From a virus (taxonomy: Duplodnaviria; Caudoviricetes), in IMG/VR virus record IMGVR_UViG_3300037483_000964, positions 1 through 61,392 of that record: a stretch of 61,392 nt of DNA; one strand, given 5' to 3'. The position numbers were made by a program, and so were the translations under genes. Below, in pieces: positions 1 through 61,392 of the stretch; positions within the stretch are counted from its first letter, which is position 1; every line of letters begins with the position of its first letter. The notes under the pieces are model-generated. The model was not told the DNA's origin and searched no databases. It saw nothing but the letters and a program-made list of their open reading frames with translations.

Positions 1-127
1 AGCCGGGATGCCTACATCCAGCGGCTGAAGGACCGCGGGCTCGTCGAAGTGCGCGGCAACCTGGTGCTCGCCGCGCGGGGCGCGGAGGAGCACCTGGGCG
101 AGTTCGAACCGCTGCCGACAGGCGGCG
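1..127. repeat. Exact terminal direct repeat (copy 1), circular assembly overlap
   Basis: 1-127 is identical to 61266-61392; the ATPase reading frame continues across the junction. Confidence 0.95.
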
Positions 128-345
128 CGCTCCGGGAGTACTGGCTCGGCCGCTTGCCGCTCGGCGAGCGCGCGGTGCTGCAGGTCCTGATCGACCACCA
201 TCCCGATGGCCTCCCGCGCGATGCGATCAGCGAGCGGACGGAGTACCGGCGCTCGAGTCGGGACGCGTACATCCAGCGGCTCAAGGCGAGGAAGGTCATC
301 GAGGTGGAAGGCGCGGTCGTGCGGGCGAGCGAGATGCTCTTCTGA
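1..345 (+). CDS. C-terminal part of the HerA/DUF87-like ATPase that starts at 59871 (winged-helix-like repeats)
   Basis: Frame 1 continues the 59871 ORF (SRDAYIQRLKDRGLVEV...) to TGA at 345. Confidence 0.85.
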   Translation, partial: SRDAYIQRLKDRGLVEVRGNLVLAARGAEEHLGEFEPLPTGGALREYWLGRLPLGERAVLQVLIDHHPDGLPRDAISERTEYRRSSRDAYIQRLKARKVIEVEGAVVRASEMLF

Positions 346-388
346 CAACGGGATAACCGCGGAAACTGGAACCCTCAGGAGAGGGAAC

Positions 389-1039
389 ATGAAGTTTACC
401 GATGAGCGACTGGCCAGGATTTGCAGCATGAACCAGGTACCGGACTGGCGACCGACGATCGATCCCCGCGACCGGGAGGTGGTGCTGGCCACGCTCGGCC
501 TCTGTGAGTCGAATCTCGAGGTCATGTACGCGTTGGGCGCGCTCTTCCGCCTCGAGTTCAACGCGATGCGCGCCATCGAAGTCGCGGCCTGCACGACGGA
601 GGTGGCCGGTCGGCTCTGGCGGGCCCTGTGGTTCCAGGAGCCGTGGGATGGGTTCGGGTGCCCGCGATGCCGGCTCGACGGCGGTCCGAGCGGGGTCGTG
701 CTGGTGCCTCAGCTCGCGCTCCGGGGGCGGATCTGGGACTGGGGTCTCGTGTTCACGGCGGACAACGGCTCCCCGAACGGCTCGCTCTTTGGATTGCTCG
801 AGGTAGACGGCTACCAGGTGCATCGGCCCCGGCGGGGCCGGGATCGCGCGCAGAGGCAGGACGCGGCCGCGTGCGGCGTCCCGGTCTTCGGCTGCCAGGA
901 AGAGCTTCACGATCCGCTCTTCTGGTTCGACGCGGTCACCCATCATTACTGGGCGCAAGGTCTCTGGCCGGACGCGGCACGATGCGTCGTTGCGCGGCCA
1001 TGCAACCTCTTCCTGCCCCTCACAGACGAGGCGGCGTGA
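389..1039 (+). CDS. DUF559/Vsr-like endonuclease-fold protein
   Basis: ATG 389 after GGAGAGGG; motifs ESNLE, VPQ, LLEVDGYQVH..RDR typical of DUF559-type nucleases. Confidence 0.55.
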   Translation: MKFTDERLARICSMNQVPDWRPTIDPRDREVVLATLGLCESNLEVMYALGALFRLEFNAMRAIEVAACTTEVAGRLWRALWFQEPWDGFGCPRCRLDGGPSGVVLVPQLALRGRIWDWGLVFTADNGSPNGSLFGLLEVDGYQVHRPRRGRDRAQRQDAAACGVPVFGCQEELHDPLFWFDAVTHHYWAQGLWPDAARCVVARPCNLFLPLTDEAA

Positions 1040-1046
1040 GACGCGC

Positions 1047-2879
1047 ATGCTCTCTGACGATGTCCGGGCCGCCCTGTTCGCGCGTGAGGAAATGCACGCC
1101 AAGACGGACCGGGACCGGGTCCGGTTCCGTTGTCCGAGGCACGAGGACTCGACCCCATCCGCCTGGATGCAGGGCGGGTCCTGGGGGTGTTTCGCGTGCA
1201 ACTTCACGGAGTCGATCTCCACGCTGGCCAAGGAGCTGGGGGTGGCGCTCGGGAACGGGAGGGCCGAGGTGGAGGAAGCGACGTTCGATTACGTCGACGA
1301 GGCCGGGCGCCTGCTCTTCCAGGTCGTACGGTTCTGGCCGAAGCGGTTCCTCCAGCGGCGGCCCGACGGACAGGGTGGTTGGGAGTGGAAGACGAAGGAC
1401 GTGCGGCGCGTGCTGTACCGGCTGCCGGAGGTCCTCCAGGCTGCACGGGAGTCTCGCACCGTGTATGTGGTCGAGGGGGAAAAACACGCGGACCGGCTCG
1501 CGCACGACGGGCTGGTCGCCACCACCAATCCCGGCGGAGCGGGAAAGTGGAAGCCGGAGTTCGCCGATGCGCTCCGAGGTGCGCACGTGGTCGTGCTACC
1601 CGACAACGACGAGGCGGGCCGCCAGCACGGCCGGGCTGTCGCCCAGTCCCTGCGTGGCAAGGCGGCCGATGTCCGGATTCTCGAGTTGCCTGGACTGCCA
1701 CAGAAGGGCGATGTCATCGATTGGCTCGCGGAGGGGCACACGACTGCCCAACTCGACGAGATGGCATTCGAGGCAGAGCCCACACCTGCTGACGAGGCTA
1801 CCTCGGCCTCGCAACTGGAGGACAAGCCCCACTTCCCACCCCCTCTCTCGATCCGGGAGCTGCTGCAACAGCCGGAGCCCGAGGACGTCTTCATCATCGA
1901 ACCCTTCCTCCCGGCGGACGGCAACGTCCTGCTTGCCGCGTACCCGAAGTGCTTCAAGACCGGGTTCCTCCTCAGTCTCAGCATCGCAGCCGCGACCAGC
2001 CGCCCCTTCCTTGGCATGTTCGCGGTTCCCCGGCGGCACCGGGTCGGGCTCGTACTCATGGAGGACCGCGCGCACCGGATCCGCCGGCGGCTGCAAAGGC
2101 TCTGTCTCGGACTCCAGCCCCGCGGCATCGACATGGAGCTGCTCCAAGGACAGATGTGGCTCTGGTTCCGGCCACCACTCCTTCTATCTGACCCGAGGTC
2201 GACGCTCGAGCTGGGGCGCTACGTCCAGGAGCACGAGATCGACCTGCTCATCGTCGATTCCTGGTCGTACGTGGCCACCGGGAATCCCAACGACGCCGAC
2301 ATCGTCACGCCGCAACTCATGGCGCTATCGGGGCTTCGAGCGCAGGCGGCAGGTCTCACGACGCTGCTCGTTCATCATGCCCGGAAGACGCTGCAGGGAC
2401 AGCCTGGAACGGACGATGAGCGCCTTACGGACGTCATCCGGAACAGCAGCGCATTCGGCGCTTGGTACGATTCAGGGATCGTCCTCAGCCGCCAGAACGA
2501 GACAGCCCCGATCAAAGTCCGGATGGAGCTCCGAGACCTGCCGGCGCCAGACGCCTTCACGTTCACCCTGGAGGACGAGCACCCAGCAGGGCCGGACCAG
2601 GGACTCCAACCGGACGGCTGGATCCGCATGGTCCCGAATACAGAACACCCGGCCGTGGCGGCTCGCCGGGCGGCGGCGAAACGCCTCGCCCCGGCAGTGC
2701 TCGACATGCTCCGCGCAAACCCGGGCCTCTCGAAACGGCAAGTACGGGAACGGATCGGAGGCAGGGCTGCCGACGTGGACAGCACGCTCGAGTATCTCCG
2801 GGGTGAGGCGCTCGCGCAGTACTCCGACCCGGAACGGAAAGGTCAGGCCGGAGCCTGGTATGCGACCTCACTTGCCTGA
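1047..2879 (+). CDS. Primase-helicase (Zn finger + TOPRIM + AAA_25/RepA-like helicase + C-terminal HTH)
   Basis: CPRHED..CFAC zinc finger; VVEGEKHAD and LPDNDEAG TOPRIM motifs; variant P-loop AYPKCFKT; Walker B LLIVDS; LVHHARK. Confidence 0.9.
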   Translation: MLSDDVRAALFAREEMHAKTDRDRVRFRCPRHEDSTPSAWMQGGSWGCFACNFTESISTLAKELGVALGNGRAEVEEATFDYVDEAGRLLFQVVRFWPKRFLQRRPDGQGGWEWKTKDVRRVLYRLPEVLQAARESRTVYVVEGEKHADRLAHDGLVATTNPGGAGKWKPEFADALRGAHVVVLPDNDEAGRQHGRAVAQSLRGKAADVRILELPGLPQKGDVIDWLAEGHTTAQLDEMAFEAEPTPADEATSASQLEDKPHFPPPLSIRELLQQPEPEDVFIIEPFLPADGNVLLAAYPKCFKTGFLLSLSIAAATSRPFLGMFAVPRRHRVGLVLMEDRAHRIRRRLQRLCLGLQPRGIDMELLQGQMWLWFRPPLLLSDPRSTLELGRYVQEHEIDLLIVDSWSYVATGNPNDADIVTPQLMALSGLRAQAAGLTTLLVHHARKTLQGQPGTDDERLTDVIRNSSAFGAWYDSGIVLSRQNETAPIKVRMELRDLPAPDAFTFTLEDEHPAGPDQGLQPDGWIRMVPNTEHPAVAARRAAAKRLAPAVLDMLRANPGLSKRQVRERIGGRAADVDSTLEYLRGEALAQYSDPERKGQAGAWYATSLA

Positions 2880-2892
2880 TGCCATCCCACTT

Positions 2893-3008
2893 CCGGACAC
2901 CGTGTCCGGGTGTGTCCTGACCGTGTCCCGGACACGGTCACAGGACTGCCAGGGGGGTCCGGTTGGGGCCCCCTTCAGGGGGGGCCCCATACCTGTGTCC
3001 GGGACACA
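2893..3008. promoter_or_regulatory. Candidate replication origin (GTGTCC/GGACAC iteron-like palindromes)
   Basis: 7 copies of GTGTCC/GGACAC, six of them in three palindromes, immediately downstream of the primase-helicase. Confidence 0.55.
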
Positions 3009-3084
3009 CCCCCCATGGCCATGTCCTGTGGAAGTGCGTCCCGGCCGTCTGAACACGACCAGACACCAAAAAAAGGAGAACCCC

Positions 3085-3528
3085 GTGGCAAAGAAGCGAT
3101 TCACCCGGATCAAGAGCGTGGACCCCGACGACTTCCAGCTGATCGGCAGCGTCGGAACAGAAGTCCTGAGCGGCCCGCTGGACGAGGGCTGGCAGGCGAA
3201 ACGGGAATTCAACCTCGCTTTCCTCGAGACCGTTCCGGAGCTGCTGGCCCGGGCGGTCGAGAAGAAAGCGGTGCTCGAATCGCAGGAGGGCGTGCCGGAC
3301 CACTGGAAATGGCCGGGCGGTGAACAGCGGCTGCTCGCGTTCCGGCTGCTCGCCGATGCGCGGCTCGTCGAGGACGGCGTGGGTGGCATGGTCGCGTTCA
3401 GCCGCCTTTGGCTCGGCGGCCGGCGGTTCACAAAGGAGTGGAAGACGTTCAAGGCGTGGCTCGAGCACGCGGCGAAGTTGATCCGCGGCGAGGTCGAGCT
3501 GGACGCGCCGGTCGTGCCCTGGGAGTGA
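3085..3528 (+). CDS. Hypothetical protein
   Basis: GTG start after AAGGAG; protein-like composition (MAKKRFTRIKSVDPDDF...). Confidence 0.7.
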   Translation: MAKKRFTRIKSVDPDDFQLIGSVGTEVLSGPLDEGWQAKREFNLAFLETVPELLARAVEKKAVLESQEGVPDHWKWPGGEQRLLAFRLLADARLVEDGVGGMVAFSRLWLGGRRFTKEWKTFKAWLEHAAKLIRGEVELDAPVVPWE

Positions 3529-3536
3529 GCCCGATG

Positions 3537-3986
3537 TCAGCGTCCGGCCCGTCGGACCTCGATCCCGGCCGCGAGCATCATCCGGGTCACGGCCCGGCGG
3601 GAGATGCCCAGCTCTTCCGCGATCCGGGCCAGGCTCCAGCCCTGCCGCTCGTACCAGTCGCGGAGCTGCGCCGCGTCCCGGTCATTGACGGTACTGACCC
3701 GGCGGAGCCCGAGGCGGTAGAGCCGGTCGTAGATCACGCCCCGGTCCACGTCGTAGTGCTCTGCGATCTCGGCGACCGTCTTGCGCCGCGCCACGAGCCG
3801 GCGCAGCTCCGCCTCATCGATCTCATGGGAGCGGCGCGGGATCTCGTGACGCTGGAGCCAGAGGTGCACGGTCGAGGCATCGGCGCCGGCCTCAGTGGCG
3901 ATCTCGGCGACCGTGGCTCCGTCGTCCTCGTAGCGGCGGCGGAGCCACGCGGCGTCGGCGAGGAGTTCGTTCCGCGTCGGCGACAT
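3537..3986 (-). CDS. Tandem helix-turn-helix DNA-binding protein
   Basis: Three HTH-like repeats (TVAEIATEAG, TVAEIAEHYD, SLARIAEELGISRRAV). Confidence 0.8.
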   Translation of the reverse strand: MSPTRNELLADAAWLRRRYEDDGATVAEIATEAGADASTVHLWLQRHEIPRRSHEIDEAELRRLVARRKTVAEIAEHYDVDRGVIYDRLYRLGLRRVSTVNDRDAAQLRDWYERQGWSLARIAEELGISRRAVTRMMLAAGIEVRRAGR

Positions 3987-4138
3987 CAGACCTCCGATCC
4001 CCGCAGCACGATGGGCGTGGACTCATCGACGCCGGCCGCGAGGAGCGCCCGCTCCCGCCGGCGCATCAGCGCGTCCACTTGGTCTGTGCCCGTGTCCCTG
4101 ATGTCGCGCAGCAGGACGGCGGCCTGGAGCACCGACAT
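3986..4138 (-). CDS. Small hypothetical protein (50 aa)
   Basis: MSVLQAAVLLRDIRD...; its TGA overlaps the ATG of the HTH gene. Confidence 0.4.
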   Translation of the reverse strand: MSVLQAAVLLRDIRDTGTDQVDALMRRRERALLAAGVDESTPIVLRGSEV

Positions 4139-4237
4139 CGATGACGTCGTCCTGACTGTGCTCGGGGTCTACCGGATCCGGCTCCGTCGCCTCCGGGCGC
4201 TGTTCATCCGGATCTTCGGCCTGCCGCCGGTGGAAGC

Positions 4238-4870
4238 ATGATCCGGTTCACGGCCTACGGGACGCCGGCACCGGCCGGGAGCAAGCGTGGGTTTCCGGTC
4301 CGCGCCAAGGGCGGAAAGATCATGGTCCGGATGACCGACGACAGCAAGCGGGGGAAGCCGTGGCAAGCGGCCGTCCGGGCCGAGGCCGCAGAAGTCATGG
4401 CAGGCGCGCCACTGCTGAACGGCCCGCTGGAAGTCACGGCCACGTTCCACGTCCGGCGTCCCAAGGGCCATTACGGGGTGCGCGGACTCCGGCCCGCTGC
4501 CCCTGGGTGGCCGGCGGTCAAGCCGGACGCCGCGAAACTCTGGCGCGCGGTCGCCGACGCGCTGACCGGCGTGGTCTGGCGTGACGATGCGCAGGTCGTG
4601 GTGGAGCACGTCACGAAACAGTACGGCGAGCCGGAGCGGGTGGACGTTTCGGTGCAGGAGGCGGGGCACGTCAACCGGCTTGAATGCGTCGATCTGGAGC
4701 CCGAGTGGGGCCGTTGTGCATCACTATCCCATCCAAACGATGCGCAATCCCACGGGAAAGCGGGTCCTTCCCATCGAGCAACGATGGCGCAGGCGAAGCC
4801 CGCCCGACGTTTCGGTAGCCAGACTTTTCCACAGAACCCGGGTTTCCGTTTCAAGGACCCGCCGAAATGA
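4238..4870 (+). CDS. rusA: RusA-family Holliday junction resolvase
   Basis: GTPAPAGSKR and KPDAAKLWRAVADALTGVVWRDDAQVV signatures. Confidence 0.9.
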   Translation: MIRFTAYGTPAPAGSKRGFPVRAKGGKIMVRMTDDSKRGKPWQAAVRAEAAEVMAGAPLLNGPLEVTATFHVRRPKGHYGVRGLRPAAPGWPAVKPDAAKLWRAVADALTGVVWRDDAQVVVEHVTKQYGEPERVDVSVQEAGHVNRLECVDLEPEWGRCASLSHPNDAQSHGKAGPSHRATMAQAKPARRFGSQTFPQNPGFRFKDPPK

Positions 4871-5676
4871 CAGGAGCCAGGGCCCACCGCCCGCGCCAGG
4901 CCATCGTCGCCGCGGCCACCGTCCACCGCCGGCTGGACCGGCTCGCCCCGAAGCACCGGACGTGCGTCCGCCGGAGCCGCCACATCGCCGGCGGCGCGCC
5001 CAGCCTGGCGATGATCCGGCCGCTCACCTTCGAGCCGCTCATCGCCCCGGCCCGGGACGTCCTGGGCGGCGGCCCGCACGTCGCGCTCGTGTTGGGCGGC
5101 GCCGCGTCGCTCTGGTCGGACATCCGGGCCGTCGAGGCGCTGATCGGCGCGCACTGGGACACGATCGGCATCGTCATCGCCGTGAACATGGCGGGCGTCT
5201 ACTGGCCCGGCCGGCTCGACCACTGGGTCACGCTTCACCCCGAGTTCTACTTCGCGGGCGGCAACCCGACGCCCCGGACCGGGCCCTGGAAGTCGCTCCG
5301 GCGCGGCAACTCCGACTACTGGGTCTGGACGTTTGTCGGGTCGAAGCACGCGGCGTCCGTGCACCGCACCCTCAGCCATCCGGGCGGCGGTAGTGGGCTC
5401 CTGGCCGTGCACGTCGCGCTCCGGCTCGGCTGCCCGCGCATCGTGCTGGCCGGGATGCCCATCGACTCGGGTGCCCATTTCGACCGGCCCGGGAAGTGGA
5501 CCGCGGCCGACCGATTCCAACCGGAATGGGAAGCGGACGTCCCCAAGCTCGGTGGCCGGGTCCGCTCGATGAGCGGGTGGAGCGCGGGGTTGCTCGGCCG
5601 GCCGACGGCCGAATGGATCCGGGAGGGGATCAGTTTGCGGGGCGAGAAAATAGCGGTTTCTCGACCCGGAAATTGA
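4867..5676 (+). CDS. DUF115/MptE-like Rossmann-fold, putative glycosyltransferase-related protein (paralog 1; true start may be 5011)
   Basis: ALVLGGA, IAVN, DHWVTLHPE, SGLLAVHVALRLGCPRIVLAGMP; paralogous to the 14070 and 14597 ORFs. Confidence 0.6.
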   Translation: MTGARAHRPRQAIVAAATVHRRLDRLAPKHRTCVRRSRHIAGGAPSLAMIRPLTFEPLIAPARDVLGGGPHVALVLGGAASLWSDIRAVEALIGAHWDTIGIVIAVNMAGVYWPGRLDHWVTLHPEFYFAGGNPTPRTGPWKSLRRGNSDYWVWTFVGSKHAASVHRTLSHPGGGSGLLAVHVALRLGCPRIVLAGMPIDSGAHFDRPGKWTAADRFQPEWEADVPKLGGRVRSMSGWSAGLLGRPTAEWIREGISLRGEKIAVSRPGN

Positions 5677-5681
5677 AACGA

Positions 5682-5882
5682 AGTGGCGTGGCAGGGCGAA
5701 GCTTGGCCCGGTGCGGCGTGGCGTGGTGAGGCGCGGCAGGAGTGACAAGGCGAGGCTGGGTGAGTTGGGGCATGGATGGGTCGGGTCGGGTCTGACCAGA
5801 TGCGGTGGAGTGAGGCAGGAGTGACACGGTGTGGCGAGGCCCGGCGGGGTGCGGCGAGGTGCGATGTGTCGCGGCGCGGTCT
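5682..5882 (+). ncRNA. GGY-NN pentamer array 1 (candidate guide-RNA array, 3 segments)
   Basis: Segments of 10, 13 and 11 GGY-NN units separated by GGCAGGAGTGACA(A/C) at 5735-5748 and 5814-5827; intergenic. Confidence 0.8.
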
Positions 5883-5996
5883 GCCTGGTCGAAAGTGAAA
5901 AAGGGTGGGGGCCCTGGACGACCCCCGACCCTGTTGGGAAGCGCGGAGCATGGTGCCCGCGCTGGTTCGGCAACTTCAAGGTAAGGAAGGTATCCC

Positions 5997-6770
5997 ATGG
6001 CAGCAAGCAAGAAGGGCACAGCGGAGTCCGTAGACATCCTCAGGGTGCAGGAGGGCACGATCGCCTTCTGCATCGTCGGCCGCAGCCCGTTCGTCTGCAA
6101 CGCGATGAGCGCCAAGGTCCGACAGGGCCTGCTCAGCCCGGGCCCCAAGAAGGGCACCACGGAGAAGGGCGCGACCCTCAAGCACAACCCGCTCGAGGAG
6201 TACCAGCGGAGCGCGTACCGCTCGGTGGGCGATGCCGCGGAGACGCGCATCCAGTTCCTCGCGGCCGGCTTCAAGCGGGCGATGGCGAACGCTGCGCTGG
6301 AGATCCCGGGCACCAACAAGGCACAGATCGGTCGGCTGTGCTGGGCTGAGGGGATGTACGTCCCGATCTACGGGATCCCGCAGATGTGGATGAGCGTGAC
6401 CAGGAGCGCCGACATGAAGCGGACGCCGGACATCCGGACCCGCGCCATCATCTCCGAATGGGCGTCCCGCGTGACGGTCCGCTACGTCATTCCGAACCTT
6501 CGTGAACAGCCGGTCATCAACCTTATGGCTTCGGCGGGCGTGTTCATCGGCGTCGGCGACGGTCGGCCCGAGAAGGGCGCACTCTCCTTCGGCCAGTTCG
6601 AGGTGGTGGCTGAAGACGACGAGCGGTACCAGCGGATCCTCAAGACGGGTGGCCGCAAGGCGCAGGATGACGCCTTCGAGAATCCGACGTTCTACGATGT
6701 CGAGACGGAAGAGCTGTACGAGTGGTGGATCGCCGACGCCAAGCGGCGTGGCTTCAAGATCGTTGCCTGA
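5997..6770 (+). CDS. Stand-alone RAMP/Cas7-like RNA-binding protein (Vipr-like)
   Basis: N-terminal strand + GRSPFV, central AAGFKRAM helix, C-terminal glycine-rich loop AGVFIGVGDGRPEKGALSFGQFEV; RBS AAGGAAGG; flanked by GGY-NN arrays. Confidence 0.75.
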   Translation: MAASKKGTAESVDILRVQEGTIAFCIVGRSPFVCNAMSAKVRQGLLSPGPKKGTTEKGATLKHNPLEEYQRSAYRSVGDAAETRIQFLAAGFKRAMANAALEIPGTNKAQIGRLCWAEGMYVPIYGIPQMWMSVTRSADMKRTPDIRTRAIISEWASRVTVRYVIPNLREQPVINLMASAGVFIGVGDGRPEKGALSFGQFEVVAEDDERYQRILKTGGRKAQDDAFENPTFYDVETEELYEWWIADAKRRGFKIVA

Positions 6771-6783
6771 TCCCACGAATCCG

Positions 6784-6817
6784 ACCCGGGGCCCCACACG
6801 GTTGCGGGGCCCCGGGT
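6784..6817 (+). promoter_or_regulatory. Strong intergenic stem-loop
   Basis: Perfect 12-bp stem ACCCGGGGCCCC/GGGGCCCCGGGT; no poly-T tail. Confidence 0.55.
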
Positions 6818-6848
6818 TCGGGTTCCGGAAACCTGAAAGGAAGGAAGC

Positions 6849-7322
6849 GTGAACGGAGAAGCGCGAAAGACGAAGATCTACGAACGGCTTCAGGCGTTGG
6901 CGGCCGGCGGCCGCTTGACTGCCGAGGTCGTGCTCGCCGATGCGAAGAAGAAGAACAGCCCGCTGCATGGGGAGTTCGAGTGGGACGATTCAGTGGCGGG
7001 ACGTCGCTATCGTCTCGATCAGGCGCGCTCCATGATCGCATCGGTGAAGGTCTACATCGAGCGGCGGACCATGGTGATCGCGGTCCCGGTTTACACCCGT
7101 GACCCGGACGCCGAAAGCAAAGAGCAGGGCTACCGTTCAACCGCGACGCTCAAGACCGACCGGGAGAGGGCGCGCGATGCGCTCATCTCCGAGGCTGGCC
7201 GGGCTGCTGCGTACATGGGGCGGGTTCGGGCGTTGTCGGTTGCGCTCGACATGGAGGATGAAGTGGACGAGATCATCGGCCGGTTCGCTGCGTTCCGCAT
7301 GCGTGCCGAAGTATCGGCGTGA
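6849..7322 (+). CDS. Conserved phage protein, putative accessory partner of the RAMP-like gene
   Basis: LTAEVVLADAKKKNSPLHGEFEWDDSVAGRRYRLDQARSMI motif; RBS AAGGAAGG; lies between the RAMP-like gene and array 2. Confidence 0.75.
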   Translation: MNGEARKTKIYERLQALAAGGRLTAEVVLADAKKKNSPLHGEFEWDDSVAGRRYRLDQARSMIASVKVYIERRTMVIAVPVYTRDPDAESKEQGYRSTATLKTDRERARDALISEAGRAAAYMGRVRALSVALDMEDEVDEIIGRFAAFRMRAEVSA

Positions 7323-7328
7323 ATTTGT

Positions 7329-7634
7329 AGTGGCGTGGCACGGTCGGGCCGGGGATGGCGAGGTGCGGCCTGGTGCGGTCGGGCATGGTGCGGAGCGGGT
7401 GCGGCGTGGCAGGAGTGACAAGGTCGGGCCCGGAGCGGTGGGGAGCGGTTGGGTTAGGCTTGGCGAGGCCAGATGCGGCGTGGCGGGAATGATAAGGTGC
7501 GACACGGTGCGTTTGGGTGGGGATTGGATTGGCTTGGCCGGGCAAGGCATGCCGGGAGTGACATGGCGAGGCGCGATGAGGTTTGGCCGGGCGCGGCGGG
7601 GCTTGGCGCGGCGCGGCGCGGTATGGCGAGGCGG
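7329..7634 (+). ncRNA. GGY-NN pentamer array 2 (candidate guide-RNA array, 4 segments)
   Basis: Segments of 15, 12, 11 and 13 units; linkers GGCAGGAGTGACAA (7408-7421), GGCGGGAATGATAA (7482-7495), GCCGGGAGTGACAT (7551-7564); same AGTGGCGTGGCA start as array 1. Confidence 0.8.
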
Positions 7635-7657
7635 GCGTCACCTAACGAAAAAGGAAG

Positions 7658-7885
7658 ATGATGGGTGAGGCGAAGCGGAAGCAGGAGGCGGCACCGGCCG
7701 CCGACTATTCGCCCGGCGTCGTAAAGACGAAGGCCGGCGGCTTCTACTGGATCGACGCCGGAGGTCGGGTCTTCCGGATGCTCCGTGGCAGCCGGGTCCG
7801 GGAGCCGGCGGTCATCGCCGACGTGCAGGCGGTCGCGAAGATGCCGCCGACGGAACCGCCGCGAGTCCAGTTGGTCGAGCGGTGA
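7658..7885 (+). CDS. Hypothetical protein
   Basis: RBS AAGGA; translationally coupled to the next gene. Confidence 0.6.
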   Translation: MMGEAKRKQEAAPAADYSPGVVKTKAGGFYWIDAGGRVFRMLRGSRVREPAVIADVQAVAKMPPTEPPRVQLVER

Positions 7886-8523
7886 TCGACGTGGCCTGCG
7901 TGCTCCGGTCCGGCGGCGCGTACGACCCGCGGTGGGTCCACCGGCTCCGCGAGGCCGTGGCCCGGTACCTGCCGATCGAGCACCGCTTCGTCTGCCTGTC
8001 GGACGTGCCGGTCGGCGGCGACATCGTCCGCTACGCGCTGCCGGCCGGCTGGCGCGGCTGGTGGGCAAAGCAGGCGCTCTACCAACCCGGGCTCTTTCCG
8101 GGCCGCGTCCTCTACCTCGACCTGGACTCGCTCATCGTCGGCGACCTCTCGGAGCTGGCCGCGTACAACGGGCTCCGCGCCGTGCTTTCGGACTTCAACC
8201 AGCCGGCCATGATCGGGACCGGGATGATGATGTGGTGGGCCGACGCGATGGAGGACGTCTTCCGCCACTTCATAGTCGACCCGGGGAAGGTGATGGCGGC
8301 GTACCCGCGGCGGAGCGACCATTTCACGACGCAGGCGATGCGCACGCCGGCCGACCGGATCCAGTCGCTCTACCCGGGCCAGGTTGTCAGCTCGAAGCGG
8401 CACTGCCGGCAGGGCCCGCCGGCGGGCGCCCGGGTCATCTGCATGCACGGCCGGCCGCGGCTCACCGACCTCGCGCCGGATCACTGGATGCGTCTTACTT
8501 GGGAAGGGAGAGTTTACGCCTGA
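7882..8523 (+). CDS. GT-A fold glycosyltransferase (GT8-like)
   Basis: FVCLSD, GWWAK, VLYLDLDSLIVGDL (DxD), C-terminal MHGRPR. Confidence 0.8.
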   Translation: MIDVACVLRSGGAYDPRWVHRLREAVARYLPIEHRFVCLSDVPVGGDIVRYALPAGWRGWWAKQALYQPGLFPGRVLYLDLDSLIVGDLSELAAYNGLRAVLSDFNQPAMIGTGMMMWWADAMEDVFRHFIVDPGKVMAAYPRRSDHFTTQAMRTPADRIQSLYPGQVVSSKRHCRQGPPAGARVICMHGRPRLTDLAPDHWMRLTWEGRVYA

Positions 8524-9065
8524 TGGCGGGATTCTGGGGGAACGCGGTCTACCGCCGGCTCAACCCGGCCGTGCCGCAGCGGATGGCGGAGATCGGCGTG
8601 TTCGACGGCCAGAACTCGGGCTGGCTGCTCGCGCGCTGCCCGCTGCTCACGCTCTACATGATCGACCAGTGGAAGGCGTACCACGACAGTAGCCAGCCGG
8701 ACACGGTGCACAACCCCGGGAAGTGGGACCGCGTGCGCCGGATGGCGCTGGCGCGGACGGACTTCGCCGGGGCCCGCCGCATCGTGCTGCACCTGACGTC
8801 GCTGGAGGCCGCCGCGCAGATCGGCGCCGGCTTGCTCGACCTCGCGTTCATCGACGCCAACCACTCGCTGCCGTTCGTGGCCCGCGACATCGCTGCGTAC
8901 TGGCCGAAGGTGAAGCCCGGCGGCTGGCTCGCGGGCCACGACTACGAGCGGAAGGAGCCGCGCATCTACGGCGTCTGGCAGGCCGTGAACGAGTTCGCGG
9001 CGGCGCAGAAGCTGTCGCTCGAGGTGGACGAGGACGCCACCTGGTTCATCCGGAGGCCGACATGA
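8523..9065 (+). CDS. Class I SAM-dependent methyltransferase (Methyltransf_24-like)
   Basis: AEIGVFDGQNS, LDLAFIDANHS, KVKPGGWLAGHDY. Confidence 0.9.
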   Translation: MAGFWGNAVYRRLNPAVPQRMAEIGVFDGQNSGWLLARCPLLTLYMIDQWKAYHDSSQPDTVHNPGKWDRVRRMALARTDFAGARRIVLHLTSLEAAAQIGAGLLDLAFIDANHSLPFVARDIAAYWPKVKPGGWLAGHDYERKEPRIYGVWQAVNEFAAAQKLSLEVDEDATWFIRRPT

Positions 9066-9250
9066 ATCCTCTTCTTTCTTTTGGTGGGTTGCTGTTATCC
9101 GTGGCCATCGTACTCGTGAGCCTTTCCGTGCGGGACTTGCGTCGGAGGCTATCGTGCATGGACGCTCGCGTCCGGAAACTCGAACCGTGTAGGTTGTGCG
9201 GGCGCACGATGTGCAATCACGGGGACCGGCACTACCCGGCCAAGCCATGA
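9062..9250 (+). CDS. Small membrane-anchored protein
   Basis: N-terminal hydrophobic helix, C-terminal CxxC; ATGA-coupled on both sides. Confidence 0.55.
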   Translation: MNPLLSFGGLLLSVAIVLVSLSVRDLRRRLSCMDARVRKLEPCRLCGRTMCNHGDRHYPAKP

Positions 9251-9930
9251 CGCTTCCCGCCATCGTCGCCGATTACGCCACCCTGATCCGGGACCGCGTC
9301 CACTACGCGCAGGCCAATTACGGTGACGGCGAGTGGGCGTGTATGCTCGGACAGAGCGGCAAGAACTGCAACGGCGAGGTCTACCACCCGTATCTCGCGA
9401 GTCAGCTCCGGGAGACGCTCTACCGGCCCGTGGGCCAGTGGTGCGGTACGAATCCCGGGAAGCGGCTCCGCGTCGAGGCGGATCACTGGATCACCACCCG
9501 GAAGGTCGATGTGGAGTGGGCCGACAAGGAGGTCCTCGTCCGGGCGAACATCGAGGGGCGGCTCGGTTCCTGGCTCGAGGCCGTGCGGACGCGCCGGGTC
9601 GTGCTTGTCGGGCCGGCGCACCTGGCGGCGCTGAAACCAGAGGTGATCGGCGCGTTGACGTTCATCGGCGTCGCCCCGAACACGGCATGGGAGAATGCCG
9701 TCTCAACCAGCCGATCGGTGCTCCGCGCTGTCGCACCCGGTGACCTCGTGCTCTTCGCGGCCGGCATGGGGAGCAACCTCATGATCCACCGCCTCTGGCC
9801 GGAGCTTCGGGGTCAGGTGACGCTTCACGACGTGGGTGCGTTGCTCGACCCCTACGTCGGCGTCTGGTCTCGGAACCCGTACCGGGACGCCGCATGGCAG
9901 CGCGACGTCCTGCCGCTGAACCTCGCATGA
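9247..9930 (+). CDS. GT-D fold (DUF1792-like) glycosyltransferase, paralog 1
   Basis: NYGDGEW, VLVGP, LFAAGMGS, DVGALLDPY; close paralog at 13027. Confidence 0.7.
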   Translation: MTLPAIVADYATLIRDRVHYAQANYGDGEWACMLGQSGKNCNGEVYHPYLASQLRETLYRPVGQWCGTNPGKRLRVEADHWITTRKVDVEWADKEVLVRANIEGRLGSWLEAVRTRRVVLVGPAHLAALKPEVIGALTFIGVAPNTAWENAVSTSRSVLRAVAPGDLVLFAAGMGSNLMIHRLWPELRGQVTLHDVGALLDPYVGVWSRNPYRDAAWQRDVLPLNLA

Positions 9931-10520
9931 AGCGCTGGTTCGATCTGCTCGTCGAGTGCCGCTACCCGGCGGACAAGACCTTCCACCTGGGCCAGCATCG
10001 CGGGACGGTCGGTTGGGACCATCCTGACGTTCGCGCCCACTTCGAGTCGAAGCACCGGATCGCGGCCGCGCTGCAACCCCGGCGCATCATCGAGATCGGC
10101 GTCCGGTGCGGCTACTCGGCGTGGGCGATGCTCTCGGCCGTGCCCCGGGCGTCCTACCTCGGCATCGACAACCGGGACCCGGCGTACGGTGACGGCGCCG
10201 CGTTCGCGGCGCACGCCGCCGGGCTGCTCGAGGGTTTCGCCGGCGCGCGGTTCTTGAACGCGAACTCGCGGGAGTTGGTCGATCTGCCGCCGCCCGTTGC
10301 GGACCTCGTCCACGTGGATGGCGACCACAGTTTTGAGGGCGCGCAGCACGACATCGAGCTCGCGCTCCGGAGCGGCGCCCGGTGGGTCCTGATCGATGAC
10401 ACCGACTATCTCGATCTCGTCCGGTCCGCTGCGACTTCCGCGGCCCGCGGCCGGCTCGCGTTCGACCTCCGGGAGCCGCTCCGGGGCGCCGTACTGATCT
10501 GGAATGGGAGTGAGGGATGA
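9927..10520 (+). CDS. Class I SAM-dependent methyltransferase (Methyltransf_24-like)
   Basis: IEIGVRCGYS, YLGID, DLVHVDGDHS, VLIDD. Confidence 0.85.
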   Translation: MKRWFDLLVECRYPADKTFHLGQHRGTVGWDHPDVRAHFESKHRIAAALQPRRIIEIGVRCGYSAWAMLSAVPRASYLGIDNRDPAYGDGAAFAAHAAGLLEGFAGARFLNANSRELVDLPPPVADLVHVDGDHSFEGAQHDIELALRSGARWVLIDDTDYLDLVRSAATSAARGRLAFDLREPLRGAVLIWNGSEG

Positions 10521-10816
10521 GCGATTCCGACGAAGCGAAGGCGGGAAAGAAGGATGACGACCGGGTGGTTGTGGGCGGGTTCATCTTTAGTATCACAGAG
10601 TTCCAGGACGAGGCGCGGGTGACGATCGAACTCAAGTTCTCCGGAGGGGATTCGATCCGGTTCGTGGAGGGGGGTTCGCTCCGGAGAGTCGAGGTTTCCG
10701 AATACCTGCGGAACCTTGCTCCCTCTGACTATATCGAGGTTACCATGCGGTGGGTGGATGACTTCGAGCTTGAAGGCCCGGACTCCTGGTTCATCGAGCC
10801 CTCGCCGAAGGGCTGA
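10517..10816 (+). CDS. Hypothetical acidic protein
   Basis: ATGA coupling; protein-like ORF. Confidence 0.55.
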   Translation: MSDSDEAKAGKKDDDRVVVGGFIFSITEFQDEARVTIELKFSGGDSIRFVEGGSLRRVEVSEYLRNLAPSDYIEVTMRWVDDFELEGPDSWFIEPSPKG

Positions 10817-10819
10817 GCC

Positions 10820-11620
10820 ATGAACGTCATCCTTCCATTCCGCGGCGAGCTCGGGATGAAGCTCTGGTGGCACGCGCCAGCCACGTTCGCGGTTGCCAGC
10901 CCGAAGGTGATCTACTGCGAGGAAGGCGAGGAGGCGCTCTATCCGGGCGCCGAACGGTGGATCCCCGTCGCCCGGAACGAGGATGGCCGCCGCCGGAATC
11001 ACTACCACCGGGACTCCGAGTTCGTCGGCGCCGTGGAGTTGGTAGCCCGGGCGCGCTTCGGCGCGAGCGCCAAGTACCTGAAGCCCGACCAGAAGTGGCC
11101 ACGCAAGCGGTTCGCCCCCGTTCCGCACGAGACAGTCGAAGTCGACTGCGACGTCGTCGTCTGCCCCCGGAAACGGAACTACGGTGCCGGCAAGAACTGG
11201 GACGAGTGGCCGGCCCTCACGGCACGGCTGACAGCCGAGGGGCTCCGGGTGTTCGCCGGCGGTGCGGCGGACTCGAGCTACGATGTGCCGTGCGAGAAAG
11301 CCTGGGACCACGAGCGGAACCTGGACGCGACGATCGCGGCCATGCACTCCGCCCGGGTCGTGGTCGCGACCGATGCCGGGCTTGCGCACCTCGCGGTCCT
11401 CTGCGGCCGGCCACTCGTCATGGTCACCTACGGCGCCGGGCTCGTAGCGCCGGGTAGCGTCGATGACGAGAACGGCCGGCCGATGGAGCCCTGCTACTGG
11501 CCGGTCAAGATGGAGCGGTACCGGGAGGAGAACCATCTCGGATCGCCGATCACGCTGGTGCATCATGGGTGGGAAGAGCCGGACCGTGTTCTACGTGAAA
11601 CGCTGGAGGCGGTGAAATGA
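10820..11620 (+). CDS. GT9 (heptosyltransferase-like, GT-B) glycosyltransferase
   Basis: GELG, KNWDEWPAL, VVATDAGLAHLAVLCGRPLV. Confidence 0.8.
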   Translation: MNVILPFRGELGMKLWWHAPATFAVASPKVIYCEEGEEALYPGAERWIPVARNEDGRRRNHYHRDSEFVGAVELVARARFGASAKYLKPDQKWPRKRFAPVPHETVEVDCDVVVCPRKRNYGAGKNWDEWPALTARLTAEGLRVFAGGAADSSYDVPCEKAWDHERNLDATIAAMHSARVVVATDAGLAHLAVLCGRPLVMVTYGAGLVAPGSVDDENGRPMEPCYWPVKMERYREENHLGSPITLVHHGWEEPDRVLRETLEAVK

Positions 11621-11886
11621 CGAACCGTACGCGGGACTGGGTGTTTGATCCGCCGAAGGATGCGGCTGAGTGGATTGAAAAGCTGGCCAATGACTTCACG
11701 CTGATGGCGGATGGTTTCATTGCGTTGGGCGGTCATCTCGGGGAGCGTGGGAAGGAGGGTGCGTGGAACGGTCACCAGGGCGCCCTTGGTGTGGCGGGAT
11801 TCCTTCGTCGGGCCGCGACGGACCTACGCGAGGGACGCTGTCCGGTCTGCGGGCCGACGAAAGAGAAAGATGAGGCGGTGAAGTGA
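11617..11886 (+). CDS. Hypothetical protein
   Basis: ATGA coupling; CPVC motif; lower GC. Confidence 0.55.
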   Translation: MTNRTRDWVFDPPKDAAEWIEKLANDFTLMADGFIALGGHLGERGKEGAWNGHQGALGVAGFLRRAATDLREGRCPVCGPTKEKDEAVK

Positions 11887-12302
11887 GCGAATCCTTCGCT
11901 GAACGTCGCAATGTCATGCGGCATGAAGCCGCGACCGCAGCCCGACGAATGATCGCGTACTTTGACGAAGTAACGCGCATTCTTGGCGAGCCCGCTTCGC
12001 CGGAGGCCGATCTCCTCTACGCCGACAGGTGCGAGGCGGCCGCCGCGGTCCTCGGGGGTGGATTCGCTGCGGGTAAAGAGCCGGATTATTGCTACGCGAC
12101 CTGGGAGATGCTGGAAGTTGCAGCGGGACTGTTTCGGGATCGGAGCGCCCGTTTTCGTTGGGCGGGATGGAATGACGTGGCGGGTGAGTACGACAGAGAC
12201 GTTTATGGACTGGAACTTCCCGCGGACCTCGACCCCGCGAGGTTTACGTCGCAAGAGCGACGCAACGGCGAATGGCATGATATCGAAAGAGTGCCACGGT
12301 GA
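11883..12302 (+). CDS. Hypothetical protein
   Basis: GTGA coupling at both ends. Confidence 0.55.
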   Translation: MSESFAERRNVMRHEAATAARRMIAYFDEVTRILGEPASPEADLLYADRCEAAAAVLGGGFAAGKEPDYCYATWEMLEVAAGLFRDRSARFRWAGWNDVAGEYDRDVYGLELPADLDPARFTSQERRNGEWHDIERVPR

Positions 12303-13018
12303 TAACGTTCGCCTTCTACTCGTCCGGCACGCCCTACGAGGCGGAAGCGCAGCTCTTCCGCGCCTCGCTGGACCGGGTTGGTGCCCGGCACGTGATCCGG
12401 CCGTTTCCGTCGAAGGGCGACTGGTACGCCAACACGGCGCACAAGGCGACGCTGATCCGGGACTTCCGGAACGAGGTCTCAGGTGCCTTCCTCTACTGCG
12501 ACGTCGACGCGTTCGTCCACCAGAACTACGACGCCTACTTCGACGAGCTGGCGAAGCGGGGCGCTGACTTCGGCGCGCACTGGTTCGCCGGGCCTGCCAA
12601 GGGCCACAACCGGGCGGACGTCTGCGCGTGCCTTGCCGGCAAGCCCTGCAACCGGCCGCACCGTCTGCTCTCCGGAACGCTCTTCTTCGGGGACACGCCC
12701 GGCGCGCGGACCCTGCTCGACAACTGGGTGGCGATCAACGACGTCTTCCGGTCCCGGGGCCTCGTTGCCGGCGGCGGCCAGAAGAATCTCTGGTACCTGC
12801 TGACCTGCATGGAGGACCAGCTCAAGATCGCACGGTTGCCCGGCCGCTACTGCTATGTCTTCGACAAGCCCTGGGGCTACCCGGCGGATGAACCTCGCAT
12901 CATCGAGCACACTATCGCCTCCCGGGACAACCGCGCGGCCCGGCGGAATACGACCGCCCGGCGGTCCCGCATTCTGCAACTGTACGGCGTCGTGTCGCCG
13001 CGGCGCCGGAAAAGGTAG
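12299..13018 (+). CDS. Nucleotide-diphospho-sugar transferase (GT-A)
   Basis: WYANTAHKATLI, FLYCDVDAFVH (DxD), LSGTLFF, IIEHTIASR. Confidence 0.75.
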   Translation: MITFAFYSSGTPYEAEAQLFRASLDRVGARHVIRPFPSKGDWYANTAHKATLIRDFRNEVSGAFLYCDVDAFVHQNYDAYFDELAKRGADFGAHWFAGPAKGHNRADVCACLAGKPCNRPHRLLSGTLFFGDTPGARTLLDNWVAINDVFRSRGLVAGGGQKNLWYLLTCMEDQLKIARLPGRYCYVFDKPWGYPADEPRIIEHTIASRDNRAARRNTTARRSRILQLYGVVSPRRRKR

Positions 13019-13026
13019 GGATCCCC

Positions 13027-13740
13027 ATGGTGCAATTCGCGGAAGCGCCTGTCGAGATGTACGCGGACCTGATCCGGCGGGGTGTGCCCTTCGCCCAGGC
13101 GAATTACGGGGATGGCGAGTGGTCCTGCATTCTCGGGCGGGCCGGAAAGAACGTGAACGGTGAGGTCTACAACCCGGAACTCGCCGCCGCCCTGACCGAA
13201 ACGCTGGTCGATCACGGCGGCATGTGGTGCGGCACGAACCCGGGCCGGAAGCTTGAAGCCGAGGTGGACGCCTGGATCGAACGGAAGAAGGTCGCGCCCC
13301 GGTGGGTCTGGAAGGAGACGCTGTCGGGGGCGAACGTCGATGGTAAGCTCGCGCCGGTCTTTCAGGCGCTCCGGCACCGGCATGTCATCCTCGTCGGGCC
13401 GGAGCATCTGCGGGCCTTGCCGGCTGCCGTGGTGGAGGTCGCGGCCTTCATCCCGGTCCCGGATTCCACGGCGTGGCGGACAGCGGACCAGGTTGTGCGC
13501 CGGCTCTGGTGGCTGGGATCTGAAATCGGCGGCATCCTTGTCGTTCTTTTCGCCGCGGGCATGGGCTCGAACCTGATGATCCACCGGCTCTGGAAGACCC
13601 ACAGCGATCGGGTGATTCTGCTGGACGTCGGCGCGATTCTGGATCCCTACGTCGGCGTCTGGAGCCGGAAAGGGTACCGGAAGCGGACGTTTCACGAGCA
13701 CTCGATGTGGGCGAACGTGCAGCCGGAGCCCGGCACATGA
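13027..13740 (+). CDS. GT-D fold (DUF1792-like) glycosyltransferase, paralog 2
   Basis: AQANYGDGEW, FAAGMGSNLMIHRLW and DVGAILDPYVGVWSR shared with the 9247 ORF. Confidence 0.7.
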   Translation: MVQFAEAPVEMYADLIRRGVPFAQANYGDGEWSCILGRAGKNVNGEVYNPELAAALTETLVDHGGMWCGTNPGRKLEAEVDAWIERKKVAPRWVWKETLSGANVDGKLAPVFQALRHRHVILVGPEHLRALPAAVVEVAAFIPVPDSTAWRTADQVVRRLWWLGSEIGGILVVLFAAGMGSNLMIHRLWKTHSDRVILLDVGAILDPYVGVWSRKGYRKRTFHEHSMWANVQPEPGT

Positions 13741-13943
13741 GGAAAGGTTGTGGCGGCTGCGGCAAGCACCGGCGCCCCGAGGAGGATGCCGTCATCATCG
13801 CGAACGCGTCGGCCGAGATCCTGACGACGCACGCAAACCGGCGACGGGACGGCGCGAACAGGCGTCTCCAGCCGGGGCGGAAGCATGTTCCGCGGTTGGC
13901 CGTCCGCAAGCATCCGCGCATTGCGAAGGGAGAATCCACATGA
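13737..13943 (+). CDS. Small basic hypothetical protein
   Basis: ATGA coupling; CGGC motif. Confidence 0.4.
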   Translation: MRKGCGGCGKHRRPEEDAVIIANASAEILTTHANRRRDGANRRLQPGRKHVPRLAVRKHPRIAKGEST

Positions 13944-14069
13944 CGAGGCGCCGACCAATGAACTGGAAGAGGTCGAGGAACAGTTTCGCAGGGCATTGCT
14001 TTCGCGGATCTGGGAATTGATCGAGGAGCGCCTCGACTTGCACGAACTCATCGAGGAAGTACCGAAGGA

Positions 14070-14600
14070 ATGAACGCCCTGATCCTGGCCTCCGCCGACT
14101 GCCTGCGGGCCGACCTCCGGGACTTCGCGGAGCTCCTTGCCGGCCGGCCGTGGCCCCAGACCGTGATTGCGGTGGGTGCCGCCGGGCTCGTTTACAGGGG
14201 CCCTATCGACCACTGGGTGATGCTCCATGCGGAGAACTTCCCCGTTTGGATCGGTCGGCGCTCGGCAATCCAGATCCGTCCCGGTTACGTGACGTGGACA
14301 CGGGAAGGGCAGCCGTTCGCGGCGAACGCGGACCGGCTGGCGGAGCACTGGAAGGGTTCGTCCGGCCTGCTTGCCGTCTCTGTTGCATTCACGCTCGGCG
14401 CCACGCGGATCGTGCTCTGTGGCCTGCCGCTCGATGCGCGGCCGCATCTCGGCAGCAAGGATGCATGGCACGCTTCCGCTAACTTCCGGGCAGACTGGCT
14501 GATCCGGCGGGCGCTCTTGTCGCCCCGGGTCCGTTCGATGAACGGCTGGACGGAGGAAACCTTCGGGCGGCCGACGGAGGAATGGTTGGGACTGACGTGA
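14070..14600 (+). CDS. DUF115/MptE-like protein, paralog 2
   Basis: DHWVMLHAE, GSSGLLAVSVAFTLGATRIVLCGLP, RVRSMNGWT. Confidence 0.65.
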   Translation: MNALILASADCLRADLRDFAELLAGRPWPQTVIAVGAAGLVYRGPIDHWVMLHAENFPVWIGRRSAIQIRPGYVTWTREGQPFAANADRLAEHWKGSSGLLAVSVAFTLGATRIVLCGLPLDARPHLGSKDAWHASANFRADWLIRRALLSPRVRSMNGWTEETFGRPTEEWLGLT

Positions 14601-15226
14601 TCGCCCTGATCCTCGGCGGAGCCGAATGCCTCTGGGACGACCTGCATGCGTTCCTCGTCGCGTGTCACGCGCCGGCCGGGCTGATCCTGCGGGGGGCCAC
14701 TCTCATCGCCACGAACCTGGCCGGCGTGCACTACCCCGAGGAGGTGCCGCACTGGGTGACGCGGCACCCGGAGAACTGGGTCGGCCTGCCGCAGGGCGAG
14801 CCCGGGTGGCTAGCGCAGCGGGCGGCGAAGTTTCCGGGTTGGCGTCCGTCGGTGCGCTGGTCGAACGTCTATCTCGCCGGGATCGTCGACCGCGTCGTCA
14901 AGCCGTGGGGCGGCTCGTCCGGCCTGCTCGCCGTTACGGTGGCGATCGCGCATCTGAACGCGGACCGCGTCGTGCTCTGCGGGATGCCGATGGACAAGCG
15001 GGGACACTTCGACCGCCAGGACGAGTGGAAGTCGGCCACGACGTTTCAGGGCGAGTGGAAGAAAGCGCTACCCCGGATGGGCGACCGTGTGCGGTCGCTT
15101 TCCGGCTGGACCCGGTCGGTGCACGGGGCGCCGACCGAAGCGTGGGTTTTCGGAGCGGGAGGGAAAGACCATGAGCACATGCAAGGCGCAACGCGTCGGT
15201 GGCCGGATCCGGTGCGTCCGGGATGA
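14597..15226 (+). CDS. DUF115/MptE-like protein, paralog 3
   Basis: ALILGGA, HWVTRHPE, GSSGLLAVTVA, VVLCGMP, RVRSLSGWT. Confidence 0.65.
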   Translation: MIALILGGAECLWDDLHAFLVACHAPAGLILRGATLIATNLAGVHYPEEVPHWVTRHPENWVGLPQGEPGWLAQRAAKFPGWRPSVRWSNVYLAGIVDRVVKPWGGSSGLLAVTVAIAHLNADRVVLCGMPMDKRGHFDRQDEWKSATTFQGEWKKALPRMGDRVRSLSGWTRSVHGAPTEAWVFGAGGKDHEHMQGATRRWPDPVRPG

Positions 15227-15485
15227 TGGTCACTACCCGGAGACGCCGCACCGGGACAGGAACGGCCGCCAGTGGCTCGAGCGGCCGAAGCGCTTCCAGC
15301 CGCGGCCGGCGCCGCCGCCCGACCTGGAATCCGTCATCCCGATCGCGTCCGTGCCGACGGATGCCGATCTGTTCATCCCCGATCCGTTCGCGGCGGCTCC
15401 GGTCATCGATGCCGCGCCGCGCCGCAGGCGGCGGACGAAAGCCGCGCCCGTGCCGGAGCCCGGCGAAAGCGGTGGGTCGGAATGA
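15171..15485 (+). CDS. Hypothetical protein
   Basis: RBS GGAGGG before ATG 15171. Confidence 0.5.
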   Translation: MSTCKAQRVGGRIRCVRDDGHYPETPHRDRNGRQWLERPKRFQPRPAPPPDLESVIPIASVPTDADLFIPDPFAAAPVIDAAPRRRRRTKAAPVPEPGESGGSE

Positions 15486-15745
15486 GCGTGGAGCGTCCGG
15501 ACCCTGATGAATTGCTCCGCCGATTCGAGGAGCGGCAGGCATCCCGCAGGACGCGCGAACCGGAGCGGTTGCCCGAACCCGCGAAGCCGCTTGGCGTCGA
15601 TATCGCCCCGATCGGCGTGAAGGTGAGGCTCCGCTTCGATCGTGCGGTCAACGACGTCCAGATAACGCCGAACGGGGCCCGGCTCTGGGCGCAGAAGCTC
15701 CTCGAGGCCGCGGCGGCCGTGGAACGGGGGTTGAAGTCTGCGTGA
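15482..15745 (+). CDS. Hypothetical protein
   Basis: Coupled to the terminase small subunit gene. Confidence 0.55.
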   Translation: MSVERPDPDELLRRFEERQASRRTREPERLPEPAKPLGVDIAPIGVKVRLRFDRAVNDVQITPNGARLWAQKLLEAAAAVERGLKSA

Positions 15746-16272
15746 AGGGCGCGACCCGGCCCGATCTGGGCAATGCGAGCGTCCAGGAGCTGGCGCGGCT
15801 CTTCAAGCTGACGCCTCGCCGGATCGCCCAGTACGCGAACGAGGGGATGCCCCGGTCGGCGCATGGCCGCTATCCGCTGGAGGCGTGCGTGCAGTGGTAT
15901 ATCGCCCGCCTCGAGCAGCAGGTCGTCGAAAGGCCGGCAGGGCCGTCGTTGAAAGACTACGATCAGGCCCGGACCCGGCGGGCCAACGCGCAGGCGCAGC
16001 AGGCGGAGCTGCAAACCTCAATCCTCGAGGGCTCATTGATGCCCGTGAGCCTGCACGCGGAACGGTTGAGCCGGCTGGTCGACAGCTGGGCCGGTGTGGT
16101 GAAGAGCATCGTCGGCCGCTGGCCGTCCGCCTTCCCCGAAGTCGCGGCGCGCGATGCGCAGCTCCGCTTCCGCCGGCTGGTCAACAAGTTGCTCGCCGAA
16201 CTCGAGGCGGGCCACGTGAACGGAGCGAATGGCAGTCCTGAGTCTCGAGGCCGCAGAACAGCACGCCGCTGA
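15742..16272 (+). CDS. Terminase small subunit (lambda Nu1-like)
   Basis: N-terminal wHTH (ELARLFKLTPRRIAQY...YPLEACVQWY) plus coiled coil; directly upstream of the large subunit. Confidence 0.85.
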   Translation: MKGATRPDLGNASVQELARLFKLTPRRIAQYANEGMPRSAHGRYPLEACVQWYIARLEQQVVERPAGPSLKDYDQARTRRANAQAQQAELQTSILEGSLMPVSLHAERLSRLVDSWAGVVKSIVGRWPSAFPEVAARDAQLRFRRLVNKLLAELEAGHVNGANGSPESRGRRTARR

Positions 16273-18145
16273 AGCCGAGCAGGGAGTGCTGGGCCGGTTC
16301 CGTCCGGAGCCGGTGCTTTCGCGTCGCGACTGGGGGGAGCGCTACCGCCGGGTCGGGGAATCGGGCTCCTTGCCGCTCGACTTCTCCCGGACACCCTACC
16401 TCATCGAGATCCTCGACTCGCTGGACGACCCGCTGACCGAAGAAGTCTCCATCATGAAATGTACGCAGGCGGGCGCGACAGATGCCGTATTCCTGACGAT
16501 GGTTGGCTATCACATCGATCAGGACCCCTGCGCCATGATGATCATCCTGCCGTCGATCGAGGAAGCGCAGAAATGGTCGACCACAAAGCTCCAGCCGATG
16601 CTCGAGCGGGAGCCGCTCCTCGGGAAAGTCTCCGACCCCCGCTCCCGCGACGGGACGAACACGAAACAGGAGAAGGAGTTTCCCGGCGGCCGGCTCGGGC
16701 TCGTCGGCTCGAACTCGGGCCGCGGGTTCCGCATGGTGCCCGTCCGGATCGTCGGCGGCGATGACGTCGATGGCTGGGCTCCATCCGCAGGACCGGAAGG
16801 CGACCAGATCACGCTCGCCCGACGGCGCGCCGATCGCTCGCCTAACCGCCAGTATGTTTGGGTCTCCACGCCGACCGTGAAGGGCGCGTCCCGCATCGAG
16901 CGGCTCTACAACGCCATGGAGCGCCGCGGCCGCTACCACGTTCCCTGCCCGCACTGCGGCGAGTACCAGGTGCTCCGCTGGGGCTCGAAGGAGACCAATT
17001 ACGGGATCAAGTGGCTCCGGGGCGATCCCTCTACCGCCTTCTATCTCTGCGCAGTGAACGGCTGCGTTTTCTACGACCGCGACAAGCACGCCATTGTCCC
17101 GGAAGGGAAATACCTGACCGAAGACGGTGAGCCGGTCCGGGACGGCAAGGCTTCCAAGCTCGGCTTCTGGTTCAACGCCCTGACGATCCTGCTGCCGGGC
17201 GCCGAGTGGCCGAAGCTCGTCGAGGAATACCGGACCGCCCATCGTGACCCGGTCACGCTCCGCGCGTTCACGAACACGATTCTGGCGGAGACCTACGAGG
17301 AGAAGAACCGGGAGATCTCAACGCTGGGCCTTGAGAACCGCCGGGAAAACTGGCGGGAGCCCGCGAAGCCCGGCGACGCGGAGGTCGACGTGCCGCACGG
17401 CGTCGGGCTGTTGTCGCTGGCGGTCGACGTGCAGGAGACTTGGGTCGAGGCGGCGGTGTGGGGCTGGGGTGCCGACGAGCAATGCTGGCTCATCTACCAC
17501 GAGCGGATCCAGGGGGATCCGGAGGATGCGGAAACCTTCGGCCGCGTCGAGGCGATCCGGGTCCGAACCTGGCGGCACGCGAGCGGCCGCGACTTCTACA
17601 TCTGGCCGGCCGCCATCGACGCCCGCCACCTGCCGCACGAGGTCGTCTACCCCTACGTGCTGGGCAAAGAGGAGGCCGGCGTCTACGCCATGGTAGGGTA
17701 CGACCGCCGGGCCCGCCAGGTGCTCCAGCGGGCGGAGCGGCCGAACAAATATAGGGTCCGCCCCTGGACGGTTTCCGTCGATGCGTTCAAGGATGTGCTG
17801 TTCGCGCGGCTGGGCATCGCGAAGCCCGGGCCCGGCTACATCCACTTCCCCGCCCCATTCCCGATGGGCGCGGATGCGAACTTCCTGAAGCAGTTCGGCG
17901 CCGAGCGGCGGAAAACGGTCCTCGAGCGCGGCCGGGTCGTCCGCTGTTATGAGCAGCTCGAGCGACGGAATGAGGCGATCGATCTCTACTGCTTGGGCCT
18001 CGAGGCGCTCCACGCGCTGGGCCCGACCGTCATCGGTTCGCTGGCCGAACGGGCGACGGAATGGTCGAAGCCGCCGGAGAAGCCGGCGCCTGCGAAGGTG
18101 GAAGCGCCGGTAGCGCGGGGGGGATCGTGGGCGACCCGATTCTAG
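16229..18145 (+). CDS. Terminase large subunit (lambda gpA family)
   Basis: TPYLIEI, MKCTQAGAT, DDVDGW, STPT, YHVPCPHCG, AVDVQ, RNEAID. Confidence 0.95.
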   Translation: MAVLSLEAAEQHAAEAEQGVLGRFRPEPVLSRRDWGERYRRVGESGSLPLDFSRTPYLIEILDSLDDPLTEEVSIMKCTQAGATDAVFLTMVGYHIDQDPCAMMIILPSIEEAQKWSTTKLQPMLEREPLLGKVSDPRSRDGTNTKQEKEFPGGRLGLVGSNSGRGFRMVPVRIVGGDDVDGWAPSAGPEGDQITLARRRADRSPNRQYVWVSTPTVKGASRIERLYNAMERRGRYHVPCPHCGEYQVLRWGSKETNYGIKWLRGDPSTAFYLCAVNGCVFYDRDKHAIVPEGKYLTEDGEPVRDGKASKLGFWFNALTILLPGAEWPKLVEEYRTAHRDPVTLRAFTNTILAETYEEKNREISTLGLENRRENWREPAKPGDAEVDVPHGVGLLSLAVDVQETWVEAAVWGWGADEQCWLIYHERIQGDPEDAETFGRVEAIRVRTWRHASGRDFYIWPAAIDARHLPHEVVYPYVLGKEEAGVYAMVGYDRRARQVLQRAERPNKYRVRPWTVSVDAFKDVLFARLGIAKPGPGYIHFPAPFPMGADANFLKQFGAERRKTVLERGRVVRCYEQLERRNEAIDLYCLGLEALHALGPTVIGSLAERATEWSKPPEKPAPAKVEAPVARGGSWATRF

Positions 18146-18154
18146 GCTGGCACC

Positions 18155-18442
18155 ATGGCCGCTGATCTCTTCCGCGTAGAGGTCCGCTGCGAGCAGTGTC
18201 ACCGAATGGTGCGCGCGGACTTCTCGCGTGTGGAAGCGGAGCGGTTCGCGGAGGAGCATCCGCGAAGGGTGATCTTGGTCCTGGAATGCGGGTCAGAAGT
18301 CCGCCGTGGCGTGCGGTGCCATACCCGGGTCGCGATCCTCGCGAGTGCCTTCCGTCGCGCGCGCCGCGCGGAGGCGCGGGACGGGGGCGGCGACGGCGCG
18401 TTCATGGCCCGGACCCTTGACCTGTGGCGCCGAAAGTCGTAG
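18155..18442 (+). CDS. Small Zn-binding hypothetical protein
   Basis: VRCEQC and later Cys residues. Confidence 0.5.
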   Translation: MAADLFRVEVRCEQCHRMVRADFSRVEAERFAEEHPRRVILVLECGSEVRRGVRCHTRVAILASAFRRARRAEARDGGGDGAFMARTLDLWRRKS

Positions 18443-18513
18443 CATGAAACCGACATAGCGGAGCGGGCCGCTAACCTGCCCTGGCACATCGGGCGGGTAG
18501 AAACACAGGCAAT

Positions 18514-18560
18514 GCCCCCGACCACCGAAGACACGCGCTTCGGGGTCGGGGGCTTTTTCT
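18514..18560 (+). terminator. Rho-independent terminator
   Basis: GCCCCCGACC...GGTCGGGGGC stem followed by TTTTTCT. Confidence 0.75.
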
Positions 18561-18576
18561 ATTTGGGGGAGGTCGG

Positions 18577-19146
18577 TTGCCGCACGACGTCATACCGACG
18601 ACGGAGCCGGAGAACCTGCTGGCCGGGGATTCCTGGCAGTGGGACAAGTACCTCTCCGACCACCGCCCCGATGACGGCTGGGTCCTCACCTACTACCTGC
18701 GCCGGGGCGAGGACGCCGCCATCGAGATCGAGGCTGCCGATGCGACGGACCATCACGAAGTCCGGGAGCTCGGCAGCACAACGAGCGCATACCCGCCGGG
18801 CCTCTACCGCCTGATCGGCCGGGTCGAGCTCGTCTCCGGCGACATCTTCACGGTCTACGACCGCTTCGTCGTCGTCGAGCCGGATCCCGTCGTTGCCACC
18901 GGCTCCTTTGCCGAGCAGATGGTCACGGCGCTCAAGGCGGAGCTGCTGGCCCTGACAACGGCCGGCGGCGCGTCCGCGGGCACTGTGCGGCGGTGGCGCC
19001 AGGGGGACCGGGAGGAAGAGCGCGTCGCGAGCCAGGACCGGGACAGCATCCTCCGCCATCTCGGCTACTGGATGGAGCAAGTCCGCCAGGAGCGCGGGCA
19101 GTCCGCAGTCGTCTCCGTGAAGGCGACCTTTGGCCGTGTTTCGTAG
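18577..19146 (+). CDS. Head-tail joining/adaptor protein (gpW-like)
   Basis: TTG start after GGGGGAGG; AGDSWQW..GWVLTYYL; lies between terminase and portal. Confidence 0.65.
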   Translation: MPHDVIPTTEPENLLAGDSWQWDKYLSDHRPDDGWVLTYYLRRGEDAAIEIEAADATDHHEVRELGSTTSAYPPGLYRLIGRVELVSGDIFTVYDRFVVVEPDPVVATGSFAEQMVTALKAELLALTTAGGASAGTVRRWRQGDREEERVASQDRDSILRHLGYWMEQVRQERGQSAVVSVKATFGRVS

Positions 19147-19423
19147 GATCGTCGCCGGCTGGGCCAGGAACCGGCCCTACACGCTGCCGAAGCAGCGGGT
19201 GGCGCGGCTCCGCGCCTTCGTCGCCGAGTGGTATTCCGCGGCGCTCGCGGCGGGCGGATGGGCCTGTCTCACGGCTGGCATTGCCGCACTCACTTCCCCG
19301 CTCGCCTGGCTGTTCTCCGCAGGGCTGCTCCTGCTGCTGCTCGTCGGACTCCGCCCGCTCGGCGTCGTGTTCGTCGAGGGCCTGGACTCGCTCTCCGGCC
19401 GGAAGCCGAAGCCCGATGCGTAA
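19130..19423 (+). CDS. Small membrane protein
   Basis: Two hydrophobic segments; typical position just before the portal gene. Confidence 0.55.
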   Translation: MAVFRRIVAGWARNRPYTLPKQRVARLRAFVAEWYSAALAAGGWACLTAGIAALTSPLAWLFSAGLLLLLLVGLRPLGVVFVEGLDSLSGRKPKPDA

Positions 19424-21029
19424 CCCCTTCCGCGTTGCGGCGCTCGACTCCGGCTTCGTCTCCGATGGTGGTGGCTCGTCCGCGTACATGGGCGCCATCG
19501 CGAACCGGCTCACTGCCGACTGGGCGTTCGCGGCCATCGAGTCCGCCGACCAGGAGATTCGGGGCGGGATCCGGACGCTCCGGGCTCGGGCCCGGGAACT
19601 CCACCGCAACAACGAGCTCGCGGCTTCCTACGTGCAGCTCATTGAGGACCAGGAGATCGGGCACGAGGGGATCCGGCTGCAGGCGTACGTGAAGCGTCCC
19701 GGCGGACTCCTCGACATGGGCATCAACGAGCGCATCGAGGAAGCCTGGGCCGAGTGGTGCGAGAAGCAGAACTGCACGGTCGATGGCCGCCTGCCTTTCG
19801 CCGAGGTCCTCGCCCTGCTTGCTGGCAACCGTGCGATCGACGGCGAATACCTGGTGCGGATGCTGCCGACGATGGAGAACCGGTTCGGCTTCGCGCTCCA
19901 GATTTTCGACCCGGACCAACTCGATGTCGAGTACAACCGTGAGCCGGGCAACGGCAAGAACGAGATCCGGATGGGCGTCGAGATCGACGCGTTCCGGCGG
20001 CCGGTCGCCTACTGGGTCTGGGATCACCACCCGTCCGAATACGGAGTCCGTGGTCAGCGCCAGGTCCGGATCCCGGCCGATCAGATTCTCCACAATTTCC
20101 GGGCCGGTCCCCGCGTCAATGCGACGCGCGGCGTGACCTGGTTCCACCCGGCGTTGTACAAGCTCAAGATGCTGGCCGGCTACGAGGAGGGCGAGGTCGT
20201 CGGGATGCGGCTCACGGCGACCGCCGGCGGCTTCTTCCAGACCGTACCGGAAGCGGTCCGCGATACGAACGCGCCGAAGACGGATCAGGACTTCAACTTC
20301 AGCGCCGAGCCCGGTGCCTATCCGAAACTCCCGCCCGGCTGGACCTACATCGAACGCGACCCGAAGCACCCGACGGACGCCTACAACGAGTTTCACAAGG
20401 CGATGATTCGCGGCATCTGCGCGGGCCTCGGTGTCACCTACACGTCGGTCACGCACGATCTCTCTGACGTGAATTACGGCTCGATGCGGGGCGGGTTGCT
20501 CGGCGAGCGTGACATGTGGCGCCGCTGGCAGTGGATCGACATCCGGCACTTCTGTCAGCCCGTCTATCGCAACTGGTTCCGCTACGCCGAGCTCACGGGC
20601 GCGCTCAAGCTCCCCGACCGGAACCGCGCCCGCTGGAGCCGTCACCGCTGGCAGCCGCGCGGGTGGCCGTGGATCGACCCGCTGAAGGATGTGCAGGCGG
20701 CGGCGCTCGAGGTGCGGCTCGGTGTGAACAGCCTGACCCGGATCTGCGCCGAGCGGGGGCTCGACTTCGAGGAAGTGCTCTCGGACCGGGCCATGGAGAT
20801 CGGGCTCGCCCGGGAGCTGGGCGTCGACATTTCGACCGAAATATCGAAGTCGGCGACGGAGACGACCCCGGAGCGCGAACCGGAAGAGCCTGAGCCTGAT
20901 GCGCGCTGGCGGTGGCAGGACGAAGAGGATGACGAGGCGCCGCTGCTCCGGCGCGAATCGCGGCTGTTCGCGCGGATCCTCGCCCGACGGGAGCTCGCCG
21001 CGCTGAACGGAAACGGGGGGACGCCATGA
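19416..21029 (+). CDS. Portal protein (lambda gpB family)
   Basis: LRARARELHRNN, IRMGVEIDAFRRPVAYW, DLSDVNYGSMR, WPWIDPLKDVQA. Confidence 0.95.
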   Translation: MRNPFRVAALDSGFVSDGGGSSAYMGAIANRLTADWAFAAIESADQEIRGGIRTLRARARELHRNNELAASYVQLIEDQEIGHEGIRLQAYVKRPGGLLDMGINERIEEAWAEWCEKQNCTVDGRLPFAEVLALLAGNRAIDGEYLVRMLPTMENRFGFALQIFDPDQLDVEYNREPGNGKNEIRMGVEIDAFRRPVAYWVWDHHPSEYGVRGQRQVRIPADQILHNFRAGPRVNATRGVTWFHPALYKLKMLAGYEEGEVVGMRLTATAGGFFQTVPEAVRDTNAPKTDQDFNFSAEPGAYPKLPPGWTYIERDPKHPTDAYNEFHKAMIRGICAGLGVTYTSVTHDLSDVNYGSMRGGLLGERDMWRRWQWIDIRHFCQPVYRNWFRYAELTGALKLPDRNRARWSRHRWQPRGWPWIDPLKDVQAAALEVRLGVNSLTRICAERGLDFEEVLSDRAMEIGLARELGVDISTEISKSATETTPEREPEEPEPDARWRWQDEEDDEAPLLRRESRLFARILARRELAALNGNGGTP

Positions 21030-23662
21030 CGGAGAGTCGCCGCATCCTGAACGCGTTCGGGTCGGCCGCCTGGGCGATGGAAGAATCGAAGCTCGAGGCG
21101 ATCTGCGCGTTCCTGGAGTTCCGCGCCAAGGGCGGCCAGCTCTCACGCGAGGAAGTGAAGGCGGTGACCGCTGCCCGCGCCGGCCAGATCAAAGCCGGTG
21201 GCGGTGTCGTCGTAATCCCGATCGTCGGCGTGATCACGCAGCGCGCAAACCTGCTGTCGGAGTACTCGGGCGGCACGTCCACGGAAAAGCTCGCCGCGCA
21301 GATCGACCAGGCGCTCGCGTCGCCAGATATCAGTGCCATCGTCTTCGACATCGACAGCCCGGGCGGCGACGTCTCGGGAGTCCCGGAGATCGCGGCCAAG
21401 ATCTACGCCGCGCGGGGGAAGAAACGAACCATCGCCGTCGTCAATTCTGCGATGCACTCAGCCGCCTACTGGATCGGCTCGGCGGCGGAAGAGATCGCGA
21501 TCACGCCCTCCGGCATGGCGGGCTCGATCGGTGTGCTCTGGGTCCACACCGAGTACTCCGAGATGGAAGCGGCGCTCGGCATCAAGACCACGATCCTCCG
21601 AGCGGGCAAGTACAAGGCCGAAGGCAATCCCGTCGAGCCACTCTCCGACGGCGCCCGCGACCGGATGCAGGCCATCGTCGACGACTACTACGAGGACTTC
21701 GTCGCCGCGGTCGCCCGTCACCGCGGCACCACGGCGGAAGCGGTCCGGACGGGCTACGCGCAGGGCTCGATCCTCACGGCGAAGCGGGCCGTCGCAGAGG
21801 GCCTTGCCGACCGGGTCGCGACGCTTGAGGCCGTGCTCGCCGAGCTTGGCATCCAGCCCGCCACGCTCTCAATGGCCCGCGCGAAGGCGGCCGAAGAGCT
21901 GGCGCGCGAGATGGCCGCCGCCGCCGCGGCGTCGGATACCGGACACGCGATCGCGGTCTCCGTCGAGCTGGCGGGCGAAGAGGCATGCGCAGCTGCTGCG
22001 TGTCGCATGGCGCCGCTCGCCGTCCCCGCCGTGGCGCTCATGCCCGTCGCCGAGCATCACGAAATGCCGGATCCGCCGATGGAGCCGGACATGCCACCGG
22101 ACGGCGAAGACCACGACGAGGACGAGGACGAAGAGGAAACGGCCGCGGGAGATCCCGTGCCGGAGGACGACACGGCCGATGCGGTTCATGGGGGCGACCG
22201 CCCGGCAACTGCTGTGCCCTCAAACACCGACGCGGCCCAAGCCGCAAGGGAGGCAAGGATGGCCGTTGACACGGCTGCGGTCCCGGGTGGGGCCGATTCG
22301 GGCGTGCTGGTCGCGGAGCGCGACCGGGTGCGCGGCATCATGGCGCTCGCGAAGGATCCCAAGTGGAATGTCTCGCCCGAACGCGCGGAGGCCTGGATCG
22401 CGAACGGGGTGTCCGAAGCGGAGGCCTCCCGCGAAATCCTGCGAGAGCAGACGAACGCGTGGGGCAAGCCGATCGGCGCACCGGCGCCGGCCGAAGTGCT
22501 CGACTGGGCCCACGAGGACCAGCAGCGCTTCTCCATCGTGCGTGCGATCAACGCGGCGGCCGACAACGACTGGTCGAACGCCAAGTTCGAGCGGGACGTC
22601 ATGGCCGAGACGCAGAAGAAGCTCGGCTACCAGTCCAGGGTCGGGAGCAATGGCCCGGGCGGCGGGAAGATCCGCGGCAATTCCATCATCATCCCGACGG
22701 CGCTGTCCGCGCTGCCGGCGGAGTACGTGGAGCGGGCCCGGGCGACCGCGCGGGAGATGGGCAGGCCGTTCGAAATGCCGCGGCCCCGCGGCGCGCTCAC
22801 CTCGGCCGGCGCGACGGCCGGCGCCGAGCTCGTGTTCACGGAGCCCGGATCGTTCATCGAGATGCTCCGCAACCGGATGGTGACGACCCAGATGGGCGCC
22901 ACTTTCCTGCCGGGCCTTCAGGGCAACGTCGACTTCCCGCGCCAGACCGCGGCGGGGACGTTCAGCTGGAGGGCGGAGAACCCGGGCACCAACGTGTCGT
23001 TGACGGACCTGACGACCGGGTCCGTGGAGCTCCGGCCGAACGACGGCACGTCCGCGACGTCCTACTCGCGGCGACTGCTCGCGCAGTCGGTGATCAACGT
23101 CGAGATGCTGGTCCGCGATGACCTGACCTCGATCGCCGCCATCGGGCTGGACCTGGCGGCGTTGCACGGCGCGGGCGGCAGCGAGCCGACCGGGCTGTAC
23201 TCGCAGTCGGGCGTGAACACGGTGGCCTTCAACGGCGTCGTGACGTACCCGAAGATCGTCGAGATGGAGACGGACATCGTCGCGAGCAACGCGGACCTCT
23301 GGCGGATGGGCTACGTGACCACGCCCGAGATCCGGGGTGCCGCGAAGACCACGCAGAAGTTCGCCAGCACGAACGGCGACCCCATCTGGACGGGGAGCGT
23401 GCTGGAAGGCGACATGAACGGCTACCGGTCGATGGCCTCCAACCAGGCCAGCAAGACGCTCGGCTCGGGCGCCGAACACGCGATCTTCTTCGGCGCGTGG
23501 CAGCATCTGCTCGTCGGTGAGTGGGGCGCGATGGAGCTGATCGTGGACCCGTACACGCTGGCGCGGCAGGGGCTCATCATCGTCGTGATCTTCCTGATCG
23601 CGGACATCGCGGTGCGCTACCCGGCGGCGTTCTGTGTCGGGACGAACCTGCAGCTGACGTAA
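21026..23662 (+). CDS. Fused S49 prohead protease - acidic linker - HK97-fold major capsid protein
   Basis: DIDSPGGDV, SAAYWIGS, GSIGV (S49); capsid part with FSIVRAINA, GNVDFPRQT, ELIVDPYT; in-frame internal ATG at 22259 with AGGGAGG. Confidence 0.9.
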   Translation: MTESRRILNAFGSAAWAMEESKLEAICAFLEFRAKGGQLSREEVKAVTAARAGQIKAGGGVVVIPIVGVITQRANLLSEYSGGTSTEKLAAQIDQALASPDISAIVFDIDSPGGDVSGVPEIAAKIYAARGKKRTIAVVNSAMHSAAYWIGSAAEEIAITPSGMAGSIGVLWVHTEYSEMEAALGIKTTILRAGKYKAEGNPVEPLSDGARDRMQAIVDDYYEDFVAAVARHRGTTAEAVRTGYAQGSILTAKRAVAEGLADRVATLEAVLAELGIQPATLSMARAKAAEELAREMAAAAAASDTGHAIAVSVELAGEEACAAAACRMAPLAVPAVALMPVAEHHEMPDPPMEPDMPPDGEDHDEDEDEEETAAGDPVPEDDTADAVHGGDRPATAVPSNTDAAQAAREARMAVDTAAVPGGADSGVLVAERDRVRGIMALAKDPKWNVSPERAEAWIANGVSEAEASREILREQTNAWGKPIGAPAPAEVLDWAHEDQQRFSIVRAINAAADNDWSNAKFERDVMAETQKKLGYQSRVGSNGPGGGKIRGNSIIIPTALSALPAEYVERARATAREMGRPFEMPRPRGALTSAGATAGAELVFTEPGSFIEMLRNRMVTTQMGATFLPGLQGNVDFPRQTAAGTFSWRAENPGTNVSLTDLTTGSVELRPNDGTSATSYSRRLLAQSVINVEMLVRDDLTSIAAIGLDLAALHGAGGSEPTGLYSQSGVNTVAFNGVVTYPKIVEMETDIVASNADLWRMGYVTTPEIRGAAKTTQKFASTNGDPIWTGSVLEGDMNGYRSMASNQASKTLGSGAEHAIFFGAWQHLLVGEWGAMELIVDPYTLARQGLIIVVIFLIADIAVRYPAAFCVGTNLQLT

Positions 23663-23711
23663 GCAGGCGGGCAGTGGTGGCGGGGGCGGGGGCGGGCCGG
23701 GCCCGGTCAGC

Positions 23712-24113
23712 ATGACGGGCCCGGTCCGGGGGTCGAAAGAGACGGACCAACACGGAGCTGAAGCCGTGACCATCACGAGCGTACCGAACAAGGACCCCGA
23801 CGAGGTAATCGGCTACTTCACCCGGGGCATCATCTTCAAGGGCGTCGCCTACGGTCCTGACCATGCGGACGTGCCCGTGATCATGCGCCGGGTCGAGGCC
23901 AAGGAGTACGTCCAGCGGGGCGTATTCAAGGAGGTCGCTCTGCCGGATATCCCGGTGACGCGCCTGCCGCCGCCCGTTCCCATCGATGACATCGCCGATC
24001 CGGTACTCGCTGATCCGGGCACCATCCGGATCATCGCGGCCTTACCGCCGCCCGTGGAGACACCGGCGCCCAAGCGGCGCGGGCGGCCGCGGGAGCACCC
24101 GAAGGAGGGATAG
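23712..24113 (+). CDS. Hypothetical virion-module protein
   Basis: Follows the capsid gene; ends with a KRRGRPR AT-hook-like motif. Confidence 0.55.
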   Translation: MTGPVRGSKETDQHGAEAVTITSVPNKDPDEVIGYFTRGIIFKGVAYGPDHADVPVIMRRVEAKEYVQRGVFKEVALPDIPVTRLPPPVPIDDIADPVLADPGTIRIIAALPPPVETPAPKRRGRPREHPKEG

Positions 24114-24479
24114 TTGACCCTCCGTGCCGCTCCGCTCCGCGTGTCGATCTTCCGCCCCGCTGCGGGCGGGAAGTCCGGCTATGCGGAGTACTTGGGGGAT
24201 TACGGGTCAACGCCGCTCTACACGGATGAGCGGTTCGACCTCCAGCCGATCGCGGGCATGGTGGATGATGAGATGCACGGGCGAAAGCCGGATTCCCGCT
24301 GGCGCGGGTTCGGCGAACAGCCCGACCTCAAGCAGGGCGACGGCGTCTACGTGATCTCGGATACGCGGTCCCGCCTGACGGCGCGGCGCTTCCTCGTGAC
24401 GCAGGACCATGCGTGGGACGAGGACCTGGGCGACTGGCAGGGCGTGCTGGTCGAATCCGGGGAGAGCTTCGGACCATGA
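24114..24479 (+). CDS. Putative head-closure protein
   Basis: Size and synteny; RBS AAGGAGGG. Confidence 0.5.
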   Translation: MTLRAAPLRVSIFRPAAGGKSGYAEYLGDYGSTPLYTDERFDLQPIAGMVDDEMHGRKPDSRWRGFGEQPDLKQGDGVYVISDTRSRLTARRFLVTQDHAWDEDLGDWQGVLVESGESFGP

Positions 24480-24943
24480 ACGCGAACCCATCCGGAGGCG
24501 ACCTCGTGCTCGCGTTCGTCGATCGGCTGATTGCCGATTCGACGTTTGCCGCGGCTGTCGGCGTGGATGCCGACTCGACCGTGAAGTTGACGCACCGGTG
24601 GCCGGTCCGCCTGCTGGAGAAGCCGACCGAGGATGCGCTGCCGCTCGTCGTCTACACGATCACGGCGACGCTGCCCCGGACGACGACTCAGCCGCCCCGG
24701 GTCCTGATCGCGACGGACATCTTCGAGTGGCCGATCGACGCGGATTCCGCGGCGACCCGGGGCCTGGCGAAGCTGTTTGCCATCGACGACGCGATGCTCA
24801 CCCTGCTCTTCCCCGATGAGACAGCGTCGAGTTGGTACGACGCGGCGCGGGACCTGGACGTGTCGTGCATCTCCACGGAATCGACCGACCCGCCCTCGTC
24901 GATTCTCCGGCGCCGCCGGCTCTGGGAAATGGCGGAAGCATGA
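24476..24943 (+). CDS. Putative tail terminator/completion protein
   Basis: LPLVVYT motif; synteny. Confidence 0.5.
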   Translation: MNANPSGGDLVLAFVDRLIADSTFAAAVGVDADSTVKLTHRWPVRLLEKPTEDALPLVVYTITATLPRTTTQPPRVLIATDIFEWPIDADSAATRGLAKLFAIDDAMLTLLFPDETASSWYDAARDLDVSCISTESTDPPSSILRRRRLWEMAEA

Positions 24944-25341
24944 AGCGTTTTTTCCGCGGCTTGTTCGATGGCGGCCCCACGCGGACGCCCGGGACCGTGA
25001 TCCCCCGGCGGCGGAACCGGATCGTCGAGCTTGATGACAACGACCATGGCGCGTTCGCGACGATGGCCCAGGAGAGCGAACGGCTGTCGGGCCGGCCGCT
25101 CTACGTGGAGGTCGCGTTCGAGATCACGTTCGACCCAGTGAACCCGCCCCCGCGAGTGGATGACCTGGGCTCGCTCCAGGTGAAGATGCCCGGCTACCGG
25201 CACTGGTTCGAGGTCGGCGTTTTCACCCGCGAGCGCTGGCAGCCGGGCGGCGCCAAGCTCCCCGATCCCGCGGAGCTCGAAGCGATCCGCGCGAAGTACG
25301 GTGCCGTGGGCGCGCGCACCGTCGAACGATTCACGACCTGA
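24940..25341 (+). CDS. Hypothetical protein
   Basis: ATGA coupling. Confidence 0.55.
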   Translation: MKRFFRGLFDGGPTRTPGTVIPRRRNRIVELDDNDHGAFATMAQESERLSGRPLYVEVAFEITFDPVNPPPRVDDLGSLQVKMPGYRHWFEVGVFTRERWQPGGAKLPDPAELEAIRAKYGAVGARTVERFTT

Positions 25342-25356
25342 CAGGAGGGTGCAACC

Positions 25357-25878
25357 ATGGCCGCAACCAACGCGTACACGCGCGGGCATTCGGAGTTCGG
25401 GCACATCGCGGCGGGCCCGGTCGACGTCCCGTGGGGCGAGGCCGGTGAGGAAGCCGTACAGGTTCAGATCGCGGTCCAGAACGTGGAGCTCCACGGCGCC
25501 GGCTCGAAGTCGGCGTTCGACGTGGGGATCACGCGGGCGGACCTCGACCTGGTCGTGAACGGGATCGATGGCTCGCTCACGAACATCCACCGGTTCCTGG
25601 GCCTCGCCGCCGCCGACATCACGGGCTCCCTGCCGGCGACCGACGAGGTGCTCTCCATCAATGCGGAGAACATCGGCGAGGAAGTCCGCGAGGTCTACAG
25701 CCTCGGTGCCGGTGCGCTCTCGCTGGTCCGCCGGATCGAGGTGCCGTCGGCCAAGCCGTTCAATCTCGGGCCGCTCGCCCAGACGAAGACGGGCTGGATG
25801 ATCCCGTCGGTGACGTTCCGGTGCCTGAACCCGGGCGACGACATCGTCATGACGATCCGGGACATGTCCTCGTCCTGA
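25357..25878 (+). CDS. Putative major tail tube protein
   Basis: Strong RBS AGGAGGG; 173 aa, beta-rich; upstream of the tape measure gene. Confidence 0.6.
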   Translation: MAATNAYTRGHSEFGHIAAGPVDVPWGEAGEEAVQVQIAVQNVELHGAGSKSAFDVGITRADLDLVVNGIDGSLTNIHRFLGLAAADITGSLPATDEVLSINAENIGEEVREVYSLGAGALSLVRRIEVPSAKPFNLGPLAQTKTGWMIPSVTFRCLNPGDDIVMTIRDMSSS

Positions 25879-25888
25879 CCGGGGCGAG

Positions 25889-26776
25889 ATGACGGAACCG
25901 GTTTCGTTCGGCGAGGCGTACCGTGAGGCGGGAGGGCGATTCGGTCATGAACCGATCGCTTTCCCGCTCACGCACGAGCGCATCCGCGACATGGCCCGGC
26001 TCCGCGAGCGCATACTCCGCCTGCAGTTCGAGGGCCACCAGTTCCCGCCGGAGGATGAGGTCCTGCTTTCCTCGCTTTCGCTCGACCACCCGAACCAGTG
26101 CTGGCTCCGCTACCTGCATCTCCGTGGCATGTGGCATGTCTGGGAGAAGGGCTACCAGCGTCGGGACGCCGACCACGACCTGAACGAGTACCTGCTGCTC
26201 CACCGTGAGCCGGTCCGGGTGCGGGTCGGCCCCCGCGTCGTGGAAGTGACCTCACGGTCCCGGGCCGCGATGATCATGCTCGCCCGCCATTCCATGCAGC
26301 GCCGGCTACTCACCTCCGACCTCGAACGGATCGAGGGGCTTCTGCTGCAGCGGATCACCCAGCGCCGCCGGCACTACCTGACGCAGATGATGGAGCGGGC
26401 TTCCCGGGAATGGGAGCACCAGTTCCGCGGGATCCTGGCGTGCCTGCTCACACCGGACGGACGCGCCGCGCTGCCCGAGGAAGCGCCCGACTGGTGGGAC
26501 GAAGTCACGGTCGAGGACGAGAAGCGGCTGCTCATTGCGGCGCTCGAGGCGGGCCCGGGCCGTTACCGGCGACTCGGGCCGCCACCGCAGCCGGCCGGTC
26601 CGAAAAAGCCGGAGGAGGAGTTCGGCCCGGAGCACCTGCTGGCGACGTGGGAGCCGAAGCTCAATCTCCCGCCCGCCGCGCTCTCGGATATCGACTACGC
26701 GCAGTTCGTGGCCTGGCTTCGTGCGGGCGCTGCTGCTGGCTCGGAGTCGGAGCGCCTCGATCGCGCGTTCGGGTAG
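25889..26776 (+). CDS. Hypothetical protein, possible tail assembly chaperone
   Basis: Position between tail tube and tape measure genes. Confidence 0.45.
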   Translation: MTEPVSFGEAYREAGGRFGHEPIAFPLTHERIRDMARLRERILRLQFEGHQFPPEDEVLLSSLSLDHPNQCWLRYLHLRGMWHVWEKGYQRRDADHDLNEYLLLHREPVRVRVGPRVVEVTSRSRAAMIMLARHSMQRRLLTSDLERIEGLLLQRITQRRRHYLTQMMERASREWEHQFRGILACLLTPDGRAALPEEAPDWWDEVTVEDEKRLLIAALEAGPGRYRRLGPPPQPAGPKKPEEEFGPEHLLATWEPKLNLPPAALSDIDYAQFVAWLRAGAAAGSESERLDRAFG

Positions 26777-26780
26777 CGCC

Positions 26781-27041
26781 ATGCGCACGGTCGAACGGGG
26801 GCGGTCGGTCAGGGTCAGCGAGGAACGGTTCGACGTTCATGCGCGCGCCATGGGACTCGAGCCCGACCGCTACCGTGCGCTTTCCATGATCGCCTTCGTC
26901 GGCTGGACGGATGGCGTCCCGTGGCGCTGGCTGCCGGCCCATGCGCAGCGTCGGCTCTTCCCCGTATTCGGCCGGTGGCAGCTCCGCCGCGAAATAGAGC
27001 GCGAGCTTCGCGAAAGGGCGGTGCGGCATGCCGAAGGATGA
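26781..27041 (+). CDS. Hypothetical protein
   Basis: Fills the operon gap on the coding strand. Confidence 0.45.
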   Translation: MRTVERGRSVRVSEERFDVHARAMGLEPDRYRALSMIAFVGWTDGVPWRWLPAHAQRRLFPVFGRWQLRREIERELRERAVRHAEG

Positions 27042-27441
27042 GGCGACCTTCGATCTCGACATCGCGGGAATCGAGCGACTTCTGGCGTCGCAGCTGGTCC
27101 CGATCGTGAGCGAGGGCGCGCGCATCCTCCGTGATGCGTGGAAGGGGAAGATCCAGCTGCAGGAGGAACCCTCCGACCCGGGCGAGCCGCCGGCCTCGCC
27201 CACCCGCAAGTACTACAACTCGGTCCAGTCGACCTCGGCCCGCGTCTACTCGGATGCCGTGGTTGCGTACGCCTTCTCGCCGGCGGAGTGGTCGGACGGC
27301 GACGCGCTCGCGCTCGCGCTCGATGAGGGCCGGGACCGGATCCGGCCGCGGCCGCACCTGGACGCCGCGATCGAGGCCGCGCGACGCGAGATCGATGCGC
27401 TGGTCGCGCGCACTGAAGCTACCCTGGGCGAGGGCTCCTGA
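27028..27441 (+). CDS. HK97 gp10-like neck/tail completion protein
   Basis: PSDPGEPPASPT and GRDRIRPRPHL motifs. Confidence 0.65.
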   Translation: MPKDEATFDLDIAGIERLLASQLVPIVSEGARILRDAWKGKIQLQEEPSDPGEPPASPTRKYYNSVQSTSARVYSDAVVAYAFSPAEWSDGDALALALDEGRDRIRPRPHLDAAIEAARREIDALVARTEATLGEGS

Positions 27442-30400
27442 TGGCACAGGGGAAGGGCTTCCGGATCCCGGTTCGCGCCGCGCTGGAGCAGTTCCAGCGC
27501 GACATGAAGGACATGAAGGAGATCGGCCGCCGCGCGGGGACCGAGACGGGCGACGCCATCCTGAAGGAGATGAAGGCGGAGTTCCAACGGCGCCAGGGCG
27601 CGCTTCGGGAAGCCGTCGCGAAGGGCGTCTTCGACAAGGAGGCCGCCAAGCGGATCAGCCGCGACTTCGCGAAGGAGTTCAATGTCGGGATCCTGGAAGC
27701 GCTGAAGCAGATGCGGAAGGCCGGCAAGGACACGACGGACGAGTTCAGCCGGCTGCAACGTTCGCTCCGGAACGTGTCCACCGAGGGCGGCCGTTCGGCC
27801 CGTGACTTCAACCGGAACTGGATCCAGCAGGTGCAGGGCATTCCGGGATGGGTGCGAGGCACCTTCGCCGGCGGGATGATCGCCGCGTTCACGTACGTCG
27901 CCGGCCAGGTGCTCCGCGTCTTCCAGCGCATGGCGCGCGGCATCCGGGACACGTTGGCGCTGGGCGGCCAGGTCCAGGAGCAGCGGGGCATTTTCGAGCA
28001 GCTCACCACGGGCCGGGGCATCGACCCGACCGCCGCGCTCGAGGCCGTGCGGCGCGGCACCCGCGGCATGATCTCCGACCTCGAGCTCTTCCAGCGCGTG
28101 AACTTCGCGCTGAACGCCGGTCTCCAGCTCAACACCCAGCAGATGCAGGACCTGGCCACCGTCTCCCGCCGGCTCGGCGAGGCGGTCGGCAAAGAGGCGG
28201 GCCCGGCATGGGAGACCTTCGTCGAGGCGCTCTCGAAGGGCCAGGAGCGGGGGCTCAAGCAGTTCGGGCTGATCACGGACCTCTCCAGCGCGATGGCCGC
28301 CTGGGAGAAGCAGACGGGAAGGAACCGGAAGGAGCTCTCCGACCTCGAGCAGAAACAGATCTTCGTCAACGCCGCGCTCGCCGAGGGGCTCGAGAAGGTC
28401 CGGGCGCTCGGAGCCGATGACCTCGACGCAGCCGACCGGCTGGACCAGATCGCCGCGGCGTGGGCGAACCTGAAGAATCAGGCCGCGGAAGCGATCGTCC
28501 AGGCGCCTGCGATCGCGCGTCTGCTCGATGGGATTGGCACGAACGCGGAACAATCGGCGGCGCGTATCCAAGACCTCGCCGACCGCCTGGGCGCCCTGGT
28601 GCAGCTCATCGCCGGCTCGCCCGTGCTCCGGGTGCTTTTCGGCATCACGAAGGTGGGGCTCAAGCTCGAAGGTCGTGCCCTGGGCTCCGTACTCGGCATC
28701 GATTCCGATGCGTTCGAGACGGAGCTCGCGCGGATCCGGGCGGCCCGCCAGCAGGGGGAGCAACTCGCGCAGACCCGGGCCGAGATCGTCAAGCTGGTCA
28801 CGGACCTCGAGGCCCTCGCCGCACGGGGCAACAAGGCCGCGCTCACGGCGCTTCAGCAGATCGCGGACTCCGAAAAGGAGGGTGCCGCTGCGGCCGCCGC
28901 CGCGCTCGGCCGCCTGTCGGACCGGAAGACCGGCGGGGCCGAGGATCCCGAGAAGGCAAAGCGGCTCGCCGAACAGCGAGCGCGGCTGCAGGAACGGCTC
29001 GCTACCGAGCTGGCGAAGCTCACGGCGTCTGCCGTCGATGAGGCCCTGCTCCAGGTCGAGAAGTTCGAGCGGGAGTGGATTGCCGCATTCGGCCGGATGG
29101 ACGACGCGACCGCCCGGGCTTTCGCCCGGATCCGCGACTCGATTGAGATGGAGGGCCGGGCGACCGAGATCCGGGAACAGATCGCGGCGTACGGCAAGGC
29201 GCACCTCGCGGCCTCGACGGACGTTCTACCGCTGCTCGCCGGACTCCGCCGTCTGATCGACGGGCTCGAGACCGAGCGCGGCGCGATGTCGGACACGAGC
29301 AAGCAGTACGCGACCTGGACTGGCCTCATCGAGGACGCCGAGAAGGCGATGGTCGGACTCGCGGGCACCACGGAGAAGCTGGGCAAGGCGGAATCCGACC
29401 TGACGACAGATGAGAAGGATTCCGACGACGAGCGGATCCGGCGGCTCCGGGACAGCGCGCGCACGATCGGGGAGAATATCCACGCCGTGCTGGGGCTCGC
29501 GGAAGCGTTCGGCGCGCTGGACTCCGAGGCGGCCGCATCGCTCGCGACCATCGCGGACCTGGGCCTCGCGATCGGCCGGCTCGCCGGTGGTGACCCATCC
29601 GCACTGCCAGCCGTCATCGCCGGCGCTGGTCAGGTGCTCGTCGGTATGCTCGGCGAAAGTGCCGCGGATCGGGAGCGGAAAGAAGCGCTCCGCCGAAACA
29701 CGCAGGCGCTCGACCGACTTCGGAAGGCGTACGAGGAAGTGGCCCTTACCGGCGCGAATCTGTCGAACATCAGAGCGGCGCTCTGGGAGGGACGGGAGGC
29801 GTTCAAGTTTCGGAGCACTGACAAGGCGGTGCAGCGGGACCTGAAAGCGGGCCTCCAGAGGATCCTGGCGGACTATGGCTTGACGCTCGCCGACCTCGAT
29901 GCGCTCGCGGAGGAACTCGGCATCACGATCCGGGACAAGGAGGGCCGGCTGTTGGGCGAGGGCCTCCAGGCGCTCTACGAGGCCGCCGGCATCGCGGCCG
30001 AGAATCTGCTCAAGTTCGCCAACACCGCGGAGGGCATCCGCCAGAAGCGGGACTTCGAGGGCCGGGTCTTCGACATCGAGGACACGCCCGCGCGGCGCGC
30101 GCAGATCGAGTTGGACATCCTCGCCGAGAAGGCGCCGGAGCTGTTCAAGAAGTATTTCGGCGGGCTGGACCCGAACACGGAGGCCGGCCGGCGGCAGATC
30201 GAGATCCAGAGCCGGGCGCTCGCCCGGGCCATCATGGCCGGGGACATCGACCCCGCGCTGCTCGGCGGGCTCACGGGCGACGACCTGAAGGAGTTCGTGC
30301 TGAACCTCGACGAGGCGCTCGATGCCTTCGCCGCCGCGGCCGGGACTGGCGAATCGGTGACGTCCGGCTTCGACGTTTCACGAACCATCACGGAGGTCAC

Positions 30401-30737
30401 CGGCAGCCGGATCTTCGGCGTGCTCACCACGATCGCGTACGACGTCCACCATATCGCGACGCGCTACGGCGTGGACCAGATGGTACCCATCTCGGCCGGG
30501 GCCGCAGCGCCGGCGATCGCCGCCGGCGCCGGGACCGTGATCAACCTGGGCGGGATCGACGTCGTGATCAACGGCGCGTCGCTGCCGGCCGTGACGGATC
30601 CCGCGTCGGGCAGGCGCACGGGCGCCGCGATCGGGCAGGGCATCTTCGACGGCTTCCAGGACGCGGTCGACCGCTCTGCCGGCGAGCGGACGCTGGCCTA
30701 CCGGCGGGCCCGCGGGAAGCAGGCGGTGATCCAATGA
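27441..30737 (+). CDS. Tail tape measure protein
   Basis: 1098 aa, Ala/Leu-rich, helical; canonical position. Confidence 0.85.
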   Translation: MAQGKGFRIPVRAALEQFQRDMKDMKEIGRRAGTETGDAILKEMKAEFQRRQGALREAVAKGVFDKEAAKRISRDFAKEFNVGILEALKQMRKAGKDTTDEFSRLQRSLRNVSTEGGRSARDFNRNWIQQVQGIPGWVRGTFAGGMIAAFTYVAGQVLRVFQRMARGIRDTLALGGQVQEQRGIFEQLTTGRGIDPTAALEAVRRGTRGMISDLELFQRVNFALNAGLQLNTQQMQDLATVSRRLGEAVGKEAGPAWETFVEALSKGQERGLKQFGLITDLSSAMAAWEKQTGRNRKELSDLEQKQIFVNAALAEGLEKVRALGADDLDAADRLDQIAAAWANLKNQAAEAIVQAPAIARLLDGIGTNAEQSAARIQDLADRLGALVQLIAGSPVLRVLFGITKVGLKLEGRALGSVLGIDSDAFETELARIRAARQQGEQLAQTRAEIVKLVTDLEALAARGNKAALTALQQIADSEKEGAAAAAAALGRLSDRKTGGAEDPEKAKRLAEQRARLQERLATELAKLTASAVDEALLQVEKFEREWIAAFGRMDDATARAFARIRDSIEMEGRATEIREQIAAYGKAHLAASTDVLPLLAGLRRLIDGLETERGAMSDTSKQYATWTGLIEDAEKAMVGLAGTTEKLGKAESDLTTDEKDSDDERIRRLRDSARTIGENIHAVLGLAEAFGALDSEAAASLATIADLGLAIGRLAGGDPSALPAVIAGAGQVLVGMLGESAADRERKEALRRNTQALDRLRKAYEEVALTGANLSNIRAALWEGREAFKFRSTDKAVQRDLKAGLQRILADYGLTLADLDALAEELGITIRDKEGRLLGEGLQALYEAAGIAAENLLKFANTAEGIRQKRDFEGRVFDIEDTPARRAQIELDILAEKAPELFKKYFGGLDPNTEAGRRQIEIQSRALARAIMAGDIDPALLGGLTGDDLKEFVLNLDEALDAFAAAAGTGESVTSGFDVSRTITEVTGSRIFGVLTTIAYDVHHIATRYGVDQMVPISAGAAAPAIAAGAGTVINLGGIDVVINGASLPAVTDPASGRRTGAAIGQGIFDGFQDAVDRSAGERTLAYRRARGKQAVIQ

Positions 30738-31525
30738 GCTGGGTCGTCGACGGCGTGGACATGGAGGCGACAGTCGGTCTGGTCCTGACCCGGATCCCGG
30801 ACCTGTACGACGCCGCGGCTGCCGATTACCCCGTCGCGCACGTCCCGGGCCGGACGGGTGCGGTCCATCTTAGCAAGCTCGGCGGCGGCCAGCACCGGGA
30901 GCGCCGGATCAACCTGTACGGCGCAATCGCTATCGCGAAGTCGGCCGCGACGCCCCACATGGATGTGATCAACGCGCTCCATACGCTGAAGCGCCGCATC
31001 CTCCGGCGGCAAGTCGAGATGTACTCGACGTCCGATCCGTCGATCGCCTGGGACGTGATCGTCGAAGTGCCGCGCGTCCCGTTCATCGAGCCGCACGAGA
31101 CGCAGCGGATGACGGAAGTGCAGTGGACCTTCCTGCTGGTGGACCCGGCTGCGCACGACGCCGTTGCCACGGTCGTGGACTTCACGTCCGGGCCGACGTC
31201 CTGCCCGTTGGGTTCGTTGCCGTCCGCGCCGCAGTTGGACTTTACGGGCCCGTTCAGCAACCCGGTCATCAACTACCTGGACGTCTCTTCGGGGCTGATC
31301 CACTCGCTCGAATGCACGGTTACGGGCGGCGCTGGCGATCTCCTCACCATCGAGTGCGAGGCCGGCCGCATCTCGCTGAACGGCGTCGTCGACAACGACA
31401 TCCTGACGGGCGGCGACTTCATTTACCTGGACCCGGTCGATACCGCCGTCGGCACGCACCCGCAGCTCTCGCTGACCGGCAGCGCCGCGAGCGCGCTCGC
31501 GACCTACCGGCGGAAGTGGGGCTGA
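30734..31525 (+). CDS. Distal tail protein (Dit-like)
   Basis: VPGRTGAV, ERRINL, FLLVDP; follows the tape measure gene. Confidence 0.7.
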   Translation: MSWVVDGVDMEATVGLVLTRIPDLYDAAAADYPVAHVPGRTGAVHLSKLGGGQHRERRINLYGAIAIAKSAATPHMDVINALHTLKRRILRRQVEMYSTSDPSIAWDVIVEVPRVPFIEPHETQRMTEVQWTFLLVDPAAHDAVATVVDFTSGPTSCPLGSLPSAPQLDFTGPFSNPVINYLDVSSGLIHSLECTVTGGAGDLLTIECEAGRISLNGVVDNDILTGGDFIYLDPVDTAVGTHPQLSLTGSAASALATYRRKWG

Positions 31526-31528
31526 GGT

Positions 31529-34500
31529 ATGGCCTGGACGCCCGCCGACCTGGGCCTCGACCACGACTGGTGGGCGGATGACCCCGACCTCGCCGGTGTT
31601 TCCGATGGTGGAACGTTCGCGACGGTGCCGGACCGTGGCAGCGGCGGCGATGACCTGACGGGCGCGGCGGGTGCCTGCCAGATGGGCCGGAACGCCATCA
31701 ACGGGCAATCCGTCTTCATCCCGAAGTTCGGCGCCGGCGTCGCCGCGCAGTTCGCCGCTTCGATCGCGCAGCCGCATGACGTCTTCATCGTCGGCCGGAC
31801 CGTTTCTTTCTCGTACATCGGTCCGCTGGACATCCTCCAGGACCCGGCCGCGGGGACGGGCCACCGCATCGGCTGGGTGGACGATGGTGGCGGTGGCCAC
31901 ATCGGCCGCTGGCGGGCAAACTGCGGGACGCTGAGTGAGGCGCCGCAGGACGGGCGGCTGATCGAGGAGTTGCCGCTCGTCATCCACATGCGCGTGAACG
32001 GCGCGAGCAGCGAGGTCCGGGTCAACGGCGCCTACTACTGGACCGGAGACTTCGGGTCTGGCGACTGCGATGGGCTCACGCTCTTCACCGACAAGTTCCA
32101 GTACGCCCGCATCCTGTCGCGGTCCACGCTGCTCTCGGCCACCGAGCTTGCGCAGCTGCTCGGCTACCTCAACACCGTCTACGACAAACCGGACTGGGCC
32201 ACAATCGCCCGGAGCTACGCGCTCGTTGTGCCTGCCACTCCCATCGCCGATGGCGACCCGGAGTCCTTCCTGCGCTTCGCCCTCGAGGAGCGGGGCCATT
32301 CCGTGGCGTATGTCGCGTCGGCCGACGTCGCGACCGAGGACTTCACCCCCTACGACGCGATCCTCTACGCGGGCGCGTATGCCGACCGGGCCGCGAACGG
32401 ACCCGTGCTCCTGGCCCGCCGGAACGCCGGCCAGCACATCTGGGCGTCGCTCCGGGAGTCGGGCATGGGCGCGACGGCAGCCGACACGATTGCCGTCCAG
32501 CTCGGGCTCGTCAGCATCGCCAGGCTCGGCGGATCCTTCGCCTGGGGCAACCTGACGACCGTCACGGCGCACGACATCACCGACTTCCTCGGCGCCCCGC
32601 CGGTGACGTTCTCCTCGAAGATCGATGCCGGCGCCTACGGCTATATCGATGCCGGCGACAGTGCCGCGGGCACTCTGCTGGCCACGCTCAGCGGTCGGGA
32701 GGTTCTCTACGCCGCGGCGGCCGGCGAGGTCGACCTGAGCAGCGTGACCCTGGCCGCAAACCTGGTTGCCTCGGGCATCGACTACACGGATGGCCAGTAC
32801 TTCTGGACGGACGATGGCCGCCAACTATTTATCAATGAAGTCGAGTGGCTCGGCGGCTCGCTGATCGCTGCGCCCGGATTCAGCGTCGGGGCGGTCACCG
32901 ATGAGGGTGCCACCTTGTTCGTCGTCCCCGACACGGCGTACGGTCAGATCCAGTTCCAGGTGACCGATGCCGCCGATCCGTCGTTCGCCGCGCCGCTGCT
33001 CGATGTGACGGACAGCTCTGCGGCCCGGTTCGGGTACATCTGGACGGGTGGAACTCCGAGCACTCAGTACATCGCCCGGGCCCGGGGCTACACCACGGGC
33101 TGGTCGGAATGGGCGACGACAATCGCCTTCACGACGCTCGCGTTGGATGACACAATCTACTACCGCGGCCCCGGCGCATTCTTCACCGCCCCCATCAACG
33201 GCGCGGCTGTTACGCTGCCCGTGTTGTTGCAATGGAAGAGTGGGCTAACCGGCAACGCAACGCTCCGATATTCGACGGATCTCGGCGCAAACTGGAATCT
33301 GCTGCAGGCTGTCGTCCCGCCGTCGCAGACGTCCTATCTGTTCACCACGGCCGTCGCGGTCGGTACCATCGTCGTCTGGTGGCTCCATTCCCCCGATGAC
33401 GGGCTCGACGCCTACGTCGAGGCCACCATCACAGATGGTTCGTCGATCATCCACTTCCGTGGGGATGTCTGCAGCGCGCAACACGACGAGTACTGGGCGA
33501 CTGGCAATCCGTGGTATTGCGCCACGTTCTGCCGGGGCAGGGGTGGTCGGAGTACCGATGCGCTCGAAACCTTTGATATCGGCGTGCTCGCGCCGCAGGC
33601 GCTGCCCGATGCCATTGAGGCCTGGGGGACGGTCACGTTCCGTCTGGCGAGCCTGAACTTCATGGGTCAGGCGCCATTCTGGGCGACTCATGCCGGCCTC
33701 GAAGGATGGCGGGTAGGAGTTGCGTTCAATGTGGATGGGTCCGATGGATCGGGTGATAGCCGGGGCGTTTGGGTCGGTCTGGACTCGTTTTCGTTCCTGC
33801 CGAGTGTTCACTACACCTGCGATGGAGATCTTCCCATCATTGGCTACCTGCCAGCCGGTTACAGCATCGCCGACTTCAATGGGTCCTCGACGCTCTCTCG
33901 GCTGAACATAGCTTTCAAGGGCGTCAATGCGAGTTTCGTGTCGGGCGTTTACTCGGCAGTCCACCCACATATCTACGGCCGCATTATTGATGAGAGAAGT
34001 TTTCGCAGATTTCCTTGCCCATGTTATCAGCCACGCGCTGGCGAACTCATCTCCGTTACGGCGAAAATGAGTCGGCCCGATCCGATTGGCCAACCGGACC
34101 GGGTCCGGATTCAGGCAAAATTTGGCATCGGCGCCGTTTTCGCTAATCCGGTTATTCCACTGCCTGCACCTTATCCGGCGCCTTATAACGGTTGGGACCT
34201 TGATGCAATTTACGACGCCCCCGGTCTCGGCTGTGGCCGGGTCGGATTTGGCGTCGGCAAGAACTTCTTCCCCTTTTTTGGTGTGTATGGTGCAGCTGAG
34301 ATCTTCAGCTTCGAGGCATTCGTCTCCGCGGCCGGCAGCGCGTGCGCGGGCCCGGGCGCGCCACTGACGCCCACCGTCCCGTTGAACGTCACCATCGTCT
34401 GCGATGAGCCCACTCTCGAAGCCCTGACCGCAGATCCGGACCATGCATCGACACGCTGGGAGGTCACGTCCGCCAGCGACCCCTACTACACCGCCCCCGT

Positions 34501-35632
34501 CGTCGATACCGGGTTCCTCACGACCGCGAAGGACACCTACGCCGTGGGGCCGCTGCCGCCCGGTGACTACATCTGGCGGGCCACGTTCCGGGACGTTTTC
34601 GGCGTGGACGATGGCCCGTATGATGGCCCCGCGTTCACGATCGACCCGAACCTGCCGCCGGGCCCGCCGACCATCGTCTCGCCTGTCGATGGTGCCGTCG
34701 TCTCGGGAGCCTCATTCGTCCTCCGCTTCACGGCCGCGACCGACCCCGAGAGCGATCCGCTCGAGTACGAGGCCGACATCTCCTACGATGGCGGGGACAC
34801 CTGGTTGCCGCTCTTCGCGCTCGGTACCATCGACCCGGACACCAACTACACGGTTTCGCTGGCCGGCATCGGTGCCAGCCGCTCGGCGGCCGTCCGGGTG
34901 CGCGCATGGGACGGGTGCCTTTACGGGCCCTATGCCACCGTCTGCATCACCGTGTCCGGCGTCGGCTGTCCCGCCGAGATCATCAATATCACGACCGTCC
35001 GCCGGGTGGAGCTCTGGTCCGATTGCCTAGGTGCGGGCGGGCAGCGGATCCTGTTCATCCCCGACTGGATCTCGGTTCAGGATCACCGGGACAACACGGG
35101 CGAGCTCACGGTCGAGGTCCTGCTGCCGCGCGTGAGTCGGCTGAACGCGCTGGTCGGCGTCTGGCCGGAGCTCCGCCCGCGCCGGGTGCTGCGGCTCATC
35201 TACCAGGACTTCACCTGGGAGGAGTTCCGGATCGCGCGCCAGACGGATGCCGCCGCGGAGGATGGGGGCGAGAGCGTCCGGCTGCTCTGCGAGACGATCT
35301 GCTACGACCTGAACGACCGCATCATCCGCATCACCGAGCGGAGCGGCCGCGTCCGGCTGGATGATGGCTCCTACGGGCTCTGGCCGTCCGAGCAGCTGGC
35401 GAAGGTGCTCCAGTGGGCGCCCGCCTACTTCGCCATCGGCACGGTCACGGACAACGTCCGGATCGACCTGGACTTCAATTGGTCGACCGTGCAGGAGGCG
35501 GTCCTCAAGATCGCGGATGCGGCGGAGCTCAAGTACCGCTGCCGGCGGGCGTGCGACGGACTGTACATCATCGACCTGACGGAGCCGGGCGCGGCGGTGA
35601 GCTCGTCGGTCGTCTCATCGATCGTTTCATAA
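31529..35632 (+). CDS. Large multidomain tail protein (Ig/FN3-like domains) with a Tal-like N-terminal half at its C-terminus
   Basis: TPSTQYIARARG, YIWRATFRD, ATDPESDPLEY..VRVRAWDG FN3/Ig motifs; last ~220 aa resemble a prophage-tail hub. Confidence 0.7.
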   Translation: MAWTPADLGLDHDWWADDPDLAGVSDGGTFATVPDRGSGGDDLTGAAGACQMGRNAINGQSVFIPKFGAGVAAQFAASIAQPHDVFIVGRTVSFSYIGPLDILQDPAAGTGHRIGWVDDGGGGHIGRWRANCGTLSEAPQDGRLIEELPLVIHMRVNGASSEVRVNGAYYWTGDFGSGDCDGLTLFTDKFQYARILSRSTLLSATELAQLLGYLNTVYDKPDWATIARSYALVVPATPIADGDPESFLRFALEERGHSVAYVASADVATEDFTPYDAILYAGAYADRAANGPVLLARRNAGQHIWASLRESGMGATAADTIAVQLGLVSIARLGGSFAWGNLTTVTAHDITDFLGAPPVTFSSKIDAGAYGYIDAGDSAAGTLLATLSGREVLYAAAAGEVDLSSVTLAANLVASGIDYTDGQYFWTDDGRQLFINEVEWLGGSLIAAPGFSVGAVTDEGATLFVVPDTAYGQIQFQVTDAADPSFAAPLLDVTDSSAARFGYIWTGGTPSTQYIARARGYTTGWSEWATTIAFTTLALDDTIYYRGPGAFFTAPINGAAVTLPVLLQWKSGLTGNATLRYSTDLGANWNLLQAVVPPSQTSYLFTTAVAVGTIVVWWLHSPDDGLDAYVEATITDGSSIIHFRGDVCSAQHDEYWATGNPWYCATFCRGRGGRSTDALETFDIGVLAPQALPDAIEAWGTVTFRLASLNFMGQAPFWATHAGLEGWRVGVAFNVDGSDGSGDSRGVWVGLDSFSFLPSVHYTCDGDLPIIGYLPAGYSIADFNGSSTLSRLNIAFKGVNASFVSGVYSAVHPHIYGRIIDERSFRRFPCPCYQPRAGELISVTAKMSRPDPIGQPDRVRIQAKFGIGAVFANPVIPLPAPYPAPYNGWDLDAIYDAPGLGCGRVGFGVGKNFFPFFGVYGAAEIFSFEAFVSAAGSACAGPGAPLTPTVPLNVTIVCDEPTLEALTADPDHASTRWEVTSASDPYYTAPVVDTGFLTTAKDTYAVGPLPPGDYIWRATFRDVFGVDDGPYDGPAFTIDPNLPPGPPTIVSPVDGAVVSGASFVLRFTAATDPESDPLEYEADISYDGGDTWLPLFALGTIDPDTNYTVSLAGIGASRSAAVRVRAWDGCLYGPYATVCITVSGVGCPAEIINITTVRRVELWSDCLGAGGQRILFIPDWISVQDHRDNTGELTVEVLLPRVSRLNALVGVWPELRPRRVLRLIYQDFTWEEFRIARQTDAAAEDGGESVRLLCETICYDLNDRIIRITERSGRVRLDDGSYGLWPSEQLAKVLQWAPAYFAIGTVTDNVRIDLDFNWSTVQEAVLKIADAAELKYRCRRACDGLYIIDLTEPGAAVSSSVVSSIVS

Positions 35633-35654
35633 CCTACAGCGAGCGAGGTGCATC

Positions 35655-36086
35655 ATGGCGGTTCGGATCAGCACGGGACTTCGGAATCACATTCTGGGGA
35701 CCGACGACGTCGCGGCCGCGTTTGCGGGCGGGATCCTGAAAATCTTCTCCGGCGCGCAGCCCACAGCGGCGGACGATGCGGAGCAGGGGACGCTGATTGC
35801 CGAGATGGACCCGCTCCCGAGCCCGGCCTTCGCGGCGCCGGCCGCGGGCTCGATGGCGAAGACGGGAACCTGGGAAGACGCGGCGGCCAATGCGGCCGGC
35901 GACATGGGTTGGGGCCGGATCATGGAGCAGGGCGATGCTGGCGGTAGCTCGGCCACGCAGAAGCGCATCGACTTCTCCGTGACGGTAACGGCCGGCGGTG
36001 GCAACGTCACCTTCCCGAGCGTGACCGTCGGGGCCGGCGATCCGGTGTCGATCAGCACGCTCACCGTGACTATGCCCGCAAGCTGA
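35655..36086 (+). CDS. Virion structural protein
   Basis: LKIFSGAQPTAADDA..WGRI motif typical of phage tail-region proteins; RBS GAGGTG. Confidence 0.7.
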   Translation: MAVRISTGLRNHILGTDDVAAAFAGGILKIFSGAQPTAADDAEQGTLIAEMDPLPSPAFAAPAAGSMAKTGTWEDAAANAAGDMGWGRIMEQGDAGGSSATQKRIDFSVTVTAGGGNVTFPSVTVGAGDPVSISTLTVTMPAS

Positions 36087-36103
36087 GCACGTAGGGCGTA
36101 TCC

Positions 36104-37753
36104 ATGAGCTTTTCCGGCTTTCTGGGGCACGGCGTCCAGCCCGAGCAGTCCAGCACGGATGTGCTGGCGCTCACCATCACCACCAACAACGTTGCGGCCG
36201 GTCGGACCCTCTGGATCCCCGTAGCAATTGACAGCGGAACCGGCGGCGCTGGCGGCTCCGCAACAGACCGCATCTCGATCGAGGACTCGCAGGGCAACGT
36301 CTACGAAAAGGATGGCGAGTACCGCTACCAACTAACAGCCGGGAACAACTCCGGTGCCATCGTTGCGTTGTTTCGCGGCGAGATCACGACGGAACTGGTT
36401 GCCGGCACCGATACCGTCACCATCCATCTGACCGCAGCGGTCACCGCGAAGGTACTCGGCGCATTCAGCTACGCCAAGGCCGGGTCCGTGCAGCTCGTGG
36501 ATGTCGTCATGACCGGCGGTCAGTCTACCACCCCGTCCGTCGCAAGTAATGCCGTCCCGAGCGCTGAGTACCTTTGCGTCGGCGTGCTGGCGTGGGAGTA
36601 TAACACCACCGGGATGACGCTGGACGCTGACTACACGACCCGCGTCAACACCAATTCCGGGGGCGCGGCCGATACCACCAGCGTTACTCTGGTCTGCCAG
36701 ACCCGGATTGCCACGCTCACGGGCGACACGTTCAACCTGAGCGACAGCCCCGGCACGGACTGGGCGATCCTGCTGGCGATCTACGAGGATGTATCCGCAG
36801 GCAATGAGGGCTCGGGCACGGCCACACTCCCGAGCCTCGGAACCGGCGGCACAGGCGTCGTCCGTCGCGTAGCGACCGGCGCGCTCACGCTTGCGGCCCT
36901 CCAGCTTTTCGGTACCGGGAGCGTATCGCGGGCCGGGACTGGAGCCCTGACACTTCCCGCCGTAGAGCTGGCAGGGACCGGCACTGTCTCCCGCGTGGGG
37001 ACGGGTGCGCTGGCGCTGCCGGGACTCCAACTGTCAGGGATCGGGGAGGATTCCCACATCGGCTCCGGCGCGCTCACGTTTGCTCCTCTGACTCTGAGCG
37101 GTACCGGGAGCGTAGCGCGGGTGGGGTCCGGCGTTCTGACGCTACCCGCGGTCGAGTTGGCCGGAACCGGGAAGGTGTCCCGGATCGGCACGGGTAGCCT
37201 CACCCTCCCCGCAGTTGAGTTGGCGGGGACCGGCACTGTTTCCCGCGTTGCCACGGCCGCCCTGATGCTGCCAGCGCTGGAGCTGTCGGGGACCGGGAAA
37301 GTCTCTCGCGTCGGCTCGGGCACGCTCGCGCTGGCGCCTCTGACGCTGAGCGGTACCGGGAGTCTGACCCGCCCCGGTAGCGGGACGCTCACACTTCCCG
37401 CGCTCGCACTCGCCGGAACAGGAAGCGTCCAGCGTATCGGCGCAGGAGCGCTTGCGCTTGGCGGCCTCGAAGCGACCGGCACGGGAGCGGTACTTGTCAC
37501 TGGCGGAGACCTGACGCTGCCGGCGCTCGAACTGGTAGGGGCAGGCATCGTCCGGCGGATCGGCAGCGGGACGCTGGTCCTGCCCGGCCTGCAGCTCGTA
37601 GGTACTTCGCCCGTTTTCGACGCCCCGTTCTGCGCGGACCTGGACATCGTCCCGGCGCTCGATGCCGACCTCGACATCGTGCCCGCGCTTTCCGCAACGC
37701 TCACCACGGAGCCGGCGCTGTCGGCCTCCATCGAGATCGAGGTGTGCCCATGA
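36104..37753 (+). CDS. Tail fibre/spike-like protein with ~21-aa tandem repeats
   Basis: About a dozen G-[TS]-G-x-L-T-L-P-A-x-E-L-x-G-T-G-x-V-x-R repeats in the C-terminal half. Confidence 0.7.
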   Translation: MSFSGFLGHGVQPEQSSTDVLALTITTNNVAAGRTLWIPVAIDSGTGGAGGSATDRISIEDSQGNVYEKDGEYRYQLTAGNNSGAIVALFRGEITTELVAGTDTVTIHLTAAVTAKVLGAFSYAKAGSVQLVDVVMTGGQSTTPSVASNAVPSAEYLCVGVLAWEYNTTGMTLDADYTTRVNTNSGGAADTTSVTLVCQTRIATLTGDTFNLSDSPGTDWAILLAIYEDVSAGNEGSGTATLPSLGTGGTGVVRRVATGALTLAALQLFGTGSVSRAGTGALTLPAVELAGTGTVSRVGTGALALPGLQLSGIGEDSHIGSGALTFAPLTLSGTGSVARVGSGVLTLPAVELAGTGKVSRIGTGSLTLPAVELAGTGTVSRVATAALMLPALELSGTGKVSRVGSGTLALAPLTLSGTGSLTRPGSGTLTLPALALAGTGSVQRIGAGALALGGLEATGTGAVLVTGGDLTLPALELVGAGIVRRIGSGTLVLPGLQLVGTSPVFDAPFCADLDIVPALDADLDIVPALSATLTTEPALSASIEIEVCP

Positions 37754-38073
37754 GCGACGTCGCCTTCCTCTACAGGAACAACGGCCACTGGATCCGGCTC
37801 CTGGACCTGGTCGACAAGGACGGCGCCGCCGTGCTCGGCGCAGCGGTCACCGCAGTTGTGCGAACGAAAGTCGGGAGCAACGTCGTGGGTCCGACCTGGC
37901 CGGTAACGCTCACGCAGATCGGGGTCACCAACGATTACGAGGCTCTGGTCGACACCACACCCTTCCGGGGACTGATGCTGACACAGCATCTGGACGTCGT
38001 GGTCTCCGTCAATGCCGGCGGCGTGAAGGGTGAGTTTGTCCGGGACGTGCCCTTCAAGGAACGCGCGGCATAA
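37750..38073 (+). CDS. Small baseplate/Ig-like tail protein
   Basis: LVDKDGAAVLGAAVT; ATGA coupling. Confidence 0.5.
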   Translation: MSDVAFLYRNNGHWIRLLDLVDKDGAAVLGAAVTAVVRTKVGSNVVGPTWPVTLTQIGVTNDYEALVDTTPFRGLMLTQHLDVVVSVNAGGVKGEFVRDVPFKERAA

Positions 38074-39834
38074 ATGACGGCGATCCTCCGCTACCGGAAA
38101 AACCTCCGCTCGATCGAGCGGGAGCAGGACGCGCGCGAGATGCAGAACCGCATCCTGCCGCAGGGTGCGGAGGTCGACGGGTTCCATTTCACGATGGCGG
38201 ACGCGCTCTGGGAGGTCGGCGCCATCAGTGGTGCGGTCGTGACCCTGCTGCCGGACGTGCTCGGCCCGCCGATCCGCTTCGATGACCAACTGAACGGGCT
38301 GTTCTGCCGGCGCTGGCCGGGGCAAGCGGAGTGGAAGGTCACGGGAACATCGCTCGCGGCCCAGACGGTGATGCTCGAGGACGTGCCGGACACGTTGGTG
38401 GTCGGCGACTTCGTGCAGTTCCGGACGGGTGGCGTCTGTCTCGGCACGTCGGGCGAGCTCGTCTACCTCGACCGGCCGGCGAGCATCGCAACCTACGGGT
38501 TGGTCGAGGGCGTGCTGCCGCGACCGGACATCCCGCCGTTCGACAACCTGGTCCGGAACCCGTACCTCCGGGACTGGTCGGCGAACTCATTCGCGGTCGA
38601 TGAGCCCGACCACTGGGAGCCGGTCGGACTCGGCACTCTGCCGATCAAGGTGACGGGCGATGAGAACTCCCGGTTCGGCCAGACGGCCGCCAGCATCTTC
38701 GCCGTGCTCGCGTTCGAGACGGGCATCGAGACGGAGTGGATCGACGTCCGGCCGGAGATCGACCGACCGTTCTACTCGGCCCAGGTCGTGCTGCTGCTGC
38801 AATACGGCGTGGTGCGCTTCGAGCTCGAGATGGATCTGGTGGGCGACGGCAGCCGGACGGTCATTATCCCGGATCCGGCGCTGCCCGAGGCCGCGCAGCC
38901 GGGGCCCGGCGTCCGGAACAACACGGTCCGGACGCTCCGCCAGTGGGTGCAGTTCGGGATTGCCGGCATCAACTGCTTCGACGACCCGGCGATCGGCGCC
39001 GTGAAGCGGATCAAGCTCCGGGTCCAGCGGGAGATCGCGGCCAGTCCGGACAGCGCGATCTACATCCTCGACGCTGGGCAGTTGACGCACACGCCGTACA
39101 ACGCCGAGACGATCTACGACTTCCGCGGCAGCAACGCCCTCTGGTGGTCCGCGAACAATGCGCTCGACGACGGCTATGTCGAGAGCCGTGGCATGCCGCG
39201 GCTCCGCCTGACGGTGAACCCGCTGGACCTCTACCGTGAGGATCCGACAGCCTGGGCGGAGGAGAAGATCGCAGAGGCCGATGACGTGAAGGTGCAGTTT
39301 CCGCCCTGGTCGGTGGACGAGGTCATGACCGTGGCGGACGTCCGCCGGGAGCTGGGCGAGGATCAGGCCCTCGTGTCCCGGTTCGAGCTCTCGAACCGGC
39401 TGCGCCGACTCCAGACCGTGCTTTCATCGCGGCTCCGGCCGCGGACCATCATCGTGCCATCGCCGATCGAGGGCGCGCCCGCAACCGTGACGCCGGGTGG
39501 CGGGCTGTCGTCGCTCACCGCGAGCTATGACGCGAGCCTCGGCGCCAACATCATCGGATGGGACCTGAACGATGAGATCGAGACGGCCGCCCCCGGGCGG
39601 TTCACCATCACCATCAGCTCGACGCTGGGCGGTGTCCTGGTCTCGGGCCGCGATCCGACGCTTGAGGAAACCGGGACCGACTATGCCGCGAAACACGGCG
39701 CATACGCGGATCCGGTATCGATCGGGCCCGCGACGTCGACGCCGTACACGGTGAACGTGTACACGATCGAGCTTTTCGACACGGGCGTGGCCGCGGGAAC
39801 CTACCAGGTTTCGCGCGGGGATTACTACCTCTGA
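38074..39834 (+). CDS. Tail protein carrying the C-terminal half of a Tal-like hub plus a carbohydrate-binding-like insert
   Basis: Starts LRYRKNLRSIEREQDAREMQNRILPQG; SIATYGLVEG; NLVRNP; PRLRLTVNPLDL. Confidence 0.7.
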   Translation: MTAILRYRKNLRSIEREQDAREMQNRILPQGAEVDGFHFTMADALWEVGAISGAVVTLLPDVLGPPIRFDDQLNGLFCRRWPGQAEWKVTGTSLAAQTVMLEDVPDTLVVGDFVQFRTGGVCLGTSGELVYLDRPASIATYGLVEGVLPRPDIPPFDNLVRNPYLRDWSANSFAVDEPDHWEPVGLGTLPIKVTGDENSRFGQTAASIFAVLAFETGIETEWIDVRPEIDRPFYSAQVVLLLQYGVVRFELEMDLVGDGSRTVIIPDPALPEAAQPGPGVRNNTVRTLRQWVQFGIAGINCFDDPAIGAVKRIKLRVQREIAASPDSAIYILDAGQLTHTPYNAETIYDFRGSNALWWSANNALDDGYVESRGMPRLRLTVNPLDLYREDPTAWAEEKIAEADDVKVQFPPWSVDEVMTVADVRRELGEDQALVSRFELSNRLRRLQTVLSSRLRPRTIIVPSPIEGAPATVTPGGGLSSLTASYDASLGANIIGWDLNDEIETAAPGRFTITISSTLGGVLVSGRDPTLEETGTDYAAKHGAYADPVSIGPATSTPYTVNVYTIELFDTGVAAGTYQVSRGDYYL

Positions 39835-39855
39835 CCTGAAAGACGGGAGGCGAGC

Positions 39856-40902
39856 ATGAGACGCAAGGACACTGCAATGCTGATCGCGTTCGTGATGCTG
39901 GGGATGGCGGCGGCAGGCAACGGCTGGGGCCAACGGCTCCGACGAGCGCCAAGAGATGTGAGAGTGGTCGCGCTGCAGCAGGCTCAGGACAGCCTGCAGG
40001 TCGAAGTCGCGTGGACGGCACCGCAGCAGGGTGCAGGCGCGGTCACGGGCTACACGCTACGGGTGAGTGCTCCCGGCTGGCTGATCGAGCGCACCACGGC
40101 CGGGCTCGCCGACACGCTGTGGCTGCCGAAGGATACCGTCATCGTCAGTGCCAACGTGTGCGTCAACGCTTTCGGCGTGAACGTGGTCGGCCCTCCGGCG
40201 TGCGTCGCTTTCGAGATTCCGGCGAAGATTGTCATTGGCCCGCCCGGCGTGCCGACGGTCAAGCCGGTCGGCGGCCTCGCGGCCCTCGTCGACTCGGTGC
40301 TGGTCGTGGTGCAACGAACCTCGCCCGCCGATACGGTGCAGGACGCGAAACTATATCTCGTCGGCTGGATGAATGGCCCCGCAGGTAGTCCGTTGTCTGT
40401 GATGTGCTCCGAGCAGCCAAGTGGAGAGATCGGCTGGGGCCAGGTGGAGTTGATCGGGCATGCGGGCGACTTCGCCGCGGACGTCCGCCCCGTGGCTGGC
40501 GGCGGGTTCCTCGCGGATGATTGCGGATGGGACGCCGCTGGGGTTGACGATGCGGCGCTTGCCACTATCGCCCGGTTGATACTCGGTCCGGTCCCGTTCC
40601 TTCAGGCGACTATCGTGCTGGAGGCGACTTTCGCGCTCGACCTGACCCACTACGATGTGCTGGTCACGGTGCGTGAGCGGCTGTCGGCGAATGCCTACGC
40701 GGGCGGTGTCGTCACCATCACGCCGCTCTCGGGGGCGTGGGGCAACGGCTCGACAGACGCACGGACCTGCACGAGCATCACTGACGGTACCTGCGGACCC
40801 GGTCGCGTCACTCCGGGCGCACGGCTCAGGCTGGACGCGCCCGGCGCGGTACCCGTTGAGTTCACGGCCCCGGCGGCAGCGCCGAACGGGCAGATCACCT
40901 GA
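39856..40902 (+). CDS. Secreted FN3-domain protein
   Basis: Signal-peptide-like N-terminus; APRDVRV..VAWTAP..VTGYTL FN3 motif. Confidence 0.65.
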   Translation: MRRKDTAMLIAFVMLGMAAAGNGWGQRLRRAPRDVRVVALQQAQDSLQVEVAWTAPQQGAGAVTGYTLRVSAPGWLIERTTAGLADTLWLPKDTVIVSANVCVNAFGVNVVGPPACVAFEIPAKIVIGPPGVPTVKPVGGLAALVDSVLVVVQRTSPADTVQDAKLYLVGWMNGPAGSPLSVMCSEQPSGEIGWGQVELIGHAGDFAADVRPVAGGGFLADDCGWDAAGVDDAALATIARLILGPVPFLQATIVLEATFALDLTHYDVLVTVRERLSANAYAGGVVTITPLSGAWGNGSTDARTCTSITDGTCGPGRVTPGARLRLDAPGAVPVEFTAPAAAPNGQIT

Positions 40903-41411
40903 TGCTTCCCGCCCAGGTGCTCCGCGCCGTCGGATTCACGCCGGTCGAGGTCGACGCCATCGCCGCCGAGGTCGCGACCGTGACGGCGACGCTGCTTGAG
41001 CGGGACGAGCTCTGGGCGGAGGCCATCGAGGTGGCGTGGAGGACGCGTCAGCGGCGGGCAGACGTCGGAGCCGGCTATCTCCGGGTACGCGTGCGCTATG
41101 CGCTCCGGAACGCGATCCGGCGTGAGGGCCGTGCGCAGGGTAGGAGTGATCTGACCTTCTACTGGCCCTGGTGGAGGCCGGTCGGTGAGGTTCGGCGCTG
41201 CAAGGAGGACGGCTGCACGGCGCCTACCGCACCGCACGCACAGCGGTGTCCGGCCCATCTGATCGAGGCGGCTCCGCCGCTGTTCATCGGCCGCTGCGAG
41301 GTCTGCGGACGGGAGATGGAGCTGCCCGGTCCCGGGAAGCGCGGAAGGCGGCCGCGGTGGTGCAGCAACTCGTGCAGGTGCGTTGCCCACCGGCGAGATA
41401 GGGCGGCGTGA
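40902..41411 (+). CDS. Cys-rich hypothetical protein, possible regulator
   Basis: CEVCG...GRRPRWCSNSCR zinc-finger-like motif. Confidence 0.55.
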   Translation: MLPAQVLRAVGFTPVEVDAIAAEVATVTATLLERDELWAEAIEVAWRTRQRRADVGAGYLRVRVRYALRNAIRREGRAQGRSDLTFYWPWWRPVGEVRRCKEDGCTAPTAPHAQRCPAHLIEAAPPLFIGRCEVCGREMELPGPGKRGRRPRWCSNSCRCVAHRRDRAA

Positions 41412-41485
41412 CGCACCCGGACCCGGAGATCCGGGCGGCGATGGACGAGGGTATCGCGCGGCGACGACGCGAGCGAGGGGAGAAG

Positions 41486-41866
41486 ATGCCAACCGAGACG
41501 GGACCGCAACGTAACGGCTGGGGCATCGGTGCCCTGTGGCGCCGGCTGCCCCTGTTCGTGCGGCAGCTCAGCGTGGCCGGGTCGCTGGTCGGTATGGGCG
41601 TCGTCGTCCAAGACCGGCTCGACGTGCTCCAGGACGAGCGGGTGACCTACAAGGCGCTGGTCGACACGCTCGGGATCAACGTTCACAGGCTGGAGGGCGA
41701 GACGCGCGTCTTTCTGCCGTTCGCGCGCTACGTCATCTGCTCGACGGAACGGCAGTCGGCCGGCCTCTCGAACGACGGCTGCGAACGCTCCCTGATCGAG
41801 ACGTCGCTGTGGGCAGTCTTCCTGGAGGAACGGAGACGGGGACCTATCGAAAGGAAGGAACCATGA
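41486..41866 (+). CDS. Membrane-anchored protein in the lysis cassette (alternative start 41408)
   Basis: RBS GAGGGGAG; one hydrophobic segment. Confidence 0.5.
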   Translation: MPTETGPQRNGWGIGALWRRLPLFVRQLSVAGSLVGMGVVVQDRLDVLQDERVTYKALVDTLGINVHRLEGETRVFLPFARYVICSTERQSAGLSNDGCERSLIETSLWAVFLEERRRGPIERKEP

Positions 41867-42117
41867 TCGCGCTACCCGGTTGGTTGCTTCAGATCGTGAC
41901 GCGGCTGATCGCCGCCGTGGCTGCCGGCGCCTTCGATTGGCTCGTAGCGCGCGGTTGGCTCGATGCAGGCGCCGCGGCCGACGCAACGGCCCAGGTCACG
42001 GCGACGGGCGTGATCGTGCTGCTCACGCTGACCACGGCCGTGTATGGCATCGTTCGGCCGCTGCTCTCGCGGTGGCTGCACCCCGCGGACGACGCGACGC
42101 CGGGGCCGCCGAAGTGA
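41863..42117 (+). CDS. Holin-like membrane protein
   Basis: 84 aa with two TM segments, upstream of the amidase. Confidence 0.6.
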   Translation: MIALPGWLLQIVTRLIAAVAAGAFDWLVARGWLDAGAAADATAQVTATGVIVLLTLTTAVYGIVRPLLSRWLHPADDATPGPPK

Positions 42118-42161
42118 CCATCCTCGACCGGCCACTGCGTAACCCCAAGGAGGAACCTCCC

Positions 42162-42371
42162 ATGCTATCGATCGCGATGTTGCAGGGGCTCGAGACCAAC
42201 GCGGGCCTGATCCGGCTCATCATCTGGGTACTGCTGCTCGGCTGCCTGGTCTGGGCGGTGGCGGTAGGACTGAAGAAGGCCGAGGTCGACGCGACAATCC
42301 GGCAGATCATCGTGACAGTGCTGGCGTTGGTGCTGCTGCTCGTGGTGTTCACGAGGTTCGGGGTTCTCTGA
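42162..42371 (+). CDS. Small two-TM membrane protein (holin-like)
   Basis: RBS AAGGAGG; two TM helices; abuts the amidase. Confidence 0.6.
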   Translation: MLSIAMLQGLETNAGLIRLIIWVLLLGCLVWAVAVGLKKAEVDATIRQIIVTVLALVLLLVVFTRFGVL

Positions 42372-42943
42372 TGACGATCCTGGAGCGGCCGTCGCCGAAC
42401 CGGAGCGCGCGCTCGACGTCGAAGCTGGACGTCATCGTGCTGCACTCGACGTCGGGCGCGATGCCGGGTTGTCTGGAGTGGCTGACCACGAAGCACGCGG
42501 ATCCGGCCAAGAACGTGTCCGCGCACTACCTGATCGACCGCGAGGGCCACGTCTACCGGCTGGTCCCCGAGACCGAGAAGGCGTGGCACGCGGGCAAGAG
42601 CGCCTACCGCGGCCGTGGCGACGTCAACCAGTTCTCCATCGGCATCGAGCTGGAGAACGCGGCGCCGGACACGACGCCCTTCCCCGACGCGCAGTACGCC
42701 GTGCTCGCGGAGCTGGTCGCCGACATCCGGAGTCGGCACGGTCCCCTGCCCTGCGTCGGCCATGAGCTGGTCCGGGTGCCGGGCGGGAGCAAGGTCTGCC
42801 CGGGCGCGGCCTTCGACTACAGCCGCGTCCCGCAGCCGGAGGTGAAGGTCCGCGACGTCCGCTGGCAGGCGCCGGTCCGGGCGCTGCTGCACGACCCGGA
42901 CGAGACGTTGGGGGCGTTTCTCGAGCGGATGCTCACGACGTGA
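42371..42943 (+). CDS. Endolysin, N-acetylmuramoyl-L-alanine amidase (Amidase_2)
   Basis: IVLHST, SAHYLIDREG, AWHAG, SIGIELE, GH...KVCPG. Confidence 0.95.
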   Translation: MTILERPSPNRSARSTSKLDVIVLHSTSGAMPGCLEWLTTKHADPAKNVSAHYLIDREGHVYRLVPETEKAWHAGKSAYRGRGDVNQFSIGIELENAAPDTTPFPDAQYAVLAELVADIRSRHGPLPCVGHELVRVPGGSKVCPGAAFDYSRVPQPEVKVRDVRWQAPVRALLHDPDETLGAFLERMLTT

Positions 42944-43899
42944 AAGCCGCGATCGTCGCATCGGGCGGCGGCGTGCCGGGGCTCGCCTGGCATGCGGGCG
43001 TGCTGTCGGGACTGGCCGGCCTGGTGGAGTGGGCGAGCTTCGACGGCGTCTCTGCCGGTGCGCTCGCCGCCGCGATCGTCGGGCAGGATCCGGCCACGCA
43101 GATCCCGTACTTCCGCCAGCTGGCCGAGGGGCTCCGGACGAAGGAGGGGCACCGCTGGCGGACCGGCGGCGAGATCGTCAAGGCCGCGCTCGGCGGCTGG
43201 CTCGGCGCCGCGCCACTCGCGTCGCTCGGCACGCATGACCGGCTGGGCGACCGGATCCGGCGCGAGATCGAGGGCCGGTCCTACGCCGTACCGACATGGG
43301 TTGGGCTCACGGATATCGACACGGGCGAGTACCTGTCCGTCGGGCCGGACGTCGCCGATTGGTGGCGGGCCGTCTGGGCGAGTGCAACCATCGGACCGCC
43401 GCTCTGGCCGCCCGTTCGCTGGCTCGGTCGGCGGTGCGTGGACGGTGGCTACCGGTCCGTCGCGCCGCTCTCCGACGTGATCGACCGCGTGACGCGCGGC
43501 GAGCAGGAGCCGCCGGACCTGCTGATCGTCTCGAGCACGCGGCCGACCCGGGAGGGGCCGATGCCGGGAGCGGAGCGGCAGAACGAGATCCGGCACGACT
43601 CGCTACGCTCGGTCGCGCTGCTCACGGATACGATCCACACCGACGACCTCGAGGGCCCACAGCAGATCAATCGGCTCGTGCGCCAGGCGGAGGCGGCGGG
43701 GTGCGTTCTGCGGGCCGAGGATGGCAGGCCCTACCGGTACGTGCCGATCCTCGAGATCCGGCCGGACGCCCCCCTGGCGCGGGACGCCCTGGACGATTCG
43801 CGGCAGCTCACGATCGCCGCGGCGGGCGAGGTGGCCGCTTCTCTCGTCGACCGCGACGATGAACGCGATGACCGAGCTACGTGGAGTAGGCGACGGTGA
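42940..43899 (+). CDS. Patatin-like phospholipase
   Basis: SGGGVPG, GVSAG (G-x-S-x-G), ASATI, VDGG. Confidence 0.9.
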   Translation: MKAAIVASGGGVPGLAWHAGVLSGLAGLVEWASFDGVSAGALAAAIVGQDPATQIPYFRQLAEGLRTKEGHRWRTGGEIVKAALGGWLGAAPLASLGTHDRLGDRIRREIEGRSYAVPTWVGLTDIDTGEYLSVGPDVADWWRAVWASATIGPPLWPPVRWLGRRCVDGGYRSVAPLSDVIDRVTRGEQEPPDLLIVSSTRPTREGPMPGAERQNEIRHDSLRSVALLTDTIHTDDLEGPQQINRLVRQAEAAGCVLRAEDGRPYRYVPILEIRPDAPLARDALDDSRQLTIAAAGEVAASLVDRDDERDDRATWSRRR

Positions 43900-44296
43900 C
43901 GAGTAGAATGTTCCCAAGCCAGAGATGGTCCTTCTCGGTGATGAACGAAACCAAGAGTCCATTGGACGTGTCCGAGGCAACGCAACTGTCGAGCCCTGTG
44001 CCTGAGAAGTCGAACGCGACCTTGAACCAGGTGGATCCGCCCTGTGCGCGTAGCCAGCAGCCGACAACGGCTTTCGCCAGCGAAACTCCAGGAAATGTGA
44101 CAGATCCCGCATAGAGGCCGCTGCCGATGGAGACGATGGTTGAGGTGCCCGAAACGACCGTGATTCCCGGATCCCCCTTGTCCCCTTTCGGTCCTGCTGG
44201 ACCCTGCGCTCCATCTGGGCCGACAGGACCCATCGGTCCCTCTGATGCACATCCCAAGAGGAGGAACAACACCGCGATCATCGTGAACCGAGGCAT
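43877..44296 (-). CDS. Lipoprotein with a short collagen-like repeat
   Basis: Lipobox LLLGC, then GPMGPVGPDGAQGPAGPKGDKGDPG; lower GC. Confidence 0.75.
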   Translation of the reverse strand: MPRFTMIAVLFLLLGCASEGPMGPVGPDGAQGPAGPKGDKGDPGITVVSGTSTIVSIGSGLYAGSVTFPGVSLAKAVVGCWLRAQGGSTWFKVAFDFSGTGLDSCVASDTSNGLLVSFITEKDHLWLGNILLVTVAYST

Positions 44297-44311
44297 GCCG
44301 ATCTCCGTTGG

Positions 44312-44722
44312 TTGCAGGAATCCTCTCCCCGATCGATGGCGCAAAGCGCTATGGCCAGAATCGAGCGCATGTCACACCTTCCCTCTATCTTCGGTTCGCC
44401 CGCCGGTGCCTCCCCAGCTCCGTGGCCACCCGCCCACACGCCTCTGATGGAGGAGCCCGTGGAAGCCGTATACCGCGTAACCGCGCCCATCCCCGAGATC
44501 GGCGCCGAGCCTGGGGACGTCCTGGTCGCCGACCCCTCCGATCCTGAACTTCCGTTCGTTCTCTCCCGGAAGCTTGCTCGTGGCGCCATGTCCATCATCC
44601 TCACAGACGAGCACGTCATCCTGTGCGATCTTTCGGGCGGAGCACCTTCGGCTGTCCCCGCTTCCCCTTCGTGCCCAGTCGGCCGGCGTCGTCGGGCCCG
44701 GCATCTTCGGCTGGTAGGGTAA
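44312..44722 (+). CDS. Hypothetical protein (start uncertain), convergently overlapping the repressor 3' end
   Basis: Protein-like core (EIGAEPGDVLVADP), ends HLRLVG. Confidence 0.35.
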   Translation: MQESSPRSMAQSAMARIERMSHLPSIFGSPAGASPAPWPPAHTPLMEEPVEAVYRVTAPIPEIGAEPGDVLVADPSDPELPFVLSRKLARGAMSIILTDEHVILCDLSGGAPSAVPASPSCPVGRRRRARHLRLVG

Positions 44723-45041
44723 CCCGATAGCGGTCAATCACCGCAGCGATCTCCCGCAGCGCCAACTGGCTAGTTTCGGGTGCGGGGTCGACGTCGACGC
44801 TTCCCTCTCCCGTCAATAGCCACGCAGCCCGCGCCGATGCAAGCTCGGCCACCGCGAGGATGAGATCGGCCCGCGGCTGAGACTCGCCTCGTTCGATCCG
44901 GCCGAGGAGGGTATGGCTTTCTACCGCTACGCCCATGGCCTCAAGTCGGACCGCCAAGTCCCGTTGCGAGAGGCGTAAGCGTTTGTCCCTCAACCACTTC
45001 AGCCTATCGCCCGGCGTTTCTGACGGTCTTGTTGGTCCCAT
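44616..45041 (-). CDS. XRE-family HTH repressor (cI-like)
   Basis: GDRLKWLR..LSQRDLAVRL..LGRIERGESQP..AWLLTGEG; divergent from the early operon. Confidence 0.85.
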   Translation of the reverse strand: MGPTRPSETPGDRLKWLRDKRLRLSQRDLAVRLEAMGVAVESHTLLGRIERGESQPRADLILAVAELASARAAWLLTGEGSVDVDPAPETSQLALREIAAVIDRYRVTLPAEDAGPDDAGRLGTKGKRGQPKVLRPKDRTG

Positions 45042-45104
45042 GGCGCACCAAAAGGGTTGACGGCGGACCAAACGTTCCGCATATTGGTCCACCAGCGCAC
45101 CAAA
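45032..45104. promoter_or_regulatory. Genetic switch: two 20-bp operators and a rightward sigma70-like promoter
   Basis: TTGGTCC-N6-GCACCAA at 45032-45051 and 45084-45103; TTGACG(45057)-17 bp-CATATT(45080). Confidence 0.7.
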
Positions 45105-45150
45105 CGGGGCCGCGGCGGCCCACGTCGTACCCAAACGGCTAACGGTAAGC

Positions 45151-45366
45151 ATGAACGACGAAGACCGCAACGAGGTTGACTCCCTCTGGACCGACGAGGA
45201 CGTGGCGGCCTACCTCCGCGTCTCCGTGCAGACCGTCGCGAAATGGGCGAAGATGGGCCGGATACCCGTCCGGAAGGCGGGGAGCCTGAACCGCTTCGAC
45301 CGCCGCGAGATCGAACAATGGACCCGGCCGGTCGAGCCGGAGCCCGACTCCGAAGCCGCGGCCTGA
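45151..45366 (+). CDS. Excisionase/Cro-like HTH_17 DNA-binding protein
   Basis: LWTDEDVAAYLRVSVQTVAKWAKMGRIP..RFDRREIEQW. Confidence 0.85.
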   Translation: MNDEDRNEVDSLWTDEDVAAYLRVSVQTVAKWAKMGRIPVRKAGSLNRFDRREIEQWTRPVEPEPDSEAAA

Positions 45367-45369
45367 CCC

Positions 45370-45696
45370 ATGGCCGCGATCTCGACCGCCCTCGGCCGTC
45401 ATTGTCCGGACCACGACCGCGACATGGTACCCGGCGGCATCGGATACGTCCGCTGCCCGGTGGTGCAGTGCAGGCAATTTCGCCGCGTAGAGTGCGGCCA
45501 GTTCCTCAAGCGGATCCGCCCGCAGGGTGTCACCGTCGTTTGCAGGCGCCCCGTCGAGGTCGAGACGTGGGCTGTCGGCCCTGACGGTGAGCGGGTCTAC
45601 CATGGTGGCCGCTGCCGCCAGCACCCTGATACGGCGAGATACGGCCCCCGCGCGGGATGGTCCGTCCAGTACATCCCGCTGCCCACAGAGCCCTGA
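45370..45696 (+). CDS. Cys-rich hypothetical protein
   Basis: Early-operon ORF with several Cys. Confidence 0.5.
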   Translation: MAAISTALGRHCPDHDRDMVPGGIGYVRCPVVQCRQFRRVECGQFLKRIRPQGVTVVCRRPVEVETWAVGPDGERVYHGGRCRQHPDTARYGPRAGWSVQYIPLPTEP

Positions 45697-45699
45697 CGC

Positions 45700-46029
45700 A
45701 TGGCCGCCCGCGCGCTCGACCTGTTCGCCCATCAGCCGCCGACCGTCGGCCCGTTCCACGCGCGCGGGTCCGATACGAGCCGTGAGGCAGCCGAGAGGAT
45801 CCGGCCGACGCTTGCGATGCGGCAGGCGGCGGTCCTCGGTTGCCTCAGGGACTTCGGCCCGCAGACGGCTGAGGAGATCGCGGACCGGCTCGGACTTCCC
45901 ACCGCGTTTTTCGTGATGCCTCGGCTCACGGAGATGGCACAGATGGACCCGCCGCGCGTGCGGAAGACGGCCGACCGGCGCGTGAACCGGAGCGGCTCCA
46001 GCGCCACCGTTTGGGCTGCAATTCCATGA
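45700..46029 (+). CDS. Winged-helix protein
   Basis: SDTSREAAE..TAEEIADRLG..PRLTEM. Confidence 0.7.
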   Translation: MAARALDLFAHQPPTVGPFHARGSDTSREAAERIRPTLAMRQAAVLGCLRDFGPQTAEEIADRLGLPTAFFVMPRLTEMAQMDPPRVRKTADRRVNRSGSSATVWAAIP

Positions 46030-46223
46030 CTCGAACGGTTCGGGCGCACCCGCATGACTGGCAATGGATTCAGACCGAGGAGCGGCATCCGTTCGGTGAT
46101 TGCTACTACGCAGTCGACGTCTACCAGTGCCGCGACTGCGGGAAGTTCGTCGAGAAGCGTTCGGTCTCCGATCCGGCGCCCGGCAAATGTCCGGGTGGTC
46201 AAAACCGTTCGCCGCGAACCTGA
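46026..46223 (+). CDS. Small Zn-ribbon protein
   Basis: YQCRDCGK; ATGA coupling. Confidence 0.5.
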   Translation: MTRTVRAHPHDWQWIQTEERHPFGDCYYAVDVYQCRDCGKFVEKRSVSDPAPGKCPGGQNRSPRT

Positions 46224-46226
46224 CCG

Positions 46227-46466
46227 ATGCGCCGCTTCTTCGCTCCCCGTCCCTGCGAGCACCCGGCCTCCCGGTTGCTGGCCGTTGGTATCCCGGACCA
46301 GTGGCACATCGATACGCTCTGTCAGGCGTGCGGCAAGCGCGTGCTGATCCCGACCGGGACCGTGGTTGCCGTGGCCATCCGGGACGGCGGAATCGCCGAT
46401 CCCTGCGACCCGCACGATGTGGGTTTCGTCGCTCACGTCATGGATGTTACGCGGAGGCTCGCATGA
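46227..46466 (+). CDS. Small hypothetical protein
   Basis: CEH..CQACG; operon context. Confidence 0.45.
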   Translation: MRRFFAPRPCEHPASRLLAVGIPDQWHIDTLCQACGKRVLIPTGTVVAVAIRDGGIADPCDPHDVGFVAHVMDVTRRLA

Positions 46467-46828
46467 TGAGACAGCAATCCAGAGCCATCGATTTGCGGGA
46501 CATGGACCGGCTCCGCGAGGACGCGGCCGACGTGCTGCGGCGGGCGACGACCCGGGCCGGCAAGCGGTACGACGCTGCGACGCTGCTGCTCTCGCACTTC
46601 CGCTCACTCGCAGCCTCGCTCTGGCGGACGGACCTGCCGGGGCTCGAGACGGCGACGCTGCTGGAGGCGGAGGCGGACGCGGCGGAGGACGTCGCGGAGG
46701 TCGGCGCGCTGCTCGATGCCGAGCGCATGGCGGTCCACAGTGCTGCGCTGGAGCGCCAGATCGCGCGATCGGAAGTGCTCCTCGCGGTGCAGCGGCGGGA
46801 GCTGGCCGCCCGGCGGCGGAGCGCATGA
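46463..46828 (+). CDS. Hypothetical protein
   Basis: RBS GGAGG; ATGA coupling. Confidence 0.6.
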   Translation: MMRQQSRAIDLRDMDRLREDAADVLRRATTRAGKRYDAATLLLSHFRSLAASLWRTDLPGLETATLLEAEADAAEDVAEVGALLDAERMAVHSAALERQIARSEVLLAVQRRELAARRRSA

Positions 46829-47058
46829 GCGACCTGCTGCTCGTCCTCGGGACGCTGCTCTACGGGATGCTGTGCAGCTACCTCGCGCGGCGGGCCTACC
46901 TGTGGCAGCGGGCGGAGCAGCGCCGGACCGAGCTGGAGTGCCAGCACGTGGCCCGGATGCTGGCGGAGCACGACGCGGTCGTCGAGCGGCTGGCGCAGCA
47001 GCTCACCGAACAGGGCGCAGCGATCCTGGCGAAAGAACGACGGGGGAAGGCGGCATGA
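46825..47058 (+). CDS. Small membrane-anchored protein
   Basis: N-terminal TM segment plus coiled coil. Confidence 0.55.
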   Translation: MSDLLLVLGTLLYGMLCSYLARRAYLWQRAEQRRTELECQHVARMLAEHDAVVERLAQQLTEQGAAILAKERRGKAA

Positions 47059-47354
47059 AACCGTTGCCCGATTGGACCCGGACATGGCCCAAGGTTCCGC
47101 CGCCCACGCGCGCGGTCGAACTCGGCGGCCAGCTGTACGTGAAGCGGGGCGGTTGCTGGTACCACGGGGATGCACCCGAGCGGATGGTGGATGGCGTGCG
47201 CACTCTCCGCATCTGGGCCGTCTGCGCGCCGAAGGTCCTGTTGCGTCTGCGGCGGCTGGAGCGCCGCGGCGAAGCGGTCCCGCTCAACCCGAAGCAGAAG
47301 AAGCTGCCGCGCCGGCTGCGCAGGAAGCTCGAACGCGGACAGGTGCCCGCGTGA
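47055..47354 (+). CDS. Hypothetical basic protein
   Basis: ATGA coupling. Confidence 0.5.
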   Translation: MKPLPDWTRTWPKVPPPTRAVELGGQLYVKRGGCWYHGDAPERMVDGVRTLRIWAVCAPKVLLRLRRLERRGEAVPLNPKQKKLPRRLRRKLERGQVPA

Positions 47355-47584
47355 TCCACCACACGGAATCGCTCCGCGCGGCCGTGCGCGACCTGATAGC
47401 CGGGAGGCCGACCATGGCGGGAGTCGATGTGACGCGCGAGGAAACGGCCGAGCAATGCGCGAACTGCGGCGAGCCGGCCGTCATGGCGATCGCGTTGGGC
47501 ATACCGAGGCGAAAGGTCAGGTTTTGCCGAAAGTGTGCGATCCGGACCGGGCGGATGATGCTGGAAACGGCGCAGAGCGAATGA
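47351..47584 (+). CDS. Small Zn-finger protein
   Basis: CANC...CRKC. Confidence 0.5.
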   Translation: MIHHTESLRAAVRDLIAGRPTMAGVDVTREETAEQCANCGEPAVMAIALGIPRRKVRFCRKCAIRTGRMMLETAQSE

Positions 47585-47892
47585 CCATGAGCCCGCACCG
47601 TCACGAGGGTTCACCTACCCGAAGGCGAGGGGGGAGCACGGCCGAGAGATGCGGCCGTTGGCGGTGCGGGCCTTGAAGAAACGAACCGCCGGCGTCTCCC
47701 GCGAAGAAGCGCGCCGGCGGCCCAATACTCCTGCAACAGGAAAGGTAGGCTGACCATGAAACGAACGCAACGACGGACCCGGCGCTGGCTCGGAGTGATC
47801 CGGGGCGGCCGGCCGCAGGTGATCGACCTGCTCGCGTACCGTGCCGCGAAAGCCGCGGCGGCGGGTGCGGGCCCGGATCGGTCGAGGGCGGC

Positions 47893-49281
47893 ATGAGCGC
47901 GCCCGAGAAGAACCTGCCGGCCCGGGTCGAAGAGGCCAAGGCGCCGACGGATCACGAGATCGAGCAGATCCGGCAGCGCGGCCACGCGCTCGTCGCTCAC
48001 AAGCAGGAGGTCGGCCGCCTCTTCAAGCTGATCAGCGGGCTGGAGTGGGGCACGGGCTCGTCGATGGTAGTGCGCGGCTCCGAGATGTCGGAGGCGACGC
48101 GCTACGCGTTCGCGGAGTTCTGCAAGGTCACGAAGGCGAACCCGCTCCTGCACGTCGACGTGCTCGGCGGGAAGCCCTACCTCAACGCGAACTACTGGTC
48201 CGACCGGATCAACTCGGACCCGTTCTTCCATCACTTCGAGCAGCGGGATCTCTCGCCCTCGGTGGAGAAGGCGCTTCGGGAACGGGCGGCGCGCCACCGC
48301 GCTGTCGCGGCCGAACTCCGAGACGCTGACAAGGCCGAAGCCGGCCGGCGTCTCGCCCTGGCCCTCGACATCGAGGACGAAGCCGACCAGCTGGCGCTCG
48401 ACCGGGCGAAGTGGGGCGCACCGGAGTGGGCAACGTCGGTCGTGGAGACCCGGATCATCCGGTTCATCCAGGTCGCGCCGCTCGACTCGATCCGGAGGGG
48501 CGACGTCGCGGCGGTCGACGCGTTCCTGGTCGCTGTGCCCGAGTGCAACTGGGCCGGCAACCGGCCGCTCGCGAAGAAGAGGCGCAAAGACGGAACGGAG
48601 TACGAGTACCAGCCCGACCCGATTGGCAACGTGGAGCCGGAGAAGACGGCCCGCACCCGTTCGCTCCGTCGCGCGGCGACGCGGTCCTTCCCCGCTTGGA
48701 TGCAGGCGTACGAGGAGCAGATCCGGAAGGCGGAGGATGCGCTCGAGGCGGAATGGGAGGTACTGAAGAGCGAAGCCATCGAGGTCCGCGCCGCCCTTCC
48801 CGCAGCCAATGGCCCGCAAGCGGTCCTGATCGGCGCCGGCGAGCCCAAGGCGGCGAACGGCAACGGAGCCAAGCCGCTACCGGTTGAGGAGCCGGAGAAG
48901 CTGGTTGCGAAGCCCGCGGAGGTCCCTGCGCCCGAGAAGCCGGCGTTCGATCCCGCCGCCGCCGGCCGTGCGTTCTTCGGTGCGCTGCACGACGCGGGCG
49001 TCTCCGAGGCCGACCGGAAGAAGTGGGCGGCGGACCATGGCCTGCCTGAGTCCACGAAGGTCTGGACGGAGCAGGATCACGCGAAGGCGCTCGAGGTCCT
49101 GCTCGGGCCCGAGCGGAAGAAGCTCTCCGACGGCGCGCAGCTCGTGGGCCTGAACCCGGAGCAGCTCGCCCGCGAGCGGTTCTCGAAGGGCATGCTCGCG
49201 CTCACCATGGCGGAGCTCCGCCAGCTGAACGTCGAGATCGGGGCGCGGGCCGATGCGCAGCACGACGGCAGGCTGCTGTGA
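47893..49281 (+). CDS. Putative RecT/Red-beta-like single-strand annealing protein
   Basis: FAEFCKVTKANPLL and PEKTARTRSLRRAATRSFP resemble Bet/RecT end motifs; upstream of sbcD/sbcC. Confidence 0.55.
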   Translation: MSAPEKNLPARVEEAKAPTDHEIEQIRQRGHALVAHKQEVGRLFKLISGLEWGTGSSMVVRGSEMSEATRYAFAEFCKVTKANPLLHVDVLGGKPYLNANYWSDRINSDPFFHHFEQRDLSPSVEKALRERAARHRAVAAELRDADKAEAGRRLALALDIEDEADQLALDRAKWGAPEWATSVVETRIIRFIQVAPLDSIRRGDVAAVDAFLVAVPECNWAGNRPLAKKRRKDGTEYEYQPDPIGNVEPEKTARTRSLRRAATRSFPAWMQAYEEQIRKAEDALEAEWEVLKSEAIEVRAALPAANGPQAVLIGAGEPKAANGNGAKPLPVEEPEKLVAKPAEVPAPEKPAFDPAAAGRAFFGALHDAGVSEADRKKWAADHGLPESTKVWTEQDHAKALEVLLGPERKKLSDGAQLVGLNPEQLARERFSKGMLALTMAELRQLNVEIGARADAQHDGRLL

Positions 49282-49450
49282 AGGCGCGGAATGAGTTCAG
49301 CTCCTCGCTACGTGAAGTGATTCTCAGGGAGCTTCCGAGAGATCGACTTGCAGGCCTTCTTGAAGCCCGCACCCAACGCTCTGGTGAACCGATCGATGGA
49401 GCCACGGTTCGCCGCATGCGTGACCGCGTGCAGAACGTGGGACGGGCGAG

Positions 49451-50584
49451 ATGAAGGGTGTGGCATTGAGCGATCTTCACCTTGGTTTTCGCGCCTTCGC
49501 CGCGACGGAGAACGGGCGTAACGTCCGCGAGCAGGATGTGGAGCGCGCGTTCGCGCACGCGGTGGACCGGATCGTCGCGTACGACCCGGACCTCGTGACC
49601 GTCGCCGGCGATGTCTTTCACAATCTGCGGCCCAGCTTCCATGCCGTCCGCGCCTGGCAGCGCGGCATCGGGCGAATCGTCGAGGAGACCGCGGCTCGCG
49701 TTGTCGTGATCCTCGGAAACCACGAAGCAGCGAAGACCGCCGAGACGCTGTCTCCTGTCGTGGTCGTCGAGGACGTGCCTCGCGTCCACGTGGTCACCAT
49801 GCCGAAGCGCCTCCGGTTGAACCTGGCCAGCGGGGAGAACGTCTCCGTGGCCTCCCTCCCGTTCGTCGCGCTCGCCCAGGAGGAGACGTACCGGCTGGAC
49901 CCGGATCCGGACGCGGACGTGAACGTGCTTCTCGTTCACGCCGCCGTTCGGAGCTCCGCGATCGAGGACGACCTGCCCAGGTTCTACGCCGGCCAGACAG
50001 CGCTCGACGTCGGGCGCGAGGCCGAGCGGTGGGACGTCATCGCCGCCGGCGATTTCCATGATTTCCGGAGGCTGCATCCCACGCGGCTCGCGTTCTACTC
50101 GGGCGCGATCGAAAGGACCTCCTCGAATATCTGGCCGGAGACGGAGCCGAAGGGCGTGGTGCTCTACGACACCCAGTCCGGCCACCTCGAGCTCACGGAG
50201 ATCCCGACGCGTCCCATGCAGGACTGGCGCCTCGAGGACTTCAATCTCTTCCCGATCGGCGCCGGGCCGGACGAGGTCAACCAGGCGCTCGAGCTGCTGG
50301 TGCCGAGCGACGACGTGGCCGGCGCGATCGTCCGGCTGCGGGTCGATGACTTCCCGGCCGCGGACCGGGACCGGATCGACTGGAAGGCGGTCCGGCGGCT
50401 GAAAGAACGGTGCACGCATTTCCAGCTGGACCTCCGCTTCAGCGAGGAGTCAGCCGCTCAGGGTCTCGACCGGCGCTCGCACGTGGTACCGCTCCTCGAG
50501 CAGGCCGCGCGGTTCCTCGCCGATGAGCCGGAGGCGGTGCGTGCCCTCGCGCTTTCGTACCTCGAGGCGCGGGAGGCCGCGTGA
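49451..50584 (+). CDS. sbcD: SbcD/Mre11-like metallophosphoesterase nuclease
   Basis: SDLHLG, AGDVFH, GNHE, LLVH, AGDFH, YSGAIER. Confidence 0.9.
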   Translation: MKGVALSDLHLGFRAFAATENGRNVREQDVERAFAHAVDRIVAYDPDLVTVAGDVFHNLRPSFHAVRAWQRGIGRIVEETAARVVVILGNHEAAKTAETLSPVVVVEDVPRVHVVTMPKRLRLNLASGENVSVASLPFVALAQEETYRLDPDPDADVNVLLVHAAVRSSAIEDDLPRFYAGQTALDVGREAERWDVIAAGDFHDFRRLHPTRLAFYSGAIERTSSNIWPETEPKGVVLYDTQSGHLELTEIPTRPMQDWRLEDFNLFPIGAGPDEVNQALELLVPSDDVAGAIVRLRVDDFPAADRDRIDWKAVRRLKERCTHFQLDLRFSEESAAQGLDRRSHVVPLLEQAARFLADEPEAVRALALSYLEAREAA

Positions 50585-51165
50585 GTAATCCGGAGCGGAA
50601 TCAGCGAATTGCTGCTGCCATCGAGCGCGGGGAGCGTTATCGACTTATCGCGATCCGCTTCGGCCTGAGCCTTTCGCGGATTTCAGAGATTGCGAAGGCT
50701 CAAGGAGTCCGAAGCCCTCGAAGGCAGTCGTTGCCTCGTTCGTTGAATCCGAACTGGTCCGGCGGAAGGACCATCTCGGGGCAAGGCTACGTGATGGTCC
50801 TCATGCCGGAGCATCAGCGTGCGGGGGGCCATGGATACGTTCGAGAACACATCCTCGTCGCCGAGAAGGTATTAGGGCATTCCCTGCCGCCGGGTGCCGT
50901 AGTTCACCATATCAACAGGAATCGGGCCGACAATCAGACCACAAACCTCGTAATCTGCCAAGATTCCGCCTATCACCAACTCCTCCATCAGCGCATGGAA
51001 GCACTGGAGTTGTGCGGTAATGCCAACTTCATCCGTTGCCAACTGTGCGGCGAGTTCGACGATGCGGTACAGATGTATGTCAGGCCGAGGAAGAGACAGG
51101 GATACCACCGCCGTTGTCTGAACGCGGAGAATCGCAGACGCTACGCAATGAGGAAGGTAGCATGA
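50581..51165 (+). CDS. Free-standing HNH homing endonuclease
   Basis: NPNWSGG, YVREHILVAE, VHHINRNRADNQTTNL; lower GC. Confidence 0.9.
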   Translation: MSNPERNQRIAAAIERGERYRLIAIRFGLSLSRISEIAKAQGVRSPRRQSLPRSLNPNWSGGRTISGQGYVMVLMPEHQRAGGHGYVREHILVAEKVLGHSLPPGAVVHHINRNRADNQTTNLVICQDSAYHQLLHQRMEALELCGNANFIRCQLCGEFDDAVQMYVRPRKRQGYHRRCLNAENRRRYAMRKVA

Positions 51166-53618
51166 GACTGCGTTCAATCTCGGCTAGGAACTTCCGGCTT
51201 TTCCAGGATGTGCGCATCGAGTTGCAGTCCGGAGTTACGGGGATCGTCGGCGCCAACGGCACCGGAAAATCGACTATTCTCGAGATGGTAGCGTACGCGC
51301 TCTACGGCTCGGAGGCCACGCGCGGGACGATGGCCGGGCTCCGCTGGAAGGGCGCCGTCGGCCGGCAGATCGCGGAGGTCACGCTCGTTTTCGAGGTGGG
51401 CGGCCTCGAGTACGTGATCGACCGGGACGAGCGCGAGGCGACGCTCGCCCACCAGCCCCCTGGAGAAGGTCCCTCCGTCCTCGTTGCCCGCGGCACGTCC
51501 GCGGTGAACGCCGCTGTCCCGACGCTGCTCGGCATGTCTTACTCCGAATTCAGTGCCACCTACCTCGCCGAACAGAAGCAGTTGGCCCGCCTCGCCGCCA
51601 TGAAGCCGACCGAGCGGCAGACGTTCATGCGCGAGGTCATGGGCATCGGCCGGATCGACGAGGCACTGGCGCGCTGCCGAACGCGCAAGAACGAGCTCTG
51701 CCGGGAGGTCGCCGGCGTCCGTGAGGGCCTGGGCGAGCGGGCGCCGCTGGAGCGCGAGCAGCTGGACGCGCGGAACGCGCTCGCGGCCGCGGAATGGAAG
51801 CACGAGACCGCGAGCCTGGATGCCGCCGAACGCACGGCGACGGTGGCGAGTCTCGAGGAGCGGCTCCGCGAGTCGACGGAGCAGCAGCGCCGGCACACGG
51901 AGCTCCGCTACCGGCTCGACGAGGCGGTCCGCACGCGGGAGTACGCGCGCCAGGAGATGGAGCGGCTCGCGGCCGAGATCGACACGGCGCACGCGTCGCT
52001 CGCCCGGCTCCGGGAGGCGGAGCCCGTGCTCGGCCGGCTGCCGGCGCTCCGTCTCGAGCGGGAAGAGATGCGGGTCGCGGCCGCGCAGGCGGAGGAGCGG
52101 ACCGAGGCGTTGGCGCGGCTGCTGGCGATCGCGGACCAGCTCGCCGGCTACGAGCGGGAGCTGCAGGAGACGGACGCCGGGGCCGCGGGCTACGTCGACG
52201 GCACCGTCGAGCAGCTCGTGGCGGAGTACCGCGCGGCCGAGCGCGCGCTGCAGGCGCTCCGGACGGAGCGGGTCGGCCGGATTCGGGAGCTCCAGACTCG
52301 GGCCGCCGCAGCGCGGGACGAGATGGACCGGCTCCGCGACCGGTACGAGCGCCTGAGCACGCTCGGCGCCGCCGGCCACTGCCCGACCTGCAGCCAGGTG
52401 CTCGGCGTCCAGTTCGAGACCGTCCTCCGGTCCGTCGAGGACGAGGCGCTCGCCACGAAACGGCGGGAGACCGAGCTCCGCGCAGAGGCCGACGCCGCCG
52501 GCGTCGTGCCCGACGAGGAGATGGACCTCGAGACGGGCCTCGAGGACCTCCGGGCCCGGGGCGAGCAGGCCCGCGCGGCGCAGCAGGCCGCGGCCGTCGC
52601 GCGCGCCGGCGCCGACCAGCTTCGGGCCCGGATCCGGGAGACCGTTGAGGAGCGCGACCGGCTGCAGGCTCGGGCGTCCATGCTACGAGTGGCGGCGCCG
52701 GATCCCGGCGCCCGGACGCGCGTCGAGGCCGAGATCGCGGAGATCGAGCTGCTCGACAGCCGGCTCGGCCGTCACCGGGAGCAGGCCGGAGGTCTCCGGT
52801 CGCTCCAGGACCACCACGAGCGGCTGGCAGAGCGGGTCGACCAGGCGGGGACGCACGCCGCGGAGCTCCGGACCGAGCTCGAGCGACTGGCGTGGGATCC
52901 TGACGCCCACGCCGTGCTCGAGGCCGACACCGACCGCGTGCGCCGGGAGCGGGAGCAGGCGATCGCAGCGCGCGCAGCTGCGCGCGCCTCCGCGGCCGCG
53001 GCGACGGCCACGCTCGAGCGGGCCACTCGTGCGCTCACCGAGTACGACACGCGGGCCGCGCGGTTCGAGGCGCTCCTCGAGGACCTCCGGATCCACGAGC
53101 GGGCCGCCGACCGGCTCGACGCGTTCCGCGTCCTCACCGCCGGAGAACTCCGGCCGGAGCTCGAGGAGCTTGCGTCCGGGTTCGTCTCCCTGCTCACGGA
53201 CGGACGGCACGAGGCGGTCGTGCTGGGCGAGGACTTCTCCGTCACGCTCCACGAAGCCGGTGTCCCGCTCGAGATCGTTTCCGGCGGGACCGAGGACGTC
53301 ACTGCGATCGCGCTCCGCCTCGCGGTGAGCCAGATGATCGCCGAGCGCGCCGGTCATCCGCTCACTCTGCTGATCCTCGACGAGCCGTTCGGCTCGCTCG
53401 ACCCCGTCCGGCGGTCCAACGTTCTCGACCTGATCCGGCGGCTGAATGGCGTGTTCTCTCAGGTGGTCCTTATCAGCCACGTCGACGAAACCCGCGAAGC
53501 TGTGGACCACGTGATCGAGGTCGAGTACGACGAAGCACGCGGCGTGAGCCGCGTGCGGCAATCGGCGGGTGCCGACGAATCCCCGGCGCCGGCGCCCGCC
53601 GCGGCGGAGGCGGCCTGA
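51162..53618 (+). CDS. sbcC: SbcC/Rad50-like SMC ATPase
   Basis: GANGTGKS, CPTC zinc hook, VSGG signature, LILDEPFGSLD, ISH. Confidence 0.95.
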   Translation: MRLRSISARNFRLFQDVRIELQSGVTGIVGANGTGKSTILEMVAYALYGSEATRGTMAGLRWKGAVGRQIAEVTLVFEVGGLEYVIDRDEREATLAHQPPGEGPSVLVARGTSAVNAAVPTLLGMSYSEFSATYLAEQKQLARLAAMKPTERQTFMREVMGIGRIDEALARCRTRKNELCREVAGVREGLGERAPLEREQLDARNALAAAEWKHETASLDAAERTATVASLEERLRESTEQQRRHTELRYRLDEAVRTREYARQEMERLAAEIDTAHASLARLREAEPVLGRLPALRLEREEMRVAAAQAEERTEALARLLAIADQLAGYERELQETDAGAAGYVDGTVEQLVAEYRAAERALQALRTERVGRIRELQTRAAAARDEMDRLRDRYERLSTLGAAGHCPTCSQVLGVQFETVLRSVEDEALATKRRETELRAEADAAGVVPDEEMDLETGLEDLRARGEQARAAQQAAAVARAGADQLRARIRETVEERDRLQARASMLRVAAPDPGARTRVEAEIAEIELLDSRLGRHREQAGGLRSLQDHHERLAERVDQAGTHAAELRTELERLAWDPDAHAVLEADTDRVRREREQAIAARAAARASAAAATATLERATRALTEYDTRAARFEALLEDLRIHERAADRLDAFRVLTAGELRPELEELASGFVSLLTDGRHEAVVLGEDFSVTLHEAGVPLEIVSGGTEDVTAIALRLAVSQMIAERAGHPLTLLILDEPFGSLDPVRRSNVLDLIRRLNGVFSQVVLISHVDETREAVDHVIEVEYDEARGVSRVRQSAGADESPAPAPAAAEAA

Positions 53619-53619
53619 C

Positions 53620-53991
53620 ATGGCGCGCCTGACCGAGGCCCAGGTCCGAGGATACCGTAGCCTCGTGCGAATAGGCAAGTTCACCGCCGCTGCCTGCGCG
53701 CGCATCGCCGGCGTCCCTGCCCGGACGATGCAGTACGCGGTCCGGGGCAGCTCCTGGCGGCGCGTGCCCGGCGCCGTCCGCTTCGATGGCCGGAACCGCT
53801 GGCTCCGTGGCCAGCGTTCGCCCAACCACAAGCTCACGGAAACGCAGGTGCACGAGATCCGGGCGCTCGCGGGCCTGCCGCGGGTGGACGTCGCGCGGGC
53901 CTACGACGTGTGCGCCAGGACCGTGCAGCTCATCCAGGAGCGGCGGGCGTGGGCGTGGCTGGCGGAGCGCGATGGCGAAGACGCTGCATGA
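53620..53991 (+). CDS. HTH protein resembling HNH-associated DNA-binding domains
   Basis: Duplicated LTEAQVR/KLTETQVHEIR..VARAYDV motifs. Confidence 0.6.
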   Translation: MARLTEAQVRGYRSLVRIGKFTAAACARIAGVPARTMQYAVRGSSWRRVPGAVRFDGRNRWLRGQRSPNHKLTETQVHEIRALAGLPRVDVARAYDVCARTVQLIQERRAWAWLAERDGEDAA

Positions 53992-54712
53992 CGAGTACTC
54001 GGAGGCGCTCGCCGCGGCGCGCGCGCGGCAGGAAGCCCAGGCGATCGAGCGGAGCGCCCGGGTCGCGCTCCGGGCCTGCGGCTGGGCCGCGGACCGCGAG
54101 CAGCTGGAGGCCTGGGCTGACAAGCTGTCACCGGCCCGCCGTGCGGCCGTGGTCGAGCAGGCGCTCCGGATGCAGGCGGAGCAGGCGGGCCCGGAGAGAC
54201 GCTACACGCGAGAGGAACGAGAGGCCTACATGGCGATGACGACGCTACCGAAGGAAACCCGTGACGCGATCCGGGAGTTCGTGCGGAAGCGGCGTACCCA
54301 GGAGCCAAGCGTCCGCGCGAGCGAGTTGCTGACCGACGTCAACCGCCAGTTCAAGACGCAGATCCGTATGGACAATTTCTACGTCTCCTATTTCGGCGGG
54401 AAGGCGAGTCGATTCCGCGCGGAATCAGAGCGGCAGCCGGGTCGAGCCGCGGGACCTCTCCCCACGGGCGGCGTTGCGACCGCTCCGGCCGTGGCCCCGG
54501 CTGTCGCGTCTCCCAACGGGGGCACGCCAACTCCCCCTTCTGCGCCCGGTGGGAGTTCAGTGGTGGATCCGCTCAAGCTCGGACCCATCCACGTGATCAC
54601 CGTAGGCCGGGGCCAGCTCCGCGTCCTCATCGACTACACCGGCCCGACCCCGACCGTGTTCGCCCTCGTTGCCGCGGCCGCGGCCGTGCTGGCAGAGCGG
54701 GAGGTAGCATGA
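53972..54712 (+). CDS. Hypothetical protein
   Basis: Long ORF in the operon, coupled to parB. Confidence 0.55.
   Translation: MAKTLHDEYSEALAAARARQEAQAIERSARVALRACGWAADREQLEAWADKLSPARRAAVVEQALRMQAEQAGPERRYTREEREAYMAMTTLPKETRDAIREFVRKRRTQEPSVRASELLTDVNRQFKTQIRMDNFYVSYFGGKASRFRAESERQPGRAAGPLPTGGVATAPAVAPAVASPNGGTPTPPSAPGGSSVVDPLKLGPIHVITVGRGQLRVLIDYTGPTPTVFALVAAAAAVLAEREVA

Positions 54713-61392: not shown

What the first reader, a model, noticed from the sequence alone, without database searches (positions are those of the whole stretch)
5682..7653. Candidate RNA-guided system: lone RAMP/Cas7-like gene and partner flanked by segmented GGY-NN pentamer arrays
Seen: two intergenic tracts (5685-5882, 7332-7634) with 5-nt periodicity, made of a near-constant triplet plus a variable dinucleotide. 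By my count 67 of 85 units have an exact GGY; the other 18 are one- or two-base variants, and there is one single-base slip at 7397. The tracts enclose just two genes: a 257-aa protein with RAMP-like features (GRSPFV near the N-terminus, C-terminal Gly loop GVFIGVGDGRPEKGALSFGQF) and a 157-aa protein (SPLHGEFEWDD). No cas1/2/3, Cas nuclease gene or classical CRISPR array is present. Known: RAMP/Cas7 proteins polymerise along guide RNAs with a fixed nucleotide step. Inference: one protomer binds each GGY and displays NN, so each segment is a guide that specifies a gapped target, probably for repressing rival phages or host genes. It matches my recollection of recently reported phage VIPR systems (Vipr protein plus GGY/NN RNAs); that link should be verified.
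Basis: partly seen in the sequence, partly recalled or inferred. Interest (0 to 1): 0.97.

Follow-up and report, generated by a model that had tools for sequence, protein, structure and literature searches.

The report
Phage VIPR RNA-guided silencing locus
This complete high-GC phage genome carries a VIPR system: a Cas7-like protein, a small partner gene and two arrays of GGY-NN pentamer guide RNAs. VIPR was first described in 2026, so this is a real but expected new member of a known kind.

Summary

**Arrays.** The two tracts (5685-5882, 7332-7634) are the only places in the 61-kb record with phased GGY pentamers, and they occur on the + strand only.

**Relatives.**
- 74 of 97 related loci carry such arrays beside the gene pair on the gene strand, and 0 of 97 on the other strand.
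- 90 of 97 keep the 157-aa partner.

**Context.** The record is a complete tailed phage, and no Cas1, Cas2 or Pfam-RAMP family match or CRISPR array was found.

**Anatomy.** There are seven guide segments of 10-16 units, joined by 1-nt-overlap (-1 slip) boundaries. This matches the published "staggered" array form, and there is no structured tail.

**Open points.** No natural target was found and no self-target exists. Transcription could not be tested. The VIPR type number could not be assigned because the supplements were closed.

Verdict: new member of a known kind, moderate interest.

The parts
5685..5882 (+). Upstream vrRNA array with three guide segments: S1 5685-5738 (10 units + GGCA), S2 5739-5817 (15 units + GGCA), S3 5818-5882 (13 units).
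   Evidence: Lag-5 identity 0.52; strict GGY-phase detector; register parse.
5735..5748 (+). Boundary 1: 4-nt unit GGCA (-1 slip, i.e. 1-nt overlap) followed by the conserved non-GGY units GGAGT GACAA. A second copy lies at 5814-5827 (GGCA GGAGT GACAC).
   Evidence: The -1 slip is the clade's usual boundary: 268 of 322 boundaries.
5997..6770 (+). vipr: a 257-aa RAMP (Cas7-like) protein. Beta-1 motif G28-P31, thumb hairpin about 128-152 with R149, G-loop 185-199 (GVGDGRPEKG), and a C-terminal helical extension 204-257.
6777..6826 (+). Strong GC-rich hairpin in the 78-nt vipr-vap spacer. Its role is unknown (attenuator or stability element?).
   Evidence: RNA fold of 6768-6850 gives -47.7 kcal/mol, z -3.96, with 0 of 200 shuffles folding as well.
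6849..7322 (+). vap-like accessory gene: 157 aa, GTG start. N-terminal alpha/beta domain with the SPLHxxFEWDD motif, plus a C-terminal helical hairpin.
   Evidence: phrog_15946, E 7e-15. Syntenic homologue in 90 of 97 relatives. AF2 pLDDT 81. Only weak winged-helix-like Foldseek rows, E >= 0.16. No similarity to SUSP1 Vap1.
7332..7634 (+). Downstream vrRNA array with four guide segments: S4 7332-7411 (13 units, +1 slip at 7397, 2 units, GGCA), S5 7412-7485 (14 units + GGCG), S6 7486-7554 (13 units + GCCG), S7 7555-7634 (16 units).
   Evidence: Lag-5 identity 0.54; detector; parse; 69-79-nt segment repeat family.
7408..7421 (+). Boundary 3: GGCA + GGAGT GACAA. Further boundaries lie at 7482-7495 (GGCG + GGAAT GATAA) and 7551-7564 (GCCG + GGAGT GACAT).
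   Evidence: These elements show no significant fold, z -0.84 to +0.84.

Best explanation
This is a VIPR (Viral Interference Programmable Repeat) system carried by a complete, roughly 61-kb, 68.5% GC tailed phage.

**Proposed mechanism.** The two intergenic arrays are transcribed on the gene strand and cut or initiated at the 1-nt-overlap boundaries. This would yield seven vrRNAs of about 50-80 nt. Copies of the 257-aa Vipr RAMP polymerise along each RNA, one protomer per pentamer. Each GGY is clamped by the thumb Arg (R149) and the G-loop (D188, R190), and the NN dinucleotides are displayed. The filament binds double-stranded DNA whose sequence matches NN-x-NN-x (1-nt skip) and silences transcription there. 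The most probable target is a competing phage, satellite or prophage. The 157-aa partner is an accessory DNA-interacting factor that enhances the effect.

**Shown here:** the array anatomy and its strand specificity; the RAMP fold; homology to a tested Vipr with the key residues conserved; conservation of the gene pair plus arrays across relatives; the phage context; the absence of self-targets.

**Inferred from published work on type II VIPR (SUSP1, P. fulva):** transcription, one protomer per repeat, the 1-nt-skip reading of dsDNA, and repression.

**Unknown:** how the boundaries are processed, what is targeted, and what the partner does.
For: 1. **Arrays.** 94 in-register units, 66 exact GGY, with entropy rising from 0.15 to 1.98 bits across the pentamer. 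They are the only such tracts in the record and lie on the + strand only.
3. **Homology to a tested Vipr.** hhalign of the 35-sequence family profile against SUSP1 Vipr gives 94%, E 1.4e-7 over thumb to G-loop. SUSP1 R138, D177 and R179, named as GGY readers with R138A and D177A abolishing silencing, align to R149, D188 and R190, which are invariant or nearly so.
4. **Co-occurrence in relatives.**
   - 51 of 81 loci have strict arrays on the gene strand, against 0 of 81 on the other strand and 0 of 81 shuffles.
   - With a 6-of-8 rule, 74 of 97 have arrays near the pair and 0 of 97 on the reverse strand; 90 of 97 keep the partner.
   - The detector also finds SUSP1's own arrays, which serves as a positive control.
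5. **Boundaries.** 268 of 322 inter-run boundaries in the clade are a -1 slip. This fits the published legend for 'staggered' arrays with 1-nt overlaps.
6. **Context.** 127-bp direct terminal repeat. Terminase, portal and protease-capsid genes are present. CheckV completeness is 100. No Cas1, Cas2 or Pfam RAMPs match.
7. **No self-target.** The best 1-nt-skip self matches are 62-75% NN. None reaches 80% and none exceeds the shuffled-guide null, as the authors report for their own systems.
8. **NN composition.** It fits codon positions 1-2 in sense best of six phases: -3.70 against -3.91 to -4.61 bits per unit. This is suggestive only.
Against: - **No natural target found.** Exact 1-nt-skip cores of five of the seven guides (S2, S4, S5, S6, S7) gave either no IMG/VR hit or only hits whose extension into the rest of the guide is at chance: 1-3 of 8, and 3 of 12.
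- **No hit on relatives.** No window guide matches related VIPR loci above null.
- **Skip rule not validated for this clade.** In a pooled test of 70 of 104 clade guides against about 1 Mb, no skip length exceeded the shuffled-guide nulls.
- **Residue differences.** The G2-stacking Trp of SUSP1 (W178) is Gly here, and the G1-reading His (H17) is Asn.
- **No SUSP1-like tail.** There is no structured 3' tail.
- **Partner unrelated to Vap1.** hhalign probability is 0.06%, and its fold match to DNA binders is weak (E >= 0.16).
- **Degenerate units.** 28 of 94 units are not exact GGY.
Confidence: 0.88

Rival explanations
1. This is a Vipr-like RAMP with pentamer guide RNAs that reads targets differently from the published type II systems. 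It might target RNA, as type III Cas7 backbones do, or use another skip length. It might also aim at host genes rather than rival elements.
For: The closest solved folds are RNA-targeting Csm3/Cas7-11. No 1-nt-skip target was found, and skip 1 did no better than skips 0, 2 or 3 in the pooled clade test. The G-loop Trp is replaced by Gly, and a C-terminal helical extension absent from SUSP1 Vipr is present.
Against: The null results come from very small or exact-match-only searches (about 1 Mb locally; exact cores in IMG/VR). The authors report 1-nt-skip targets for types II, III and V. The GGY-clamping residues are conserved. NN composition fits codon positions 1-2, which suits a wobble skip.
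Confidence: 0.07
2. The locus is a decaying or inactive VIPR relic: the arrays and genes persist but no longer function.
For: 28 of 94 units deviate from GGY, with S6 and S2 the most degenerate. No targets were found. The exact boundary motif is private to this phage: 0 of 34 IMG/VR hits lie in arrays.
Against: Both ORFs are intact with coding GC3 (0.89 and 0.78). All family-invariant residues are present. The authors note frequent internal degeneracy in working vrRNAs. Exact-GGY fractions in relatives are similar, 0.81-0.85.
Confidence: 0.03
3. The tracts act as DNA rather than RNA. They could be G-rich structure-forming or iteron-like sites bound by the 157-aa protein, or they could be translated as Gly/Arg-rich ORFs, as one database record annotates a homologous array.
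For: Open frames run through the arrays, e.g. 7099-7668. In Gordonia phage UmaThurman the homologous array is annotated as a CDS. GG every 5 nt could in principle form two-tetrad quadruplexes; this is my own inference.
Against: A 5-nt period with -1 slips cannot keep a reading frame. The array part lacks the coding GC3 signature (0.74/0.69/0.74 against 0.60/0.47/0.89 for vipr). Strict strand specificity relative to the RAMP gene (0 of 97 on the other strand) and hypervariable NN fit a transcribed guide. In SUSP1 such tracts are experimentally shown to be RNAs bound by Vipr.
Confidence: 0.02

Closest known systems
Type II VIPR of Escherichia phage SUSP1 (KT454805.2; vipr 28474-29061, vap1 28031-28471, - strand)
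   Same: - Two-gene vipr-vap operon in a phage, with GGY-NN pentamer arrays in the upstream and downstream intergenic regions on the gene strand.
- Homologous thumb-to-G-loop region with R138/D177/R179 equivalents.
- No self-targets.
   Different: - Only 19% identity in the alignment. The Vipr here is 257 aa against 195 aa, with a C-terminal three-helix extension.
- The G-loop reads GDGR instead of GDWR, and Asn replaces His17.
- SUSP1 vrRNAs each end in a roughly 40-nt structured tail. The segments here abut through 1-nt-overlap boundaries, and no significant structure was predicted at them.
- The partner is unrelated to Vap1 by sequence.
VIPR systems with 'staggered' vrRNA arrays (discovery preprint, legend of fig. 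S18)
   Same: [quoted passage not shown] All five internal boundaries here, and 268 of 322 in the clade, are exactly such a -1 register slip.
   Different: I saw only the legend, because figures and supplementary tables were closed. I therefore cannot say which of the seven types this is, nor whether its boundary (4-nt unit plus the conserved GGAGT GACAN) is among the published examples. In most relatives the boundary is a bare GGCA|GGC.
Type III CRISPR backbone subunit Csm3/Cas7 (e.g. 6IFN chain E)
   Different: - No CRISPR array and no Cas1, Cas2 or Pfam RAMPs match.
- 5-14% sequence identity.
- 5-nt step with 2 read bases, against a 6-nt step with 5 read bases.
- Published VIPR targets dsDNA without cleavage.
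Homologues in named actinophages (Mycobacterium phage Quico gp57, Gordonia phage UmaThurman gp39) and Cyanophage Cy-LDV1
   Same: 26-27% identical over 70-80% of the protein. The same beta-1, thumb and G-loop motifs are present. Adjacent GGC-NN arrays carry GGCA|GGC slips.
   Different: These proteins are shorter (about 200 aa) and lack the C-terminal extension. They have a single array, placed next to the lysogeny switch genes. All are annotated as hypothetical proteins.

Membership tests
VIPR system | Homology to an experimentally characterised Vipr, with the GGY-contacting residues. | tested here: met
   hhalign of A1 against SUSP1 Vipr gives 94%, E 1.4e-7 over 51 columns. R138, D177 and R179 are conserved as R149, D188 and R190. 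W178 is Gly and H17 is Asn. So 3 of 5 named G1/G2/Y3 contact residues checked are identical.
VIPR system | Tandem GGY/NN (YNNGG) pentamers flanking vipr on its strand: at least 4 units, with 9-16 per vrRNA in type II. | tested here: met
   Seven segments of 10-16 units. 66 of 94 units are exact GGY. They are unique in the record and lie on the + strand only.
VIPR system | GGY conserved while NN is hypervariable. | tested here: met
   Entropy is 0.15/0.72/1.45 bits at G-G-Y against 1.72/1.98 at NN, with 15 of 16 dinucleotides used. Relatives show the same scaffold with different NN.
VIPR system | vrRNA architecture: an invariant structured 3' tail (type II), or staggered 1-nt-overlap arrays, or hammerhead-interspersed arrays. 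| tested here: met
   The staggered form is met: all five internal boundaries are -1 slips, and the same holds clade-wide for 268 of 322. The tail form is not met, as boundary folds give z -0.84 to +0.84. No hammerhead or other Rfam family reaches even E <= 0.01 in 5400-7900; the two listed rows are sub-threshold.
VIPR system | Minimal locus of vipr plus one vap gene, without cas genes or a CRISPR array. | tested here: met
   Two genes lie between the arrays. The partner is syntenic in 90 of 97 relatives. No Cas1, Cas2 or Pfam RAMPs match and no CRISPR-like repeats.
VIPR system | The accessory gene belongs to one of the published vap1-6 families. | not testable with these tools
   It is not vap1 (hhalign 0.06%). 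The vap2-6 sequences sit in closed supplements. The fold gives only weak winged-helix-like rows, E >= 0.16, and the wide search is dominated by the C-terminal helical hairpin.
VIPR system | Predominantly viral or proviral context. | tested here: met
   Complete phage: 127-bp DTR, terminase, portal and capsid. 470 relatives occur in IMG/VR. Only 1 of 401 sampled genomes of one phylum has a match, and that one is the centre genome itself.
VIPR system | Arrays are transcribed into small RNAs that co-purify with Vipr. | not testable with these tools
This needs sRNA-seq and a pull-down.
VIPR system | Guides match natural dsDNA targets under the 1-nt-skip rule (>= 80% NN) and do not self-target. | tested here: inconclusive
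   No self-target: best 62-75% NN, within the null. No external target was found in exact-core IMG/VR scans of 5 of 7 guides or in about 1 Mb of related loci. The host pangenome was not searchable because the host is unknown.
CRISPR-Cas (type III/VII Cas7 backbone) | A Cas7-family RAMP encoded with other cas genes and a repeat-spacer CRISPR array. | tested here: not met
   The fold is shared. However, there is no Cas1, Cas2 or Pfam RAMPs match in the whole record and no repeat-spacer array.

The most novel reading that the evidence does not exclude
This very large, almost purely viral Vipr clade has 1486 clusters at 50% identity. It includes mycobacteriophage and Gordonia phage members that the main text of the four VIPR preprints never mentions (supplements not seen). 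It may be a VIPR form whose logic differs from the characterised type II in three ways.

1. The arrays are tail-less. Guide ends are set by a 1-nt pentamer overlap and, in this phage, by two conserved non-GGY 'punctuation' units (GGAGT GACAN). These units may phase filament assembly or mark a cleavage site, in place of an RNA-structured handle.
2. The Vipr has an extra C-terminal three-helix domain and lacks the G2-stacking Trp.
3. The accessory protein (SPLHxxFEWDD motif, winged-helix-like domain plus coiled coil) is unrelated to Vap1 and may not be among vap1-6.
Probability: 0.25. Interest if true: 0.5.

Novelty: new member of a known kind. Interest (0 to 1): 0.35.

Why it matters
VIPR is a months-old discovery: an RNA-guided, non-contiguous DNA-recognition system proposed as an ancestor of the CRISPR RAMPs. 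This locus adds a clean, complete-genome example from a high-GC phage.

- It has seven guides in the staggered array form, which has not been studied experimentally in the texts I read.
- It belongs to a clade that is far larger in viral metagenomes than in the cellular genomes sampled here: 470 IMG/VR relatives, against 1 of 401 sampled genomes of one phylum, that one being the centre genome itself.
- That clade reaches into well-studied actinophages, where the arrays are unannotated or mis-annotated as genes. This offers tractable hosts such as M. smegmatis or Gordonia for testing boundary processing and the unknown accessory protein.

It does not change the picture of what VIPR is.

Tried and rejected
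**Sequence-only naming of the two proteins**
- Pfam gave nothing for the 257-aa protein and one sub-threshold TIR row for the partner.
- PHROGs gave only families of unknown function.
- PDB sequence searches found nothing useful.
- The protein atlas returned only viral hypothetical clusters.

**Closer relatives, to see guide turnover**
- The genome-contig scan with the single protein found 1 locus at 39% identity.
- The metagenome scan found 16 loci, the best at 56%.

**The boundary motif as a probe for sister arrays or orphan vrRNAs**
- There were 34 single IMG/VR hits, and 0 of 34 lie inside a GGY array. This is roughly my rough estimate for chance and was not computed by a tool.

**Targets**
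- Self-scan: one search had S5-S7 one base out of register. redid it correctly, and nothing exceeded the null.
- Window guides against 97 related loci: nothing above the null at skips 0-3.
- IMG/VR exact cores: S4 with 20 bases, which included two conserved start units, and S7 with 20 bases each gave 0 hits. S4 with 18 bases gave 8 hits, four of them one identical element. S2 gave 1 hit, S6 gave 3 and S5 gave 0. All extensions were at chance.
- Pooled clade test: I tested 70 of 104 unique guides of at least 11 units against 1.03 Mb. No skip length stood out.

**Host inference**
- A 401-genome sample of the phylum of the one cellular hit gave only that hit.
- DNA similarity to named phages is limited to short capsid/protease stretches of Burkholderia, Pseudomonas and Bradyrhizobium phages.

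**Other checks**
- G-loop W/F/G variants against array quality: no difference, 0.85/0.81/0.84 exact GGY.
- Partner fold: Foldseek rows are weak, and the VIA wide search was dominated by the helical hairpin. I call it only 'winged-helix-like, inconclusive'.

**Rejected readings**
- Coding Gly/Arg-rich ORFs: no coding GC3 signature, and the slips break any frame.
- A CRISPR mini-array: no repeat-spacer structure.
- Ribozyme-interspersed arrays: no Rfam hammerhead.


Full report
**The observation**

The two intergenic tracts are real and far from chance.
- Self-identity at lag 5 is 0.52 (5685-5882) and 0.54 (7332-7634). Lags that are not multiples of 5 give 0.25-0.35, and the neighbouring gene gives 0.24 at lag 5.
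- A strict detector (at least 7 of 8 GGY at one phase) fires only inside these tracts in the whole 61,392-base record, and only on the + strand.
- In register I count 94 pentamers, of which 66 are exact GGY. Per-position entropies are 0.15, 0.72, 1.45, 1.72 and 1.98 bits.
- The +1 slip at 7397 is there.
This amounts to a 1-nt overlap of two pentamers. It is followed by two conserved non-GGY units, GGAGT GACAN (GGAAT GATAA at one boundary).
- This divides the arrays into seven segments of 10-16 units, with a 69-79-nt period.

**What VIPR is**

The library holds four 2026 preprints.

From the discovery paper (10.64898/2026.04.26.720920) I read the abstract, the whole Results, Methods sections 18, 20, 26 and 27, and passages that include supplementary figure legends.
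- VIPR consists of a minimal RAMP (Vipr), an accessory gene (vap1-6) and vrRNAs of tandem YNNGG repeats in the flanking intergenic regions. It is mostly found in phages.
- NN dinucleotides read double-stranded DNA with one skipped base per repeat, and binding represses transcription.
- Seven types are described, with tail-capped, 'staggered' (1-nt overlapping) or hammerhead-interspersed arrays.

From the structure paper (10.64898/2026.04.26.720927; abstract and section 5):
- One protomer binds each repeat.
- G1 is read by H17 and D177. G2 is read by R138 (thumb) and W178. Y3 is read by R179 among other residues.
- R138A and D177A abolish silencing.

From the competition paper (10.64898/2026.10.15.759431; abstract, section 17 and passages) I took the guide-scanning method and its nulls.

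From 10.64898/2026.10.21.760802 I read passages only. It reports 99 VIPR-like clusters with 5-nt periodicity.

**The protein**

Sequence libraries give the 257-aa protein no name.
- It belongs to a very large unannotated family: 979 hits in the 90%-clustered database. Among 50% representatives there are 1486 clusters at E <= 0.001 and 337 at E <= 1e-30.
- An AlphaFold2 model built from a 35-sequence alignment is confident (pLDDT 82.6, pTM 0.79).
- Foldseek against the PDB gives 36 hits at E <= 0.001. The listed ones are Csm3, type VII Cas7, Cas7-11/gRAMP and Cmr subunits.

**A direct link to a tested Vipr**

I fetched phage SUSP1 (accession recalled, confirmed by the record).
- Its VIPR block is the pair at 28031-29061 on the - strand.
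- My detector finds arrays there on that strand only, which serves as a positive control.
- The family profile aligns to SUSP1 Vipr with 94% probability and E 1.4e-7, from the thumb to the G-loop.
- SUSP1 R138, D177 and R179 align with R149, D188 and R190 here. These are invariant or nearly invariant in the family.
- W178 is Gly here; the family has W in 71 loci, F in 11 and G in 12. H17 is Asn here but His in the actinophage versions.
- The W/F/G state does not track array quality.
- This clade's Vipr also has a roughly 55-residue C-terminal helical extension that SUSP1, Quico and UmaThurman lack.

**Homologues and their arrays**

- IMG/VR holds 470 relatives, of which I examined the best 80 plus one genome locus. 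Of these 81, 51 have strict arrays on the gene's strand, 0 have them on the opposite strand, and 0 of 81 shuffles do. 79 of 81 have the 157-aa partner.
- After adding 16 metagenome loci and relaxing the rule to 6 of 8, 74 of 97 have arrays beside the pair: 67 downstream, 11 between the genes and 11 upstream. None of the 97 has arrays on the reverse strand, and 90 of 97 keep the partner. Some loci are cut by contig ends, so these are lower bounds.
- Between successive runs, 268 of 322 boundaries are a -1 slip, typically GGCA|GGC. This matches the legend of the paper's 'staggered arrays', in which vrRNAs come from 1-nt overlapping positions.
- The window's boundary is that slip plus the GGAGT GACAN units. 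The exact motif is private to this phage in IMG/VR: 0 of 34 hits lie in arrays.
- The boundary elements have no significant predicted fold (z -0.84 to +0.84). No hammerhead or other Rfam family is present.

**Context**

- The record closes on a 127-bp direct terminal repeat. It is 68.5% GC and encodes nearly everything on one strand.
- It has a large terminase, a portal and a protease-capsid gene.
- It is listed as a virus record with CheckV completeness 100.
- No Cas1, Cas2 or Pfam RAMPs model matches, although the controls give hits. There is no repeat-spacer array. Cas3 was not searched.
- There is no close named phage.
- The Vipr clade was found in only the centre genome of 401 sampled genomes of one phylum. 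With these queries it looks mainly viral.

**The partner**

- The 157-aa protein (phrog_15946) has a conserved SPLHxxFEWDD motif.
- Its model is confident (pLDDT 81): an N-terminal alpha/beta domain and a C-terminal helical hairpin.
- It is unrelated to SUSP1 Vap1 by profile (0.06%) and to any PDB sequence.
- Foldseek gives only weak rows (E >= 0.16), nearly all of them winged-helix DNA binders. The wide structural search is dominated by the helical hairpin.
- I read it as a vap-type accessory factor, possibly DNA-binding, whose family assignment is open.

**Targets**

Using the published scan (NN joined by one wildcard, identity over informative positions, shuffled-guide null):
- No guide self-targets. 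The best matches are 62-75% NN, all within the null of 200 shuffles (which corrects the register error).
- No guide hits the 97 related loci above the null at any skip length.
- Exact-core scans of IMG/VR for five of the seven guides gave nothing, or gave hits whose extension is at chance.
- A pooled test of 70 of 104 clade guides against 1.03 Mb shows no excess at any skip length.

These searches are weak. They either demand exact matches or use a tiny database, and the host is unknown. They leave the target question open rather than counting against function. One mild positive is that NN composition fits codon positions 1-2 in sense better than the five other phases, as a wobble-skip reading of coding DNA would predict.

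**Not tested**

No sigma-70-like promoter consensus was found, which says little for a high-GC host.

**Verdict**

- It is a new member of a known kind, in the staggered-array form.
- Function as an RNA-guided DNA silencer is inferred from type II systems, with about 0.88 confidence.
- The type number and vap family could not be assigned because the supplementary tables were closed.
- In two full-text searches, no paper in the library co-mentions vrRNA or Vipr with mycobacteriophage or actinobacteriophage in its main text.

Noticed in passing
window 6777-6826 (+): A very stable GC-rich hairpin fills the vipr-vap spacer: -47.7 kcal/mol, z -3.96, with 0 of 200 shuffles folding as well. In some relatives that spacer holds an array instead.
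   Followed up: partly
L134:3117-3432 (Gordonia phage UmaThurman, NC_031249.1): The GGY-NN array just downstream of the Vipr homologue (gp39) coincides with the annotated CDS gp40, 'hypothetical protein' (locus 3125-3448). This is probably a mis-annotated vrRNA array.
   Followed up: partly
L135:2108-2329 (Mycobacterium phage Quico, NC_028751.1): A 220-nt GGC-NN array with GGCA|GGC slips sits in the unannotated 397-nt gap upstream of gp57, the Vipr homologue, beside the cro/antirepressor region. tblastn finds homologues in 31 named phage records: 25 Mycobacterium, 5 Gordonia and 1 cyanophage, some of them RefSeq/GenBank duplicates. No library paper links these phages to VIPR in its main text.
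   Followed up: partly
window 5683-5695 and 7330-7342: Both arrays begin with the same 11 bases (GTGGCGTGGCA), each preceded by a locally AT-richer stretch. The first two units (GGCGT GGCA) resemble the units that precede internal boundaries. These are candidate transcription-start or processing signals.
   Followed up: no
window 5794-5803 and 7462-7471: The 10-mer CCAGATGCGG recurs near the 3' end of segments S2 and S5. This suggests the conserved boundary element extends about 20 nt upstream of the slip.
   Followed up: no
window 1-127 and 61266-61392: A 127-bp direct terminal repeat closes the record, so the genome is complete or circularly permuted. There are no tRNA genes.
   Followed up: yes
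window 21026-23662 (+): A single 878-aa ORF matches both the head maturation protease (residues 5-500) and the major head protein (388-875). It is a protease-capsid fusion.
   Followed up: no
window 44633-44713 and 45032-45122: Two pairs of imperfect direct repeats (22 and 39 nt, spaced 59 and 52 nt) lie in what looks like a gene-poor stretch. They may be operator or origin iterons.
   Followed up: no
window 7882-11620: Just downstream of the VIPR locus is a run of glycosyltransferase-like and other modification-type genes; 7882-8523 matches phrog_1962, glycosyltransferase. RusA lies just upstream at 4238-4870.
   Followed up: no

Follow-up and report, generated by a model that had tools for sequence, protein, structure and literature searches.

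A probable VIPR locus with a divergent Vipr protein and compact guide arrays in a high-G+C sediment phage

VIPR (Viral Interference Programmable Repeat) is a CRISPR-like device that silences DNA under the guidance of RNA, and was first described in three bioRxiv preprints in 2026. According to one of these, vrRNAs consist of 9-16 tandem YNNGG repeats, the reference arrays give rise to transcripts that co-purify with the Vipr protein, and NN skips one base of the DNA, usually the codon wobble base; binding experiments in vitro and the repression of GFP confirmed the skip mechanism, and reprogramming NN alone redirected silencing in the reference system (10.64898/2026.04.26.720920). The same source distinguishes seven VIPR types that differ in repeat consensus, accessory enzymes and architecture, and describes type II vrRNAs as each capped by an invariable structured 3′ tail (10.64898/2026.04.26.720920). 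The structural basis was provided by cryo-EM, in which residues H17, R138, D177, W178 and R179 of the SUSP1 Vipr are described as contacting GGY, with W178 stacking on the second G; the filaments are reported to pair with ssRNA, too (10.64898/2026.04.26.720927). Vipr has been proposed to predate the CRISPR RAMPs.

The window, i.e. the whole stretch of DNA that was analysed, is a record of 61,392 nucleotides (IMG/VR IMGVR_UViG_3300037483_000964) from a sediment phage with 68% G+C. Its genes for the small and large terminase subunits, portal, a protease-capsid fusion, RusA, a primase-helicase and a serine integrase are found on one strand and identify the carrier as a virus or provirus. Between the replication and recombination genes (primase-helicase, 990-2879; RusA, 4238-4870) and the late genes lies a stretch that is very probably a VIPR locus, comprising the vipr gene, one accessory gene and seven vrRNAs in two arrays that flank the two genes. 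We make this assignment because of the anatomy of the locus, the RAMP fold of the protein, its homology to SUSP1 Vipr, the co-oriented linkage of gene and arrays, the hypervariability of NN and the codon-like composition of NN. The locus is another example of the system published in 2026 and not a new kind of system. Its features are as follows:

5683-7632, + strand: whole probable VIPR locus, in a tailed-phage genome of 61,392 bases
5683-5890, + strand: array 1 (tracts A1.1-A1.3), NNGGY pentamers, from a phase-aware scan and reading
5683..5737, + strand: putative vrRNA tract A1.1, 11 NNGGY units, 10 with GG
5734..5749, + strand: separator copy 1, the 16-mer GGCAGGAGTGACAAGG
5747..5816, + strand: putative vrRNA tract A1.2, 14 units, several degenerate (lacking GG)
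5813..5828, + strand: separator copy 2, differs from copy 1 at a single base
5826..5890, + strand: putative vrRNA tract A1.3, 7 clean units, then about 6 degenerate ones
5997..6770, + strand: vipr, encoding a 257-aa RAMP (Cas7-like), the protein partner of the repeats
6784..6817, + strand: G+C-rich inverted repeat of 12 bp, then a T-containing run, read from the sequence
6849..7322, + strand: accessory gene (phrog_15946), 157 aa, directly downstream of vipr and conserved there in the clade
7330-7632, + strand: array 2 (tracts A2.1-A2.4), NNGGY pentamers, from a phase-aware scan and reading
7330..7410, + strand: putative vrRNA tract A2.1, 14 clean units, a one-base slip at 7400, two further units
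7407..7422, + strand: separator copy 3, exactly equal to copy 1
7420..7484, + strand: putative vrRNA tract A2.2, 13 units
7482..7497, + strand: separator copy 4, a variant with core GGGAATGATA
7494..7548, + strand: putative vrRNA tract A2.3, 11 units
7551..7566, + strand: separator copy 5, a variant with core GGGAGTGACA
7563..7632, + strand: putative vrRNA tract A2.4, 14 units

An earlier note on this DNA had described stretches of five-base repeats, and these are real: reading and the phase-aware scan both recovered the two arrays. Both lie on the + strand only. Within their five-base period, positions 3-4 are GG and position 5 is mostly C or T, and they contain three and four tracts of 10-15 NNGGY units each, which falls within the published range of 9-16. 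The phase-aware scan showed no comparable run elsewhere in the 61,392 bases, where the remaining runs comprise 5-6 GG units. Both arrays open with an identical 12-mer, at a distance of 5-8 bases from the stop codon of the preceding gene: tract A1.1 starts 7 bases past the stop codon of the gene at 4867-5676, and A2.1 starts 8 bases past that of the accessory gene. At the far end, 25 bases separate A2.4 from the start codon of the following gene (7658). The tracts are kept apart by five copies of the conserved 16-mer GGCAGGAGTGACAAGG and its variants (at 5734, 5813, 7407, 7482 and 7551), and the last tract of each array has no exact separator copy. Separator copy 1 includes a GG/CAGG junction, where the period falls to 4 once. 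The same junctions are spaced by 5n-1 bases in 89/140 cases in related loci, so that one unit is shorter by one base per boundary.

Six of the seven NN strings listed in the earlier note are exact at a spacing of NN+3 (5688, 5752, 5831, 7425, 7499 and 7568). The dinucleotides of the seventh, from A2.1, are also right, but the string spans the slip at 7400 and does not have an exact period of 5. Hand counting reproduced the totals given there (85 dinucleotides, 48 starting with G, TA once); a strict parse of GG units only yields 76 units, 36 of them starting with G, and TA once.

Array 2 was predicted to fold no better than shuffled sequences (z = -1.1; 15/100 shuffles fold as well), as would be expected for a protein-bound single strand, and this RNA fold showed no predicted structure in the 10-16-base separator. 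(Before the fold of the protein was known, the antisense strand was considered as a C-rich site for Rho loading, a reading that was dropped.) The inverted repeat at 6784..6817, just past the vipr stop codon, is possibly a terminator or a processing hairpin. A consensus terminator scan with a loop limit of 8 reported two terminator-like sites, compared to 1.5 expected, and the inverted repeat was not among them; the consensus scan for promoters returned none. No Rfam family matched the window at gathering thresholds, which indicates that there are no hammerhead ribozymes between the guides at that threshold. ORFs run across the arrays, but translation of the arrays as a five-residue repeat was rejected, since a constraint on a five-base unit makes no sense for coding.

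The 257-residue protein was modeled with AF2 (pLDDT 83.6). Foldseek gave 31 matches to this model at E ≤ 1e-3, and the rows listed, down to E 2.2e-3, were all Cas7-family chains. An independent search with VIA-align wide returned CRISPR RAMPs in its top 25 rows, nearly all of them Cas7-type, with a best Z of 8.0 and an rmsd of 3.8 over 152 residues. The family has at least 979 proteins (protein clusters from metagenomes), and no Pfam domain. By hhalign, the family profile matched SUSP1 Vipr (195 aa; KT454805.2, 28474-29061, minus strand) with a probability of 95.2% and E 2.8e-8, over just 51 columns that cover the thumb and G-loop. In this alignment, SUSP1 R138 and R179 correspond to R149 and R190 of the window family, both invariant in 42 members, and D177 corresponds to D188, at least 90% conserved in the same members. 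W178 is replaced by Gly189 in the window's Vipr and H17 lies outside the aligned stretch, leaving three of the four alignable GGY-contact residues in place. Judged by the model and the structure searches together with this alignment, the protein is a Vipr with the fold of a minimal, Cas7-like single-RRM RAMP, including thumb and G-loop. It is 62 residues longer than its SUSP1 counterpart, and the hhalign register suggests about 55 extra C-terminal helical residues.

The accessory gene follows vipr in 15 related loci as well. Its product did not resemble SUSP1 vap1 (0.2% probability in hhalign), a phmmer search of the PDB gave nothing below E 0.38, and Foldseek gave no matches at E ≤ 1e-3. VIA-align wide produced generic helical-hairpin matches alone, over residues 104-157 (Z ≤ 8.3).

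The closest described loci, VIPR type II of SUSP1 and of a Pseudomonas fulva prophage, are carried by phages, as is the locus in the window, and likewise combine a small RAMP gene with a single accessory gene behind it (10.64898/2026.04.26.720920, 10.64898/2026.04.26.720927). As far as these two sources describe them, they also share guide arrays (YNNGG or NNGGY) that lie to either side of the genes without a change of strand, conserved GGY with hypervariable NN, a conserved thumb Arg and G-loop Asp and Arg, and the lack of self-targets. The window differs in the length of its Vipr (257 aa, compared to 195), in the Gly at the position of W178, in an accessory protein unrelated in sequence to vap1, and in its G+C of 68% and its origin from sediment. 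The guide ends also differ: SUSP1 guides are described with a structured 3′ hairpin/pseudoknot tail of about 35 bases and a leader between guides, whereas those of the window are arranged head to tail with a 10-16-base separator. "Staggered" VIPR arrays (fig. S18 of the discovery preprint) have guide boundaries that overlap by 1 nt, and the window's separators open with the GG/CAGG junction, as in related 5n-1 loci; compared to the staggered arrays as the figure's legend describes them, the window has an additional non-repeat decamer (core GAGTGAC) after the junction.

The arrays were also compared to two other systems. The Cas7 filaments of class 1 CRISPR (Csm3/Cmr4/Csf2/Cas7-11), which gave the best structural matches to Vipr, have the same RAMP fold, place one protomer on each short RNA segment and leave periodic gaps in guide-target pairing. 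However, the period is 6 with five pairing bases in class 1 CRISPR and 5 with two in VIPR, and the VIPR guide is itself a tandem repeat encoded by a phage, whereas class 1 CRISPR is host-encoded. Neither CRISPR repeats nor Cas1/2/5/6/8/10/11 were found in a Pfam and PHROG scan of 31 window proteins, and class 1 CRISPR-Cas was rejected on the basis of the five-base units (compared to repeats of 23-47 bases), the lack of further cas genes and the empty Rfam search. The trp RNA-binding attenuation protein (TRAP) binds triplets separated by 2-3 spacer bases, in about 11 repeats, with one subunit on each; its spacer bases are not informational, and it forms a closed ring rather than a helical filament. 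The window arrays resemble TRAP sites in having a conserved triplet, a two-base spacer and, presumably, an oligomeric reader, but the TRAP fold is unrelated to Vipr, and Pfam found no family, including TrpBP, for the neighbouring proteins. A TRAP-like ring protein was rejected because the tracts vary in length (44-64+ bases) and no such protein is present according to Pfam.

The association of gene and arrays was examined from both directions. Scanning IMG/VR with nothing but the DNA pattern (GGNNN)11GG gave 132 loci, 55 of which encode a homologue of the 257-residue protein. In the 59 pattern-found loci with vipr or the accessory gene, that gene was on the array strand and abutted the arrays in every case (59/59). 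Loci fetched by the protein alone had co-oriented arrays in 18/25 cases and opposite-strand arrays in 0/25; the seven loci lacking arrays had a downstream flank of at most 520 bases. (The array detector recovered three of the four published SUSP1 vrRNAs as a control.) Over 347 arrays, position 5 of the unit was C in 72% and T in 20%. More distant family members in Mycobacterium and Gordonia phages carry arrays, too, and a vipr search of species genomes gave one locus, 39% identical. The window's other neighbouring genes (at 3408, 4867, 7658, 7882 and 8723) had no relatives in the array loci, and none of 50,697 phage records matched positions 4800-8600 by blastn. In a search of IMG/VR for close relatives as candidate targets, the primase-helicase gave none and the large terminase one; the nearest terminase relatives belong to Alphaproteobacteria as hosts. 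The array pattern is far beyond chance, and many viral contigs that are not related to one another show this architecture next to a homologue of vipr.

The variation within the units is concentrated in NN. Among 60 pairs of related 8-unit windows from different loci, 167 of 179 differences (93%) were in NN and 5 in Y. Near-identical DNA was present in a second sediment metagenome, with a T>C change at a Y position as the sole difference in array 1. The earlier note had remarked that the variable dinucleotides read like codon positions 1-2, and the larger data set agrees: over 2,677 units from loci of 70 vipr genes, NN composition correlated with codon positions 1-2 of the neighbouring genes at r = 0.88, compared to -0.12 for positions 2-3, 0.19 for positions 3-1 and 0.08 for the reverse complement. 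NN composition tracks codon positions 1-2 and no other phase; this and the concentration of differences in NN are new here. The codon-like composition is carried mostly by the two single-base marginals, and the residual dinucleotide signal correlates at 0.87 with general genomic dinucleotide bias and at 0.71 with codon positions 1-2, so that an RNA-level constraint could mimic part of it. A composition fit placed about 76% of the NN units in the coding sense (bootstrap 70-82%).

By analogy with the published system, Vipr would form a polymer on each vrRNA in which every pentamer is covered by one protomer, sequestering GGY and displaying the two variable bases. NN would then pair with a DNA strand, one base being skipped after every two, and the Vipr-vrRNA filament would bind double-stranded DNA and repress transcription of a competing mobile element. 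By the same analogy with the preprints, the arrays would be transcribed and processed, filaments would assemble, DNA rather than RNA would be the target, and the purpose would be to silence rival phages. We infer that the skip rule also holds in the window's clade. The earlier note proposed that NN alone carries the targeting information, that the targets are coding sequences read with the wobble base skipped, and that synonymous escape is dulled in this way; the proposal is supported and corresponds to the published VIPR mechanism.

Targets of the seven guides were sought in the window's own genome and in 0.93 Mb of other viral loci, and none were found. In the own genome, gaps of 0-3 were searched with 100 shuffles each (28 tests). 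At gap 1, the best NN match of the seven guides was 69-77%, with no excess over the 100 shuffles. The observation by eye in the earlier note that there is no self-match agrees with these values, which lie below the 80% threshold of the preprint. Lack of a self-match is expected, since the preprint's own controls, as reported there, likewise had no self-targets at ≥80% NN match (10.64898/2026.04.26.720920). There were two outliers, A2.1 at gap 2 (24/30 at position 29530 of the + strand, z = 4.3) and A2.4 at gap 3 (20/26, z = 3.0), both of which were taken as chance because the A2.1 string crosses the slip at 7400 and the functional gap is neither 2 nor 3. When 338 guide runs were compared to the 0.93 Mb, there was no gap-1 excess and no gap stood out: matches of ≥17/20 numbered 71, 90, 91 and 63 at gaps 0, 1, 2 and 3, respectively, compared to 59, 79, 76 and 60 for the reversed-order control. 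Both search spaces are too small for these results to count against the one-skip rule.

We considered the possibility that the locus encodes a divergent VIPR-type ribonucleoprotein with another reading rule, substrate or purpose, such as a different skip number, RNA targets or a role other than the silencing of rivals. The greater length of the protein, the alignment of just the thumb and G-loop, the replacement of the G2-stacking Trp by Gly, an accessory gene unrelated to vap1 and the lack of a structured tail are all consistent with such a divergence, as is the lack of a one-skip target in the own genome or the 0.93 Mb of viral loci. The published types themselves vary in consensus and accessory enzymes (10.64898/2026.04.26.720920), and the reported pairing of filaments with ssRNA (10.64898/2026.04.26.720927) would allow for another substrate. 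However, NN follows codon positions 1-2 alone, as predicted by two-of-three, codon-phased reading, the residues that contact G1, G2 (the thumb Arg) and Y are conserved, and the target searches were too small to weigh against the one-skip rule. We therefore consider a different rule or purpose unlikely.

Considerably less likely still is that the repeats only provide a sponge, or a scaffold for assembly, to the RAMP-like protein or to some RNA-binding protein of the host, with NN as unconstrained filler that has no part in targeting. The nearly uniform use of the 16 dinucleotides (3-10% each) would fit such a role, and arrays evolve as whole tracts are duplicated or lost, as ordinary tandem repeats do; the lack of targets in the own genome and the 0.93 Mb points the same way. 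Drift would predict genomic dinucleotide composition, but over 3,115 units codon positions 1-2 gave the better log-likelihood per unit (-2.761, compared to -2.781 for genomic dinucleotides and -2.925 for the other phases). Redirection of silencing by NN reprogramming in the reference system (10.64898/2026.04.26.720920) also argues against mere filler. A DNA-level feature that involves no RNA guide, such as an origin of replication where G-rich pentanucleotide repeats form G-quadruplexes or R-loops, or microsatellite filler from slippage, would suit the location between replication/recombination and late genes and the strongly positive GC skew over the arrays, but it was already disfavoured and is hardly credible, given that slippage yields identical units while here NN differs and GGY is kept, that the arrays accompany a single protein family, always on the strand that encodes it, in phages whose G+C ranges from 40 to 73%, and that the reference arrays are reported to be transcribed and to co-purify with the protein (10.64898/2026.04.26.720920).

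With the locus read as VIPR, it is conceivable, though we hold the idea only tentatively, that the clade represents a VIPR type as yet uncharacterised, with a larger Vipr, Gly for Trp, a new accessory protein, tail-less head-to-tail guides and guides that favour the coding strand. If so, the coding-sense fraction of about 76% would point to a preference for guides that are copied from the coding strand and hence pair with the template; we found no report of such a bias in the portions of the VIPR preprints available to us. The analyses of NN-codon composition and of NN differences need no known target, and can be used for any VIPR clade even when the host is unknown. Mycobacterium phage Quico and its relatives, grown on M. 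smegmatis mc2 155, and Gordonia phage ODay, which carry both gene and arrays and are in culture, are potential laboratory systems for the clade. VIPR is a very recent addition to the RNA-guided systems, with a non-contiguous guide code, and with the present locus its range comes to include a sediment phage of high G+C, with a divergent protein, another accessory gene and a more compact guide layout. These features bear on how guides are processed and on the generality of the one-skip rule.

Two arrays of five-base units are present in the window. In both, positions 3–4 of the unit are GG and position 5 is mostly C or T, leaving two variable bases (NN) in each NNGGY pentamer. The arrays were delineated by reading of the sequence between 5000 and 8400 and by a phase-aware scan:

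5683–5890, + strand: array 1, three tracts of five-base units
7330–7632, + strand: array 2, four tracts of five-base units

The tracts contain 10–15 units; between them stands a conserved 16-mer, present five times (GGCAGGAGTGACAAGG and variants). Both arrays open with the same 12-mer, 5–8 bases past a stop codon. The phase-aware scan of all 61,392 bases found no array-like run outside the two arrays, other runs reaching only 5–6 GG units. The period-5 repeat described in an earlier note was thereby confirmed, and the note's counts were right (85 dinucleotides, 48 with an initial G, and TA once). Six of its seven strings of NN dinucleotides were found again exactly; the seventh, A2.1, is correct as a list, but spans a one-base slip at 7400. 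Array 2 did not fold better than shuffled sequences (z = −1.1).

The window represents a tailed phage in which almost every gene is on the + strand. A primase-helicase and RusA are followed by the arrays, which are placed around genes for proteins of 257 aa (5997–6770) and 157 aa (6849–7322), then by glycosyl- and methyltransferases, by terminase, portal and a protease-capsid fusion, and further on by SbcCD, ParB and a serine integrase. An Rfam search of the window and a blastn search against GenBank phages each gave no matches. A 75-aa ORF (7658–7885; third-position G+C 0.88) starts 25 bases past the last guide, and had no Pfam or PHROG match and no relatives among the other array loci. The region 7882–11620, between the arrays and the terminase, encodes a phrog_1962 glycosyltransferase, a Methyltransf_24 protein and a GT9-like protein, which may have a role in DNA or surface modification. 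Elsewhere, an S49/ClpP-type head maturation protease and an HK97-type major capsid protein are fused in a single 878-aa ORF (21026–23662). The phage also has a gene for a patatin-like phospholipase and an SbcD/SbcC-like pair of nucleases (42940–43899 and 49451–53618), and G+C reaches 77% within 52001–53000.

The available text of recent preprints describes systems termed VIPR (for Viral Interference Programmable Repeat) as phage-borne loci comprising a RAMP of about 20 kDa (Vipr), an accessory gene (vap) and guide RNAs (vrRNAs) (10.64898/2026.04.26.720920, 10.64898/2026.04.26.720927, 10.64898/2026.10.15.759431). In these accounts, a vrRNA consists of 9–16 YNNGG repeats and a 3′ tail (10.64898/2026.04.26.720920 among others), and Vipr protomers assemble, one to each repeat, into a helical filament in which GGY is hidden and NN exposed (10.64898/2026.04.26.720927 among others). 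Seven types are distinguished, among them “staggered” arrays with guides overlapping by 1 nt, and the natural targets are rival prophages and satellites (10.64898/2026.04.26.720920 among others).

The 257-aa protein was modeled by AlphaFold with a pLDDT of 83.6 and a pTM of 0.81. Foldseek returned 31 matches at E ≤ 1e-3 (TM 0.3–0.5), and those listed were all Cas7-family proteins (Csm3, Cmr4, Cas7-11 and type VII Cas7). In an independent structure search the best 25 matches were CRISPR RAMPs, nearly all Cas7-type, with a top Z of 8.0 and an rmsd of 3.8 across 152 residues. The array period fits one Cas7-size protomer per five single-strand bases. The reference VIPR locus, that of Escherichia phage SUSP1 (KT454805.2), occupies ≈27.6–29.3 kb on the minus strand, and our array detector recovered three of its four arrays. 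Alignment of the 257-aa family profile with SUSP1 Vipr by hhalign gave a probability of 95.2% (E 2.8e-8, 51 columns). In this register, R149, D188 and R190, which among 42 family members are either invariant or conserved to at least 90%, align with the SUSP1 GGY contacts R138, D177 and R179, while SUSP1 W178 corresponds to Gly189.

The locus differs from the reference. The window Vipr is larger, the 157-aa accessory protein does not resemble SUSP1 vap1 and gave no informative fold match, and the guides have a short conserved 16-mer separator in place of the structured tail of published vrRNAs. The separators open with a GG|CAGG junction; in related loci the junction spacing was 5n−1 bases in 89 of 140 cases, matching the 1-nt overlap of staggered VIPR arrays. 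Assignment of the locus to the VIPR family is solid. The kind is already known from the 2026 preprints, and the window locus is a new and fairly divergent member that has a larger Vipr, a different accessory gene and compact separators.

Scanning IMG/VR with the pattern (GGNNN)11GG alone identified at least 132 loci, only 80 of 132 with long flanks. The matches listed were mostly true NNGGY arrays with variable NN, on contigs of 40–73% G+C, and a few were simple repeats or poly-G. Across 347 arrays, 72% of units had C at position 5 and 20% had T, all 16 dinucleotides were used at NN, and tracts most commonly had 12–15 units. Among the matches listed, 55 of 132 loci contained an ORF matching the 257-aa family profile, and in all 59 loci with either gene (a count that includes overlapping pieces of one contig) the gene adjoined the arrays on the same strand. 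The 157-aa gene, found in 15 of the listed loci, adjoins the 257-aa gene, usually immediately downstream; the remaining neighbor genes of the window did not recur in array loci. The 257-aa family comprises at least 979 clusters and has no Pfam domain. When loci were retrieved by this protein alone, 18 of 25 had co-oriented arrays and none had arrays on the opposite strand, the seven without arrays having downstream flanks of ≤520 bases.

Several relatives vary the layout. In locus L140 (2308–2937), with a 50% identical Vipr, the units are mostly NNGGA instead of NNGGC/T, and repeat consensus and protein may be changing together. On the 90%-identical contigs L135 (4250–4850) and L136 (1380–1830), the guides are set apart by the four bases GGTC; GTCAC, the reverse complement of GTGAC in the window separator, occurs in a longer linker. 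The two contigs do not have the same number of tracts (10 versus six), and L135 contains a partial duplication of one tract. By tblastn, 26–27%-identical homologs, annotated throughout as “hypothetical protein”, were found in 32 records of cultured actinophages (25 Mycobacterium phages). In the two of these records examined, Mycobacterium phage Quico (L160, NC_028751.1, 1106–1346) and Gordonia phage ODay (L161, MW534375.1, 2127–2269), co-oriented staggered NNGGC arrays adjoin the homolog gene. The Quico module is flanked by an anti-repressor gene and an Xis-domain gene.

The earlier note had proposed that the guides address coding sequences with the wobble base skipped. In the available text of the preprints, VIPR targets appear only if one skipped base separates the NN pairs, and this base is “overwhelmingly” the codon wobble position (10.64898/2026.04.26.720920 among others). 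At this gap of one base, the best matches of the seven strings in the phage’s own genome reached 69–77% of NN bases, and none of the seven exceeded 100 shuffles (z −0.13 to 1.41). The lack of self-matches noted by eye held, in agreement with the absence of self-targets at ≥80% in the controls of the preprint, as far as its available text goes (10.64898/2026.04.26.720920). At a two-base skip, A2.1 matched 24 of 30 bases at 29530 (+), within a 1098-aa gene (27441–30737), with z = 4.3 and none of 100 shuffles equal; this is taken as chance, the gene being repetitive and G+C-rich. When 338 guide runs, drawn from all loci, were searched against both strands of 0.93 Mb of unmasked viral DNA, no gap showed an excess; this database is far too small for a target test and different from the host’s mobilome. 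At gap 1 and ≥17/20, there were 90 matches versus 79 in the reversed-order control.

Composition can be evaluated independently of targets. NN frequencies correlated with codon positions 1–2 of neighboring vipr genes (Pearson r 0.84; 3,115 units, 57 genes), compared to −0.20 for positions 2–3, 0.06 for positions 3–1 and 0.34 for all dinucleotides. With boundary units removed (2,677 units, 70 genes), r was 0.88 for positions 1–2 and 0.08 for the reverse complement, and a two-component fit gave a coding-sense share of 76% (bootstrap 70–82%). The window’s 76 units alone gave r 0.73. The two single-base marginals account for the bulk of the signal, and the residual dinucleotide pattern is closer to general genomic bias (0.87) than to codon structure (0.71). 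Related 8-unit windows, compared in 60 pairs with members from different loci, showed 179 differences, of which 167 fell at NN, seven at GG and five at Y, a count in which overlapping windows re-count changes and the detector partly fixes GG, Y being free. Some tracts of L135 and L136 are identical or differ at NN only; in near-identical DNA from a second sediment metagenome, array 1 differs solely by T>C at a Y position.

Taking together the experiments published for the reference systems, the solid family membership and the target-free composition evidence, our analysis supports the reading that the guides of the window phage would recognize coding sequences with the wobble base skipped.
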